Part shown: one piece after another, positions 1 through 64,000 of the stretch | Position numbering within the stretch: the stretch's first letter is position 1 | Layout: every line of letters starts with the position of its first letter | NCBI GenBank assembly: GCA_951406725.2 | Contig: OX597821.1 | Coordinates: forward strand, 86,490,001-86,554,000 | Direction of reading: 5' to 3' | DNA from: Octopus vulgaris | Lineage: Eukaryota | Length of the DNA stretch: 64,000 nucleotides | The notes under the pieces: model-generated | What the model saw: only the letters and a program-made list of their open reading frames with translations | The model's database searches: none | Told to the model about the DNA's origin: nothing | Translations under genes and position numbers: made by a program

Positions 1-939
1 AATCTTAAGGCTAATTAGAGGATAGAGTATCTGAAAATATATTAACAAATATTTAAAATGTGGGTAAAAAGGCTAATTAGAAAGATATTAGAGTGTGGGT
101 AAAAAATTAGATGTTAAAGTGTGGGTAATAAACGTTGTTTATTCTTAGGCTAATTAGAAGATAGAGTATCTGAAAAATTATTAACGATAAACAGTATTAA
201 ACGTTATTTAATCTTAAGGCTAATTAGAAGATGGAGTATCTGAAAGAGGTAAGAAAGAGGGGAAAGATTAGTTATCTATATAAAGTTCGTGAAAGTTCAC
301 GTCCATGCATATATACGCATACATATATACATACACGCACACACACATACATACACGTGCACACACATACACATATACACAGACGGGGAGAGAAGGAAGG
401 TGGAAAAAAAAAGAGAAGAAAATGAGTGAAAATATATTAAAATATATATATATTTTAAAGTGTGAAGAAAGGGTTATTTAATTTTGAAGCCAAGTTCGAG
501 ACAGTTATTGAAATGTAAACAAACAAAAAAATAGCGATCGTAGACTTTAACGGAGATGTGGGCTTAGGTTATATAAAATAGGATAATAAACAAAATATGA
601 AATATAAGATGAAAGGGATACTTAATCCAACGATGTGGTCTGGATTTTTCGTGGGTTTTTTTCGTGGTTATTTTCCAGGAGATGTTTCTTTTTCCTTCTA
701 CAGTGGATTTTTTTTCGCCATGTGCGTTTTCGGTCAAAAGAAAAAATTTTTACTGAGTTTGGCTTCAGGCAAAGTATATTACGTTTTTGATTAATATATT
801 TGTAGCCGAAGTGTTGTAGTGGGATTTATGAGTTGAATTTGTGACTTTCAATAGATTATTTCACCGATTTATGCACACTTTCTGCTTTTTAAACAGAGCA
901 AAGACGATACACGACTCTCCCTGTCGGATCCGAAAATAC

Positions 940-982
<43 letters not shown>

Positions 983-1438
983 TTACTTGAAAATGGATGC
1001 GTGGCATTCGATTGTATAATAATATGAATAACATATGCATATATACATACATATATGTACATACCTACATATATATGTACATATACAAACATATATGGGT
1101 ACAGAACATCAAAATAACGTCATCAAAATGAGAAACGAGAACATAAAAAACAAAAACACAGAAAACGAACTTTTTTTCAAACAACAAAAGAAACAAATAG
1201 AGAAACGGAATAGGAAATATAAAGAACATTTCTTCCATCTGTTGTCCCTCGTTTCGAAGGTGGGGAATGTTCTTTATGTTCTTTAGTGAGTTTTTTTTTG
1301 TTTTTTTTTTAAATTTCACTACCAGTGGCCTAGCATGCCGATTGAAACTGCGCTTGCGCGGTGAATTTGAAAAATTATAATGTATAACGATGAAACACGT
1401 ATTCTTCGTCTCTTAATTATATGTTAGTGATATGGCGC

Positions 1439-1511
1439 GGTCACTGATGAGAAATTTTGTCCTAGTAAATTATTTTATTTGCCAAAATGATTTTGAAACC
1501 TAGGTCTAACC
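1439..1511 (+). ncRNA. minimal type I hammerhead ribozyme-like motif
   Basis: CTGATGA (1444-1450), imperfect AT-rich stem II, GAAAC, palindromic stem III ACCTAGGT, GTC cleavage triplet, weak stem I ggtca/taacc. Confidence 0.45.
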
Positions 1512-1656
1512 GGAATAAAATAACAAGGTAAAAGTTTTTATTTCTCATTCCTTTTGAAGATTGCTCTTAAATGTGGTTTTGGTCGTTTTGACTACTTCTT
1601 CTAGCGTGTAAAAACTGCCTGTTGAAGGCAGTTTTCTCTTGTGTTTAAATGTACAC

Positions 1657-1701
<45 letters not shown>

Positions 1702-1758
1702 CTGACCAAAGCCTTGTGGGTCGATCTGGTAGACGGAGACTGAAAGAAGCTTATCGTA

Positions 1759-1852
<94 letters not shown>

Positions 1853-1853
<1 letters not shown>

Positions 1854-2256
1854 TCTCTTTTACTCTTTTACTTGTTTCAGTCATTTGACTGCGGCCATGC
1901 TGGAGCACCGCCTTTAGTCGAGCAAATCGACCCCGGGACTTATTCTTTGTAAGCCCAGTACTTATTCTATCGGTCTCTTTTGCCGAACCGCTAAGTGACG
2001 GGGACGTAAACACACCAGCATCGGTTGTCAAGCAATGCTAGGGGGACAAACACAGACACACAAACATATACACACACACTTATATATATACATATATACG
2101 ACATACTTCTTTCAGTTTCCGTCTACCAAATCCACTCACAAGGCATTGGTCGGCCCGGAGCTATAGCAGAAGACACTTGCCCAAGATGCCACGCAGTGGG
2201 ACTGAACCCGGAACCATGTGGTTGGTTAGCAAGCCACTTACCACACAGCCACTCCT
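1853..2256 (-). mobile_element. tRNA-derived SINE, family A
   Basis: tRNA-like A/B-box head (ggagtggctgtgtggtaag...ggttcagtccc), internal (TA)/(TG) tract, tail gtaaaagagtaaagag; many near-identical copies in the window. Confidence 0.85.
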
Positions 2257-2426
2257 ATATATATATATATATATATATAGGACAAGCTTCTTTCAGATCG
2301 ACCCACAAGGCTTTGGTCAGCCCGACGCTGTAGTAGAAGACACTTGCCCAAGTTTCCCCGCATTGGGGCTAAACCCGGAACCATGTGGTTCGAAAGCACG
2401 TTTTTCACCACACAGCTTCAACTGTG

Positions 2427-2487
<61 letters not shown>

Positions 2488-2488
<1 letters not shown>

Positions 2489-2835
2489 CACAGTTGAAGC
2501 TGTATGGTAAGAAGCTTACTTCTCAACCACATGGTTCCGGGTTCAGTCCCTCTGTGTGGTACATTAGACAAGTGTCTTCTACTACAGCCTCGGGTCGACA
2601 AAAGCTTTTGTGGGTGGATCTATTTGACGGATACTGAAAGAAGCCTTTCGTATATATATGTGTGTGTTTGTATTTATGCGTTTGTCTTTGTGTCTGTGGT
2701 TGCCCCATCACCATTGCTTGACAGACGATGTTGGTGTGTTTGCGTCTCCGTAACCTAGCTGTGTCGGCAAAAGAGAACGATATAATAATTACTAAGCTTA
2801 CAAAGAATAAGTTCTGGGGTCGATTTCTTCAACTA
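2488..2835 (+). mobile_element. diverged SINE family A copy
   Basis: homologous to the other family A copies. Confidence 0.7.
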
Positions 2836-2858
2836 ACTGTTTTTAAAATTGATTTCAG

Positions 2859-2942
2859 ACTCGAATTCCAAACTCAGAAACTACTTATTGGTGTAAATCG
2901 TTTGAAACATCACAACTTGACGAGCAAGTACATGCTATTGCG
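2859..2942 (+). CDS. MOXD1-like exon TRIPNSETTYWCKSFETSQLDEQVHAIA
   Basis: gatttcAG acceptor, GTatgt donor, 84 nt phase 0/0, TTYWC motif at the start of the Cu2-monooxygenase N domain. Confidence 0.88.
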
Positions 2943-5900
2943 GTATGTATTTTGTTTCTTTACCTATTCGATATTTTCATTATAGGTTCCATGTATTTGC
3001 TTGCACCTCCTTTCTCTTCTTACAACCTTTCTAAAATGTCAGCTAATGAAGATCTAACATTAATTTGATAAATGCTGAGCACTCGATCACATAGTTAAGA
3101 TGACTGACAACTTTCATTAACATCACCTCCTTCATACACTGCTGTTCTTTAACCTTAGGTCATCACTGACCCTCCAGACCCCGTATAAAACACTTTTCAG
3201 CCGAAATTAGATCATCTTGTTTTCAACCTAACCCTTTATATAATTAATACTCCATAGAAATGTAGAGTTCTTTTCTTGTCGATGGCCGTTTCCAGCTGGC
3301 AATAATCTAGATGCCGAAGGCCGAGGTCCGGTGCTTCATCCTATATTGCAATATGTCAATGAGACGAGCTGCAGGAAGACGAGTCTCATCAAAGACGACC
3401 ACACCAGTTCACCGGTGAATCACAATGACCTTTATATGTGCATAGTTTGTGACAGACCATGCCTTCCTTTAGCTGGGTTCAAATCTCATTTGCGGACCTA
3501 TAAGAAACCAACCTCCACCAACTATTCTGCCTAAATGTCTGTGCACACCTTTCAATGCCATATTTGCCATAATGTCTGCAAATCTAATGGAGTCCTCGAA
3601 AAACATTTTATGATCCACAAAGATCAGAACTTAATTGCAGCACTTGCTGGTCCAAATCAAATATGCAATATATGTGGGTGTCTTTTCAACACATTGTCCG
3701 GTTTAAAAAGCCACATCAGACGCCATGATGGATCTAAGAGGTAGGTACATGAGCTGGTGAGATTCTGCATAAGGAGTAGACAACCACCATATATATATAT
3801 ATATATATATACTTTATATAAATAGGGTTCAGCAAAAAAAAAATTAGCTATTTCTTCTACTGTAAGAAGAGTCTCCCAGATAATGTATACTCAAAAACAA
3901 TTCACGTAGGCATAGAGGGAAAAATAACGAAAGATCACTCGATATTAGATTACTCGTGAACGCGTTTCTGGGTTAGTCAGATATAGAGATGCTAGAAATA
4001 CATACCTATTCTAACATTCTCGTCATCAGTACAGAGATTTCATTAAATTTAAATTTGAGAGCAATAAAAATCGAACATACCAAATCGAACATAGGCGCAG
4101 GAGTGGCTGTGTGGTAGGTGGCTTGCTAACCAACCACATGGGTCAGGGTTCAGTCCCACTGCGTGGCATCTTGGGCAAGTGTCTTCTGCTATAGCCCCGG
4201 GCCGACCAATGCCTTGTGAGTGGATTTGGTAAACGGAAACTGAAAGAAGCCTGTCGTATATATGTATATATATGTATGTATGTGTATGTATTTGTGTGTC
4301 TGTGTTTGTACCCCTAGCATTGCTTGACAACCGATGCTGGTGTGTTTACGTCTCCGTCACTTAGCGGTTCGGCAAAAGAGACCGATACAATAAGTACTGG
4401 GCTTACAAAGAATAAGTCCCGGGGTCGAATTGCTCGACTAAAGGCGGTGCTCCAGCATGGCCGCAGTCAAACGACTGAAACACGTAAAAGAGTAAAGAGA
4501 GATACCCATCTGATTTGAGTAACCTCAGACGAATCAACTTCGACATCCATTACTAACGAATTCAAAATGTACGAATGAGGCTTTGCATCCTCCCCTGTCC
4601 ACCCACCTGAGTTATAGAGCAACAAATTCCTTCAGAAGGATCTGTAGTTTATTATCAGGGAGAGAATTATATTGTCAATAATAATAATAAAGGGCAAAAA
4701 TTATTAATTAATTAGTAATTAATAATTTTACCAAGCAGTGTCCAATATGTAAAAGGACCAGTTACGGTAAATTTAAACATTACTTTATATAATTAGGGTT
4801 CTGCTTTATCACATACCAAACTTTTAGAAATAGCAGCCAAAAAAATTAGCTATTTCTTCTACTATAAGAAGAGTCTCCCAGATAATGTATACTCAAAAAC
4901 AATTCATGTAGGCATAGAGGAGAAAATAACGAAAGATCACTCGAAATTAGATTACTCGTGAACGCATTTCTGGGTTAGTCAGATATAGAGATGCTAGAAA
5001 TACGTCCCTATTCTAACATTCCCGTCATCAGCACAGAGATTTCATTAGATTTAAATTTGAGAGCACTAAAAATCGTTAAATGCTCGAAGTGAGGAGTAGA
5101 TGAACAGCCGACAACTGATGAAGGGTGGTTCTTTGTGTTACTTCTCCTGTTTTCCATTTGTTTCTCTCGTTGTTCGCATACCAAAGTTTGTCTTCGTATT
5201 TCATGTTGTTTACGCTTTGTGACGTCCTGTACCCATATATATATATATATATATACTAGCAGTATCGCCCGGCGTTGCTCGGGCTTGTGAGGGAAATAAC
5301 TATATAAGCATTTTTAGAGATGTAAAGTATAATAGCCATCTCAATATGGCTAACCACAAAGGAGGTGGGGTGTTACTGTAGCTTTTTACGTTCTGAGATT
5401 TAATAATAAATTTTTAGAGAGTTACTTCCCTTATATATGCCAAAAATGCATTAAAAAATGTGAAAAATTGATGGTAAAAGTGCGCCTGAGTATGTTCTGA
5501 TCAAACTCTTTTCTGGATTCTCAGGTATAGATGATTAGAGGGCCGAAGCTGGGGAACTGATGATTATAAGTATGCTGAGGCACGCATGGTATGATTGGAT
5601 GTACTTTCTTTCCTTTCATGCGGGCAGGGATTAAAATTTTCACTTCTACCGTTTAGGCAGATGTCTGGGTGCTCTTCGTATTATAATGTGTAATGTAGAA
5701 ATTTATGACTAATTTAGATAATGCAAGTTACGAAAAGAGAAGTTTTCCTTCTAGGAGTGTTCAAAACTAATAGCAACTAAAAAAGGTATAACTCCAAGAA
5801 GATCCGCTGGACGAAAATTCTGGACAAAATAGAAAATTTAGAGGATGTGCATCTGCATCTGGTCATCAACATAAAATGGTGAAATCAACGGACAAGTTTC

Positions 5901-7251
5901 GACCTTAAAGAATATCAGTTTAATCCATTGAAACTCTTTCAAATACAAACAGAAAAATATTATTTCAACAAAATAGAGTTGCCCTTATCTTAGAAAAATT
6001 TGTATTTTTTAACCAAAAATTCGGATGCGAGAGAACTAGGTAGTAAACATTTGTAAAAATCAATATAAATAAAATTCCTTCAAGATTAAGAATTTTAATT
6101 TCTTTCAGTTTTCTCCTGACATCCAAAAAGGACATAAAGACTTTGTTCACCATATGATAGTATATGGCTGCTACGGAAACACTGAGAAAGGAAATAATAA
6201 TAGACATGAAGGAGAATGCTATTTAGGAAGTATGTTGATTCACTGGCGCTACTGTACCGAAGTTGTTTTCGGATGGGCAGTTGGAGGCGAGGTAAGTTAC
6301 ATTACAACATAATATTTGTAAAAATCCTTTTGGTACTGTTCCAATTTCTTCGATCAAAGTTGAAATATCCGAGTGGTTGTGGAGTAGAAAATGTATGCAG
6401 TTAGACGAAAGTATGCTGTGGTAACCTTGATAAAATACATAGCAAAGAGTGCATTTGCAGGTCAGTGACTGTAACAGGATGGTGAGTGAATATTTGTCGA
6501 GGAGTCGGATAGTCTTCTTTTAAATGAAGTCCGATATCTATAAATCTGTGATAATCAGTTAAATAGAATGCGACTTGATAAAATACTGGCTGTCTTAAGT
6601 TCAATTGTGTAATGATTAAGGCGAAGATACTATAAAAAAAATAAAGGGGTATATGTTAGTGAGATGTGAGGAAAAAAAATTAAAGTTTAAGGCAGACATT
6701 TTCTCCGTTGATATACCTACAATTATATTCTAACACTAACAGCAGTCTTAACAGAACTGCCTGTATCCAAACTGACGCCTGTCCCCATAAAACACCACTG
6801 GTTTTACAAGACGACTACTAGATATATTTTCTTGAATTTGTGAGTTCTTTAAATAGGTTAATATCCCTTGTTGTTACTCAGGTAACTTTAATGGTGACTT
6901 TTCTATATTGTTGATATTGCCCGACAACATTGAAGTGATACGTTACACAAGTGCAGTGTAATACGTTTAGTTTGTAAGAACGACTTTTATCTGGCTAAGG
7001 CATTTTGGAGATGTTTGATCCAAGGTAGGTACATGTGCACCGCTGGAGCATTTGTAATGATACAGGGACCATTTACTTGAGGTTTTAAGCTTCTTTGGAA
7101 AATAGACAAATTTACATTCATTCTGATGATCCAAGGTGTCCTTATATGTTGAAATGAGCTTTCCAAAAATCCATCTTACACTTCAACATTTTTGACACTT
7201 TGAGAATATTTCTAACAATCAAAATGCGAATAAATTCGATGCAGATTTCTC

Positions 7252-7315
<64 letters not shown>

Positions 7316-8632
7316 TAATAATAATAATGAAATTATTGTATACACTGCTCAGGTGCACCACAACCTGTCAAAAGTGCGTGTAAAGCATATACAGTAATGT
7401 ACAAATGTCAGGAAATGTGTATGAGTCAGATACATGCATGCATGTGTATGGAGGGGAGAAAATCAGGTGAAGTGTTGGCGAATCTCAGGAAGCATGAAAG
7501 TTTTGAAGGATACAGTGCTCCGACAACTAACAACTGATGCCGGCAGTTTGTTCCATACTTCAGCAAATCTTAACGTGAAAAAACTGTTTCCGAAAGTCAT
7601 GGGAGCTGTGCTGTTTTCTGACTTTGTAAACATGTCCACGGGTGTTAGACAGGTGGAGTTTGAAAAGGTGCTTAGAGTAATTGTTAGTACAATGGTTAAT
7701 AATTTTATGGGTGACTGCCAAGTCAGTTCCCAGACGTCGAAGTTTCAATGTATCTATGCCCAGGGAAGTAAGGCGTTCAGAATATGGCAAATTCCTGTTG
7801 GAGGGTATTCTCTTGGTTGCATGTCGCTGAACGGTTTCCAGATGATTAATATTCTGGGCAAGATAGGGGTTCCAGACCGGTGATGCAAATTCCAGGTGAG
7901 ACCGCACCACAAAGCCTCAAATAGATAGCCAGAAAGCGGCTCACAAATGACTAGGTAAGTTATGCCAAGACACCCCCAGCCTTCTTGGCAATTTTAGCAA
8001 TATGTTTTGTCCAATTTAAATCGCTGTCGACAATAATGCCCAGGTCACGTTCACAAGAAAACTTTTTGAGATTAATGTTGTGGAGGGAGTAGGTGGACGC
8101 TGGGTTTCTCTTCCCAAAATGCATGGAGGTGCATTTGTCCAAAGCCAGCTTGAGTTGCCACCATATGATCCATTGCTGCATTGTGTCCAGGTCTGATTGC
8201 AATAAAGATCTATAGTGTACAGGATCTGTCCTCTTTATTTCGAGGTACAGCTTGATGTCATCTGCATATTTCAGATGTTTTATAGCAAACTTACACATTC
8301 ATGAGTGTGTGAATGTGTCTTTGTGATGTGTATGTGTGTGTATATCTGCATATGAATTCTAGATAGACAGACTGATAAACACACACACATAGACAGATAG
8401 ACATACACATAAAAAGACAAATAATAGACTGATAAATAGAGAGAAAGAATGCGAGAGAAAGATTGATATATATATATAGAGAGAGAGAGGGAGAGAGCGA
8501 GAGAGAAAGAAAGAGAGAGAGAGAAAGAAAGAGAGAGAGAAGAGAGAGAGAGTAAAATGAAAAGTTGGTTTTGTATTTTTGGTAAATGATAAATGATAAC
8601 TTTTTACTTATACTAAAGAATAATAACAATAT

Positions 8633-8715
<83 letters not shown>

Positions 8716-11700
8716 GTTTATAATTTAGAGAAAAACCTCTCTTAAACAATTCAATAATGAAAGATATTATTCACACCACATAGAGAACATATACTATAAA
8801 AACCTTACTATACTATAAAATCAGGAAGAAAACGCAGAGTGGTTATGTTATTCGAAGTGTACAGTATTACACACGCGACTTATCAATCACCTCTCCTACC
8901 GACATCGTTTCGATGTCTGGCATCTGCAGCAGACGTACAAAGATATGTTCAGGGAAACCGGTCACCATCCACTCCATCGCTGCTCCAGTAAACCCTGCTA
9001 ATCTCGCTCTCCTAATCTCGCTCACGTAATTATCTATCTGCTCACTGGTCCGTCCCGAGCTTGCTATAGGCTTTAAAACTTCCATCGTTGCACGCGTCCT
9101 TCAGCCGCCCTTCAGTATTTTTCCGCTTTCCCTTGGTCATCCCTCTCCAGGTAGAGATTCAGTGCATTACCCTCTAAATTCAACGGCACAAGGTTTGCCA
9201 CATCTTTTATTTGCTGCAGCTTCGCCACAAATCACACCTTCTTTATCTAGGATACCACATCACCTTCCCCGGTGAACGGTCTCAACACGTCATTTCTGAT
9301 TCTGATTTTTTGTGGCCATTGCAAACGAAGAACAAGAACAACAAAATTTATTTAAAAATCTAATTCTCGCACGTATCCTCACCACTGGTAACAACATGCT
9401 GAAATAGCTTGTAGTTTGAAGGCACGTAAATAAACTTGCTTTTACCTCGACTTGCGATCAGATACCGCTGGCAGATTGATCAATTCTTCACCCGTGTTCA
9501 CACAACCTCTCTCTGTTTACGATTGGCCTCTGTCATTGCTCGCATCCCCAGGAAAAAACCAAACGCAGGGAAAAGCTTTTCTTCCCACTCGCTGACGTGA
9601 CATCATCTCTCGTCGCTTCCAATCTTCCTTCAACCATAGAAACACAGAAACAACAACAGGTAAAATAACACACACCAGAACAGACCGGCTATAACCGAGG
9701 ACGGAGACGAAATAACAAACATAGAAGTAAACATCACAAAGTCGTTAATTATGAATCAGCGTAAGCGTCTCCTCAGGCTATAAAAAAACAGCTGTAGGAA
9801 AGGATAAACAGATAGAACAGAGCCCGACAAGTAATGATGATCACATCAAAATTATAGAAATTCAAATCTAAAGTATGAACGAGAGCAACCAGCGTCCACA
9901 CGTTGATGGAATGACATCATCAGTCTTTAAGTTTCAATTTTATAACAGGCGAACAGAGAAAGACGGAGAAAAGGAAGAAAAAAAGGAAAAAAGAAGCAGA
10001 ATATTTAATGAAAATGTTTCGTGTAAATTTGATGATATTCTCCTATCATTTTATTCAATCCTCCAGGGAGTGACGTTAGTAAAAGAAATAGCAAACGAAA
10101 TAGCTAAGATTAACAAGGATAGTCAAATTCTCACGCATAATTTTAGCAAGCACAATACAATATGTGAGGAATTCCTTTAGTGATTAACTAACACCGAAAT
10201 TTTGCTGACATTCCGAAAGTGTTGCATGGAAGTTACCAGCATATGGTGGGAAAATATCTTCGTTTCAAACAGATATTTCCTCACCCACCTATTGTAGCCT
10301 TCAGATGGAATAAGAATATAAGAGAATTATTGATCTCTATTTCTGGCTCCATGATAACTAACACTGGAGTATCTGCACGCTGTACCTTGAAAAACAGCTG
10401 CAAGAGAAGTAAGCCCTATTTTAGAGCAAATTATTATGCTACATTATTACAGTTATAATACCGTAGCTGTTAAATACTAATCATCGAGCAGGCCCAACTC
10501 TTTATTAAAAAAAACTCAAAGAGACATGCAACATGTGTCAAGTGAATTCCATCAGTATTCATAACAGAAATGTTATGATTTATACAGAGGGTGGGTCATG
10601 TAGGGATTCCTATTTGGTGTTCGCAGCAGAATGCACCAAACACAACTTGATTTATATTGGTTTTACAACAGAATAATTAAACAAAACATTTAATGGACAC
10701 AGATATTACGTCAGGCACAATAACAATAGTTCGACAGAACTTGCTTAAAATTTTGCTTCAAACGGCTGCAATTTTGAGAAGACTTGAAAGTGTAGATTCT
10801 CAGAAAATATTCTGAATCTGCTTCACTTTCACTTCTCAAAATGCATGAGGAGAAATATGTTTGCAGGTTATTAACATCAGACCCTGGAGGAATTAATAAA
10901 ATGACAGGAGAAAATCATAGAATTTACACACAACTGTTTGATTAACTATTCTTTTTCGTTATATTCTTTCTTTCCCCCATTTTTGCGTCTTTTTCTGTCT
11001 TTTTCTTTCACCAGTTATAAAATAAAAAATTTAAGGACTGATATTGCCCGCCTGATAGAGGGCAGTGAGTGCCTGGCAGCATTCCAGATGTCAGTTACCC
11101 TGTCTGGGTCTCTTCTTGGCCCAGGACTGTAGCTCAGTCAAGATGAGCTGCGGAAAGGCCCGTTTGACAAACGGCGACCACACCTCTTCACCGTTTAAGC
11201 AGAATATCTGGAGATGCCGCAGCCTCAGCGCATGTCTACGCATCATTAGCTACGGCATGTCCAGCCCTCCGCGTAGAAGGTGCAAGCAGCAGATGGACAG
11301 CCTCCCCAAAGGAACCTGTCCCCTCTACAAGAATTTGAAGAGGACGTACTCCAGCTTGGTGAGGCGCGAACGGAGGCAAAGCACAACAGTCAGGCGGTTG
11401 TAGATGACAGACGCTATATATGCAATCGCCACCGCCACCCGACCTTTCAGTGACAGTTTCTTCGCAGCCTATTTCCAGTGACACTGCCTACCCTGCTCAT
11501 CACCATATGGAGAGCTGGTCCGAACCAAACCCCGAGTAACTTTTCTGGTCCAGCGACCCACGACGCTGTAGGACAACATGGACTTGCCTCTTCAGCCCAC
11601 CGACTTATCCGGGTTAAAATTTGCCCCCGTCAACTTTTCATATTCTTCCAATAATATGCCCACCAACCCGATTTCTGAGGTATCCTACAGTATCACGATG

Positions 11701-13629
11701 ATGTCATCCGCATAATCCGACACAGCCCTTCCACATCACGGTTTGAGTGGGATGCCCTGCAGCAGCTCCAGATCCGCAGTAAAGGCTCAAGAGTCAATAA
11801 GTACAGAAGGGAGGAGAGAAGGATCCCTTGATGGACTGATCTCGTAATTTGAATCGGTTCCAAGAGGTGGCCATTAACTTTGACCACCGAGATGCCGCTG
11901 TGCATTGCGGCGACTCAGCTTCTGAAGACGGGGCCGAAGACAGTTGCTGAAGACGGGGCGGAAGCTAGTTGCATTGATGACAACCTCCAGGTACCGTATG
12001 GTCGACCCTGTCGAATGTTTTCGATTGATGAGAGCCCTACCGAATCCAGGTTTACACCCTACCCTTTCTATGATGTATCGCATAAGGTGGAGGTTGTCGT
12101 ATATGGACCTGGTTAGGATTGCGCAAGTTTGTGTGCCTCCCCAACCAAATCCTCGTTGACAAGCGCCAACCTCTTCGCTAACACTTTGACCAAAATCTTA
12201 AACTCTGTTGAACAGTATGGACCTGAAGTGCGTCCCTCTTGTTTTCGTCTTTCCATATCTGCGTCACAGATCTCCCGTTCTGCTGCGATTGGCAATAGAG
12301 CGCTTCGAGATCGGAGAATAAGTCTGGCATATTTACGTAAAGCTCGTCGGGCAGACCTTCAAAACTGAGTAACTTGCGCCTCATGGAGCCGACAAGGGCA
12401 TCCTGAATTTCGGCTGAAGTTATCGGTCTTTCGAAGTGCTCAGCGCCGGCCGCCGAGAGGTACGGCAAGCCGTCGAGGTAGGGTTTGAAGTCGACCACCA
12501 TCTCTGACCTACCCGTCACCTTGAACAACCGAGAAAAGTGCTGGCAAAAGGCCTCACACATCTGCCTAGCATCGCTCACCTTGTGTCCGTCTTGGTCCGT
12601 CAATGGCCGAATTGTGGTTTTGTTACCACGCTGCTCCCCCTCCACGCGGGCCCATTGAACAGCTTTGGTTCCCTCGTTTCTCTAGCACGTGCCTTAACTC
12701 TGACAATGTAACCATTGAAGAAATGATCTAATGCCATTCTCGCTGATAGCACGTCGGTTGCAATGCCACTACAAATAACCTCGTCGAACTTAGCTACCGC
12801 CTCCTCCTCCTTTCTATTTTTTCTAACATTACTTGTTTGCTAAACCCTATCGAAATCATCCTCACCACTCTTTTGAGACTTCCCCAACACCATCTGTTGT
12901 TGACGACATCCCCTAACAACTTTCGCTAAACTAAATTGTCGACCTGGTCCCTGTAAGCCTTACGCGCCAGAAGGAAATATTCAGCTTCCAGTAACTAAAT
13001 CCAAACCTAGGCATCATATCTAGGACGACCGTAATGCCTACAAACGACGGTTTTAAAAAAGTGGACAACCTACACTATTGCTATCTATTTTCCTAGTGAA
13101 AATCATGTCTTTGTACGATCTAGATGACCCTATGCGGTCGGTTCAGGACCACACTGGCGCATTAAGGAAATCTCGTTGGTACCTGTCAGATAGTTGCTAC
13201 TGGCTGATCAGGTGCGTGAGGCTTTTGCACCCACCTCGCTTCTATCAGCTACTACCACACAATCCCAGCGTATGTCTAAGATGTCATTCCAGTCTTCCAC
13301 TAACAATAAAGGGCGAGATGTACCCAGAAAGGCTTCCAGACGCTTATAGAAATCCGGCTGTTTGGCTCCGGTAGGGGCATAAACGGCCACTAGTCTGCAG
13401 GCACCAGCTTCGCTCTTGCTCACATCCAGGATCACCAACTTACCTGATCGTGGTAAGTACTATCCTGTCCGTCTTAGTATCAAATATATGTCCGTATGTT
13501 TTATAGTTGTCTATTGCGTTCTTGGTCCAATTTTTGGAATTATATATACATATAGCCGCGTACGTATACTTTTGCTCACCATATTGATCGATTGATCGAT
13601 AGACAGATAGATAGACAGACAGATAGACT

Positions 13630-13706
<77 letters not shown>

Positions 13707-16097
13707 AAAGACAGACAGACAGATAGATAGATAGACAGATAGATAGATACATCAATGCATACATATATACATACATAAATATCTACATACATATACGTTT
13801 GCTTCTTCTAGAGATTCTCTCTCCCTGAACATATTGGAATATCTTTTGGAGGTAAAGATGATCCTGAATACTATTTACTGGAAATGCATTACGATAATCT
13901 ATACAGGAAGGAAGGTAGGTTCATATTTGTTCCCTGTATTTAAAATATTTGTGTGTCCTACATTATTAGACTGTTTGACATACTCTTCTCTTTGACATAC
14001 TCTTTGACATACTTTGACATACTCTTTGACATACTTTGACATACTCTTTGACATACTTCTCTTTGACATACTCTTCTCTTTGACATACTGATTTATTTAT
14101 TCTATTTTCCTCTTCGACGTACTCTCATGTTTGGCATTCTTTTCTATTTGACTAACTCTCCAGTTTAACATTTTTTTCGACTTGATTAACTCTCTATTTT
14201 ATCCTCTCATTTTCCTTTTATTTTTAATCTTTGCAATTAAGATATTTCAATTTGCTTTTCTCCATATTGTAGGCGTGCTCGATTCATCCGGAATAGACAT
14301 AACTCTTACTAAATCTAAACGTCAATACGATGCTGGAATATTTTTAGTGGGATATAAGGTGGACGATCCTAAGCAATTAATTCCACCTTATGCCAAAGAA
14401 TTCAAATATTACGGAAACTGTGTGGCGTGTGGATCTATGGTAAGTGTTTTACTCTTGATCTTTATAAAGTCTCGTGAAATAAGGTTTCTAACTACACCGT
14501 TTGCACAATGAATGAATTCAATGGAATTGTGAAATAAATAAATTAAAACTGGGTAAGAAACACACCTTCAGTATTAATCTCCGGTTTTTGACACCAAACT
14601 CTTGTTTTCTCTAAATTATATTACTAGTGATAATATATATATTTCTTTATTGCCCACAAGGGGCTAAACACAGAGGGGACAAACAAGGACCGACAAACGG
14701 ATTTAAGTCGATTACATCGACTCCAGTGCGAAACTGGTACTTTATTTATCGACTCCGAAAGGATGAAAGGCAAAGTCGACCTCGGCGGAATTTGAACTCA
14801 GACCGTAACGACAGACGAAATACCGCTAAGCATTTCGCCCGGTGCGCTAACGTGTCTGCCAGCTCGCCGCCTTCCTAATGATGATATATAAGGATGATGA
14901 ACGACTTGATAATGTATTGATATTTATTCATATGCTGGATTGATTGAACCAGTAGAGAGCCGAAATAAAAACTCTTTTAATTCATTTACATTCCTTTATC
15001 TTACGAACATATACACTTCTATATATAATTTGCCTTCCAGTAGTTTTTAAGTTGATATTAGAATATTTTTAATCAATAAACTCCTTATTTACATAAGTAT
15101 GGTTTTATAAAAATGCATGAATTACCAGCGTAACTCTACTGTGAAGCTTATACATCTGTTCCATTCACACTCTAGAATAGATAAAACAAATACCAGTCAA
15201 GTTTAGTGGTCAATTAGAATGACCACACGACATCTAAATATATGACTTTCTTAAAGGGCCAAACACTAAAAAATTTCCAACAATTCTAACAGACAGAAAA
15301 GTGCTGGGCCAGGTTTGTAGACATATCCTGGTTACCAAAGTAGATATACCCTCGTACTCGTGTTAGAAGCAATTACTTAAGACATTGTTATTTCATTTTC
15401 CCATAAAGATTAAACCTGAAAGAAATAACCAATGGAATGAGGACGGAGTTAAGATGATAGGCGTTCTACTTCATGCACACAAGGCAGCGAAGAAGATAAG
15501 GCTTCATCATTATCGTGATGGTAAGAAGCTTCCTGATATTATGTATGATGACAATTACAATTTCGATTACCAAGATCTGAGGCGCATCGAGAAGGAGATT
15601 ACACTTTTAAAGGTAAGATATATGAATATACCCTGAACACAATATATATATATTCTCTTATTCTCTTATTATACATATACATATATACATGGAAGCACTC
15701 CGTCGGTTACGACGACGAGGGTTCCGGTTGATCCGATCAACGGAACAGTCTGCTCGTGAAATTAACGTGTAAGTGGCTGAGCACTCCACAGACACGTGTA
15801 CCCTTAACGTTGTTCTCGGGGATATTCAGCGTGACACAGAGAGTGTCAAGGCCGGCCCTTTGAAATACAGGTACAACAGAAACAGGAAGAAAGAGTGAGA
15901 GAAGTTGTGGTGAAAGAGTACAGCAGGGATCACCACCATCCCCTGCCGGAGCCTCGTGGAGCGTTAGGTGTTTTCGCTCAATAAACACTCACAACGCCAG
16001 GTCTGGGAATTGAAACCGCGATCCTACGACCGCGAGTTCGCTACCCTAACCACTGGGCCATTGCGCCTCCACTATATATATATATACATACATACAC

Positions 16098-16162
<65 letters not shown>

Positions 16163-19100
16163 GTGATCACGTGACCGACCAGGCTATCAGCAGTTGCTAC
16201 ACATCGCTGGTCACAATGCGTATGTATGTATGTATGTATGTATGTATGTATGAATGTATGTATGCATGTATGTCTGCGTGTGTGTGTGTGTGTCTGTCCC
16301 ACCACCACCATTGCTTCACAACCGATGTTGGTGCGTTTGCGTCCCTGTAATTTAGCTGTTCAGCAGAAGAGACTGATAGAATAAGCACCAGGGGGCAATT
16401 TCTTAAACTGAAGGGTTATGCTCCAGCATGGCCACCGTCAAATGACTGAAATAACTAAAATAATAAAAGAACACCAGAAAACCGTTCCGTACCACTAAAC
16501 CAAGAAGGTTCTTTGAATATGAACGATGTATTTTAAGGTTAAATAGTAATTCCGTTTACGTTTGTGTAACATATTTTGGTTGGATAACGTAGTCATTGGT
16601 GTTACTTTACTTTCTATATTCTGTAACTGTCACAATATACTTTTCTAGGCCTGAAATTTTTGTGAAGAGGGGGGGGGGCAGTTGATTAGATCGACTCCAG
16701 TACACAACTGGTACTTAATTTATCGACCCCCGTAAAGACGAAAGGTAAAGTCGACCTCTGCAGAATTTGAACTCAGAAGGTAAAGACAGATGGTCATAAT
16801 ATGCAAACATTTCTCATGGCACCAATACACTGTTTACAGATGCTTACATTTTATATGTTTTCCGTTAATTTTTCTCTGTCCAGCTAGTTATTATTATTAT
16901 TATTATTTTTTTTTTTTTTTTTTTTTGAGTGAGAGAGCAGTGCAGGCCATCAAAGTGACACTGGGGTATATTATACGAAGCCCAGTATACCCATCATGAC
17001 TACCCGTCTGATAAGCGTACACCAGGCACATGCATCACAACCATATGTGCGCGACATGGTGATCTCATATCAAGATAAACATCGAATGAGCTTGCAGGTG
17101 GGGCCCAGTTAGAATATTTTTCTTGTCGAGTAACCCATCCCGCTCAAAATGTCCCTGAATAAGGGTTGTTTAAGGATGTTGAACGAAACACCCATGTTTC
17201 TGAAGGTGAATTACCCAAACCTCCAAGAATTCCTTTCAACACACGGCTATGATGCTCCCCAACTACTTCCACTTGTGATCAGAGATGCACATATCGTCAG
17301 CCACTAAGGGAGATGCTCAACTGGTTAAGGTCAAACAACTGACAAGCAAACCTGTGGTATTGAGCAGAATATTTGCTGTAGCCCATCTTTTATACCAAGA
17401 CAAAACAATGTACATGATAACACTTCCAATCAGTTAAGATAAGAAGCCACGAGAGATTATTATCATCATTACTATTGTTAATTTTTTTTCTGTTTCAGGA
17501 TGACATCCTACAAGTAGAATGTGTTTATGGCACTACAGATAGAACCAATTTTACAGAAGTAAGTAATATTTCTTCCGAAAATATTGATTTTTATATTTTT
17601 GAATTCTCTTTTTCTAATTTCTCCTATTCATGTTGTTACTTCAAATAACTGATATCACTTTTAGTTGACTATCTTTATAATTATTTCATCTAAACTTCAT
17701 CATTTAAATAAACCAGTTATAGAACCTAAAAATATATGACTCTAGGACACCGTAAATGAAATATTTTTATTCGCATACATACATAAATATACACATACAA
17801 ACATGAATACATATATGAGTACATATGTATACACACATGCACACACACCACAGACGTTAAATCTCACGAATTTATGGTCTTAGATTAATTATTAGTTGAT
17901 TATGAACTCATATATCTCTCAGTGCGGAGGCACATGGCTAGTGGTTAGAGCAGCGGACTCGCGGTCGAGGCATCGTGGGTTCGAATCTCAGACCGTGCGA
18001 TGTGTGTGTTTATGAGCGAAACACCTGAGCTCCATGCGGCTCCAACAGACAGTAATGGCGAACTTCTGCTGACTCTTTCGCCATAACTTTCTTTCATTCT
18101 TTCCTCCTGCATCTTGCAGCTCACCTGTGACAGACCGACATCCCATCCAGGTGGGGAACCTATACGCCAAGGAAACCGGGAAATCGGCCCGAATGAGCCA
18201 GTCGTGGCTCGAGAAGGAACAAACAAACAACATATCTCTCAGTGTTTTATCCCATGTCATGTTTTATCCCATGTCATGTAGGACAACCTTAATCCAGTTA
18301 TAATCTCCTCTTGAAGTGTTCCTTCTTTTTTATAATCTCGTAGTGTGATTTAAGAGCAATTGTACTGATACTTGTTACATTCTTAATACCATGTAGAGGT
18401 TCCCTTCTATTGGTTTGACCCAGTGTAAAATTTGCTATCGCTGTTGTTGATCCTGCTTATTTTTTATTGATTTACCTATGATAAAAAATACTCCAGCCGT
18501 GATATGTTTGCTGTGATTATGTTTTTCACATATAACATCTACGACTACATTTCTCACCTCAATATGTCATTTTTTTTCAAAACTGTAAGGTTTGAATTTT
18601 TCAGATACTCTGATTCCAGGTCTACAATATCTAATGTATTCTTCTATTTCTAAGACTTTAGGGTGTGATTTTGAGAGATATTTGGCTGCTTTTTTTGGCT
18701 AGTAGGATGTTCCCATTAAAACACCGGCAACAATGTTTGATTAAACGATCCAACCATGTTTGAGTTGCTAACTCCAACCTGTTGATGTTGTCTCCGAAAA
18801 TATTATATTACGACATAATAATGATCTGCTTAATCGTCAGACCTGCAAAAAAAGCCTAAGTATCGCTCCCCAAGAGTACCAACCCATTAAAAAGGGGATC
18901 TATATCACACAAGTGCAACGAAACTCTGCAGAATATGTAGGACGAAAATCAAAAACGTGACTCACATTGTTAGTGCTTGTGAAAATCTTGCGCAGAAAGA
19001 GTACAAGCGCAGACACGGCAAGGTAGCCCGAAACGTTCACTGGTTAATATGCTGGAAACATGGATACCAGGTAACGAGTGTTTGGTACCAACATACACTG

Positions 19101-22100
19101 GAAAAAATAATGGACTAAAACGAGAAGACAAACATCCTCTGGGACTTTGATTTCCAGACAGACAAGGTGTTACAGCATCGAAGGCCGCATATAGCAACAT
19201 TTAGGAGGGACAGTGCCAGGAGATCAATATATTATCATGAAAAAAAGAGAAAAGGTTGACAAATATGGAACCCTAATAATTGAGATCGCCAAATTAGTCG
19301 GCTACACAGACCACAATTTATGATCTCCACAGTCAGTTTTTGATGGGACACGTAGCCAGGGACCCGGTTACTGGAAGTTGAACGCGTCCTTTCCGGTGTG
19401 CAAAGACTACAGAGACCGGATTAGCGAAGTAGTTAAGCGGCAGTCAACTACTGGTAGTGTAAAGCCCTGAAGAGGGCGATTAAGGCAGAATCCCTAGAGT
19501 TTAGTAAAAAGTTAGCAACGGAAAGAAAGATTACAGGGAAACCTAGTTAGCAAACTAGAAGAGGCGATTTGTAAAGGCATTGCGACTGACATGTTAGTGG
19601 CGAGAATGGCTCTTAACTATTTCTTTGAGGCGAAACATGAAGGCCACTGAAATAAGAAAGGTGATGAGCAAGGCCCGAGCGCTAAAACAGGAGGAAACTA
19701 AAGCCGTCCGATGGGCTTGAATGCTGGAGATGAGATGTAGCAACAAAACCACGATCGGATATTTGACGGATCGATACGAGGGCGTGTTATATGGTTCTGA
19801 GCAGATGTGTGCGGCATTTCAAAAGCACTTCACGCAACTGTCTGGAGGGAGCGATGGGTCAACGACGGTAGCAGACTTTAGTTCGTACTTAGATTGCCTG
19901 CTGCAGTTCTTGGCGGCGAGTTTCAGCGAAAAGCCGATAACGGCCACTGAAATAAGAAAAGTGATGAACAATTGCACAAATCGCAAGTCACCAGATTTAG
20001 ATGGTCTGCCCTATGAATTCTAAGTATTCATAGCACGATTTGTTTGGTGACCTCTTGGCAGACGTTTACCGCAATTAGCAACAGAACAGGAGAATTCCTA
20101 GTGCAATTAGTTGAGGTGTGGTGACACTGCTTAAGAAGGACGCCGACAGTGGGGTCATACTAAGGAATTTTCGGCCCATAATTCTCCTAAACACAAAGTG
20201 AAAGATTTTGGCCAAGGTGTTAGCGAAAAGGTTTGTGATTGTCGTTGGTAGTCTATTAGGGGAAGCACAAACGTGCCCAATCGCGAACAGGTCTGTCCAC
20301 GACAACCTCCACCTTATGCGATACATCATAGAGAAGGCTGAAACTAAAGCTAGCTTCGGTGAGGCCTGATCCATTTGGATCAATCAAAAGCTTTCGAGAA
20401 GATCGGCCATCGCTACCTGGAAGCCGTCCTTAAAGCGGCCAGTTTCGGACCCGTTTTCGGAGGCTGGATCGCTGCAATACACAGTGGCATCGGCTCGGCG
20501 GTCAAAGTAAATGGTCATCTATCGGAACTGTTTAGCATCGCACGCTCGGTCCATCAGGGTTACCCGCTGTTACCTCTTCTGTATGTGATGACTTTCGAGC
20601 CATTGCTACGAAAGTTGGAACAATCGGAGAGGATCCTTCCTACTGGAACTGGGACTTTGAAGAACAGTGTCTGCATACCCGGATGAAGTCACCATCATGG
20701 TGTCAGATGCCTCCGAAGTGGAGACTGTCGGCTCCATTCTAGAAGAATATGAGTCCGTTGTAGGAGCCAAAATCAATGCCGAGAAGTCGGTGGGCTTGCG
20801 ACTAGGGACCTGGAGAAGCAGGTCGATGCCGTCAGACGGCATCCTCATAGGCTGGACTGACGGACCAGTTAAACTGCTCGGGGTCAGGTTTGGTCCCTAC
20901 CTCCAGGTGAATAAGAACTGGGACGAAGTGACGAACAGGGTGGCCAGTCTTACCCAGAAATGGGCTGAGAAGAAAATGTCCTTGAAAGTCGGGCAGAGGT
21001 GGTGAATGCCTACATCGCTTCCTATATCATTTATCGTCTGATCATCGTGCCTTGCCCCAGCTTTTGCTTGATCGATTTGGAGTATCCCTTGTTCATATTC
21101 CTGTGGAAGGGACGAGTTCCAATGGTCAGGCGGTCAGTCAGCTGTCAGCTCCTTCTGAGCGGCGGCTTAGGCATGCCGTGGCTTTTGATGCGTAGACATT
21201 CATTCAGGTTACACCACCTGCAACGACTTCTAGAAGTGAACGTGTTGGGGCTCCGTTCTGAGGCACGCATTTGTATTTTGTCTCGTGGTAAATTTGGTGA
21301 AGTTTAACGTAGTTTTCGTACCTTATATAATCATTTTGTAAATCTATCTTCTTTACAGGGTGGTTTTAGCACTAAGCATGAAATGTGTCAAGCATACATC
21401 ATGCATTATCCAGAAATAAAACTAAAACGTTGTACTAGCGGTTTAAATTTTGATCACAAACTAATCGGGTATGTATGTATTTATGTATCTATCTACCCAC
21501 CTATCTATCAATCAATCTATCTATCTATCTATAAATTTATCTTCACACTCATTCATACATATTTCTACTTACACACATGCTCAAACCATTCCACACACAC
21601 ACACATACAAACACACACACTCACCTACAGACATGTACACGCATACACATAGGTATCTGCGTGTGTATTCACCCCTCCAGCTATCTACTATTGATCTTTG
21701 AATCTTTGAGTACCGTAAATCCTCGAGTTATAATCCGCAATTTTTTCCCAAAAATTAAAGGTCAAAATCCCTAGTGCGTACTATATACGAGGTTAAAAAT
21801 GAAAAATATTTTCTAAGCAATGTCCGAGTCTCTATTTGCTGTTCGGCAATGTTTATTCAGACGCATTTTGTGATGTCGGGCGCGAAAATACCTTAAGCTA
21901 AGCATGAAAGCAATGAAGTCATAAAAGAATCATCCATAACTTGCAGTAAGCAACATTTATTAGAATAAAAGTATTCATAACACAGAATAACATGTAACAA
22001 AAACAATTTGCAAACATATTTACATTCCCATATAACAGTTAAGAACATCACCATTATTGTATTACGCATGCACAGAAGTTTGTTCGACTAGGTGCTGCTG

Positions 22101-22296
22101 GCTTACTTACGCAGGACTCACGTCGTGCATAATAAAGGGGTGCGTATTATACACAAGGTTTAAGTTTTTCAGAGGTACAGCTCCCTAAAAATCCCCTGCG
22201 TATTATACGCAAGAGCGGACTATACTCGAGGATTTACGGTATATGTCTATTTCTGTATATCAGTGAGTGTGTAAGAGTGTGTGTGCGTGTGTGTGT

Positions 22297-22327
<31 letters not shown>

Positions 22328-25300
22328 ACTCAGATTTCCCTAAACTACGATCTTTAAGTGAGAACTGTTCCTCTTCTAGTCTGCATATTAATATTATTTG
22401 GCTTCAAGGCGGCGAGTTAGCAGAAACGTTAAGCAAGCCAAGGGGAAGTAGCGGATGCATATATCGCCTCGGTTGTGTACTACCACCTAGCTGTCGTACC
22501 TTGACCTAAGAAAATTCTGACCAGCTTGGGTCGCTTACTTTTCTGATTCTTATGGAAAGGTCAGGTTCCGCTGAGCAGAAAATCTATCTGCTATCAACAC
22601 CCACAGCGAGGTGGTCTTGGAATGCCATCCCTGATGATGCCGCGCCACGCTTTGAGGCTGCCGCACCTTCAGAAATATCTAAATCACTGCAATGGTGTGG
22701 ACATGGATGGAAGCACTCCGTCGGTTACGACGATGAGGGTTCCGGTTGATCCGAATCAACGGAACAGCCTGCTCGTGAAATTAACGTTTAAGTGGCTGAG
22801 CACTCCACAGACACGTGTACCCTTAACGTAGTTCTCGGGGATATTCAGCGTGACACAGAGAGTGACAAGGCCGGCCCTTTGAAATACAGGTACAACAGAA
22901 ACAGGAAGAAAGAGTGAGAGAAAGTTGTGGTGAAAGAGTACAGCAGGGATCACCACCATCCCCTGCCGGAGCCTCGTGGAGCTTTTTAGGTGTTTTCGCT
23001 CAATAAACACTCACAACGCCCGGTCTGGGAATCGAAACCGCGATCCTATGACCGCGAGTCCGCTGCCCTAACCACTGGGCCATTGCGCCTCCACGGTGTG
23101 GACAACGACGAGGACGAAAGTAAGATTGAACTGCTGTGTGCGTCTTTCGTGCGACACGTCTTTCAGCAGTTCATCTCATTGACAGAGCTACAGTCATGGG
23201 TCAAACGTAGACCAAGGTTGGGTGTTTGGCATCTAGAATGTCGCTAGGTGCTCACTGCATTGTACCAGCTGCCCAAAGCCGTAAGCAGGAAAACAACCCA
23301 AGCTTTCTATAGGGGGCTAGTTGAGGGTATGAGTGACGATGGCCTATTATTGAATCTGGACATCGACGAGAACAGTCTGAGTACTCTCTACTAGAGCCCC
23401 TTCGGGTCGAAGATCATGGGAAATTTGCAAAAGTCTTTGGCATGGCAGTGCTACAGAGGAGCATTGCCTGTTCGAGACAAGCTCTTCGAACCTGTGTAAG
23501 ATACTTGTAACGGAACAAAACCGTCCTGCATTGTAATAATTCAGTATCCATGCATTAGAGAGCTGTGGGATTGTGTGGTGTTGTTGCTGTCGCGTGTAAG
23601 ACGAATTCATCTGACTGCTGAGAAGGAAGGCAGATCTTTCTCTGCTTAACGGCTGTGCAAAAGAGGCTGTGTGGTGGACGCGTCTGAAAGGCTTGAAGAT
23701 AGGCACTTTCTTACCTGGTCAAAATATCACTTGAAGAGGAAATTGGAGGGTAGAGAGGGAGGTGCTGCGTTCTTGTGTGTTTGTCAAAAGATGGTCGACA
23801 GTAAGAAGTCTGGTGAGACTGGATGGATCTACTTTGAATATACTTTTCTAAGCCGGGGGAAAGAAACAGGAAGATATTCCCATGCCTTGGGGATGGCAGA
23901 GTAATCCAGGATTTTTGTGTGGAGTTTATCCCGAATTACCCTAAGTGGACCGCCCCGCTCTTGGGAATTCTAATTATCTATTTATTTATTTATTTATTTA
24001 TTTATAATTTCTCTATTTTCTATTATATATCTTTTGTCATTTCCTTTAATGTGGTAACATCCCCACTTGATTTATGGTAACCCCACATGTTTTTGTAATT
24101 TTTGTTTTGTACTGTAACTCGTCCTTCAATATTGTCCTCCGTGTCCTGGGCCCTTGTGGCTAATAAAAGAAATCATTATTACCATTTTGCGATGAAAACT
24201 CACAGCTTATTTTGCTAAGCATGATGGAAAGTGTCAACTGTCTACAGCTAACAGACTAAGGTGACACTTGTTTACTGGTCATGCTTCAAGAGCCCTGTGA
24301 AGAATTCTTGCAGTTCCAAGCAATGCTGATCTGTAGGTGTTCTACTGTCATACTTACACCAATCTTTTTCAGCCGTGTTGGTAGATGAGTGCTGATACTT
24401 CTAAGTGCACCAATTACTATTGGTATCACGTCTGCTCTCTTCACTGACCACAACCTTCGTATTTCCCTCTTCAAATCGCCATAGTTGTTTATTTTTTCTT
24501 CTTTCACATTGATCCTGTTGTCACCGCGGCATGTTATGTCGTTTATCATTCATGTTCTTTCTTTTTTATTCACCACAGCAATGTCCATTTTCCGATGACT
24601 GGTCAGGTGAGCGCACTGGATCATTGAATCCCACAGCATTTTAAAATTCTCATTCTCGGTGGCTCCGTCTGGGGTTTTCTCATACCACGTCTTTGCTCTC
24701 TGTAATCCATGATTTCCACAGAGCTCCCAATGGATCATTCTTGCCCCATTGTCATGGCGTCTTTGGTATTCGCGTTGTGCCAGTTTCGGGCATTCGCTTA
24801 CGATGTGTCATACCATTTCGTCCCTCTCGCCATGCATTTTGCATTTTTTGCTGTCAGTAGTGTTGTCTATTCTTCACTTCACATAGCTCGTTCTTGAGCT
24901 GCGCATATGAGTGCTTCTGTTTCTATCTTCAGATCACACCCTTCACCCATAGCCACCGGTGCTCCGTGTCTGTCTAGGCGTTCACATCTCTTGCAAACTG
25001 ACCGTACATTTTAACCCTTCGCTGCTGTTTCCGTTTTTGTATTCATTTCTTCTTGTTTATTTTCATTTCTCTTATTTAAACCACGGCCTCTGTCCTTGAA
25101 TATATAATATTATCTGTTTCAGGACTAACTTGCAATATAAGAATAACCAAAGTGCAGTTAAAAAAATGGAATTAATAGTCAACGGTTTGGAACCCGAAGT
25201 CGGTTTTATTCAGACTTGTGTTAATAAGACAAGTGTAAGTGTTACTTTGCTTTTCCTTTTCTTTGCTAGATTTTTGAGTTTGTGTCTTATTTGAAAATTC

Positions 25301-28300
25301 TTTAAGGTTGTGAAATTTTAAGATTTGTAAATGAATACTTACATTGGTCAATTTTAAGCGCTACTGCTTACTTGTTGCAAGCAGTGGTAACCTATTTTCC
25401 ACTTTGGAATTAGTTTGACAATTTAGTGAAGTTATTGTAGCTTAGTTAGTTAGTTGCACTAATAACTTTTACGGTACCTTCAATATTGGTGTGAGAACAT
25501 ATGGTAGAAAAAGAAAACGGTACACATGTATTGCTGCCGTAGAAAAATGTAAGAGATATCGAGTTTATCATCATGAGGCGGGAGAACTGGTTCAACTAGT
25601 TTTCACAGAATGGATTCTGCTAAAAGTACTCAAAGGAAGGTGGTGGCATTACAACAGGTCGATCACGCAAATATATGTAGAAAACTCTGCACTTTTAAAA
25701 TTTCACTTACGAATTTAGATCAACCCGAAGCTATTTTAGAAGTACCTTGAAATAGGATTGAAGCTGAAACCACTCAAGTGTGAGAAGAATCTCTCTACTA
25801 CAAGGCCATGATAGTGAAGTTCCTTCTAACAGAATACGACTCATGAATCTGTTTGAGCCATGTATTATGTATTTAGTAGTAAAATGTATAGAACAGATTC
25901 AATCAGAGGGCATATTTTACTGCAGTTGAAGCTATTTTACTTAAGTTAAAGAAACTTACGCTTGTAATGTAATGTAAATATCACGAAATCCCATTTGCTC
26001 ATCTTAAATAATTTTTAGACGAATAATTGGCATCTCTGAAAGAGAGATGTCAGTTATTTGTCTAAAAAATCTCTGAAAGAGAGAAATAGGTGTGTGATGT
26101 CTTTATGCATTTCCTGAAAGGTATTTCCAATTAATTTAAATAATTTAATAATTTAAATAATTAATAATTTAAAATGCGCTCTAGTTTTGACTCACTAGAA
26201 TTTTACTAGGGATTCTATAGCGTTCGCAACTATTATCACTTGTTAAATACTTTGAGGCATTTCTTTTAAGATCCGTAATTCCAAATCAAGTCAACCGCAT
26301 AAGCCATTTAATCGCATTACTTTTGTGAATATGTGTTTGCATATGCATGTATATACAACCACGTGTAAATTAGATATATCTATGTTTAATTTACTATGAT
26401 TCTATCAAAATATGTTAAGAAAGAAATACATTAAGGTTTTCTGAATGGAGTGCTTTTAGGGAAACAGGACGGCGCTTGTGACGGAAAAGGATTTGCTACG
26501 TAAATGATGAGAAATGACTATAGTTAGAAATCTAAACTGGCTCAAGCAGAATTATAACGTGATGTTTCACTAACCTAACTATCTACTAACCAAAAGGAAT
26601 CTACAAATAAAGCCCACGAATTGCACTTCATCTTATTTATTTTATAGATCATTTTTTATTACACATAAGGTATTGAGTAGGGTTTTGTCTTTGATTCTAT
26701 CTTAAGCCTTGTATATTTCTTCTCATCAAGATATATTGAACTAATCTATTTTAAGTTACAGTAGAAAATTTACTAAAATATAATTCTTTACTAAATTATG
26801 TAATTCTAAATTTAGTTTGGTATATAACAGTTTAAAATATACAGTTACAAGATATCGATATTCTAAAACTTTGTAGCGTATCGAGTATATGAATCAAACT
26901 TTCCCGGTAATTAAATCTGATGACCCGACAACTCAACAACCACCTACAACCGAAAAGGTAAGTATCTAATTTTCGACAATAAAATATTTTGAATACGGTT
27001 TCTCAATTAAAACATTCAAACAAGTCAATACACTTTCTCACTATCATCCAGTTACTTATATATTTACTTCCGTTACCGTATAACTAATTAGGACACATTC
27101 GTGGATTTAGTTTTTGTTTAATGCCTTTTCTTGTTCAACAGATGGAAGTGATTAAATAATAATACGAAAATCCTTTCTAGTGTAGGAAAAATGCCTGAAA
27201 TTTTAGGCGGGGGTGGGTACTCAGTCATATCGACCACAGTGCCCAACTGATACTTATTTCATCAACCCCAAAAGAATAAAAGGCAAACTGGACCTGCACA
27301 AGATAAGAACAAAAGGACCAAACTTTGAGATATGACAATATTCACAGACATGGAAATTTAGGTTAATCTATCGGGTTTTTTGTGTTCGACAAGAAGAAAC
27401 GAAGTGCTTCATAGTCAAAGTATCAATTCAAATAAACAATAAAGGATCTGCAAAAGAAATGGAGAAAATTTCTAAATACTGTAGAAAGAGCCATACCTAG
27501 AACATGAAGAATGGAAAATTAAAACATTACCTATAATGATAGATGCCTTGAGAATGGGAATTAATTATAGTTGCAAAAGTAGTGAAGTTGTTTCAAAACA
27601 ATGAAGACTTCTACTGTGTATGCAAAATAGTACATGCTTGAAATAATTTCTGCTGCACTAATTCATGCAATGGAACTGTGAACCAATGTATTTTCACAAA
27701 TTGTAGTCGGATTACTTATTTTAACTATTATTAACTGTATCATTCAGTTAACTATAAACTATTGTAACAAATTAGCAGTTTCAAAATATTCCACTTCTCT
27801 CTTATATAAATAAGTCAGGGGGCAAATGGTAGTGCTTATGGCATTTTAAATCTTCATAGACTGGTGAGATTGATATTGCTTATGCTCAGCTTGATAATCT
27901 CTAACTCAACGTGTATAGAAAATACGTAGACAAAGAGGGATTCCAGAAGAGCTAATTTTGGAGAGGCAGGATAGGAAGTTGGGGTACTCCGTGGTTTGAA
28001 TACCGTAAGAATAACTTAAGAAGGAAATTAGGTGAGACGAGTCAACCTGGGCTGTGAGATTATGCAACCAGCTAGTTAAGAAGAATAGTAATTATTGTAG
28101 AATCGATAGAAGAGAAAGAGAGTACCAGTTTGTCTATGAGCTAATTGTTGAAGTATGTTAGTGATGGATGTTTCGCTAATTAGTTGAGTGACCCGTTGTG
28201 TTTGGTGTTAGAGGTCCGTGTGCATTTTGTACGTATATGTGTGTGTGTGTGTGTGTGTGTGTTTCTCTTTCTGTTTAGATTGGCCGTCTGACTAAATAGG

Positions 28301-28545
28301 AGTAGTTGTAGTACCATCCACTAGTTTTTTGGTCACCCAAAACTTAGAAAACCGAAAGGGAAAATATCATATTTTCATTTCAATTCGCAAAAATAAGTTT
28401 TTAAGATCTTCTCGAATTAAATTCTTTTTATTTAATCTAATTTCACTTCTTTTTTTTTTCTTTTTGTATTTTCTAGAATTCAGCTGCAAAAATCTTCGTA
28501 AAGACCGGAATGATTTTCATTTTGATTTCTTATTGGTTAATTTAA
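2859..28545 (+). CDS. MOXD1: DBH-like monooxygenase (MOXD1-like), 5'-incomplete spliced gene; 10 exons: 2859-2942, 6109-6291, 13812-13914, 14273-14439, 15409-15612, 17499-17558, 21359-21468, 25123-25234, 26877-26957, 28477-28545
   Basis: All exons have AG acceptors and all but the last have GT donors, with matching phases; they join to 1173 nt (390 aa + TAA). The translation carries Cu type II monooxygenase motifs in the canonical order: TTYWC, VHHM (CuH), WAVGG, LEMHYDN (CuH), DSSG, LLHAH (CuM), YNFDYQ, ECVY, EMC (CuM). Exact orthology (MOXD1 vs MOXD2/TBH/DBH) needs a phylogeny. Confidence 0.9.
3060..3790 (+). mobile_element. RTE-like LINE 3' remnant with C2H2-like tail (CIVCDRPCLPLAGFKSHLR)
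   Basis: ORFs 3331 and 3535 carry CxxC...H motifs; homologous to 31640-32440; (TA)n tail. Confidence 0.6.
3820..5075. repeat. direct repeat pair (~3820-4075 / ~4795-5075) with a degenerate hammerhead-like core on the - strand
   Basis: shared aattagctatttcttctact...ttaaatttgagagca; the reverse strand has CTGATGA...GAAA core boxes (GAAACGCGT in the first copy). Confidence 0.75.
4093..4500 (+). mobile_element. SINE family A
   Basis: full head-to-tail copy. Confidence 0.85.
5256..5480 (-). mobile_element. non-autonomous Helitron 3' end (partial)
   Basis: CTAG terminus with cccg...cggg hairpin, near-identical to the end at 48601. Confidence 0.6.
6109..6291 (+). CDS. MOXD1-like exon FSPDIQKGHKDFVHHMIVYGC...CTEVVFGWAVGGE
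   Basis: tttcAG / GTaagt, 183 nt phase 0/0, HH copper ligands and WAVGG motif. Confidence 0.93.
7252..8290 (-). mobile_element. CR1-clade LINE RT remnant with (ATT)n tail
   Basis: YADDIKLY, ERDLGIIVDSDL, VRSHLEFASPVWNPY, LETVQRHATKRI; frameshifted; (AAT)n at 7252-7327. Confidence 0.88.
8870..9790 (-). mobile_element. possible LTR retrotransposon (gypsy-like gag) remnant
   Basis: degenerate gag-like text EQIDNYVSEIRRARLAGF; TGG PBS-like site near 9380; weak. Confidence 0.35.
9910..11050 (+). mobile_element. Penelope-like element remnant (GIY-YIG endonuclease) with inverted terminal repeat
   Basis: IFPHPPIVAFRWNKNIRELL linker; ~10590-10710 reads SCRDSYLVFAAECTKHNLIYIGFTTE*LNKTFNGHRY; 9911-10005 is a diverged reverse complement of ~10960-11050. 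Confidence 0.75.
11050..13445 (-). mobile_element. Tx1/L1-clade LINE remnant (APE + RT fragments)
   Basis: RLVAVYAPTG (endonuclease), FKILVKVLAKRL, RSVHQGILLSSLLY; many stops and frameshifts. Confidence 0.85.
13812..13914 (+). CDS. MOXD1-like exon RFSLPEHIGISFGGKDDPEYYLLEMHYDNLYRKE(G)
   Basis: ttcttctAG / GTaggt, phase 0/1, ExHYDN motif. Confidence 0.92.
13975..14090. repeat. minisatellite (ctttgacata-based, 10-17 nt units) in a short MOXD1-like intron
   Basis: about 9 copies visible. Confidence 0.9.
14273..14439 (+). CDS. MOXD1-like exon (G)VLDSSGIDITLTKSKRQYDAG...IPP...GNCVACGSM
   Basis: tgtAG / GTaagt, phase 1/0, DSSG, YDAG and IPP motifs; lies inside ORF 14182..14511. Confidence 0.93.
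14643..14872 (-). mobile_element. SINE family B
   Basis: reverse of ggcggcgagctggcag...gagttcaaattccgccgaggtcgactttgcc; copies at 39160-39570, 58644-59059, 60494-60728. Confidence 0.8.
15409..15612 (+). CDS. MOXD1-like exon IKPE...LLHAHKAAKKIRLHHYRDG...DDNYNFDYQ...ITLLK
   Basis: aAG / GTaaga, phase 0/0, HxH CuM ligands and YNFDYQ motif. Confidence 0.93.
15691..16072 (-). mobile_element. tRNA-derived SINE family C
   Basis: tRNA-like head ggaggcgcaatggcccagtggttagg; near-identical to 22709 and 50498 copies. Confidence 0.85.
17499..17558 (+). CDS. MOXD1-like exon DDILQVECVYGTTDRTNFTE
   Basis: polypyrimidine tract + tttcAG / GTaagt, 60 nt, DxLxxECxY motif. Confidence 0.9.
17925..18231 (+). mobile_element. 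tRNA-derived SINE with 13-bp TSD
   Basis: TSD atatctctcagtg at 17912-17924 and 18232-18244; (AAAC)n tail. Confidence 0.85.
19320..21260 (+). mobile_element. Tx1/L1-clade LINE ORF2 remnant
   Basis: GPGYWKLNAS, KSPDLDGLPYEF, DQSKAF, SVHQGYPLLPLLY, SAYPDEV, GGLGMP; disrupted. Confidence 0.88.
21359..21468 (+). CDS. MOXD1-like exon GGFSTKHEMCQAYIMHYPEIKLKRCTSGLNFDHKLI(G)
   Basis: tttacAG / GTatgt, phase 0/2, GGxxTxxEMC and YP motifs (Met CuM ligand). Confidence 0.93.
21713..22239. mobile_element. MITE (Tc1/mariner-pogo type) with TA TSD
   Basis: TIRs ccgtaaatcctcgagt...actcgaggatttacgg flanked by TA on both sides; subterminal tgcgta[ct]tata[ct]ac repeats. Confidence 0.88.
22709..23094 (-). mobile_element. 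SINE family C with 10-bp TSD
   Basis: TSD ggtgtggaca at 22694-22703 and 23095-23104. Confidence 0.88.
23105..24175 (+). mobile_element. Tx1-like LINE 3' remnant
   Basis: WQCYRGALPVRDKL-like text near 23440-23485, AATAAA at ~24162; degraded. Confidence 0.6.
24230..25020 (-). mobile_element. RLE-type (R4/Dong/NeSL-like) non-LTR remnant
   Basis: IHWELC, LWDSMIQ, EEKINNYGDLKREIRRLW, VIPIVIGAL motifs. Confidence 0.8.
25123..25234 (+). CDS. MOXD1-like C-terminal exon (G)TNLQYKNNQSAVKKMELIVNGLEPEVGFIQTCVNKTS
   Basis: tgtttcAG / GTaagt, phase 2/0 matches neighbours, open frame; no family motif. Confidence 0.7.
26877..26957 (+). CDS. MOXD1-like exon RIEYMNQTFPVIKSDDPTTQQPPTTEK (Pro/Thr stalk)
   Basis: tttgtAG / AAG|GTaagt strong donor, phase 0/0, open frame. 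Confidence 0.68.
28477..28545 (+). CDS. MOXD1-like terminal coding exon NSAAKIFVKTGMIFILISYWLI-stop
   Basis: long polypyrimidine tract + ctAG, phase 0, hydrophobic tail, TAA at 28543-28545, AATAAA ~30 nt downstream. Confidence 0.72.
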   Translation, partial: NSAAKIFVKTGMIFILISYWLI

Positions 28546-28575
28546 CACTTTTACAAATACTGATCAGATCATATT

Positions 28576-28581
28576 AATAAA
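28576..28581 (+). promoter_or_regulatory. candidate polyadenylation signal AATAAA of the MOXD1-like gene
   Basis: first AATAAA after the predicted stop; AT-rich context makes chance occurrence likely. Confidence 0.35.
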
Positions 28582-29923
28582 ATATCAATTCCTATATAAG
28601 TATTAAAAATAATCTTTGATGTATAGCTGAGTAAAATCTTTCATGAATATTCTAAATTTATACGTATACATACGTATCTGATTGTATGAGCGCGTGTGTG
28701 AAAAAATTTAAACTTAATTGCATATACCAATAAAGACAAATTCTGATTATTGCATACGATTTTAGTTTCCAATATTGAATAAGGTAATCGGCGAAATGTG
28801 GCATAAAATGAACCTGTATCTGGTGTGATATGAATTAAGGGATTCTTATAAGCTTCATTTTTCCCAATGAGTTAAAGCTTTATTTTCCATAATGAATTAA
28901 AATTCAGTGTTACTTGCTTACAAAGGATTCATATCCAGAATGTGATATTTGTTCATGTTATTCTCCGATTCCAATAAAGTTCAAACATTGAAATACTTTT
29001 TGTATTATTTCTACGTAATAAAATTTTTCAATAAATAAACCTAAAAATAGTTTTAGAAGCCATTTTGTTCTACTTATTTTGCTTTTCTTGTTCTGTTTAT
29101 CATCGACTAGAATAGAATGTGATCGACTAGATTGACTGAGACCCGACACATCACTCTGGATGGTTCTTCCAGTAATTAAGTAGTTCAAACTCTACAAAAC
29201 TCAGTACCCAGGTCTATGAAACTGGCAAGCATGATATATTGTAAACTATCAAAGGGATAGCAAAAAAGTTTAAATTTCAAATGTTCCTATTTTTCAAAAA
29301 ACTTATGCAAACTGAAAAATTTAGCAAATTTCAGCTTCTAATAATAGCATAAATAATTCTTTTTAATTCTGGGACCAGTTCAGCAATTTTGAAAAAAGGA
29401 AAAGTCGAGTACATCTACCTTGTGCCCAACTAGTAATCATTTTATCGATCCCGAAGGTTGAAAAGCACGGTTGGCGTAGCTGGCTGTAAAAAACCGGAAG
29501 AAATACCACCAATAACGATTGTACTAGGTAGCTGCAGCTGCCTAAGAACAAAATTACAAATTATAAATTTCAATAAATTTTAATTCATGATAAGGATTGT
29601 TATTACGAACTTTCTTTAAATCTGACAACTGTAGTGGAAAATAAAATATTTGCCTTATAAACAGCAGAATTTTGCTGACTGTAGATATTTGTAAAATAGT
29701 GAACCCACCTCAAAGCAAATTGTTTCAAGTGGTATTGCACTGAATAAATCAAAATATGTTCACACTGAAGGCGTTAGTAAATCTCTTGCTATTTTTATTA
29801 TATTTCCCTGCTTCCTTCAGTCGTCTCCACAAAATACGTAAATATTTGATTTATTTCTACTGTGGAAGTTTTTTTCTATTACGAAGACAATGAAAATACG
29901 TGAAGTATCTTATATATTCTTAA

Positions 29924-30309
29924 CTAGCAGTATCGTCCGGCGTTGCTTGGGTTTGTTTCGACCCTTTAGAATTGGAATTTTTGAAAAGTAAAACTTTTGC
30001 ATTATGTAGCTTGTTATTCTCTTTGGGTAAACATTTTTCTGGTTGAAATACACGGAAAAATGGCGACATAGCAGTAAAAAAATCGTAAAAAATAGGGATT
30101 TTCATAGAAAAAAGCACCTTTTTGATGTAAATAATTTTTGGTGTTAACATGGTCCGATTTGAAATTCTTCTACGGAAGGAAGAGCAAGCCTTCTTCTATC
30201 ATACTCTCAATTTTGGTCAACTTGCGCCGCAGGGTCTCGGAGGAGATAGTGTAAGTTGAAGGCTACCAAACCTACCATACACAGACAATTTCAGCTTTAT
30301 ATATATAGA
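29924..30309 (-). mobile_element. non-autonomous Helitron
   Basis: on the - strand: A|TC 5' end, 3' hairpin and CTAG|T; no TSD. Confidence 0.75.
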
Positions 30310-30744
30310 TTTTATTCTCAGCCATTTCCCTTGTTAAACACAAGCAGAAGGAAAAGACAAAGTTGTGTAACCTATTTACACATAAATATTAATGGGACGA
30401 CTGAAACATAGACTAGCAATTCCACGTAGACATGAATAGCACATAGTTTCACGTTTTCTGTGCGGTAGTCTTTAGAATAACAACAAAACAGATCATTCTA
30501 AACATGACTCGCTTTTTTTCATAGTTTTGTATTGAATACTAATACTAATTAAGCCTAACATATGTTCTACATATTAAATGATTCACCGAAGATGCGGTAC
30601 ATGATGCTCAAATGCGTTTATTTCTGTCACTCCAGCGCTCACTGCCATTTATAAGGAGTACACAAAAAGACATTTTTATAAACTGCTTTTCCATTCTTAA
30701 ATAATATATTTGCAATATCACACAATGCTACACCTAAACTACTC

Positions 30745-31355
30745 CATACATACATACATACATACATACATACATACATACATACATACATACATACATA
30801 CATACATACATACATACATACAAAAATACCCTGTTGTTGATGTTAAAATTCCAATGAAGAATCCTTGGATCGAGGTTAGAAACCGGTTCTTTCTCTATTG
30901 GCAAGAAATCTTGAAATAAACTGAATAATGACATACATATATACATGCATACATACATACATAAATTCATACATACATACGCACACACACATACATACAT
31001 ACATACATACATACATACATACATACATACATACATACATACATACATACATACATACGTACATACATACATACATACATAATTACAATAATACCTTGTT
31101 GTTGATGTTGAAATTCCAATGAAGAAATCTTGGATTTAGGTTAGAAACCGGTTCTTTCTCTATTGGCAAGAAATCTTGAAATAAATTGAATAATGACATA
31201 CATACATACATACATACATACATACATAACAAACATACCTACAAACATACATACATACATACATACATACATACATACATACATACATGCATGCATACAT
31301 ACATACATACATACATACATACATACATACATACATACATACATACATACATACA

Positions 31356-31387
<32 letters not shown>

Positions 31388-31390
31388 ACA
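30745..31390. repeat. (CATA)n tracts with a duplicated ~110-bp spacer
   Basis: tgttgttgatgtt[ag]aaattccaatgaag...ttgaaataaa repeated at ~30830 and ~31095. Confidence 0.85.
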
Positions 31391-31639
31391 AAACAGGAAC
31401 GTGGGAAATTTTTTGTATCATTTATTCTCTATTACACGTATTTCATTTACTTCTAAGGAATTTCCTATTAATAATTTGTCAGACAGAAAAAGTTTTTTAT
31501 AATACAAAAATACATTTGGATGAAGTGCTTATATCTGGATACGCATCAGGAGCATCACAGATATCCCTAGTGAAGGAAAGAGAAACACAGATATACACAC
31601 ATACGTGTGCAGGCATACACGCACATATATCCTAAGAAC

Positions 31640-32440
31640 ATCGATAACGATTCTACCAAAAATGCTTTCACCGCATTTTAAACATTAAATGGAGCTTTTT
31701 TTACTGCAGAAAAGATGTCTTTGCGTCTGCAGGTATCGCTTCAATTAAATCGATGGTTCTGGAAAACCAAATGAGATAATCTGGTCATATTGTTGGATTG
31801 GTGGATGAACGCAAACCCGAAAAACTGTTTTATGGCGAGCTTGCAGAGGGGAATCGCAATCGGTGTAAACCTAAAAAGAGGTTTAAGGACGGCGTAAGGA
31901 CTGCCATGAAGTCACTTGGAATGGATCCAAAGGCCATTAAAACCTTTGCTTCGGACCGAGCTGGATGGTGGACAAAAGTGTGGAGTGAGTGAAAGCGTTT
32001 GATGAAGCCAGGATGACATATGCAAAGACTCAAGAGAGATTTAAAGAAGAATATTGTGATCGAGAAGGTGAATCTCAATGACAATGTTGTGCACACAGTT
32101 TGTGAAAGACCAAGCTTTCTTTTGCTGGGTTCAAATTCCATTTGCGGACCCCTGAAAAACGAACTTCCACCAATTACTCTGGCTATATATCTGTGTTCAC
32201 CCTACAGTGTCGTGTATGCTATAAGGTCTGCAAGTCTAACGGAGGTTTCAAAAAACATTTTAAGATCCACAAAGATCAGAACATAACTCCAGCTCTCGGT
32301 GGTTGTTCAAATCAGATATACAATCTAAATGGGTGTCTTTTCAATACATTGTGTGGTTTAAAAAGCTACATCAGATGCCATGATGGATTTAAGGTGTAAG
32401 TACAAGAGGTGGTCAGAGTCTGAAAAGGGAGTAGACAACC
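31640..32440 (+). mobile_element. RTE-clade LINE 3' remnant
   Basis: ERKPEKLFYGELAEGNRNRCKPKKRFKD, ASDRAGW motifs. Confidence 0.8.
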
Positions 32441-32774
32441 ACAACACACACACATATATATACATATATATGCATATGTGTGTATGTGTGTGTGTGTATA
32501 TATATAATATATAAAGGTTAGTTGAGTTAAAGCTTAAAATAACCGTCTAAGGGGTAAAAGTATCCAAAATACGACCGGTAGTTTACCTATATTTAAATAT
32601 AGGTAAAATGTTATGCTCATAAATTATAGGTAAAGACAAAGGTACACAAGTGTTTATCAGGAATCAAAATTTAAAGAAAACAGAAAAAGGATATAACATT
32701 GATGAACAGCAATTGATTTGCAGCAATTATTATCCATTATTGATAAATAATAATTGATGCAAATTTTCTGTTTT

Positions 32775-32841
<67 letters not shown>

Positions 32842-32948
32842 AGAAAGAAGCAACAAGAATGGATAGGTTTTTAGTACAATCGTTTCATACAGCATATAAA
32901 CGTGTCCCGTACTCATCAGCTAAAATACATATTCTATAGGCTATATAT

Positions 32949-33074
32949 AAGTAATGTAGATAATTAAGTAACATAAACAGATTTCCAAAGTTCATTAAAG
33001 TTCTTTAAAGTTCTTTAAAGAACTTTAATGAACTTTGGAAATCTGTTTATGTTACTTAATTATCTACATTACTT
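32949..33074. repeat. near-perfect ~126-bp palindrome
   Basis: aagtaatgtagataattaagtaac... pairs with ...gttacttaattatctacattactt. Confidence 0.85.
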
Positions 33075-33121
33075 CATGAGTATAGCCTCAACCACTAGGA
33101 TGTCTAGAGAACTCACATGTA

Positions 33122-33211
33122 TTTTAGCTGATGAGTACGGGACACGTTTATATGCTGTAATTTTGCAACTTTTAATAAAGCCTGTCCTTGTATGAAACGA
33201 TTGTACTAAAA
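33122..33211 (+). ncRNA. minimal type I hammerhead ribozyme-like motif (inverted shorter copy at ~32869-32925)
   Basis: stem I ttttag/ctaaaa, CTGATGA, stem II gtacgggaca/tgtccttgtat, GAAAC-gatt-GTA. Confidence 0.6.
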
Positions 33212-33353
33212 ACCTATCCATTCTTGTTGCTTCTTTCTCGCTTATAATCACCCCACATTACTGTATTGTTAAAACAGTATAGTTTTTTTTGGTGCATCTA
33301 AGTTAGGTACCATATTCAAGTAAATTCATTTAAATTAACTTGAATCTTTATTG

Positions 33354-33390
<37 letters not shown>

Positions 33391-33391
<1 letters not shown>

Positions 33392-33772
33392 GCGCAGGAG
33401 TGGCTGTGTGATAGGTAGCTTTCTTCCCAACCACATGGTTCTGGCTTTAGTCCCACTGCGTGGCACCTTGGGTAAGTGTCTTCTACTATAGCCTCGGGTC
33501 GACCAAAGCCTTGTGAGTGGATTTAGTAGACGGAAACTGAAAGAAGCCCGTTGTATATATATATGTTTGTGTCTGTGTTTGGTTTGTCCCTCCCCAGCAT
33601 CGCTTGACAACCGATCTTGGTGTATTTGTATCCCCGTAACTTAGCGGTTTGGCAAAAGAACCGATAGAATAAGCACTAGGCTTACAATGAATAAGTCCTG
33701 GGGTCGATTTGCTCGACTAAAGGTGGTGCTCCAGCATGGCTGCAGTGAAATGACTGAAACAAATAAAAGAAT
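33391..33772 (+). mobile_element. SINE family A
   Basis: full copy after (TA)n. Confidence 0.85.
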
Positions 33773-34082
33773 ATATATATATATACATATACATATATAT
33801 ATATATATATGTATATGATTCACAATCAAAGGTGCAGAAATGACGTACTCTGAATGAATAAAAAGGTGAAGTACTCCAATGGTAGAGAGAAATCCATGAA
33901 TCAGGTATTCCAAAACAGTCGGAAGGACGGGGCGGGGTCCTTTCATCACCAACACCACTCCCCACACTGGATCCAACCACCATACCCGCTACATTACGAA
34001 CTCCTTATCCTACAAATTCCTCAAACTGTGCATGAAAGCTTTACTCAACTTTGAAGTTTTTGAGACAGACACACACGCACAC

Positions 34083-34119
<37 letters not shown>

Positions 34120-34194
34120 CACACACACACATACACACACACACTTGCACTTATATATTAATGATGTACACAAATACATGACAGGTAGTCATAA

Positions 34195-35345
34195 TACTGA
34201 AATACGCATAAAGTAAACAGATGCCGACAAATATTATTTATAATACAATTTAAAAAAAAATAAAAACAGACAATCAATGAAGAGGCAAAAGAAACAGTAA
34301 AATGATACATGTTGATTTTATTATTTCTGCTTATTTAGAAACCTGCAATGAACAGGCCATTTCACAGATGCTAAACTATAAATTTCACAGGGTACAACCT
34401 TAAGGCTGACACCGCTCCGATAAACGCAGAAAATTTCTGTCTCGCTATTGGCTAAATTTTTAAACCTCTGTAACTTTTTTCTCCAATTTTTTTCTCCACA
34501 ACATCATACCTTCATAGCAATAAGTCTGGAAAACTACATTATAATAGCCAATTTTCAGATTTTTTACTTTCTTTTAAAAAATGCATATTTTGTGACAGTT
34601 TGGCTAGATCTGATCAAGGTAATAAATGGTGTTCTAAGCATCAAACTCCTTATTTCTCTGATTTATTGTAATAAAAGAGAAGATAATGTCAAATTGTGAT
34701 AGTATTCATACTTTGTTAAAATATTTGTGTTAGCGACAGAGGCAGTACTAATATCAAGAGGTAATATTTAATTCTACTTAAATGTGGATGTTCTGTGAAA
34801 GCAAACTATACTGCGAAGAAACTTTCGTATTGGCTTTTGGTGCAAAATACAAAATTCGCTCTTGCTTATATAAACAAGAGTGCATTCTGCACCAAAAGCC
34901 AATCTGAAAAGAACATCTGAAAAATGAATAATACTGAAATACGCATAAAGTATACACGTGTCGACAAATATATTACTAATACAATTTTTTTTTAAATAAT
35001 AAAAACAGACAATCAACGAAGAGAAAAAAGAAACAGTAAGATGATACATATTGATTTTCTTAGGTATTTCTGTTATTTAGAAACCTACAATGAAGAGGTC
35101 ATTTCACAGACGCTAAACTATAAATTTCACAGGGTATAACTTTAAAGTTGACACCGCTCCGCTAAACGCAGAAAATTTCTATCTCACTGTTGGCTATAAA
35201 TACACAGTTTTTTCGATTTTTAAACCTTTGAAATTTTTCCTCCAATTGTCCTCCACAACATCATACCTTCATAGCCATTAGACTGGAAAACTTTATTATT
35301 GTAGCCGATTTCCAGATTCTTTTACTGTCTTTTAAAAAATGCATG
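34195..35345. repeat. diverged direct duplication (~400 bp, ~735 bp apart)
   Basis: actgaaatacgcataaagta...aaaaaatgcat at ~34195-34590 and ~34933-35345. Confidence 0.85.
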
Positions 35346-35418
35346 TTTGCGAATGAAAAAAACTAGACCCTCCCATACGCACACACATACACACATACCC
35401 ACACGCATACACGTGCAT

Positions 35419-35478
<60 letters not shown>

Positions 35479-36086
35479 GAAGGGAGAGACACACATACAC
35501 ACGCATCCATACGCATATGCACACACACACACACATTCCCACTCCGTTTACGTACACATGCCAGCACACACACACAGCTAAAGCCACACATTCACACACC
35601 TTTTAAGATTGTCACTGACTCACTATTAACTACACCGTCTACACACACATGTAAATACACACACACACACACACACACACATATTTACTACCACACGCAG
35701 ACACGCTACCGCACACACAAACAAGTAGTTATTGACACATACGCGCGAACGCATTTGCTGCCACACACCCACTATTACACAGAGATACACACACATACGC
35801 GCAGCTACTGCCACACTCACACACACACACATATTGGCCATCTTCACACTCTCCTGTCACAGAAATCACTTTCTCTTTCTCCTTCCACTTCCAGTCACTT
35901 CAGAAATGTAATGTCACGTGGATTGTTGGCGACTTCTTATTTTCCCTTCTTTCTCTTTCCGACTAAGAGCTATGCTCGAAACGTTAACAACTCTCTTCTT
36001 TCAACGAGTGTCAAATTAATATATTTCTTGTGCACGTCCTCGCGTTTTTTTCTCTGTTTTTTATTTGTTTGTTCTTTGAATTGACT

Positions 36087-36126
<40 letters not shown>

Positions 36127-36129
<3 letters not shown>

Positions 36130-37170
36130 GAAAATAGTAATGCAATACGAAAGTATTGCTTTCCAGTAAAGGATAGCCCGTAAGTGTAAAATTATATATA
36201 TAAAGTAAATAAATGGTACGACGAAGCACCGATATTTACTGGAAAATAGCGATTGTAATAAATACGACGCTAATGTATAGCTTCACTGCATATGTACTAG
36301 TAAAGATGCGTGTGTGCAACACACATGAAAAAAATTGTCTTACCTCTAGGAAGAACATCTGAAAAATGAAAAACCTAGAAACGGATAATGCAGTACCGGT
36401 TTCAGACTCTTCAAATACGTTTGCCAACGTAGATTTGATTTGTCATCATCAGCCGCATATACCTCGACAACATTTCAAATGTTGCCACATCTATGCTAGT
36501 ACACTCATCTGAACGCCAAAACGTTAACAGATGATGACAAATCAAATCTACGTTGGCAAACGTATTTGAAGAGTCTGAAACCGGTACCGCATTATCGGTT
36601 TCTAGGTTTTTCATTTTTCAGATGTTCTTTCTAGAGGTAAGACAATTTTTTTCATGTTTGTTACACACACTCTATTTGATTTGTCATCATCAGCCGCATA
36701 TACCTCGACAACATTTCAAATGTTGCCACATCTATTTACTTTATATGTATAATTTTACCCTTACGGGCTATCCTTTACTGGAAAGCAATACTCTCGTATT
36801 GCATTACTATTTTCATTGAAACTTCTTCACTGTTCTCCTTCTGTTTAACGTTTTGGCGTTCAGACGAGTGTACTGGCATAGATGTGGCAACATTTGAAAT
36901 GTTGTCGAGGTATATGCGGCTGATGATGACAAATCAAATCTATGTTGGCAAACGTATTTGAAGAGTCTGAAACCGGTACTGCATTATCCGTTTCTAGGGT
37001 TTTCATTTTTCAGATGTTCTTCCTAGAGGTAAGACAATTTTTTCATGTTTGTTGCACACACGCATCTTTACTAGTACATACGCAGTGAAGCTATACATTA
37101 GCGTTGTATTTATTACGATCGCTATTTTCCAGTAAATATCGGTGCTTCGTTGTACCATTTATTTACTTTA
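36127..37170. repeat. scrambled inverted/direct repeat cluster between (TA)n tracts
   Basis: ~36200-36530 recurs reverse-complemented at ~36845-37170 and partly at ~36530-36670; ~36127-36210 recurs inverted at ~36733-36817. Confidence 0.85.
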
Positions 37171-37174
37171 TATA

Positions 37175-37220
<46 letters not shown>

Positions 37221-37515
37221 TATATATACATAAATATATATATAAATATATATATTAATATATATAAATATGTATATTAATATATATTAATATATATATA
37301 TACATACATACATACGACCGCGTGTGTACCGTTGGCGATTTTTTTCCTGTCTTCCCTTTTCTGGATCTTTCCTTCTCCTATGTTTCCGACGAAGAGCTCC
37401 GCTCGAAACGTTAAACCCTCTTTCTTCTTTTCCTTCCCGAACGTCCAATAATACTATATTTGTTCCACGTCCCCGCGTTGTTGTGTTTTCTCTTTGTGTT
37501 CTTATGTTTGGATTA

Positions 37516-37854
<339 letters not shown>

Positions 37855-38547
37855 ATTGTGCCATAGAAGCGGCCCCAGGTAAAACTCTTTATTCACATGA
37901 CACAGATTCCAACGCATGTGTATCGTAGAAAAGTCAGAGGCTGCTGTGGTTATCTCGGGGAATATCCCTTTATAGATGTAGCAAGACGAAACGAATCGTC
38001 CCGGAAGCTACCGCGTGAGTTACACATGCGTACATTTCGGCTTTTGCGGCTTATCAATACCATACAACTGAGTCGCGCGCGCACATGCGTGTGTGTACGC
38101 CTGTGTAGTTCTTCCCTACCATTTCCTCCTACCTACCTTCAGCGTTTTCCGAATTCATTGGTATTTGATTCTCTTCTATCTGTGGCCGTTGCTAGTCTGC
38201 AGTAACACTTGTTATCTTCTCCTTGTCATCTCCCATCTCTTTCTTACTTTTTCTCATGCATTTATCCTTCAAAACCAATAGTTATTTCTCCTCTCTCATA
38301 CAAAAGATTCTGCTCGAAACATTAAATTATTTTTCCTGACTGCATGAAAATTATTTCGTAATTTTAGTTATGGTCAACACTGAAACGCTACTTTCCTAAG
38401 GTTGCATTGCTTGACTATAAATATACAGTGTTATTACTGTTTCTTTTGTTTCTTTTCTTTCATTCGGTCTAGCTCGATTGGGCGGTTTTCTGATGCATAA
38501 GTAAATATCTGAATATCACTGATGCGATCAGAAATTCACCATATATA

Positions 38548-38770
38548 CTCTTTAACTTTTTTTTACTATTTTACTTGTTTCAGTCATTTGACTGCGGCCA
38601 TGCTGGAGCACCGCCTTTAGTCGAGCAAATCGACCCGGGGCTTATTCTTTGTAAGCCCAGTACTTATTCTGTCGGTCTCTTTTTGCCGAACCGCTAAGTG
38701 ACGGGGACGTAAACACACCAGCATCGGTTGTCAAGCAATGCTAGGGGGACAAACACAGACACACAAACAC

Positions 38771-38807
<37 letters not shown>

Positions 38808-38965
38808 CATATATACGACAGGCTTCTTTCAGTTTCCGTCTACCAAATCCACTCACAAGGGTTGGTCGGCCTGGGGCTATAGCAGAAGACACTTGCCCAA
38901 GGTGCCACGCAGTGGGACTGAACCCAGAACCATGTGGTTGGTTAGCAAGCTACTTACCACACAGC
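38548..38965 (-). mobile_element. SINE family A
   Basis: homology to other copies. Confidence 0.85.
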
Positions 38966-39159
38966 AACACTACGAAATGTTACTTTGCCTAAGATAAAAT
39001 TCGTCTACTTCACTTTTCCTTCGATCAGTGTTTACTATCACTGTTTTAGTCTACACAGCTCTATCTAGGTACAATGAGCTAATCACCAAGAAACAAAAAG
39101 AAATATTGCGCAAGAGACCAGAACTGTGTTATCTTGCTGTCCTCAATTTATATCTCTTT

Positions 39160-39570
39160 CTTTACTATCCACAAGGGGCTAAACACAGAGAGGACAAACA
39201 ATGACAGACAAACAGATTAAGTCTTTTATATCGGCCTCAGTACGTAACTGGTACTTATTTAATCGACCCCGAAAGGATGAAAGGCAAAGTCGACCTCGGC
39301 GGAATTTGAACTCAGAACGTAGCGGCAGACGAAATACCTGTTTCTGTTTCTTTATTACCCACAAGGGGCTAAACATAGAGGGGACAAACAAGGACAGACA
39401 AACGGATTAAGTCGATTACATCGACCCCAGTACGTTACTGGTACTTAATTTAACGACCCCGAAAGGATGAAAGGCAAAGTCGACCTCGGTGGAATTTGAA
39501 CTCAGAACGTAACGGTAGACGAAATACGGCTACGTATTTCGCCCAGCGTGCTAACGTTTCTGCCAGCTCG
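39160..39570 (-). mobile_element. SINE family B with tandemly duplicated 3' half
   Basis: two consecutive cacaaggggctaaaca...gaactcagaacgta segments. Confidence 0.8.
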
Positions 39571-39729
39571 CTGTCCTCAATTTATATCATCGTGCAATAG
39601 ACCAGAGCAGTGGTGGGAGCTGACTGAAGAAAAGGAGTACATATATAAAGGGAGATAATTAGATGCTACGGAACACCGTATTAGGTCACCAAATGAAAGC
39701 ATAATCGATATATTACAAGAAAACGAGAC

Positions 39730-40168
39730 ATTGTTTTTATTTTCAGTTATGAAAATTATTTATTAAGTCGCACTTGGAAGAACATTTTGAACTCAGATAG
39801 TCAGTGAGTAAATGTAGTTTTTTTTTTAATGTCTGGAAAAACAGCGGAAAATAGTGTTTCATCCACTGTTGACAGATGTTCTTAGTGATTCCCATTAGTG
39901 AACGGTTAGGCAAAAAATAATCCTTAGAGTATGAACACCATTATTCATAATGAACTGCTTAGCTATAAATTCGAAATTGTGCTCTTTCTTCGACTGCAGT
40001 CCCCAAAAACTTTAGAAAAACGAAAAGAAAATCATTAAAGTATTATTTTAATATGGATTCCTTCAAATTAAAACATATAAAGATAATACCAAGGCTTGAA
40101 AAAGAATTATACATGTCTTCTCATGAACACATACATGCACGCACACGCACACACACACACTCTCTCTT

Positions 40169-40219
<51 letters not shown>

Positions 40220-40837
40220 ACCAAATCTACTGCGTCTACCAAATCCACAAACCTACAGTGTAACATATGCAAAGAAACATTAGTATGCAAACGATGCATT
40301 AAATCTAACATGCTTCGGTCCCAATTCCTCTTCTACAAACCATAATAAACTAGAAAAAGAACAAAAATAGTGCACTTCGCATCTTCATAGGTCGATCACA
40401 AACCACCTACACAAAGAAACAAAACAACTAAAATCGATAGGATCTCTGTCTTTTACAACTCCAAGTTCCAATCTTAGCAGTTTCCAGCACATATACAATC
40501 ATTACAAACACCGAGAAAAATTTAAAACACCACGGAACAACATGTGACGTAGGTAGAGTGTTTGCCACTGCAGCTCTAAGGTTTGCGGCCCACCGGGGGC
40601 CCCCAAGCCTACACGGACTTAATACAGTAATCCCAAAAGTGCCGTCACCACAAAAGCGTCGCTCGGAGCGGACAACTTCCATCATCTGGCTACGCTGCCA
40701 GGGACAACCGAGAGCTCACCCACATTGTTATTCGACCAGAAATAGGTTACAAGTAAATTTCTTTCAAATGATACCCAACCGTCTTAGAAGCGAAGACACT
40801 AAATAATGTCTTGGGTAATCTGCACTTAGGAAACAAT
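39730..40837 (-). other. candidate terminal 3'UTR exon of the micro-exon gene
   Basis: strong acceptor ttttcttttatcttttacttctgCAG just above 40837; AATAAA candidates near 39735-39765 on the - strand; 3' end approximate. Confidence 0.4.
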
Positions 40838-41245
40838 CTGCAGAAGTAAAAGATAAAAGAAAAGTTTGCGATAACTGGATGAGATGAGAAACAGATGGTC
40901 CCATGGCTAAGATGCTAGTCTTTTGCCGGTAATGTTTTCCTGCAGCTGCAATTCAGTTCAACACTTCTGACTAACGATTCACGGTTCGATTCCACTGTGA
41001 AACCACTGCTGCTACTTACAGGGTGGATCATAACCGTCTTGTGAGATCTTTTCCAATCTGATTGAAGCTAGCTGTTGAGTGGAATATACCCAGGTGATTA
41101 CCGCATTGTTCCGACGATTTGACACGATTTGCTGACTTTGCAAAGTTTCCAACACTTCTTAGATTTAATCTTAAGTTGCCTGAACCGAATTGTAGCTATC
41201 TCGGAATAAAACATAGTAATATTTCCAGGACCACTTGAATACAGT

Positions 41246-41495
41246 TGGAGGCGCGTGGCTTAGTGGTTAGGGTGTCAGCATCGTGATCGTAAGATTGTGG
41301 TTTCGATTATGGGGCGGGCGACGCGTTGTGTTCTTGAGCAAAACATTTCATTTCACGTTGCTCCAGTCCACTCAGCTGGCAAAAATGAGTAACGCTGTGA
41401 TGGACTGGCCTCCCGTCCAGCTGGGGAACACATACGCCATTGAAACTGGGAAACCGGGGCTATAAGTCTGGCTAGACTTTAAAAGGGCGCATTTA
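41246..41495 (+). mobile_element. tRNA-derived SINE
   Basis: ggaggcgcgtggcttagtggttagg...ggtttcgat head. Confidence 0.7.
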
Positions 41496-41540
41496 TTTTT
41501 TTTATTGAATAAGGTTAGTAATTTCACTTAGTATACTCAC

Positions 41541-41573
41541 ATTTTTAACCATGGCGGGCGTAATGTCTTCCGT
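41541..41573 (-). CDS. last coding micro-exon HGRHYARHG-stop (33 nt)
   Basis: ttttgtttctatctttgCAG / GTGAGT; TAA in phase 1, 4 nt before the donor. Confidence 0.68.
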
Positions 41574-44500
41574 CTGCAAAGATAGAAACAAAATGGCATT
41601 TTATGTCACTGTAATGATCAGTATCAATGTATGAGCGGTGGTTTTTTTGCTTTCAGTTTATTTCCCTGACCATGGATGTTCTGCTCACACCCCATTTTGA
41701 TCCGTGGGCTTTCTGATCGTCTGCTTAGGACTTTATTTCACCATCTTGTTCTTCTTGCTCAAGATCATTTTAAGACATTAAATTATTAGACTAAAGCATT
41801 TGTTTCCTTAATTGTTGCTATGTCGGATTCATACTAAGTTTTTTGATTTTTTATCTTTATACTGATTCCTTTTTAAGTTTCTTGTATTGAGACATAGGGT
41901 TTGTTATTTTAAATTCTGTAAGGTGAGCATTTGGAAAAAGACTTTTTTAGTGGATTAATTCATGATATTTCGTATTAGTTCCAGTGAAAATATTTATATT
42001 TACTGTATAATACATCATTATATTCGTAGTTAAATATTAATTGGTGACCCCCATCGGTCATGACACTGACCATGGGTTTGCACCTAGAGAGTTACCCTCT
42101 GAGGCACAAGTCTGGGCAAGGTTGTTTTATGGAAGACCAGCAGTCGCCCATGCATACCGGCCTCCCCTCTCCACATCACCGATGTTGTCCAAGGGAAAGG
42201 CAAGGGCCGATACAGCTTGGCACCTGTGACGTCGCAACTCATTTCTACAGCTGAGTGAACTGAAGCAACGTGAAATAAAGTGTCTTGCTCAAGAACACAA
42301 CACGCAGCCCGGTCCGGGATTCGAGCTCACAACCTCACGATCGTAAGCTCGACGCTCTAACCACTGAGCCACGCGCCTTCACACGGTGATAGATTACAAA
42401 TAAGCTATCTTCATTATACTAAATTATACTTTATGAATACATTCATTTAATTTATCAATTAATGGTAATAATAATAATGATAATAATATATGAATAATTT
42501 TACTTAATGACATATTGCAATAAAAAACATTTATTTTCAAGCGCGTATTTCTGGGGGTGGGGCTTAATAGCTAATTTATTTATAAATGTTTAAACTTTTA
42601 CTTACAGTTTTTTCCTCCGATAAACTAAGTAATTTAGTATTTGTTTTAGAAATTATTTATGTATTTATGATTAAGTAGATTACAACAATTATATATTTTT
42701 GAATAATTGTAAATATGTGAATTAATTGTAATACAAACTATTCTTAATAATTTTAATAAATTTTTTATGTACTTTATAGCTTGTATTCATACAGCAACAC
42801 TTAAATTTTGTTACATCTGAAAGCGATAAAATTTATAATCTCTTTATCTAAGAAATAATATAGGTAATATTTACCATAGATCCGATTTTCAAATTTCGAA
42901 CGTACAATTTTTTTTTAAGTACTAAAAACTGAGCAGGAGATATTCTATTTAAAATATTTTGGATTATGTCAAATAACCTAATATGATTACAGTAGATAGT
43001 TACTCCTTGAGATCAAATTTCGCCGATGTTAGTGCTGGATTTCGTCCTTCCGGAATGGATAAGGCAACTGTACCATTCATGTACTGAGGTCGATTCAATA
43101 AACTTTTCTCTCTCGTAAAAAAATAATTGAATTTATACCAATTTTAGAGATTAACTTAATGCAACCACGCATTAACTCTTCGCAGATAAAACATAATTCT
43201 AGATTGTTATACTTACGACGTCTATGCCAGCGCTTCCTATAGTGTCCAGCTGTATATTATAAAACAAAGTGAAACATCTTTAGGAGAAAATTATTACTTT
43301 TCGTATTTTATTTTCATTTGATTCTGGGAGATGGAAATAAATTATAAGATTTGATCAACTAATAATTTTGTAGATGAAATTTTGTGAGAAGAGTCGATTT
43401 GAAAGAATTTTAAATATTGAACTATAAGTACGGAAACTGGAAGCCAGTACTTAAACAACTAAACTTATTTTTTCGATTTCATTCCAAAATTCAATTAATC
43501 TTTTAATTAATCAAATGTATTCTACTTGCCATTCATTAATAATTTTGAAACGAACTTCAAACAGGTGAAAATATAATACAAAAATTACTTTTAAAACGGT
43601 TGGACATACATTACTTTGTTTGAGATCATTTGGATTTTATCAAGTAATCGACGTAGAAAAATTATGACTACGAAATAGTGTGTGACATTTGACGCCACAG
43701 CCGCCGAAATAATGTAGGACATCTTGCAATGAGTAATAACAGGATGCTCAATTGTCACACTGCAAAGTCATCAACATATGTTGTAAATGTAAAATAGGGC
43801 CGTTAAAGCAGTAGAAAGATTTATATATCTAATTTAATTGTATGGACCTACTAGCGCTCTATTGTATTATTACCTGCTGAGTGATCTACACGTTTTAAGA
43901 GTGTCGTTAGGAGATTGACATGTGTTGTGAATAACGAGAATCAAAGAGCGGTGGACAAAGTAACTTGTAGTATTTCGAAACCCACCAAAGATGGCTTTGC
44001 GTTTCCTTCTTACAGATTCCACGAAATATAAATATACCAAGTATTGTGACTAATTGATAAGCAATACATTTCCCAAAAAAACAATGCGTGGCTTTGTGTT
44101 TTTTTTTTTTTGTTTTTTTTTTCTAGTTTCAGCTCAGAGCTGCGGCCATGCTGATGCACCGCCGTTTTGTGCTACACTGTTATTGCGACGAACCTCGTCT
44201 AATATGTGGCACTTGGTGAAGAATGGAGTTTGATACAGCTACTCTCATTTGCACCTCTTGCCGTGAGGTAGGTTCATCTGGGACTCTTGACAGGAAGATG
44301 TCCAGCTTTGATTTAAAAACGGCTACATCTACTTGGTGCAAGTTCCTCAGACTCTTTGGGAGAATATTAAAAAGCTGTGGGCCCTTGAAACCCAGGCTGT
44401 TGCAGAAGCTGGTCCTGAAGCGTGATGGCATTGCTGGGATCTTTGGCACTATGCAGTGTCGTCCCGTTCTAGCATTGGTGTAGCTTACAATGCCAAAATT

Positions 44501-47500
44501 TGGCCCAATTCCTTCCGGGATCTTCCAGACATGTTAGAAATAAATTTTGAGAAAGGGTGAGAGATTTAGGGGCAATTTTCCGTTTGATTTAATCAACCTA
44601 GTGCTAGATCGGATCTAGTGTTATCAAACCCAGAAGATGAAAGGCATACAAGAAAATTTTTTTAAAAATTGAATTTATACCAATTTTAGAGATTAATTTA
44701 ATGCAACCACACATTAACTCATCGCAGATAAAATATAATTCTAGATTGTTATACTTACGACGTCTATGCCAGCGCCTCCTATAGTGTCCAGCTGTATATT
44801 ATAAAACAAAGTGAAATATCTTTAGAAGAAAATAATTACTTTTCATATTTTATTTTCATTTGATTCTGGGAGATGGAAATAAATTATAAGATTTGATCAA
44901 CTGATATTTTTGTAGATGAAATTTTGTGAGAAGAGTCGGTTTGAAAGAATTTTAAATATTGAACTATAAGTACGGAAACTGGAAGTCAGTACTTAAAAAA
45001 TTAAAATTATTTCTTCAATTTCATTCCAAAATTCAATTAACCTTTTAATTAATCAAATGTATTCTACTTGCCATCCATTCATCATTTTGAAACAAATTTC
45101 AATCAGGTGAAAATATGATACAAAAATTACTTTTAAAACGGTTGGACATACATTACTTTGTTTGAGATCATTTGGATTTTATCAAGTAATCGATGTAGAA
45201 AAACTATGATTACGAAATAGTGTGTGACATTTGACGCCACAGCCACCGAAATAATGTAGGACATCTTGCAATGAGTAATAACAGGATTCTCAATTCTCAA
45301 ACTGTAAAGTCATCAACATATGTTGTAAATGTAAAATAGGGCCGTAAAAGCAGTAGAAAGATTTATATATTTAACTTAATTGTATGGACCTACTAGCGCT
45401 CTATTGTATTATTACCTGCTGAGTGATCTACACGTTTTAAGAGTGTCGTTAGGAGATTGATATGTGTTGTGAATAACGAGAATCAAAGAGCAGTGGACAA
45501 AGTAACTTGTAGTATTTCGAAACCCACCAAAGATGGCTTTGCGTTTCCTTCTTACAGATTCCACGAAATATAAACATACCAAGTATTGTGACTAATTGAT
45601 AAGCAATACATTTCCCAAAAAACAATGCGTGGCTTTGTGCTTATGTTAGAAATAAATTTTGGAAAAGGATGAGAGATTTAGGGGCAATTTTCCGTTTGAT
45701 TTAATCAACCTAGTGCTAGATCGGATCTAGTGTTATCAAACCCAGAAGATTAAAGGCATACAAGAACATTTTTTTTTAATTGAATTTATACCAATTTTAG
45801 AGATTAATTTAATGCAACCACACATTAACTCATCGCAGATAAAATATAATTCTAGATTGTTATACTTACGACGTCTCTGCCAGCGCCTCCTATAGTGTCC
45901 AGCTGTATATTATAAAACAAAGTGAAATATCTTTAGAAGAAAATAATTACTTTTCATATTTTATTTTCATTTGATTCTGGGAGATGGAAATAAATCATAA
46001 GATTTAATCAACTGATAATTTTGTAGATGAAATTTTGTGAGAAGAGTCGGTTTGAAAGAATTTTAAATATTGAACTATAAGTACGGAAACTGGAAGCCAG
46101 TACTTAAACAACTAAACTTATTTTTTCGATTCCATTCCAAAATTCAATTAATCTTTTAATTATTCAAATGTATTCTATTTGCCATTTATTAATAATTTTG
46201 AAACGAATTTCAAACAGGTGAAAATATGATACAAAAATTACTTTTAAAACATTTGGATATACATTACTTTGTTTGAGATCATTTGGATTTTATCAAATAA
46301 TCGATGTAGAAAAACTATGATTACGAAATAGTGTGTGACATTTGACGCCACAGCCACCGAAATAATGTAGGACATCTTGCAATGAGTAATAACAGGATTC
46401 TCAATTCTCAAACTGTAAAGTCATCAACATATGTTGTAAATGTAAAATAGGGCCGTAAAAGCAGTAGAAAGATTTATATATTTAACTTAATTGTATGGAC
46501 CTACTAGCGCTCTATTGTATTATTACCTGCTGAGTGATCTACACGTTTTAAGAGTGTCGTTAGGAGATTGACATGTGTTGTGAATAACGAGAATCAAAGA
46601 GCAGTAGACAAAGTAACTTGTAGTATTTCGAAACCCACCAAAGATGGCTTTGCGTTTCCTTCTTACAGATTCCACGAAATATATAAACATACCAAGTATT
46701 GTGACTAATTGATAAGCAATACATTTCCCAAAAAACAATGCGTGGCTTTGTGCTTATGTTAGAAATAAATTTTGGAAAAGGATGAGAGATTTAGGGGCAA
46801 TTTTCCGTTTGATTTAATCAACCTAGTGCTAGATCGGTTCTAGTGTTATCAAACCCAGAAGATGATGGGCATACATGAAAATTTTTTTTAAAATTGAATT
46901 TATATCAATTTTAGAGATTAATTTAATGCAACCACACATTAACTCATCGCAGATAAAATATAATTCTAGATCGGTATACTTACGACGTCTCTGCCAGCGC
47001 CTCCTATAGTGTCCAGCTGTATATTATAAAACAAAGTGAAATATCTTTAGAGGAAAATAATTACTTTTCATATTTTATTTTCATTTGATTCTGGGAGACG
47101 GAAATAAATTATAAGATTTGATCAACTGATATTTTTATAGATGAAATTTTGTGAGAAGAGTCGGTTTGAAAGGATGTTAAATATTGAACTTAAGGTACGG
47201 AAACTGGAAGCCAGTACTTAAACAACTAAACTTATTTTTTCGATTCCATTCCAAAACTCAATTAATCTTTTAATTATTCAAATGTATCCTATTTGGTATC
47301 CGTTCATCATTTTGAAACAAATTTCAAACAGGTGAAACTAAAATATAAAAATTACTTTTAAAACAGTTGGAAATACATTACTTTGTTTGGGATCATTTGG
47401 ATTTTATCAAGTAATCGACATAGAAAAACTATGATTACGAAATAGTGCATGACATTTGACGCCACAGATTAATTTAATGGAACCGCACATTAAGTCTTCG

Positions 47501-50500
47501 CAGATAAATTATAATTCTAGTTTGGTATACTTATGAGATTTATTCCAGGGTTTCCTATAGTGATCTGTACATTATAAAACAAAGTGAAATATATTTAGAA
47601 GAAAATAATTACTTGTGGTATATTATTTTCATTTGATTCTGGGAGATGGAAATAAATGTGTGGCTTTGTGATTATGTTAGAAATAAATTTTGAAAAAGGG
47701 TGAGAGATTTAGGGGCAATTTTACGTTTGATTTAATTGATCTAGTGCTAGATCGGTTCTAATGTTATCAAACCCAGAAGATGAAAGGCATACAAGAAACC
47801 AGTGAAATTTGAAGACAAAGTTAATGGCATAAGGAAGCAATGTTGAATATGTAACCAGTTTTCTGTTGCTATGCCACTCTGCCGTGCAAATGTTAGTAAT
47901 AGAATTAATTTCTTCTTATATGAGCACAAAAGTGCTGTATTAAATGGGGGGAAAAAGTAGCATAGTGTGCTTAACCTATCCCCCAAAACCGTCAAAAACG
48001 CATGTGAAATGACTTCAATCATCCCGCTGTGTTTGGGTTTATGATATTTTATCTCTAAGTCTGGAGGTGGGACTTTACAAGTATGGTGAGATCAATGCAG
48101 GTGATGATCAGCTTTAACATGTGTGTATCTACAAGTGCCGGAAAATATGCTTAGGAAGAGAACTGCAGAAGGTTGCCAGCAGAAGAAATGATTGAGAGAA
48201 GTTCATCTAGTGGAATGTGGTACGCAACTAAGTAATTTATAGCAATGAAGGCAGTTATCGCATTAATAGAAACTGCAGAGAAAGGGACACTGCATATTTG
48301 TAGCTTATTGGCTGTTGTAAAGGAAATATTGTTGACACTGCTTTACAGTGGATATTTCTAGGCCGCTTTTTCCTTCTTAAGAAATAGCTTTAGAAATTTG
48401 GCAAGTAGTAAAGCTTCGTTAATCAACTTCAGCTTTCTGGTGGTCCACTATAGATAGATTTCTTCATTAAGTTACAGCCTTTTTATCATTTTGCTACAAA
48501 ATAGCTGCTGCGATATACCGTCTCATACTTCTTAATTGCCTTCAATTTACATTGAGGTGTTATTTTTATACGACAGAAATCATAATTATTTTATAAAATA
48601 CTAGCAGTATCGCCCGGCGTTGCTCGGGTTTGTAAGGGAAATAACTATATAAGCATTTTTAGAGAGTTACTTCTCTTATATAATAGCAAAAAAATGCATT
48701 AAAAATGGGCAAAAATGATGGTAAACTTTTTTTAAATCGTAGACTCATCGTAGACGCGCGCTAATACCCAGAAGGGCTCGATATGAATCACGACTATAAG
48801 ATACCCGCTTTTGGTTAAACTGCACCGCAAAATGTGGGAGTAGTTAGGAATCTAAATCGTAGGAGACAGACACTCACACAACTTCACTTTTATATATAAA
48901 GATATTGAAGCATTCGGTCTACAACTCATAGATAATATCATCGTGGTTAAAATGCTATTTTATATGTGTATAATTACGATGTCCATGTAAGTGTTGGCCA
49001 TGGTGTCCATCTGCATAAAACAAAATTTTATTAAGAGTAAGAGTTACCAATCAGGACATTATTCTCAAGAATCTGTCTAAAGTTTGACATTCAAAAAAAA
49101 AACCATCTTTTCATATAACAATTTTGTATAGGGAGAGTCAGTTGGAAAGAAATTTGATAGCTGAATTTAAAATACGAACACTCATGGACACTTAATATTG
49201 AAACAAATAAAATTTTGTTTTCTTCGATTTCATTCCGAAATTCAGTTGTGAGATCTTTAAAATTTTCAAATTTATTTCACATGCATTCACGATTTCGGTT
49301 TTAAGACAAAGCTTCTTTTTCTAAATTTCAAGTTTCAAACGAGAAAGAAATTTAAAAAAATCTGTGATTTGCTCACCCCAAAAAGGCATAAATAAACAGA
49401 AATTATTCTGTTTAGAATATCTTGAAATATGTAAAATAAGCACAAAGAAAATTGATATCATGACATATTTTACATCACAACCTAAGAATCGGTGTCCTTA
49501 CTATCGCGACTATTAATTGGATAGTTTATTCTCATAGCGCTAGAGACAGATATTATCTTGTAGAAGTAAAATGGCACAAGTAATAGTTGTATAAAATACA
49601 TAGAAATAGATCAAACTTAAATGTATAGATTTATAGACTCTCTATAGCGTAATTAGAAGCCTGTCTTCTGATTAAGTGATATATAAATGCTTAAAAACGA
49701 GCTATTGCCTTAAAAATGGTTCTGAATTATTAAAATCAGATATTGGGGGACAAAATAATTTACAGTTCTTCGAAACCCTAAAAAGGCTGATTTAGCCTTT
49801 CATTCTCAAGAAATTAATAAAATAAGTACCAACCGAGAATTAAAGTCGACACGATAGACAATACCTTTCCTCAAAAATGTGAGGCCTTCTGCCTACATCA
49901 GAAATAATTTGGGGAAATAATGGTCGATTTGGTTGAGGTGAGGTGGAAGGCGAGATTATAATCGAATCAACTTAGAACTAGATTGATTTTAATATTATCG
50001 AACCCTAAAGGGGCGAGATGGCAGAATCGTTAGCACGCCGAACAAAATGATTAGCGGCATTTCGTCCGTCTTTACATTCTGAGTTCAAATTCCGTCGAGG
50101 TCGACTTTACTTTTCATCCTTTCGAGGACGATGAAAATAGTACCAGATAAAAAAAAGTACCAGTTGGATACTGGGGTTGATGTAATCAACTTACCCCTCT
50201 CCCAAAATTGCTGACCTTGTGTTAAAATTTGAAATTAATATTATCGAATCCCGAAGGTGAACCACAAACCTGAGCCCCTCGGGATTTGAAGTCCAGAAAG
50301 TTCAAAAACGTAAGGAAATATTGAAGAGAATGTAATTTGTTGCGATGTCAATATTCTATACCGAGGGTATCGAGACATAAGTGAAATTATCTCATATTCC
50401 GCAGCACATAATAGATGTCTTAGGTTAAGATATTTTATTTGTGAGCCAAGTGAGATCAGTGTTGATGATGTTCAGTTTGAACATCTGTAGATCAACTGTG

Positions 50501-53500
50501 GAGGTGCAGTGGCCCAATGGTTAGGACAGTGGACTCACGGTCATAGGATCGCGGTTTCGATTCCCAGACCGGGTGTTGTGAGTGTTTATTGAGCGAAAAC
50601 ACCTAAAAGCTCCACGAGGCTCCGGCAGGGGATGGTGGTGATCCCTGCTGTACTCTTTCACCACAACTTTCTCTCACTCTTACTTCCTGTTTCTGTTGTA
50701 CCTGTATTTCAAAGGGCCGGCCTTGTCACTCTCTGTGTCACACTGAATATCCCCGAGAACTACGTTAAGGGTGCACGTGTCTGTGGAGTGCTCAGCTACT
50801 TACACGTTAATTTCACGAGCAGGCTGTTCCGTTGATTCGGATCAACCGGAACCCTCGTCGTCGTAACCGACGGAGTGCTTCCACAGATCAACTACGGAAA
50901 GAGAATTACAAAATCTTAAGAGCTGAAAGCTAGACGCTGAGACTGGTTTGTCTGGGAGTTGGTAGCATGCAACAAGCTAATTCAGAGCAAAAAAGGTCGT
51001 CATCATATCATAGAATATATAGAGAAATGACACTGCACATCTGATGTACTCCGCATCAAGTTTGATAAAAAAAAAAGTATTATGTAGACTTTGGCTAGTC
51101 GTAAAGCTTTGACAATCAACCCCAGCTTTCTGGTTGCCCAATCATTTTACAAACGAGTTATTGTGTTTGTGTACAAGGCTTTTATCATGCGACATTTTGT
51201 TAATATGTAGCTGCGATGTACATCCCCGTACTTTTTCCCTTTCGGTTTACTGAGATGCCATGATATAACAGGAAACAATGATTTCATGAGATTTTGAGGT
51301 AATCAGTTTATAATACATAAATAGTGTTCGATCATGTTATTTAGTTTCATCGGTTTGGTTAATTTTAATAAAAGTACAGGAATTAGACAACTGTTTGAAA
51401 ATATTTCAAGAAATCTTCTTTCATTCCAAGGTGATAAATCCTTAGCTTCTTGAATCCGGTTTACGTTGGAACAATACGTCTGACTAATTTTTAACAATGG
51501 AGATAGTTTCTTTAGCGTTTTGCTTTCGTAATACATTGATTTGTATTCTACCTTTTCGACTATACTCTTTACTCTTTTACTTGTTTCAGTCATTTGACTG
51601 CGGCCATGCTGGAGCACCGCCTTTAATCGAGCAACTCGACCCCGGGACTTATTCTTTGTAAGCCCAGTACTTATTCTATCGGTCTCTTTTGCCGAACCGC
51701 TAAGTGACGGAGACGTAAACACACCAGCATCAGTTGTCAAGCAATGCTAGGGGTACACAAATGCACACACATATATATATATACATATATACAACAGGCT
51801 TCTTTCAGTTTCCGTCAACCAAATCCACTCACAAGGCATATAGCAGAAGACACTTGCCCAAGATGCCACGCAGTGGGACTGAACCCAGAACCATGTGGTT
51901 GGTTAGCAAGCTACTTACCACACAGCCACTCCTACGCCTTGTAAGTTCTTGTTTTTTATGTAGTTTATAATTTAGTGTTTCAAATTTTATCACTAATTTT
52001 TAATTCCCTTTGTTTTCTGGACATGATATCATCGTTACACATCAAAATTACAGGAATTTGTAACTTTTTTTCTTATAAATAATATTTCATCGTTCAATTT
52101 ATAGCTTAAACTTGACTAAAGGTAATTAGGATTTAACTTTTCCATTTTGATATTCTAGAGGTATTTTGGTTTCTGCACAAAACTTTGACGTTTATGCTCA
52201 GATTTCGATCATATCTCAACCAACCGTGGCGATATTATCTCTTTACTATTGACGTGTATTTAATTTAATATATATGTTGGCAGTGTTCGATAGTTCAACG
52301 AAGTCTAAATTATAGTAATTCATAGCTTGAGTTTCCTTTCCTTTTATGTTTTATTGTATTGTATTGACATACTGCATAAGCATGCAGTGCGAGTAGTTCC
52401 TTATCGAAATTAATTTGGCTTATTTATACATCTATGCTAAAGTAATATATAATATTTATATACGCAAAACTATAATCATAACAGTATTTTGTCGCTCAAA
52501 AGTTTCTTATGCTGCCTTTATGAAAGCAATAATTATATGCGTTCAATTGAGCTGAAGTCTGCATTCACTGTGTGTGTGTGTATGTGCATGTATGTATGTA
52601 TGTGTGTTTGTGTGTATGTGTGTGTGCGCGTGTGTGTGTAAAATTTATTACCTACTGAAATATTTTGTTGCAGTTTAATAGATAGTTCTATAGAGGCGAA
52701 GAATTGGACAAAATATCGTCCAGTAATTATATATCAACTTTTCTGCTTTCCGATCAAATTCCGCTGACGTCAATTTTGGTTCTCAACTTTCCCGAATGGA
52801 TAAAATATAGTTCCAGCCAAGTATATGCTATACCCTTCCGTATACAAAAATTAGCCTTTTAATAGTATTAGATATCAATACATAGAAATATCACATATTG
52901 GATCCTGTAGTAAAAATGTTATTTTAGATGCACTTACGATGTCCAGGCCAGTGTTTGTCAGGATATCCAGGCCAGTGTTTGTCGGGATATCCAGGCCAGT
53001 GTTTGCCATGATGTCCATCTGTATATTATAAAACAAAGCAAAATATATTTAGAAGAGAATAATTCCCTGTCAGGACATTATTTTTAGTTTATTCTGGATT
53101 AGAAGACTAAAGTATGAGATACATTTAGCAATTGTCACATGCCGATTTTTTTTAGTTCAATTGTAAGAAATGAATATACAGAACTTAAAATGCGAAAAGA
53201 AAGCAAAAGTGAATATTTAATCAACTGAAATTATTTATTTTATTAATTTCATTTTGAATTTCAATTTTATTTTATATTCTCTAGTGACTTCCTTTTAAAA
53301 CGATACATTCATATTCTGAGTTTCGAATTTCAAACGGACGAAAAAAAAATTATAAAAAAAAGATTACTCAAAATAAATAACCAGAAAAAACTTAACAGTT
53401 CAAATATAAGAGGTACTTTAATTATATCAGTGGTTGGTTATAATGAAGTTAAATATTAATATTTAACGTATATATAAATTGAAGATGTAAGATGATGGCT

Positions 53501-55489
53501 TTAGAAATATCGACAAATTTTAATCGAGTTTAATTTTATAATTATTCTCAACTTGTTTTTTGTGTTTCGAGTTATTAAATGTACCGAACATACTTAAATA
53601 ACATGAAATACGTAAAATATTTATTGCTAAAGGATTAATGAACTTATTCATAGATTTATGTTAAAGGGTATGTAATATTAAGATACTTACGTAACAATAT
53701 TTCTATAGAATCGTAACCGTTTCTTTTTTTCAGCTCAGCTATTTCATGTTATGGTATGAAAGCAATTATATGCGTTCAAACTTGAAACTAACATTTACAC
53801 TTACCAATATCTGTATATATTAGGTTTATCACCCATTGAGGGGTTTTATTGTACCTTAATACAAATAGCTATTAAGACAGCGTTATTGCTGAATCGTTGG
53901 AACGTCATATAAAATCCTTTACAGAATATAAGTAGCTATACCTACTTTGTCCTAAGTTGAAATTCTTCTATGTCAATGTTAGCTTTCTTTCTTTCTTCCG
54001 GAGGGAATAAGTTAAAATGCTAGCCGAGTATTGATTTCGATTCAATATACTTTATTCTCTCATCGAAAATATCTAGTCTTGTACAAATGTCAGAAGTTAA
54101 CATAGAAAGTTACATATTAACTTTTCACGATTAAAATATGATTCTAGGTTTGTTTTACTTACGATCTCCATGCCAGTCAACGTCATGATCTTCACCTATA
54201 TATTAGAAAACAAAGCGGAAATATCTTTAGAAAAACAATATTAACTATCAAGATATTATTTTCAGTTTAAAATACTAGTTTCATTTAGCTAATATTTTCA
54301 TAAAACAAATTTTATCTGGTAAGAGTTAATTGAAGACATGAATATATAAAATTTAAAATACAAACATTAATCGAGAACATATTTAAACAACTGAAGTTAT
54401 TGATTTTTCCGTTCCATTCCGAATTTCAGCAACAATCTTTAAAACTTTTTCGACGGAATTCGATTTCACATTCTCTTGTGAATTTGATTTAAGTCAAAAC
54501 ACATGTTCAAAATTTAAATATTCAAGCGGACCATAAATGGAGAAAAATAAATAAGAATTTTTTTAATATTTAAAATAAATAAATAACCAGAAAATATTCC
54601 TTTTAGAATATTTTGGATGATGTCAAATAATCAATACAGAACTAGTTTTTATCACAACCAACGAAATAATGTAGATGTGGCGGCGTGCTATCAAGATTAT
54701 TAATTTCAATTTTATTTTTTTAAATTTTTGACTGAATTCGATTTTATATTCTCTAGTGACTTCCTTTTAAAACGATACATTCATATTCTGAGTTTCGAAT
54801 TTCAAACGGACGAAAAAAATTATAAAAAAAGTTTACTCAAAATAAATAACCAGAAAAAAATTAACAGTTCAACCATAAGAGGTACTTTAATTATATCAGT
54901 GGTTGGTTATAATGAATTTAAATATTAATAATTAACGTATATATAAATTGAAGATGTAAGATGATGGCTTTAGAAATATCGACAAATTTTAATCGAGTTT
55001 AATTTTATAATTATTCTCAACTTGCTCATAATGTTAAATTATCTTGTAGATGTAAAATAATACATTTAGAATTGCAGAAAAGACAGATTTAATTTGATTA
55101 TACGGGCTTGCAGGAGCTCCATAGTGCATTCAGTAATACGTTAAATCATATATGTGCAAAGGTCAGCTTGTGGGTTGTCGGTTGCTTTGAATAAGCAGAA
55201 TCACAGGATAGTAAACGAGATAATTAATGGTATTTTGAGACCGGACACTATTTTCTTGAGTTTATTTCCTGTCTTTTATCTTGTATTATTTTGTTAATAT
55301 ATCTACGAAATATATATACTCATAGGCGCAGGAGTGGCTGTGTGGTAAGTAGCTTGCTAACCAACCACATGGTTCCGGGTTCAGTCCAACTGCGTGGCAT
55401 CTTGGGCAAGTGTCTTCTGCTATAGCCCCGGGCCGACCAATACCTTGTGAGTGGATTTGGTAGACGGAAACTGAAAGAAGCCTGTCGTA

Positions 55490-55571
<82 letters not shown>

Positions 55572-57513
55572 TGTGTCTGTGTTTGTCCCCCTAGCATTGC
55601 TTGACAACCGATGCTGTTCGGCAAAAGAGACCGATAGAATAAGTACTGGGCTTACAAAGAATAAGTCCCGGGGTCGATTTGTTCAACTAAAGGCGGTGCT
55701 CCAGCATGGCCGCAGTCAAATGACTGAAACAAGTAAAAGAGTAGGTACAATTATATAGAGAAAACACTTCGGGACAGCTAATCAAAATCATAAAGAAAAT
55801 GTACTGGAAGACAGTCAAGTGAACAATTTTAGCTTTATTTATTTATTGATAAGATTGAAAGTAGTTGATACATCTTCAGAAATCCTTACACTTTCCATTG
55901 AATGTTATGAAATACCAACGATAAATTCTGAACTTCTTGAACTAATATTCTGTTTCGTTGAAGCCATATATTAGTCTGATTTATTTATTATATTTGAAGG
56001 ACAGCCTCTTCAGCATTATATATTTTCAGTACGCCGAGTTATACTTTACTCTTTCACCAAAGGTTGTAAATTCCTGTCTCTGATCTAGTTCTTTATTTAG
56101 CATTAAGCATGAGGATTTATATATTTACTATTGACGCAAATTTAAGATATGTTGATAGATTTGGAAAGTTTCGACAGGATTTAGCTGTAATTAAATTTCA
56201 TAATTATTCATAGCTTGAGATTTCTTCTATTTTTGCCTTTCTTTTAAGAGTATGTTATCGTACATACTTCATAAACATGCAATACGAAGGAAGCTTTACC
56301 GAAGAGCTATTTGGCTCATTTACACATACTTAATTTAATGATAATCTTTCGATCCAAGGAAAATGGTTCTGCAATTTCTTGCTCAATACTTTATACAGAG
56401 GATTTGCTTATAGTGATCAAATGCTTGTGCTGCACATAAGTTCACTTACTCCATTAAACTGATTTTGCCTTTACAGATGTGCGGTGTGCCACACGTCAAG
56501 TGCCGAAGTGATCGTATACACATACATACTGAAGTATATATCTAATCATTAAATACGGAAAAATATTCGCATAAAACTTTACCAGCTTTTTACAGCTCAG
56601 CTATTTCATATGAAGGTAAGATGACTTTGTGAAAACTATATACGTTCAGACAAAAAACTGAAGTCTGCATGTATGTATATATGTATGTATTTATGTATGC
56701 AATTATACCTGTATATATGTATGTATGAAGTTTATCATCCATTGAAAGATTTTGTTATAGTTTACAGAAGTATTAGGATGGCAAATGATAGGTTAGAATG
56801 ATCGTTAGAGCGTCGGACAAAATACGTTGCAGTAGTAAGCTACAACCTTATAATTTCTGAGATCAAATCCTGCAGATGTCAGATTTAGCTTTCATCCTTT
56901 AAGAGTGGATAAAACAAAGTACCAGTCAAGTGCTGAGATCGATTCAATATACCATACCCGCTTGTCAATAATATGTAGCTCTGTACCAATGTTACAAATC
57001 AATATATAGAGATATAGCATATTAATTTTTCGGTAAAAAGGTTATTTTAAATTTCTATACTTACGAGGCCGTCGCAGACGTCGACCCCAGCTACCGGGGT
57101 GAAGATCTCTAGCTGTATATTATAAAACAAGACGAAATGGATTGAGAACAGTAACTCCGAGTGAGAATTTGTTTTTGTTTTGTTTTTGTCTTTTTTGTTG
57201 CGTTTTGCTGTTGTTTTGTGTGTGTGTGTGTGTGTTTTTTTTTTTTTTTTGGTTTTGTTCTTTCTTTCAAAGTTGAGGAGTAAAATCTGAACTTCACACA
57301 ATTACTCTTTTACTCTTTTACTTGTTTCAGTCATTTGACTGCGGCCATGCTGGAGCACCGCCTTTAGTCGAGCAAATCGACCCCGGGACTTATTCATTGT
57401 AAGCCCAGTACTTATTCTATCGGTGTCTTTTGCCGAACCGCTAAGTGACGGGGACGTAAACACACCAGCATCGGTTGTCAAGCAATGCTAGGGGGACAAA
57501 CACAGACACACAA

Positions 57514-57544
<31 letters not shown>

Positions 57545-58002
57545 TATATATATAAATATATATATATATATACATATATACAACAGGCTTCTTTCAGTTT
57601 CCGTCTACCAAATCCACTCACAATGTATTGGTCGGCCCGGGGCTATAGCAGAAGACACTTGCCCAAGATACCACGCAGTGGGACTGAACCCGGAACCATG
57701 TGGTTGGTTAGCAAGCTACTTACCACACAGCCACTCCTGCGCCAATTGATAATTTTTATAATATGAGTTATATTTGATGATTGGAAAACCTCTATTTGTA
57801 AGAAACTCCGAATTCAAATCGAAAAATGATATTTAAAATCTAAAATAATTCTTTGTTAGCTTCCATACCGAATTTCAATTACAATATTTTTCGATTCAGT
57901 TTGATTTCATTTTGATTTCCCATTCACTCACGATTTCAATTTTAAGAAACAATTCTCATTTCTCCATTTTAAATTACAAATAGAGAAGTAATGATAGAAA
58001 AC

Positions 58003-58063
<61 letters not shown>

Positions 58064-58229
58064 GGCGTAGGAGTGGCTGTGTGGTTAAATAGCTTGCTTA
58101 CGAACCACATGGTTCCTGGTTCAGTTCCACAGCATGGCACCTTGGGCAAGTATCTTCTGCTATAGCCCCGGGTCGACCAAAGCCTTGTGAGTGGATTTGG
58201 TAGACGGAAACTGAAAGAAGCCCGTCGTA

Positions 58230-58268
<39 letters not shown>

Positions 58269-58274
58269 TTGTGT

Positions 58275-58315
<41 letters not shown>

Positions 58316-60137
58316 TGTGTCTGTGTTTCTCCCCCCAATATTGCTTGACAACCGATGCTGGTGTGTTTACGTCCCCGTCACTTAGCGGTTCGGCAAAAAG
58401 AAACCGATAGAATAAATAGTAGGCTTACAAAGAATAGGTCCTGGGGGTCGATTTGCTCGACTAAAGGAGGTGCTCCAGCATGGCCACAGTCAAATGACTA
58501 AAACAAGTAAAAGAGTAAAAGAGTATAATAACAAGGAACGAAAAATATTCTTCACAGAATACTTTGGATTATGTCAAATAATAGTTGCAGAAGTGAAGTG
58601 TTATATGAAATAACTGAAGAATAGCTACGTGGTATATTCCGTAGGGCGGCGAGCTGGCAGAAACGCTAACACGCCGGGCGAAATGCTTAACGGTATTTCG
58701 TCTGCCGCTGCGTTGTGAGTTCAAATTCCGCCGAGGTCGACTTTGCCTTTCATCATTTCGGAGTCGATAAATTAAGTACCAGTTACGCACTGGGGTCGAT
58801 GTTAGCGACTTAATACCTATGTCTGTCCTGTTTGTCCCCTCTGTGTTTAGCCCCTTGTGGGTAATAAAGAAATAGGTATTTCGCCTTCCGCTACGTTGTG
58901 AGTTCAAATTCGCCGAGGTCGACTTTGCCTTTCATCCTTTCGGAGTCGATAAATTAAGTACCAGTTACGCACTGGGGTCGATGTAATCGACTTCATACCT
59001 ATGTCTGTCCTAGTTTGTCCCCTCTATGTTTAGCCCCTTGTGGGTAGTAAAGAAATAGGTACATTCCTCTTCCCAAGCAGGGAAGAATTTACTATCATAA
59101 ATAGTAGTCTGCCCGCCTAGCTGTTTGGTTGAAGAGAACTAGAAAAAAATAAGAGAAATTACATGTAGTTTATTAATCAGCCGGTCATTGGCCCACAGTA
59201 AGTATTTTATTAAAATAGGATTTGTTAAGTAAAATAATAAACAATAAATAGTTTTAAATTGAAGGGAAGTAACTAAATACTTAACACTAGCGCTAAATGA
59301 CTTGTATGTAACAGTGCGAATGGTAAGGCTCTAAACACCTACTGATAGAGGTGCCCATCGATTGCTACATTTTTGCATAAAAGTGTTGACCCTTGCAGGA
59401 CTGAAAAGTCACATGGATGCTGCTATAAGAGAGCAATCAAGCGATGGTATTCCGCAGAATTGGGTTGCAGTCATCATGTATGCATGTATGTATGTATGCA
59501 TGTATGCATGTATGTATGTATGCATGTATGCATGTATTATGTATGTATGTATGTATGCATGTATGTATGCATGTATGTATGTGTGTATGTATGTGTGTGT
59601 ATGTATGTGTATGTGTGTGTATGTATGTATGTATGCATGTATGTATGCATGTATGTATGTATGTATGCATGTATGCATGTATGTCTGTATGTATGCATGT
59701 ATGCATGTATGCATGTATGCATGTATGTATGTATGTATGCATGTGTGCATGTATGTATGTATGTATGTATGTATGTATGTATGCATGCATGTATGCATGC
59801 ATGTATGTATGTATGTAATGTATGTATGTATGTAATGTATGTATGTATGTATGTATGCATGTATGCATGTATGTATGCATGTATGTATGTATGTATGTAT
59901 GCATGTATGTATGTATGTATATGTGTGCGTTTACGTGTATGCATGCATGTATGTATGTATGTATGTATGTATGTATGCATGTATGTATGCATGCATGTAT
60001 GTATGTATGTATGTATGTATGCATGCATGTATGTATGTATGTATGTATGCATGTATGTATGTATGTGTGTGCGTTTACGTGTATGCATGTATGTATTGTA
60101 TTGTATATATGTATGTGTGTGTGTTTGTGTGTGTATG

Positions 60138-60168
<31 letters not shown>

Positions 60169-62701
60169 GTGTCTGTGTTTCTCCCCCCAATATTGCTTGA
60201 CAACCGATGCTGGTGTGTTTACGTCCCCGTCACTTAGCGGTTCGGCAAAAGAAACCGATAGAATAAATAGTAGGCTTACAAAGAATAGGTCCTGGGGTCG
60301 ATTTGCTCGACTAAAGGAGGTGCTCCAGCATGGCCACAGTCAAATGACTAAAACAAGTAAAAGAGTAAAAGAGTATAATAACAAGGAACGAAAAATATTC
60401 TTCACAGAATACTTTGGATTATGTCAAATAATAGTTGCAGAAGTGAAGTGTTATATGAAATAACTGAAGAATAGCTACGTGGTATATTCCGTAGGGCGGC
60501 GAGCTGGCAGAAACGCTAACACGCCGGGCGAAATGCTTAACGGTATTTCGTCTGCCGCTACGTTGTGAGTTCAAATTCCGCCGAGGTCGACTTTGCCTTT
60601 CATCCTTTCGGAGTCGATAAATTAAGTACCAGTTACGCACTGGGGTCGATGTAATCGACTTCATACCTATGTCTGTCCTAGTTTGTCCTCTCTATGTTTA
60701 GCCCCTTGTGGGTAGTAAAGAAATAGGTACATTCCTCTTCCCAAGCAGGGAAGAATTTACTATCATAAATAGTAGTCTGCCCGCCTAGCTGTTTGGTTGA
60801 AGAGAACTAGAAAAAAATAAGAGAAATTACATGTAGTTTATTAATCAGCCGGTCATTGGCCCACAGTAAGTATTTTATTAAAATAGGATTTGTTAAGTAA
60901 AATAATAAACAATAAATAGTTTAAATTGAAGGGAAGTAACTAAATACTAAACACTAGCGCTAAATGACTTGTATGTAACAGTGCGAATGGTAAGGCTCTA
61001 AACACCTACTGATAGAGGTGCCCATCGATTGCTACATTTTTGCATAAAAGTGTTGACCCTTGCAGGACTGAAAAGTCACATGGATGCTGCTATAAGAGAG
61101 CAATCAAGCGATGGTATTCCGCAGAATTGGGTTGCAGTCATCATGTATGCATGTATGTATGTATGCATGTATGCATGTATGTATGTATGCATGTATGAAT
61201 GTATGTATGTATGTATGTATGTATGCATGTATGTATGCATGTATGTATGTGTGTATGTATGTGTGTATGTATGTGTATGTGTGTGTGTATGTATGTATGT
61301 ATGCATGTATGTATGCATGTATGTATGTATGCATGTATGCATGTATGTCTGTATGTATGCATGTATGCATGCATGTATGCATGTATGCATGCATGTATGT
61401 ATGTATGTATGTATGTATGTATGTATGTATGCATGCATGTATGTATGTATGTATGTATGTATGCATGCATGTATGTATGTATGTATGTATGCATGTATGT
61501 ATGTATGTGTGTGCGTTTACGTGTATGCATGTATGTATTGTATTGTATATATGTATGTGTGTATGTATGTATGTATGTATGTGTATGTATGTGTGTATGT
61601 ATGTATGTGTGTATGTATGTATGTATGTATGTGTGTATGTATGTGTGTATGTATGTATGTATGTATGTATGTGTATGTGTGTGTATGTATGTATGTATGT
61701 ATGTATGTATGTATGCATGTATGTATGTATGTGTGTGCGTTTACGTGTATGCATGTATGTATTGTATTGTATATATGTATGTGTGTATGTATGTATGTAT
61801 GTATGTATGTATGTATGTATGTATGTGTGTATGTATGTGTGTATGTATGTATGTATGTGTGTATGTATGTATGTATGTATGTATGTATGTATGTATGTAT
61901 GTATGTATGTATGTATGTATGTGTGTATGTATGTGTGTATGTATGTATGTATGTATGTATGTATGTATGTATGTATGTATGTATGTATGTATGTATGTAT
62001 GTATGTGTGTATGTATGTATGCATGTATGTATGTATCTCCAAGTTTATGCATAGATAGAAGCAATAAATTCGCTATTACACAGAGAACGACTTTTACGAT
62101 CATACTTCAACACGCACTCACTCACACACGCATGCGCTCGCAATCATTCACATACACACACACGCAAACACACACACACAAACACACATATACACACACA
62201 CATACACACACAAGCACACACACACAAACACACATACACACACACACATACACACACAAGCACACACGCAAACACACACACACACGCACGCAAATACACA
62301 CACACACATACAAACACACAGGCAAACACAGACATACAAACGCACATACATACACACACAAACACACACGCAAACACACACACACGCACGCAAATACACA
62401 CACACACACACAAACACACAGGCAAACACAGACATACAAACGCACACACATACACACACAAACACACACGCAAACACACACACACGCACGCAAATACACA
62501 CACACACACATACAAACACACAGGCAAACACAGACATACAAACGCACACACATACACACACAAACACACACGCAAACACACAAACACACACGCAAATACA
62601 CACACACACATACAAACACACAGGCAAGCACAGACATACAAACGCACACAAACACACACAAACACACACAAACACAAATACACACAAACACACACACACA
62701 A

Positions 62702-62732
<31 letters not shown>

Positions 62733-62949
62733 AACACACACGCAAATACGCACACACACACACATACAAACACATACGCAAACATACGCAGACACACACA
62801 CACACACACACACACATACAAACACACAGGCAAACACATACATACAAACGCACACACAAACACACACACAAACACACACAAACACACACGCAAACACATA
62901 CACACGCAAATACACACACACACACATACAAACACACACGCAAACATAC

Positions 62950-62985
<36 letters not shown>

Positions 62986-63071
62986 CACCTATAATTCTGC
63001 GCATCTGTTAATTGATTCTTAATTTGCATACTTACATTTTCTCCGCGAGGGTTCTCGTACGCGTTTTTCGT
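41545..63071 (-). CDS. Micro-exon gene encoding a His/Arg/Trp/Gly-rich repeat peptide (5'-incomplete); exons in transcript order 63071-63036, 57112-57065, 54195-54163, 53018-52938, 49010-48978, 47016-46984, 45902-45870, 44791-44759, 43249-43217, 41573-41541 (stop at 41547-41545)
   Basis: Each segment has a T-rich ...YAG acceptor and a GTAAGT/GTAATT/GTGAGT donor on the - strand, and every length (33, 36, 48, 81 nt) is a multiple of 3. The phase-1 join is open for 130 aa to a TAA; phase 2 has stops; phase 0 is also open but compositionally incoherent. Confidence 0.72.
42045..42383 (-). mobile_element. tRNA-derived SINE
   Basis: reverse head gtgaaggcgcgtggctcagtggttagagc...ctcgaatccc. Confidence 0.7.
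43217..43249 (-). CDS. micro-exon PGHYRKRWHRR (33 nt)
   Basis: ataCAG / GTAAGT in the ~1.1 kb tandem unit. Confidence 0.72.
44099..44530 (-). mobile_element. 5'-truncated LINE (CR1/L2-group-like ORF2 3' end) inserted in one tandem unit
   Basis: poly-T at left (poly-A on the - strand); ORF NSLGFKGPQLFNILP...FKSKLDIFLSRVPDEP; sister units show the empty site gctttgtgcttatgttag. Confidence 0.85.
44759..44791 (-). CDS. micro-exon PGHYRRRWHRR (33 nt)
   Basis: ataCAG / GTAAGT in the ~1.1 kb tandem unit. Confidence 0.72.
45870..45902 (-). CDS. micro-exon PGHYRRRWQRR (33 nt)
   Basis: ataCAG / GTAAGT in the ~1.1 kb tandem unit. Confidence 0.72.
46984..47016 (-). CDS. micro-exon PGHYRRRWQRR (33 nt)
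   Basis: ataCAG / GTAAGT in the ~1.1 kb tandem unit. Confidence 0.72.
47535..47564 (-). pseudogene. decayed micro-exon (HHYRKPWNKS) with dead donor
   Basis: acceptor intact (tgtaCAG), but donor is ATAAGT instead of GTAAGT; 30 nt; lies in a partly deleted repeat unit. Confidence 0.6.
48601..48902 (-). mobile_element. non-autonomous Helitron
   Basis: A|TC...hairpin...CTAG|T on the - strand; same end as 5256 and 29924. Confidence 0.75.
48978..49010 (-). CDS. micro-exon HGHHGQHLHGH (33 nt)
   Basis: ttttgttttatgCAG / GTAATT. Confidence 0.7.
50498..50884 (+). mobile_element. SINE family C with 9-bp TSD
   Basis: TSD agatcaact at 50489-50497 and 50885-50893. Confidence 0.88.
51563..51938 (-). mobile_element. 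SINE family A
   Basis: homology to other copies. Confidence 0.85.
52938..53018 (-). CDS. micro-exon HGHHGKHWPGYPDKHWPGYPDKHWPGH (81 nt, internal 24-nt repeats)
   Basis: ttgttttataatataCAG / GTAAGT; 33 nt + 2x24 nt. Confidence 0.75.
53268..55025. repeat. near-identical ~285-bp direct duplication (~53268-53555 / ~54742-55025)
   Basis: attctctagtgacttcc...attattctcaacttg occurs twice. Confidence 0.88.
54163..54195 (-). CDS. micro-exon REDHDVDWHGD (33 nt)
   Basis: ttgttttctaatataTAG / GTAAGT. Confidence 0.72.
55325..55743 (+). mobile_element. SINE family A
   Basis: homology to other copies. Confidence 0.85.
57065..57112 (-). CDS. micro-exon SRDLHPGSWGRRLRRP (48 nt)
   Basis: ttgttttataatataCAG / GTAAGT. 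Confidence 0.72.
57303..57743 (-). mobile_element. SINE family A
   Basis: homology to other copies. Confidence 0.85.
58063..58522 (+). mobile_element. SINE family A after (AAT)n
   Basis: homology to other copies. Confidence 0.85.
58315..62035. repeat. near-identical tandem duplication (~1.7-1.85 kb) ending in (TATG)n tracts
   Basis: 58329 matches 60181 and ~59467 matches ~61135; includes SINE A tail, SINE B and an RTE-like 3' fragment (LAGLKSHM). Confidence 0.9.
62122..62981. repeat. compound (CA)-rich satellite
   Basis: higher-order ~60-bp periodicity of CA/CAAA/CGCA units. Confidence 0.95.
63036..63071 (-). CDS. micro-exon xEKRVREPSRRK (36 nt)
   Basis: ttgttttatcatatcCAG acceptor (similar to the other units), GTAAGT donor. 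Confidence 0.6.
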
Positions 63072-63295
63072 CTGGATATGATAAAACAATGCAAATTTAT
63101 TAAGAAAAACAATTACTGATACTTTTGCGCGCACGAAGACATTTTACATTATTTATTTATCTATTTATTTATTTGTTTGTTTATTTATTTATTTACTTAT
63201 TTATTTTTGAAATGTGGACCAAGTGATTTACATTTGAAATTGATGATAATGAGAGTTTTCATAAGTCGAATAAACTGGTTGAACGAGTTCGTTTG

Positions 63296-63334
63296 AAAGA
63301 AAGAAAGAAAGAAAGAAAGAGAGAAAGGATGGAA

Positions 63335-63383
<49 letters not shown>

Positions 63384-63403
63384 GAGAGAAGGAAAGAAAG
63401 GAA

Positions 63404-63449
<46 letters not shown>

Positions 63450-63740
63450 GAAGGAAAGAAAGGAAGGAAGAAAGAAAGAAAGAAAGGAAGGAAGGAAGAA
63501 AGAAAGGAAGGAAGGAAAGAAGGAAGGAAGGAAGGAAGGAAAGAAGGAAGGAAGGAAGGAAGGAAGGAAGGAAGAAAGAAAGAAAGAAAAAAAGAAAGAA
63601 AAGAAAGAAAAAAGACGAAAGAAAGAAAGGAAGAAAGAAAGGAAAGAAAGGAAGGAAGAAAGGAAGAAAGGAAGGAAGGAAGGAAGGAAGAAAGGAAAGA
63701 AGGGAGGAAGGAAGGAAGGGAGGAAGGAAAGAAGGAAGAC
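63296..63740. repeat. (GAAA/GGAA)n polypurine tract
   Basis: direct. Confidence 0.95.
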
Positions 63741-63826
63741 AGAAAAATGAAGGGAATGTGAACATACGAGGTGGATTGAAAGAGTTGCAGGACTAGTAAT
63801 GCATAAATTTAAAAAATTAACTTATC

Positions 63827-64000
63827 TACTCTTTACTCTCTTTACTTGTTTCAGTGATTTGACTGTGGCCATGCTGGAGCACCTCCTTTTAGTCGAGCAA
63901 ATCGAACCCAGGACTTATTCTTTGGAAGCCTAGTACTTAATCTATCGGTTTCTTTTGCCGAACCGCTAAGTTACGGGGACGTAAACACACCAGCATCGGT
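63827..64000 (-). mobile_element. SINE family A tail (truncated by window edge)
   Basis: actctttactcttttacttgtttcag... tail. Confidence 0.8.

Follow-up and report, generated by a model that had tools for sequence, protein, structure and literature searches.

A single-copy micro-exon gene of Octopus vulgaris encoding a predicted secreted peptide rich in His, Arg and Trp

A 64,000 nt stretch of the Octopus vulgaris contig OX597821.1 (positions 86,490,001 to 86,554,000; hereafter the window) carries on its minus strand part of a micro-exon gene that is real and spliced in public RNA data. The gene comprises twelve coding exons with a total of 477 coding nt, all of lengths divisible by three and all separated by phase 1 introns, encoding a precursor of 158 residues (Table 1). 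Nine of the twelve are 36 nt or shorter and together make up 60% of the coding sequence, or 69% when the signal exon is left aside.

Gene structure, splicing and reading frame

The ten minus-strand segments spread over 41541-63071 in the original prediction are all present, each of a length divisible by three and flanked by a YAG on the acceptor side and a GT on the donor side. C is the last base of all eight internal segments, and the ten, joined in phase 1, encode 130 aa, among them 25 His, 31 Arg and 9 Trp and no Cys, reproducing the earlier hand count. The statement that the acceptors are mostly of one motif stands for six of the ten, where the quoted motif is exact; the other four deviate. 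Two features had been overlooked, a donor-less eleventh copy and a GT donor immediately after the stop-bearing exon. Applied to the 27-kb gene span, a splice-pattern rule built from these same elements, and hence partly circular as a test of chance, matches 11 times on the minus strand and never on the plus strand; 134 kb of flanking DNA, with both strands included, yields one match. The predicted gene model also includes untranslated exons at either end: the candidate first exon is unique and had no RNA match, and the candidate last exon, also unique in the genome, has a pyrimidine-rich acceptor and AATAAA at +68 and +91.

Table 1. Features of the micro-exon gene. Coordinates are window positions unless prefixed C8; the extended numbering continues that of the window.
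Feature	Coordinates	Strand	Remarks
Candidate untranslated first exon and TATA box	C8:86565230-86565173	-	TATA-plus-donor scan; predicted only
Signal-peptide exon, 72 nt	C8:86558434-86558363 (extended 68434-68363)	-	phase 1 donor
Basic micro-exon, 24 nt	C8:86555781-86555758	-	beyond the window
In-window end of intron leading to exons beyond the window	63072-64000	-	
Basic micro-exon, 36 nt	63071-63036	-	upstream joint in RNA contig (run X16)
Basic exon, 48 nt	57112-57065	-	joined to 54195 exon in RNA (run X7); RxxR at end, completed across the joint
Acidic His-rich micro-exon, 33 nt	54195-54163	-	both joints in X7 contig 26
81-nt exon	53018-52938	-	24-nt tandem repeat within the exon (His/Trp/Pro/Gly/Tyr); X7 contig 26 shows the joints at both ends
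His/Gly micro-exon, 33 nt	49010-48978	-	weaker splice sites, GTAAT donor; putative inclusion
Dead exon copy	47564-47535	-	3 nt shorter, with AT in place of the donor GT; acceptor preserved
Arg/Trp/Tyr repeat exon 1, 33 nt	47016-46984	-	identical to repeat exon 2
Arg/Trp/Tyr repeat exon 2, 33 nt	45902-45870	-	matched by X7 contigs 25 and 26, indistinguishably from repeat exon 1
Arg/Trp/Tyr repeat exon 3, 33 nt	44791-44759	-	
Arg/Trp/Tyr repeat exon 4, 33 nt	43249-43217	-	
Last coding exon, 33 nt	41573-41541	-	TAA 4 nt ahead of GT donor; no RNA joint seen
Candidate untranslated last exon	39832-39720	-	predicted only; 3′ end approximate

Five of the 11 exon junctions are joined in RNA contigs at the predicted GT-AG sites, including both joints that link the signal exon, the 24-nt exon and the 36-nt exon, which lie in one contig of run X16; nothing aligned on this upstream stretch in runs X6, X7 and X8. 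X7 contig 26 joins position 52938 straight to an Arg/Trp exon without the 49010 exon, and is the sole contig spanning it. In four of four RNA runs there was coverage of the bins holding the 81-nt exon and the 54195 exon and none of two intron-only bins, 44936-45502 and 46070-46636; for run X15, depth was low in certain other bins within introns. One contig joins the 48-nt exon to itself at low depth. Both this joint and the missing 49010 exon might reflect a variant pool made by exon skipping, but an allele or an artefact would fit them equally. The alignment covered 7 of 24 runs. Sixteen RNA-type runs contained 0.14-0.17 of the words of a 401-nt probe, a fraction close to what the 81-nt exon contributes; five runs of the same label contained none, a difference not taken as tissue restriction.

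A tandem repeat whose edges happen to resemble splice sites, rather than a real gene, is a reading of the segments that is already largely refuted, and its remaining probability is negligible. Over about 1 kb, identity among the four Arg/Trp units is 92-96%, as in any young tandem duplication, and six of the 11 joints were not directly seen, however five joints occur in RNA at predicted GT-AG sites and one of these leads to an in-frame signal exon. The signal exon, a single-copy sequence, lies beyond position 64000 as had been predicted; its ATG (extended 68423, 11 nt in) opens 20 codons plus 1 nt and imposes phase 1. The His/Arg frame, previously assumed, is therefore fixed, since RNA contigs join this exon to the body of the gene. 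The phase 0 reading is rejected, as it is closed by three stops within the signal exon. Joining the exons in any of the 66 ordered pairs creates no stop.

Copy number, exon evolution and database records

The gene is single-copy in the genome. A search for paralogues found the acceptor motif ten times in the genome, seven of them in the gene, and the other three without an exon array. The exons arose through duplication of exon plus intron, with one copy having lost its donor. The four Arg/Trp exons differ at 0-2 of 33 bases and their flanks at 3-15 of 196, giving no sign of fast exon change relative to flanks in these young repeats. With about 5 synonymous sites per exon, a test for faster exon change gave one clear pair of seven, 54195 versus 47016 (52% versus 26% mismatch), a result biased by gapped flanks.

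The only database record matched is CAI9727123.1 (UniRef100_A0AA36B4B3), labelled as O. vulgaris 'Mediator subunit 23'. Residues 1-93 correspond to two Med23 exons that lie 27-31 kb further upstream than the signal exon, and residues 95-152 to four exons of the micro-exon gene. The signal exon and the 48-nt exon are missing from the record, whose end is a read-through of the dead copy. It is a chimeric gene model fused to Med23. Run against 63 candidates of 78-2000 aa, a profile built from seven exon frames, of which four were padded by intron read-through, matched this chimera only, and residues 95-152 found only themselves among proteins of 92-296 aa and nothing among those of 30-91 aa. Among 1.84 billion representatives, eight matched the 33-aa frame from the 81-nt exon at E<=0.001, all of them unrelated repeats, and the ESM Atlas gave no usable match by features (best TM 0.50). 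No homologue was thus found, in agreement with the predicted lineage specificity as far as these searches reach; the queries (single exon frames, the profile and the chimera part) are short and of limited reach, and diverged relatives may escape them. Motif and accession terms were not found in the main texts searched, a set with most subscription papers outside it, and the marker motifs do not occur in the readable supplements from work on skin mucus, on ink and, in two studies, on salivary glands; these studies give filtered lists, and their databases may lack the protein.

Composition and possible function of the product

The product is predicted to be secreted, with a 20-residue leader judged from hydropathy alone (GRAVY 2.52, 80% aliphatic, a basic residue near the start). 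The mature part of 138 aa has a pI of 11.9, no Cys, 30% Arg+Lys, 18% His, 12% Trp+Tyr, 31% Gly+Ala+His, a GRAVY of -2.5 and an aliphatic content of 4%, with almost no Ala or Leu, three Ser and no Thr. It consists of a basic block (residues 21-57), a His/Gly/Asp block (58-106; 49 residues, pI 6.4, 49% Gly+Ala+His) and four Arg/Trp/Tyr 11-mers (107-150) with a charge of about +19 at pH 8.1. On the charge-hydropathy plot the chain lies far on the disordered side (0.22 versus 0.49 for the line). Modelled as helices the Arg/Trp repeats are not amphipathic, 40-54% of shuffles scoring as high. No Pfam domain, chitin-binding domains included, was found in the five exon frames scanned.

The reading favoured, tentatively, is a secreted host-defence polycation that would kill or trap microbes and carry Cu/Zn-binding histidines. 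The leader would be cut after residue 20, releasing a probably disordered chain whose Arg/Trp repeats would bind anionic microbial surfaces and membranes and whose His block would chelate metal. Cleavage by convertases at two of the RxxR sites may free Xaa-Xaa-His N-termini, a copper/nickel site, and exon skipping or exon gain and loss could shift the mix of modules with the frame always kept intact. Membrane action is a property of Arg/Trp-rich peptides, and Xaa-Xaa-His binds Cu(II). Xaa-Xaa-His follows two of the four RxxR sites that lack a subsequent Pro, Lys or Arg (sites 39 and 54), an arrangement that His content alone could produce. Cys-free cationic defence peptides are described in molluscs, including the Arg/Pro/Tyr-rich myticalins (PMC12294457) and the non-amphipathic, dibasic-repeat molluscidins (PMC11767717), and the His-rich histatins are mainly considered antimicrobial (PMC13637037). 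Counting against a defence role are the single copy, because defence peptide genes are often diversified families, the lack of any sign of fast change in the Arg/Trp exons, the non-amphipathic repeats, the low aliphatic content, and the absence of the marker motifs from the mucus, ink and salivary-gland supplements.

The octopus product resembles myticalins and molluscidins, which these sources describe from bivalves and abalone, in being Cys-free, linear, strongly cationic and rich in Arg and aromatic residues or dibasic repeats (PMC12294457, PMC11767717). Expression in the gill and antimicrobial activity are further characters of that group. Myticalins are described as having a signal peptide, a cationic mature peptide, a dibasic site and an anionic extension at the C-terminus encoded in three exons, with an untranslated first exon, only predicted in the octopus, and a phase 1 intron in the coding region as further points of likeness (PMC12294457). 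However, the C-terminal half of the octopus chain is basic and there are twelve coding exons, and identity as a myticalin is rejected on these grounds. Like histatins, the product is predicted to be secreted, is rich in His and basic residues, lacks Cys and is encoded by small exons; no homology to histatins was found. SCPP-type genes have untranslated first and last exons, a stop in the second-last exon, phase 0 introns and a Ser-x-Glu motif. The predicted octopus model shares the first two of these features, however it differs from the histatin/SCPP type in having no Ser-x-Glu, phase 1 introns throughout, and a mature chain several times longer.

The main rival, itself rather unlikely, is a secreted building or glue component of egg-string cement, sucker or beak cuticle, or similar, in which a cation-His-cation triblock, once released into seawater, would condense with a polyanion (sulfated polysaccharide or acidic protein) by way of Arg-aromatic, His-Tyr and His-metal contacts. 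The chain is repetitive, rich in Gly, His, Tyr and Trp and predicted to be disordered, and near-identical repeats in a single-copy gene suit a material protein. Squid beak proteins HBP-1 and HBP-2 are reported to exceed 50% Gly+Ala+His with a pI of about 6 (PMC11931252) and to phase-separate via His-Tyr contacts (PMC6884462). They share with the octopus product a cephalopod origin, Gly/His repeats, and secretion and disorder, both predicted here, and the central block alone comes near them in pI and Gly+Ala+His share. Beak protein genes are reported in squids only, with none found in O. bimaculoides, which leaves space for a substitute (PMC9068888), and octopus egg slime is described as peripheral-gland mucoproteins plus sulfonated mucopolysaccharide (PMC8976471). 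However, the whole chain has no GHGxY or GAGFA, is hydrophilic where HBP-1 and HBP-2 are hydrophobic, and is far more basic; identity as a squid beak protein is rejected, and the kinship to cephalopod beak proteins raised in the original prediction fails on motifs, Gly+Ala+His share, pI and hydropathy. The scarcity of Ala and Leu and the lack of a chitin-binding or other Pfam domain in the five exon frames scanned also speak against a material role, as does the description of egg-slime proteins as Ser/Thr-glycosylated mucoproteins (PMC8976471), given how little Ser, and no Thr, the mature chain contains.

It is improbable that the product mainly serves to hold or move copper or zinc within a secretion or granule, the basic blocks acting only as an anchor. 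The central block holds 15 His in HH, HxH and HxxH spacings, Xaa-Xaa-His termini are possible, and a cluster of copper monooxygenase genes adjoins the gene on the opposite strand; however close to two thirds of the mature chain is rich in Arg, not His, it was the Arg/Trp exon that recent duplications multiplied, and an opposite-strand neighbourhood is no evidence for a common function. A salivary or venom-gland polycation against prey cells is distinctly improbable. The product is lineage-restricted, highly cationic, repeat-built and predicted to be secreted, traits common in venom peptides, and the missing marker motifs in the supplements of the two salivary-gland peptide studies are a weak negative. 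Still more remote is a neuropeptide-type precursor yielding short repeated signal peptides by dibasic cuts, for which the signal peptide, the repeats and 18 dibasic positions would speak; against it stands a single Gly-basic-basic amidation site that lies outside the repeats. In addition, complete cleavage would yield fragments only two to four residues long, and three of the four repeat ends read Arg-Arg-Pro, where Pro after the cleavage site blocks convertases.

Likeness to schistosome micro-exon genes and significance

The gene resembles schistosome micro-exon genes (MEGs) in that symmetric exons of very small size come after one for the signal peptide, in a secreted product, here a predicted one, and in possible in-frame skipping of any exon. 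The MEG design also includes protein variants generated through the skipping of exons, and exons that diverge faster than introns. Schistosome MEGs are described as multigene families directed at the host and said to be restricted to flatworms (PMC4350168), whereas the octopus gene is single-copy, belongs to a free-living mollusc and encodes a strongly cationic product. Protein database searches, with short queries of limited reach, gave no homology to a MEG family, and the likeness is in design only. A bolder and unlikely form of the defence reading is that a micro-exon gene of the schistosome style evolved independently in the octopus to serve its own defence, with phase 1 cassettes as modules of a combinatorial antimicrobial library. 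The modules would be a copper-binding, pH-switchable His block and a membrane-active Arg/Trp repeat; skipping, gain and CpG-driven loss of cassettes would diversify peptides from one gene, and convertase cuts at exon joints would expose copper-binding N-termini.

This gene represents a class lost by annotation, and proteomics against CAI9727123.1 would miss the signal peptide and the Arg/Trp half and report the middle as Mediator subunit 23. Few cephalopod antimicrobial peptides are described as characterised (PMC11767717), and Octominin is reported to be a redesigned fragment of another protein (PMC7024321). If the product is a defence peptide, a natural, dedicated gene-encoded Arg/Trp/His peptide would fill this cephalopod gap, and synthesis and tests would be possible immediately; should it be a material protein instead, it would be a candidate for the octopus replacement of squid beak proteins, or for egg cement. 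Either way, it is a micro-exon gene for a predicted secreted product outside flatworms.

Exon layout and spliced RNA

The ten minus-strand segments were recovered at the positions of the original prediction, each with a T-rich acceptor, a GT donor and a length that is a multiple of three, and the counts given for their phase-1 join (130 aa, 25 His, 31 Arg, 9 Trp and no Cys) proved exact. The signal exon predicted past position 64000 was also located, consisting of 20 signal-peptide-like codons plus one base and leading to a phase-1 donor; with a 24-nt exon it brings the coding model to 12 exons. Exons are named here by their start coordinates in the window (G000:C8:86490001-86554000 of the 2.8-Gb genome), and coordinates above 64000 carry the window numbering on into the sequences beyond it, L001-L010. 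Because the signal exon begins at an acceptor, an untranslated exon is expected further upstream; the first and last untranslated exons are both predictions.

Features of the micro-exon gene and its neighbours
Feature	Position	Strand	Basis or remark
Candidate untranslated first exon	75230-75173	-	TATA-led, unique; predicted
Signal exon, 72-nt	68434-68363	-	Scan for ATG, hydrophobic run and donor; 2.6 kb upstream of 24-nt exon
24-nt exon	65781-65758	-	Donor weight matrix; same splice family
Dead exon copy	47535-47564	-	AT in place of donor GT
Stop-bearing exon	41541-41573	-	33-nt unit; GT donor follows stop-bearing unit
Candidate untranslated last exon	Acceptor at 39832	-	Unique acceptor, two AATAAA signals; predicted
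Two Med23 exons fused into CAI9727123.1	Extended 99079-98945, 95964-95821 (L004)	-	
Copper type II monooxygenase exons	15427-15612, 21359-21466	+	From the last of at least five clustered gene copies

A splice-pattern rule matched the minus strand of the gene span 11 times, its plus strand not at all and the flanking DNA, 134 kb in length, once; the rule was derived from these same elements and is therefore partly circular, whereas the RNA evidence is independent of it. Microsatellite arrays of about 3 kb surround the 36-nt exon (window 59476-63745), and repeat masking would likely hide this exon.

In run X16, taken by guess to be RNA, a 332-nt contig covers the entire signal exon with no mismatches, its length suggesting a 40-letter leader followed by the signal exon and the five exons downstream of it (together 334). 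The joints 68363 to 65781 and 65758 to 63071 occur in X16 at a depth equal to that of the contig, with GT-AG ends on the minus strand. Contig 26 of X7, an RNA run by its record, matches 57094-57063, 54193-54163, 53018-52938 and one Arg/Trp exon, in order and with no mismatches. Spliced RNA joints, proposed as the check on the gene, were found for five of the model's 11, and one of these bypasses exon 49010; the RNA contigs examined showed neither the joint 63036 to 57112 nor those leading to the last repeats and to the final coding exon. Exon 49010, a predicted exon with the lowest acceptor score of all, is missing from contig 26 and is therefore skipped or absent in that transcript. The bins holding the 81-nt exon and exon 54195 are covered in 4/4 runs. 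Two bins made up of intron alone have no coverage in 4/4, and run X15 shows low depth in some further intron bins. One contig, on an Arg/Trp exon, measures 63 nt, a length that points to a head-to-tail 33-nt repeat. A low-depth 78-nt contig of X7 joins the 48-nt exon (window 57065-57112) head to tail to itself, which may reflect back-splicing, an allele with the exon duplicated, or an artefact.

Just four X7 contigs matched, compared with 669 to 22,067 in the other three runs (mostly on interspersed repeats), so the bulk of the X7 RNA may be non-octopus and the transcript possibly carry-over; the X7 contig is evidence of the spliced form, not of cross-species conservation.

Origin of the exons

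Alignment shows the exons to be duplicates of a single unit comprising exon plus intron. Identity among the four Arg/Trp units is 92-96% over up to 1.8 kb, the older units 54195, 53018, 57112 and 49010 align at 66-84% over exon and flank, and an internal 24-nt repeat enlarged the 81-nt exon. Each of the 66 ordered pairs of exons can be joined with the frame kept and no stop created. Frame 0 is open through all eleven body exons (window 41541-63071), where it reads as acidic and Asp/Ile/Thr/Gly-rich, and is closed in the signal exon; its openness is probably a by-product of repeat duplication.

A C stands directly before the donor GT in 9 of 12 donors, making the joint a CpG. Between the dead copy and its live neighbour 8/29 aligned bases differ, partly at CpG sites, versus 13/100 in the flanks (p = 0.06), and a CpG transition would be the simplest cause of its donor loss. 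Where exon and intron divergence were compared, over few sites, one pair suggests faster exon change but the young repeats do not.

Database record and neighbourhood

Searched with sections of the sequence, protein databases returned a single record, P0009 (CAI9727123.1), which is labelled Octopus vulgaris, named Mediator subunit 23 and identical letter for letter to exons of the micro-exon gene. This predicted protein is chimeric, combining two exons from Med23, four from the micro-exon gene and the dead copy; because of this fusion, the Med23 annotation at the locus is probably broken as well. A 100-base N run lies between the two genes (extended 93059-93158, in L003). Med23 is the upstream neighbour, and on the other side, tail to tail, copper monooxygenase genes form a cluster of at least five (G000:C8 86.20-86.52 Mb; four copies on the plus strand, one on the minus); we take them to be dopamine beta-hydroxylase/MOXD-like.

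Searches of the genome with the signal and 81-nt exons and with the acceptor motif turned up no second copy of the gene. The marker motifs and the accession occurred in no main text searched, nor were the motifs found in the readable portions of the supplements of PMC10138644, PMC11525497, PMC10142993, PMC7693380 and PMC8976471.

The protein and its putative role

The precursor has 158 residues and can safely be considered secreted; a cut past residue 20 gives a mature chain of 138 aa with N-terminal Gln (computed 17.7 kDa, pI 11.9) that contains 34 Arg, 25 His, 17 Gly, 12 Pro, 9 Trp and 8 Tyr, with Cys, Met, Phe and Thr absent, and falls well inside the disordered range by charge-hydropathy. 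Three blocks track the exons: a basic block (21-57), a His/Gly/Asp block (58-106; pI 6.4, charge -4.7 at pH 8.1 and +7.6 at pH 5.5) and four Arg/Trp/Tyr 11-mers (107-150; charge about +19), the amphipathicity of which is no higher than in shuffled versions. RxxR sites at 39 and 54, each followed by Xaa-Xaa-His, lie at or beside exon joints, in a number within chance.

Once secreted, a polycation that lacks Cys, is rich in Arg and aromatic residues and carries a His block may serve host defence. This role is favoured by analogy, though with somewhat less than even confidence, because the make-up matches that of myticalins, molluscidins and histatins (PMC12294457, PMC11767717 and PMC13637037), and because recent duplications multiplied the Arg/Trp module; its single copy and young repeats without diversification count against it. 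Its strongest rival, possible but less probable, is a material formed by coacervation. In bulk properties the middle block is similar to squid beak proteins (PMC11931252 and PMC6884462), no gene for a beak protein was found in an octopus according to PMC9068888, and the sulfonated polysaccharide of octopus egg slime, described in PMC8976471, could condense with a polycation. The suggested kinship to cephalopod beak proteins did not hold, however, as the gene lacks their defining features. Metal handling is unlikely, venom slightly more so, and a neuropeptide precursor very improbable.

Under host defence, action would probably be like that of a histatin or myticalin, although the gene lacks the defining features of myticalins, as it does those of SCPP genes and amidated precursors. 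Its design is like that of the micro-exon gene (MEG) families described in PMC4350168, and no homology to these families was found. The octopus locus is a real, expressed, mis-annotated orphan gene.

Follow-up and report, generated by a model that had tools for sequence, protein, structure and literature searches.

A tandem array of near-identical 33-nt exons as the probable youngest tract of an expressed gene grown by duplication of one short symmetric exon

The 64,000-nt window, that is, the whole stretch of DNA that was analysed, carries an array of four ~1.1-kb units, each containing one 33-nt minus-strand exon with AG/GT ends. The parts of the array are given below with the corresponding data from X3, a sequencing run which we guess to be RNA and which is perhaps not independent of the assembled animal.

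43124..44098, minus strand: unit U1; exon 43217-43249; X3 loose end at 43217 identical to the start (10 nt) of the next exon
44099..44530, minus strand: retroelement-like 3' fragment of 432 nt, ending in a poly(A)-type tail, between U2 and U1
44531..45642, minus strand: unit U2; exon 44759-44791; joint at 44791 in X3, ends CT..AC; 0 differences to the X3 contigs 45118-45460 and 45493-45750
45643..46755, minus strand: unit U3, full 1113-nt period; exon 45870-45902; X3 contig 46113-46244 with 0 differences
46756..47467, minus strand: truncated unit U4, covering offsets 1-711; exon 46984-47016; at 46984 both a joint and a loose end in X3, fitting U3 equally
47466..47797, minus strand: fifth unit U5, internally deleted; dead exon copy 47535-47564, 30 nt

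The start-to-start spacing was 1542, 1111 and 1114 nt, the first value being due to the insertion at 44099-44530, and the fourth unit was devoid of ~400 nt. The identity of U1-U4 amounted to 91.7-95.8% across the common 576 nt (six of six pairs, five of them above 93%) and that of the three long units to 95.8-97.2% across 974 nt, with a period of 1111-1114 nt. These values bore out the initial annotation, which had described four similar units with one 33-nt exon and intact splice sites each. The two differing exon positions named there were also found: exactly two sites varied among the U1-U4 exons, giving R/K and Q/H in the PGHYRRRWxRR (phase-1) frame, and the exons of U3 and U4 were the same letter for letter. 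The dead fifth unit, the retroelement fragment between the units and a second open reading frame had been overlooked.

The U5 remnant at 47466-47657 (192 nt) was 87.0-88.5% identical to U1-U4. Its exon copy retained the AG, the donor GT was changed to AT and the nearest GT would yield 34 nt. The comparison of filled and empty sites revealed that 3 nt were lost at the 432-nt insertion, which is possibly a LINE, and that no target duplication accompanied it. The insertion carries a 117-codon open frame with no match in Pfam, and its T tract was the sole find of the tandem-repeat finder TRF within the array.

The variability of exons (2 of 33 sites) did not differ from that of introns (61 of 543 sites; Fisher p=0.56), and for this reason intact splice sites in young copies are not by themselves evidence of function. 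The support for the array exons as real exons rests on RNA joints rather than on intact splice sites. For three exon types, X3 contained spliced joints where the exon ends had been predicted, and the loose ends at 46984, 43217 and 41541 mapped onto exon starts. In this one run, the array exons are spliced to one another and then to two downstream exons. The RNA-like support covers the array and the downstream exons, the five upstream exons being predicted only. The joints at predicted ends agree with the earlier proposal that whole exon-plus-intron units were duplicated and that the exons are real; far from never including these exons, the RNA-like sequences of X3 join them. Runs X16 and X19 showed no exon joints or cover among the matches listed, a blank given no weight as regards tissue. 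The summed contig depth in X3 for U1, U2 and U3/U4 (~8,700 : 9,800 : 20,100) fits four-exon inclusion, but contig depth cannot rank parts; as a rule, transcripts probably contain all four array exons.

Tandem arrays are easily mis-assembled and the locus has no protein database match, which would suit an assembly expansion or a non-coding satellite with chance exons. The intronic contigs of X3 matched unit-specific letters and, like the window, included stretches peculiar to U2, to U3 and to the U2/U3 junction; assembly expansion is therefore unlikely. Together with the spliced joints in X3 and the units differing by 3-8% and by a unit-specific insertion and deletions, this largely refutes both forms of the explanation, which we regard as extremely improbable. 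The array bins of run X5 averaged 46 in comparison with 50-57 in single-copy sequence, a contig depth that cannot count copies.

The gene extends beyond the array on both sides and comprises at least 10 short exons, the length being a multiple of 3 in 10 of 10. The exons outside the array are as follows.

63036..63071, minus strand: candidate exon lying furthest upstream within the window, 36 nt, symmetric; splice-site scan; flank z=4.1/4.1 against the unit exon; predicted only
57065..57112, minus strand: candidate exon, older paralogous module, 48 nt; acceptor motif of the array; flank z=6.6/5.1; predicted only
54163..54195, minus strand: candidate exon, older paralogous module, 33 nt; flanks 74-76% like the units, z=8.5/7.9; predicted only
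52938..53018, minus strand: candidate exon, 81 nt, a 33-nt module plus two internal 24-nt repeats; predicted only
48978..49010, minus strand: candidate exon, His/Gly-rich module, 33 nt, adjoining the array upstream; splice-site scan; downstream flank z=6.3
41541..41573, minus strand: exon with a phase-1 stop 4 nt ahead of the donor, 33 nt; phase 0 open; X3 loose ends connect it on either side
39741..40009, minus strand: last exon; 39988-40009, behind AG, matched by the X3 loose end at 41541

The splice-site scan of the minus strand between 39.5 and 64 kb yielded 22 candidates, nine of which were symmetric and open in phase 1; the three control scans gave 1 of 9, 0 of 10 and 0 of 8. The acceptor motif of the array exons occurred eight times in the window, always at exons of this gene. 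The exon at 52938..53018 (TRF period 24, 3.3 copies) had an acceptor flank 79-84% like the units, the one at 54163..54195 was acidic and His-rich when read in phase 1, and the one at 48978..49010 was absent from the X3 joints listed. The last exon would be 3' UTR in phase 1 and would add 16 further codons and a stop ending at 39959 in phase 0; its lower end was guessed from AATAAA at 39764 and 39741. An acceptor near 40837 was rejected, as X3 places it at 40009. The gene starts beyond the window edge: no start codon or signal peptide was supported in the window, the 23 scan candidates consisting of 20 microsatellite and 3 unsupported intronic ones.

The similarity of flanks among modules was graded from ~75% (old) to 99% (recent). 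Judged from these flanks, the array appears as the youngest part of the gene, with most exons related through older duplications, a pattern expected if one symmetric exon with its introns had been duplicated in tandem repeatedly. A tree of the units had been suggested in the initial annotation; the informative sites support all three four-unit topologies (5, 5 and 2 sites). Unit-specific letters were clustered along three units (p=0.002), and the four-unit clustering test was not significant (p=0.24). In one contig of organism B, seven of eight differences to U3 were letters of U1 or U2 (chance ~6e-10). Such mosaic unit haplotypes, here and in the second organism, support exchange between units. 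The exchange pattern anticipated by the initial annotation was thus present; unequal crossing-over, which it had named, or gene conversion may have swapped the tracts. Duplication would give rise to new modules, and deletion together with loss of the donor would end them, as in U5.

The copying of exons with introns is already known as a way to lengthen a repetitive protein. Its closest precedent in architecture, set beside the published description and not by sequence comparison, appears to be the exon-2 repeat of the polymorphic mucins of Schistosoma mansoni (SmPoMuc). According to the excerpted account of PMC2576457, a tiny symmetric exon and introns are repeated there in ~1-kb units more than 93% identical, with one peptide repeat per unit and concerted evolution through unequal crossing-over and conversion, as here. 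The same account gives a 27-nt exon (33 nt here), up to 20 units (four live and one dead here) and microsatellites separating the units, none of which was detected by TRF in the array. SmPoMuc genes form a family and are further marked by repeat numbers that vary among alleles or individuals; the contigs analysed here cannot count units. The product there is a mucin, whereas the one predicted here in phase 1 is basic and His/Arg-rich with 3 Ser and no Thr among its 129 aa, which places it outside the SmPoMuc family proper. In this single expressed orphan gene, the arrival of an exon module in recent copies (95-99%), its exchange, an insertion and its death through loss of the donor are all visible, making the locus a compact case of repetitive-protein growth. 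Annotation may overlook such genes, with 33-nt exons in a masked 'satellite' and no protein match for the one exon searched.

Micro-exons are taken as exons of up to 36 nt, and 8 of the 10 visible exons fall within this limit, making up 267 of 396 nt (67%) of the visible coding length, the 5' part lying outside the window. The initial annotation had compared the locus with the micro-exon genes (MEGs) of schistosomes. The analogy held for the symmetric micro-exons, while SmPoMuc exon 2 is a closer precedent than MEGs as such. In the portion of PMC4015677 available, MEGs are described as having a coding sequence made mostly (up to 75%) of micro-exons, symmetric exons, skipping variants and an N-terminal signal peptide. 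Very short symmetric exons and a small protein with no known domains are shared features; near-identical neighbouring exons and a host that, judged by its octopus-like repeats, appears free-living are differences. MEG-like variation, in which combinatorial skipping and unit numbers differing between animals would produce isoform ladders, accords with the symmetry of all 10 exons, with the turnover seen in dead U5 and the mosaic haplotypes, and with the joint 44791|46984, which could be a skip. However, as the exons of U3 and U4 have the same sequence, this joint is indistinguishable from ordinary splicing of U3 to U2, and no unambiguous skip was found among the X3 joints listed (contig data). 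The U2-, U3- and junction-specific pieces of X3 were the same as in the window, and skipping of near-identical modules would alter length but hardly sequence. We consider such variation unlikely.

Two reading frames compete for the exons. Phase 0 is open through all 10 exons with a stop in the last exon, and its visible product of 148 aa would be acidic (pI ~4), with 11-residue modules of the LDTIGGAGxDV type. Such a product could work like the class of amphipathic 11-mer repeat proteins. The middle codon positions of phase 0 vary least, and the replacements between modules are milder (mean BLOSUM 0.12 vs -1.05 in phase 1), a gap reproduced by a neutral model in 11% of runs. On the other side, GC3s was 57/83 (0.69) in phase 0 and 27/83 (0.33) in phase 1, with the locus intron GC being 0.28 (p=3e-14 for phase 0, or 2e-7 at 0.4), an argument that turns neutral if the true GC3 of the gene is 0.5. 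In synonymous shuffles, phase 1 stayed open in 0.05-7.5% if phase 0 is real, and phase 0 in 42-55% if phase 1 is real. No sign of purifying selection was detected on the young exons or among older modules (pN about pS). The His/Arg/Trp phase-1 frame is favoured from codon composition, so the originally proposed PGHYRRRWxRR reading is probably right in spite of the rival open frame; the acidic phase-0 product seems distinctly unlikely, and the use of both frames, by which one set of exons would encode two chains, one strongly basic and one strongly acidic, hardly credible.

The homologue searches covered the 81-nt exon in its genomic frame rather than the spliced product, and their blanks are weak. 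The 33-aa phase-1 frame gave eight matches among 1.84 billion representatives (E 8e-7 to 8e-4), all of which were unrelated short tandem repeats in singleton clusters and were rejected. The 57-aa phase-0 frame, to its disadvantage, gave 0 of 3051 candidates at E<=10 (proteins of 101-2000 aa) and, like the phase-1 frame, no usable match in the Atlas. Pfam returned 0 families for two of two queries and Rfam 0 for 39-50 kb. Four short peptide motifs were found in 0 papers in a full-text literature search and in 0 cases in one supplement each of PMC7693380 and PMC10138644; the literature searches likewise brought up no account of this gene. By these sequence searches, neither frame of the 81-nt exon has a detected homologue and no homologue backs any function.

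The visible phase-1 product of 129 aa comprises 31 Arg (24%), 25 His, 9 Trp, 7 Tyr, 0 Cys and almost no Ala, with 37 Lys+Arg against 10 Asp+Glu, a net charge of ~+27, pI 11.9 and one acidic upstream module. Very probably, phase 1 is the frame in use and the product is a disordered, strongly basic chain free of Cys, lengthened by one 11-residue His/Arg/Trp module per array exon; with every module, ~5 more positive charges and a further Trp would be gained. As the start codon falls beyond the window edge, this frame is a probable one and secretion a putative one. As to function, we tentatively propose by analogy, at less than even odds, a secreted cationic peptide that would serve host defence through its binding to metals and to the anionic surfaces of microbes. 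Extended Arg/Trp-rich and His-rich peptides are established antimicrobial classes in the part of PMC6017362 at hand; lactoferricin B (core RRWQWR) and histatin-5 are likewise extended, Cys-free and cationic, a likeness which is compositional only, with one Trp per module here, and conditional on the phase-1 frame. We judge it reasonably probable, the proposed host-defence product included, that the 'satellite' represents the most recent tract of an expressed, lineage-specific gene, which grew as one short symmetric exon was repeatedly duplicated in tandem together with its introns.

A structural phase-1 protein of a hard or adhesive secretion, in which its His, Arg, Trp and Tyr 'stickers' would condense with polyanions or chitin, is possible by analogy, yet less likely than a host-defence peptide. 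The product is repetitive, Cys-free and rich in His, Tyr and Trp, resembling the His/Gly-rich, repetitive, probably disordered, cephalopod-type squid HBP-1 to -3 (excerpts of PMC11931252 and PMC9068888). HBPs coacervate through His and Tyr repeats (PMC11931252, in part), were not found in Octopus bimaculoides according to the portion of PMC9068888 available, and spider silk genes are also built from exon-plus-intron repeats (PMC2576457, in part). HBPs are defined by GHGxY/H and GAGFA motifs, Gly+Ala+His above 50% and pI ~6 (PMC11931252, as excerpted). With 0 such motifs, Gly+Ala+His of 33% and its far higher pI, the product lies outside the HBPs.

The Arg content, the net charge and the single acidic upstream module could also suggest an Arg/His-rich nucleic-acid-binding protein lengthened through exon duplication, by analogy with the class of protamines and transition proteins. 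No homologue was found for it, and nine Trp and many introns are atypical of protamines, which makes it very improbable. The preferred host-defence reading can be extended to a free-living animal, probably an octopus, that independently evolved a MEG/SmPoMuc-like system, an orphan secreted peptide with charge and length tuned by allelic unit number and frame-preserving skipping of 33-nt exons. This extension is quite doubtful; if skipping or unit-number variation were true, the micro-exon strategy would reach beyond parasitic flatworms and a new cationic peptide family would be available to assay. The phase-1 product also contains 12 dibasic sites which could separate modules if cut; a neuropeptide precursor was given little weight, as such cuts would leave pieces of 2-4 residues.

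The array consists of four units of about 1.1 kb (U1–U4), each carrying a 33-nt exon, as the initial annotation had described, and identity, spacing and AG/GT ends all bore this out. The exons differ at two sites, with the U3 exon being identical to the U4 exon.

Exons of the array and upstream of it
43217–43249, minus strand: U1 exon, 33 nt, AG/GT flanked
44759–44791, minus strand: U2 exon, 33 nt, AG/GT flanked
45870–45902, minus strand: U3 exon, 33 nt, AG/GT flanked
46984–47016, minus strand: U4 exon, 33 nt, AG/GT flanked
Upstream of the array, minus strand: five exons, predicted only, read mapping reaching one of the five, with no RNA joint for it among those listed

The spacings between the copies were 1542, 1111 and 1114 nt, and the identity was 91.7–95.8% among the four units (576 shared nt) and 95.8–97.2% among the three long ones (974 nt). 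Relative to a 1113-nt period, U2 and U3 were complete, U1 encompassed offsets 135–1110 and U4 offsets 1–711. A fifth remnant, U5 (offsets 159–353, identity 87–88.5%), contains a 30-nt exon copy with an AT donor; splicing at the closest GT would make it 34 nt long. Position 47544 inside this dead copy was G instead of T, nearer to the live module, in the read runs X3 and X5, reflecting either an allele or an assembly error. U1 and U2 are separated by a 432-nt insertion, presumably a LINE 3' end, that finishes in a T tract; the target site was not duplicated, and 3 nt were lost. A Pfam search with this insertion gave no match. The young exons were as variable as the introns (2/33 versus 61/543, p = 0.56), and so the intact splice sites by themselves are no proof.

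Splicing was evaluated in four read sets, three guessed to be RNA and one of DNA from a second organism (organism B), none of the 24 runs being recorded as RNA. Among the joints listed, X3, one of the guessed RNA runs, contained 44791|46984 with CT..AC ends, which is ambiguous as a sign of skipping because of the U3/U4 exon identity. Among the loose ends listed for X3, one at 46984 matched the repeat-exon start, another at 43217 corresponded to the first 10 nt of the exon starting at 41573, and a third at 41541 mapped to 39988–40009, preceded by AG, which placed the last exon at 40009. The joint and the loose ends coincide with predicted splice sites. The exon-duplication architecture first proposed was correct. 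Unspliced X3 contigs showed 0 differences over U2-specific, U2/U3-junction and U3-specific stretches, indicating that distinct units were present in a separate read set, perhaps from the assembled animal and perhaps from another.

Two reading frames of the exons are open. Phase 1, the frame of the PGHYRRRWxRR module, gives a visible product of 129 aa (31 Arg, 25 His, 17 Gly, 12 Pro, 9 Trp, no Cys, pI 11.9) whose Gly-stop lies 4 nt ahead of the last donor, whereas phase 0 yields a chain of 148 aa built from acidic 11-mers (pI 4.05). GC3s was 27/83 in phase 1, which fits the intron GC of 0.28, and a coding phase 0 would require 57/83 despite that value. Both frames stayed open in 42–55% of synonymous shuffles given a real phase 1 and in 0.05–7.5% given a real phase 0. 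On these two grounds the initially chosen phase 1 is probably the true frame. In favour of phase 0, its stop is placed conventionally, within the last exon, and its replacements are more conservative (0.12 versus -1.05), but a gap of this size was reached by 11% of neutral simulations. The phase-1 frame has no stop over the first 15 codons of the last exon (39965–40009, minus strand), and skipping of the stop exon 41541–41573 would give an alternative C-terminus.

The minus strand between 39.5 and 64 kb was scanned for AG..GT segments of 18–120 nt, alongside three control scans. Of 22 candidates, 11 were multiples of 3 and nine of these were phase-1 open, with comparable phase-1-open symmetric segments numbering 1/9, 0/10 and 0/8 in the controls. 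The gene comprises at least 10 exons (nine and the stop-bearing one) from 63071 to 41541, with lengths of 36, 48, 33, 81, 33, 33, 33, 33, 33 and 33 nt, and its start lies beyond the window edge. The repeats of the region appear octopus-like. A single acceptor motif occurs eight times in the window, always at a gene exon or dead copy. Both flanks of four older exons resembled U2 (z 3.2–12.1), exon 48978–49010 did so downstream only (z 6.3 versus 1.5) and neither flank of exon 41541–41573 was U2-like (1.6). It follows that most of the gene derives from one module via older and newer duplications.

Exon 52938–53018 has been enlarged from within, by 24-nt repeats (period 24, 3.3 copies), a second route of module gain in the gene. 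The tracts 53263–53555 and 54735–55024, upstream of two older exons, are 97–100% identical, with the exon-proximal flanks just ~77% alike, which suggests recent conversion between old modules. A two-copy intron duplication (58327–59474 and 60179–61141, 98–99%) around an ATGT microsatellite contains no candidate exon and is either recent or an assembly artefact.

Unequal crossing-over had been proposed to change the number of modules. The 12 informative sites of the four-unit trees were split 5, 5 and 2 over all three topologies, without significant clustering (p = 0.24), whereas unit-specific letters of U1–U3 were clustered (29 like neighbours, 53 sites, p = 0.002). In organism B, with ~0.7% divergence in unique DNA (15/2102 nt), a 470-nt contig had eight differences to U3, seven being U1 or U2 letters, and kept two U3-specific features; all three differences of a second contig were U2 letters, and a third carried a U1-type exon letter within U2-type flanks. 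Judged from sequence, this mosaic is probably the trace left by unequal crossing-over and conversion. The proposal held for sequence exchange; the pattern documents turnover in the sequence of the units rather than in their number.

The duplicated exons form a genuine array, they are spliced, and the gene that carries them is an orphan; the kind of system is already known. Its closest architecture is that of the Schistosoma mansoni polymorphic mucins (SmPoMuc), in which, according to PMC2576457, a 27-bp exon lies in roughly 1-kb units that are >93% identical and evolve in concert; the same paper cites SOWgp and spider silk genes as having this design. The arrays work alike, but the octopus product is not a mucin. 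Of four features of schistosome micro-exon genes (MEGs; PMC4015677), micro-exon share and symmetry were found here; for the other two, exon skipping and a signal peptide, the one skip-like joint is ambiguous and the gene start lies outside the window, so the gene was not classed as a MEG. Squid histidine-rich beak proteins were rejected, as the phase-1 product does not fit their definition in PMC11931252. No description of the gene was found in the literature searched, which covered the supplements of PMC7693380 and PMC10138644, with subscription papers and bioRxiv supplements outside reach.

A homologue search with the 81-nt exon in both frames, this exon and not the spliced product being the query, found none. 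The phase-1 composition resembles Arg/Trp-rich and His-rich extended peptides, which are antimicrobial classes according to PMC6017362; the likeness is compositional. The single likeliest function is, tentatively, that of a secreted cationic host-defence peptide, with secretion and activity both presumed. A coacervating structural protein ranks second and is rather unlikely. That an active peptide forms ladders both between alleles and through splicing is unlikely. A terminal Gly can signal amidation, and that of phase 1 could do so, a weak indication with Gly forming 13% of residues.

Elsewhere in the window, inspection by eye revealed a short ATG-started C/A-rich stretch at 26920–26957 (plus strand) with a strong GTAAGT donor at its end, possibly an exon of a different gene. 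Inverted and direct local duplications, also seen by eye, at about 36200–37150 and at 32840–33230, the latter folding back around 33010, are possibly assembly artefacts.
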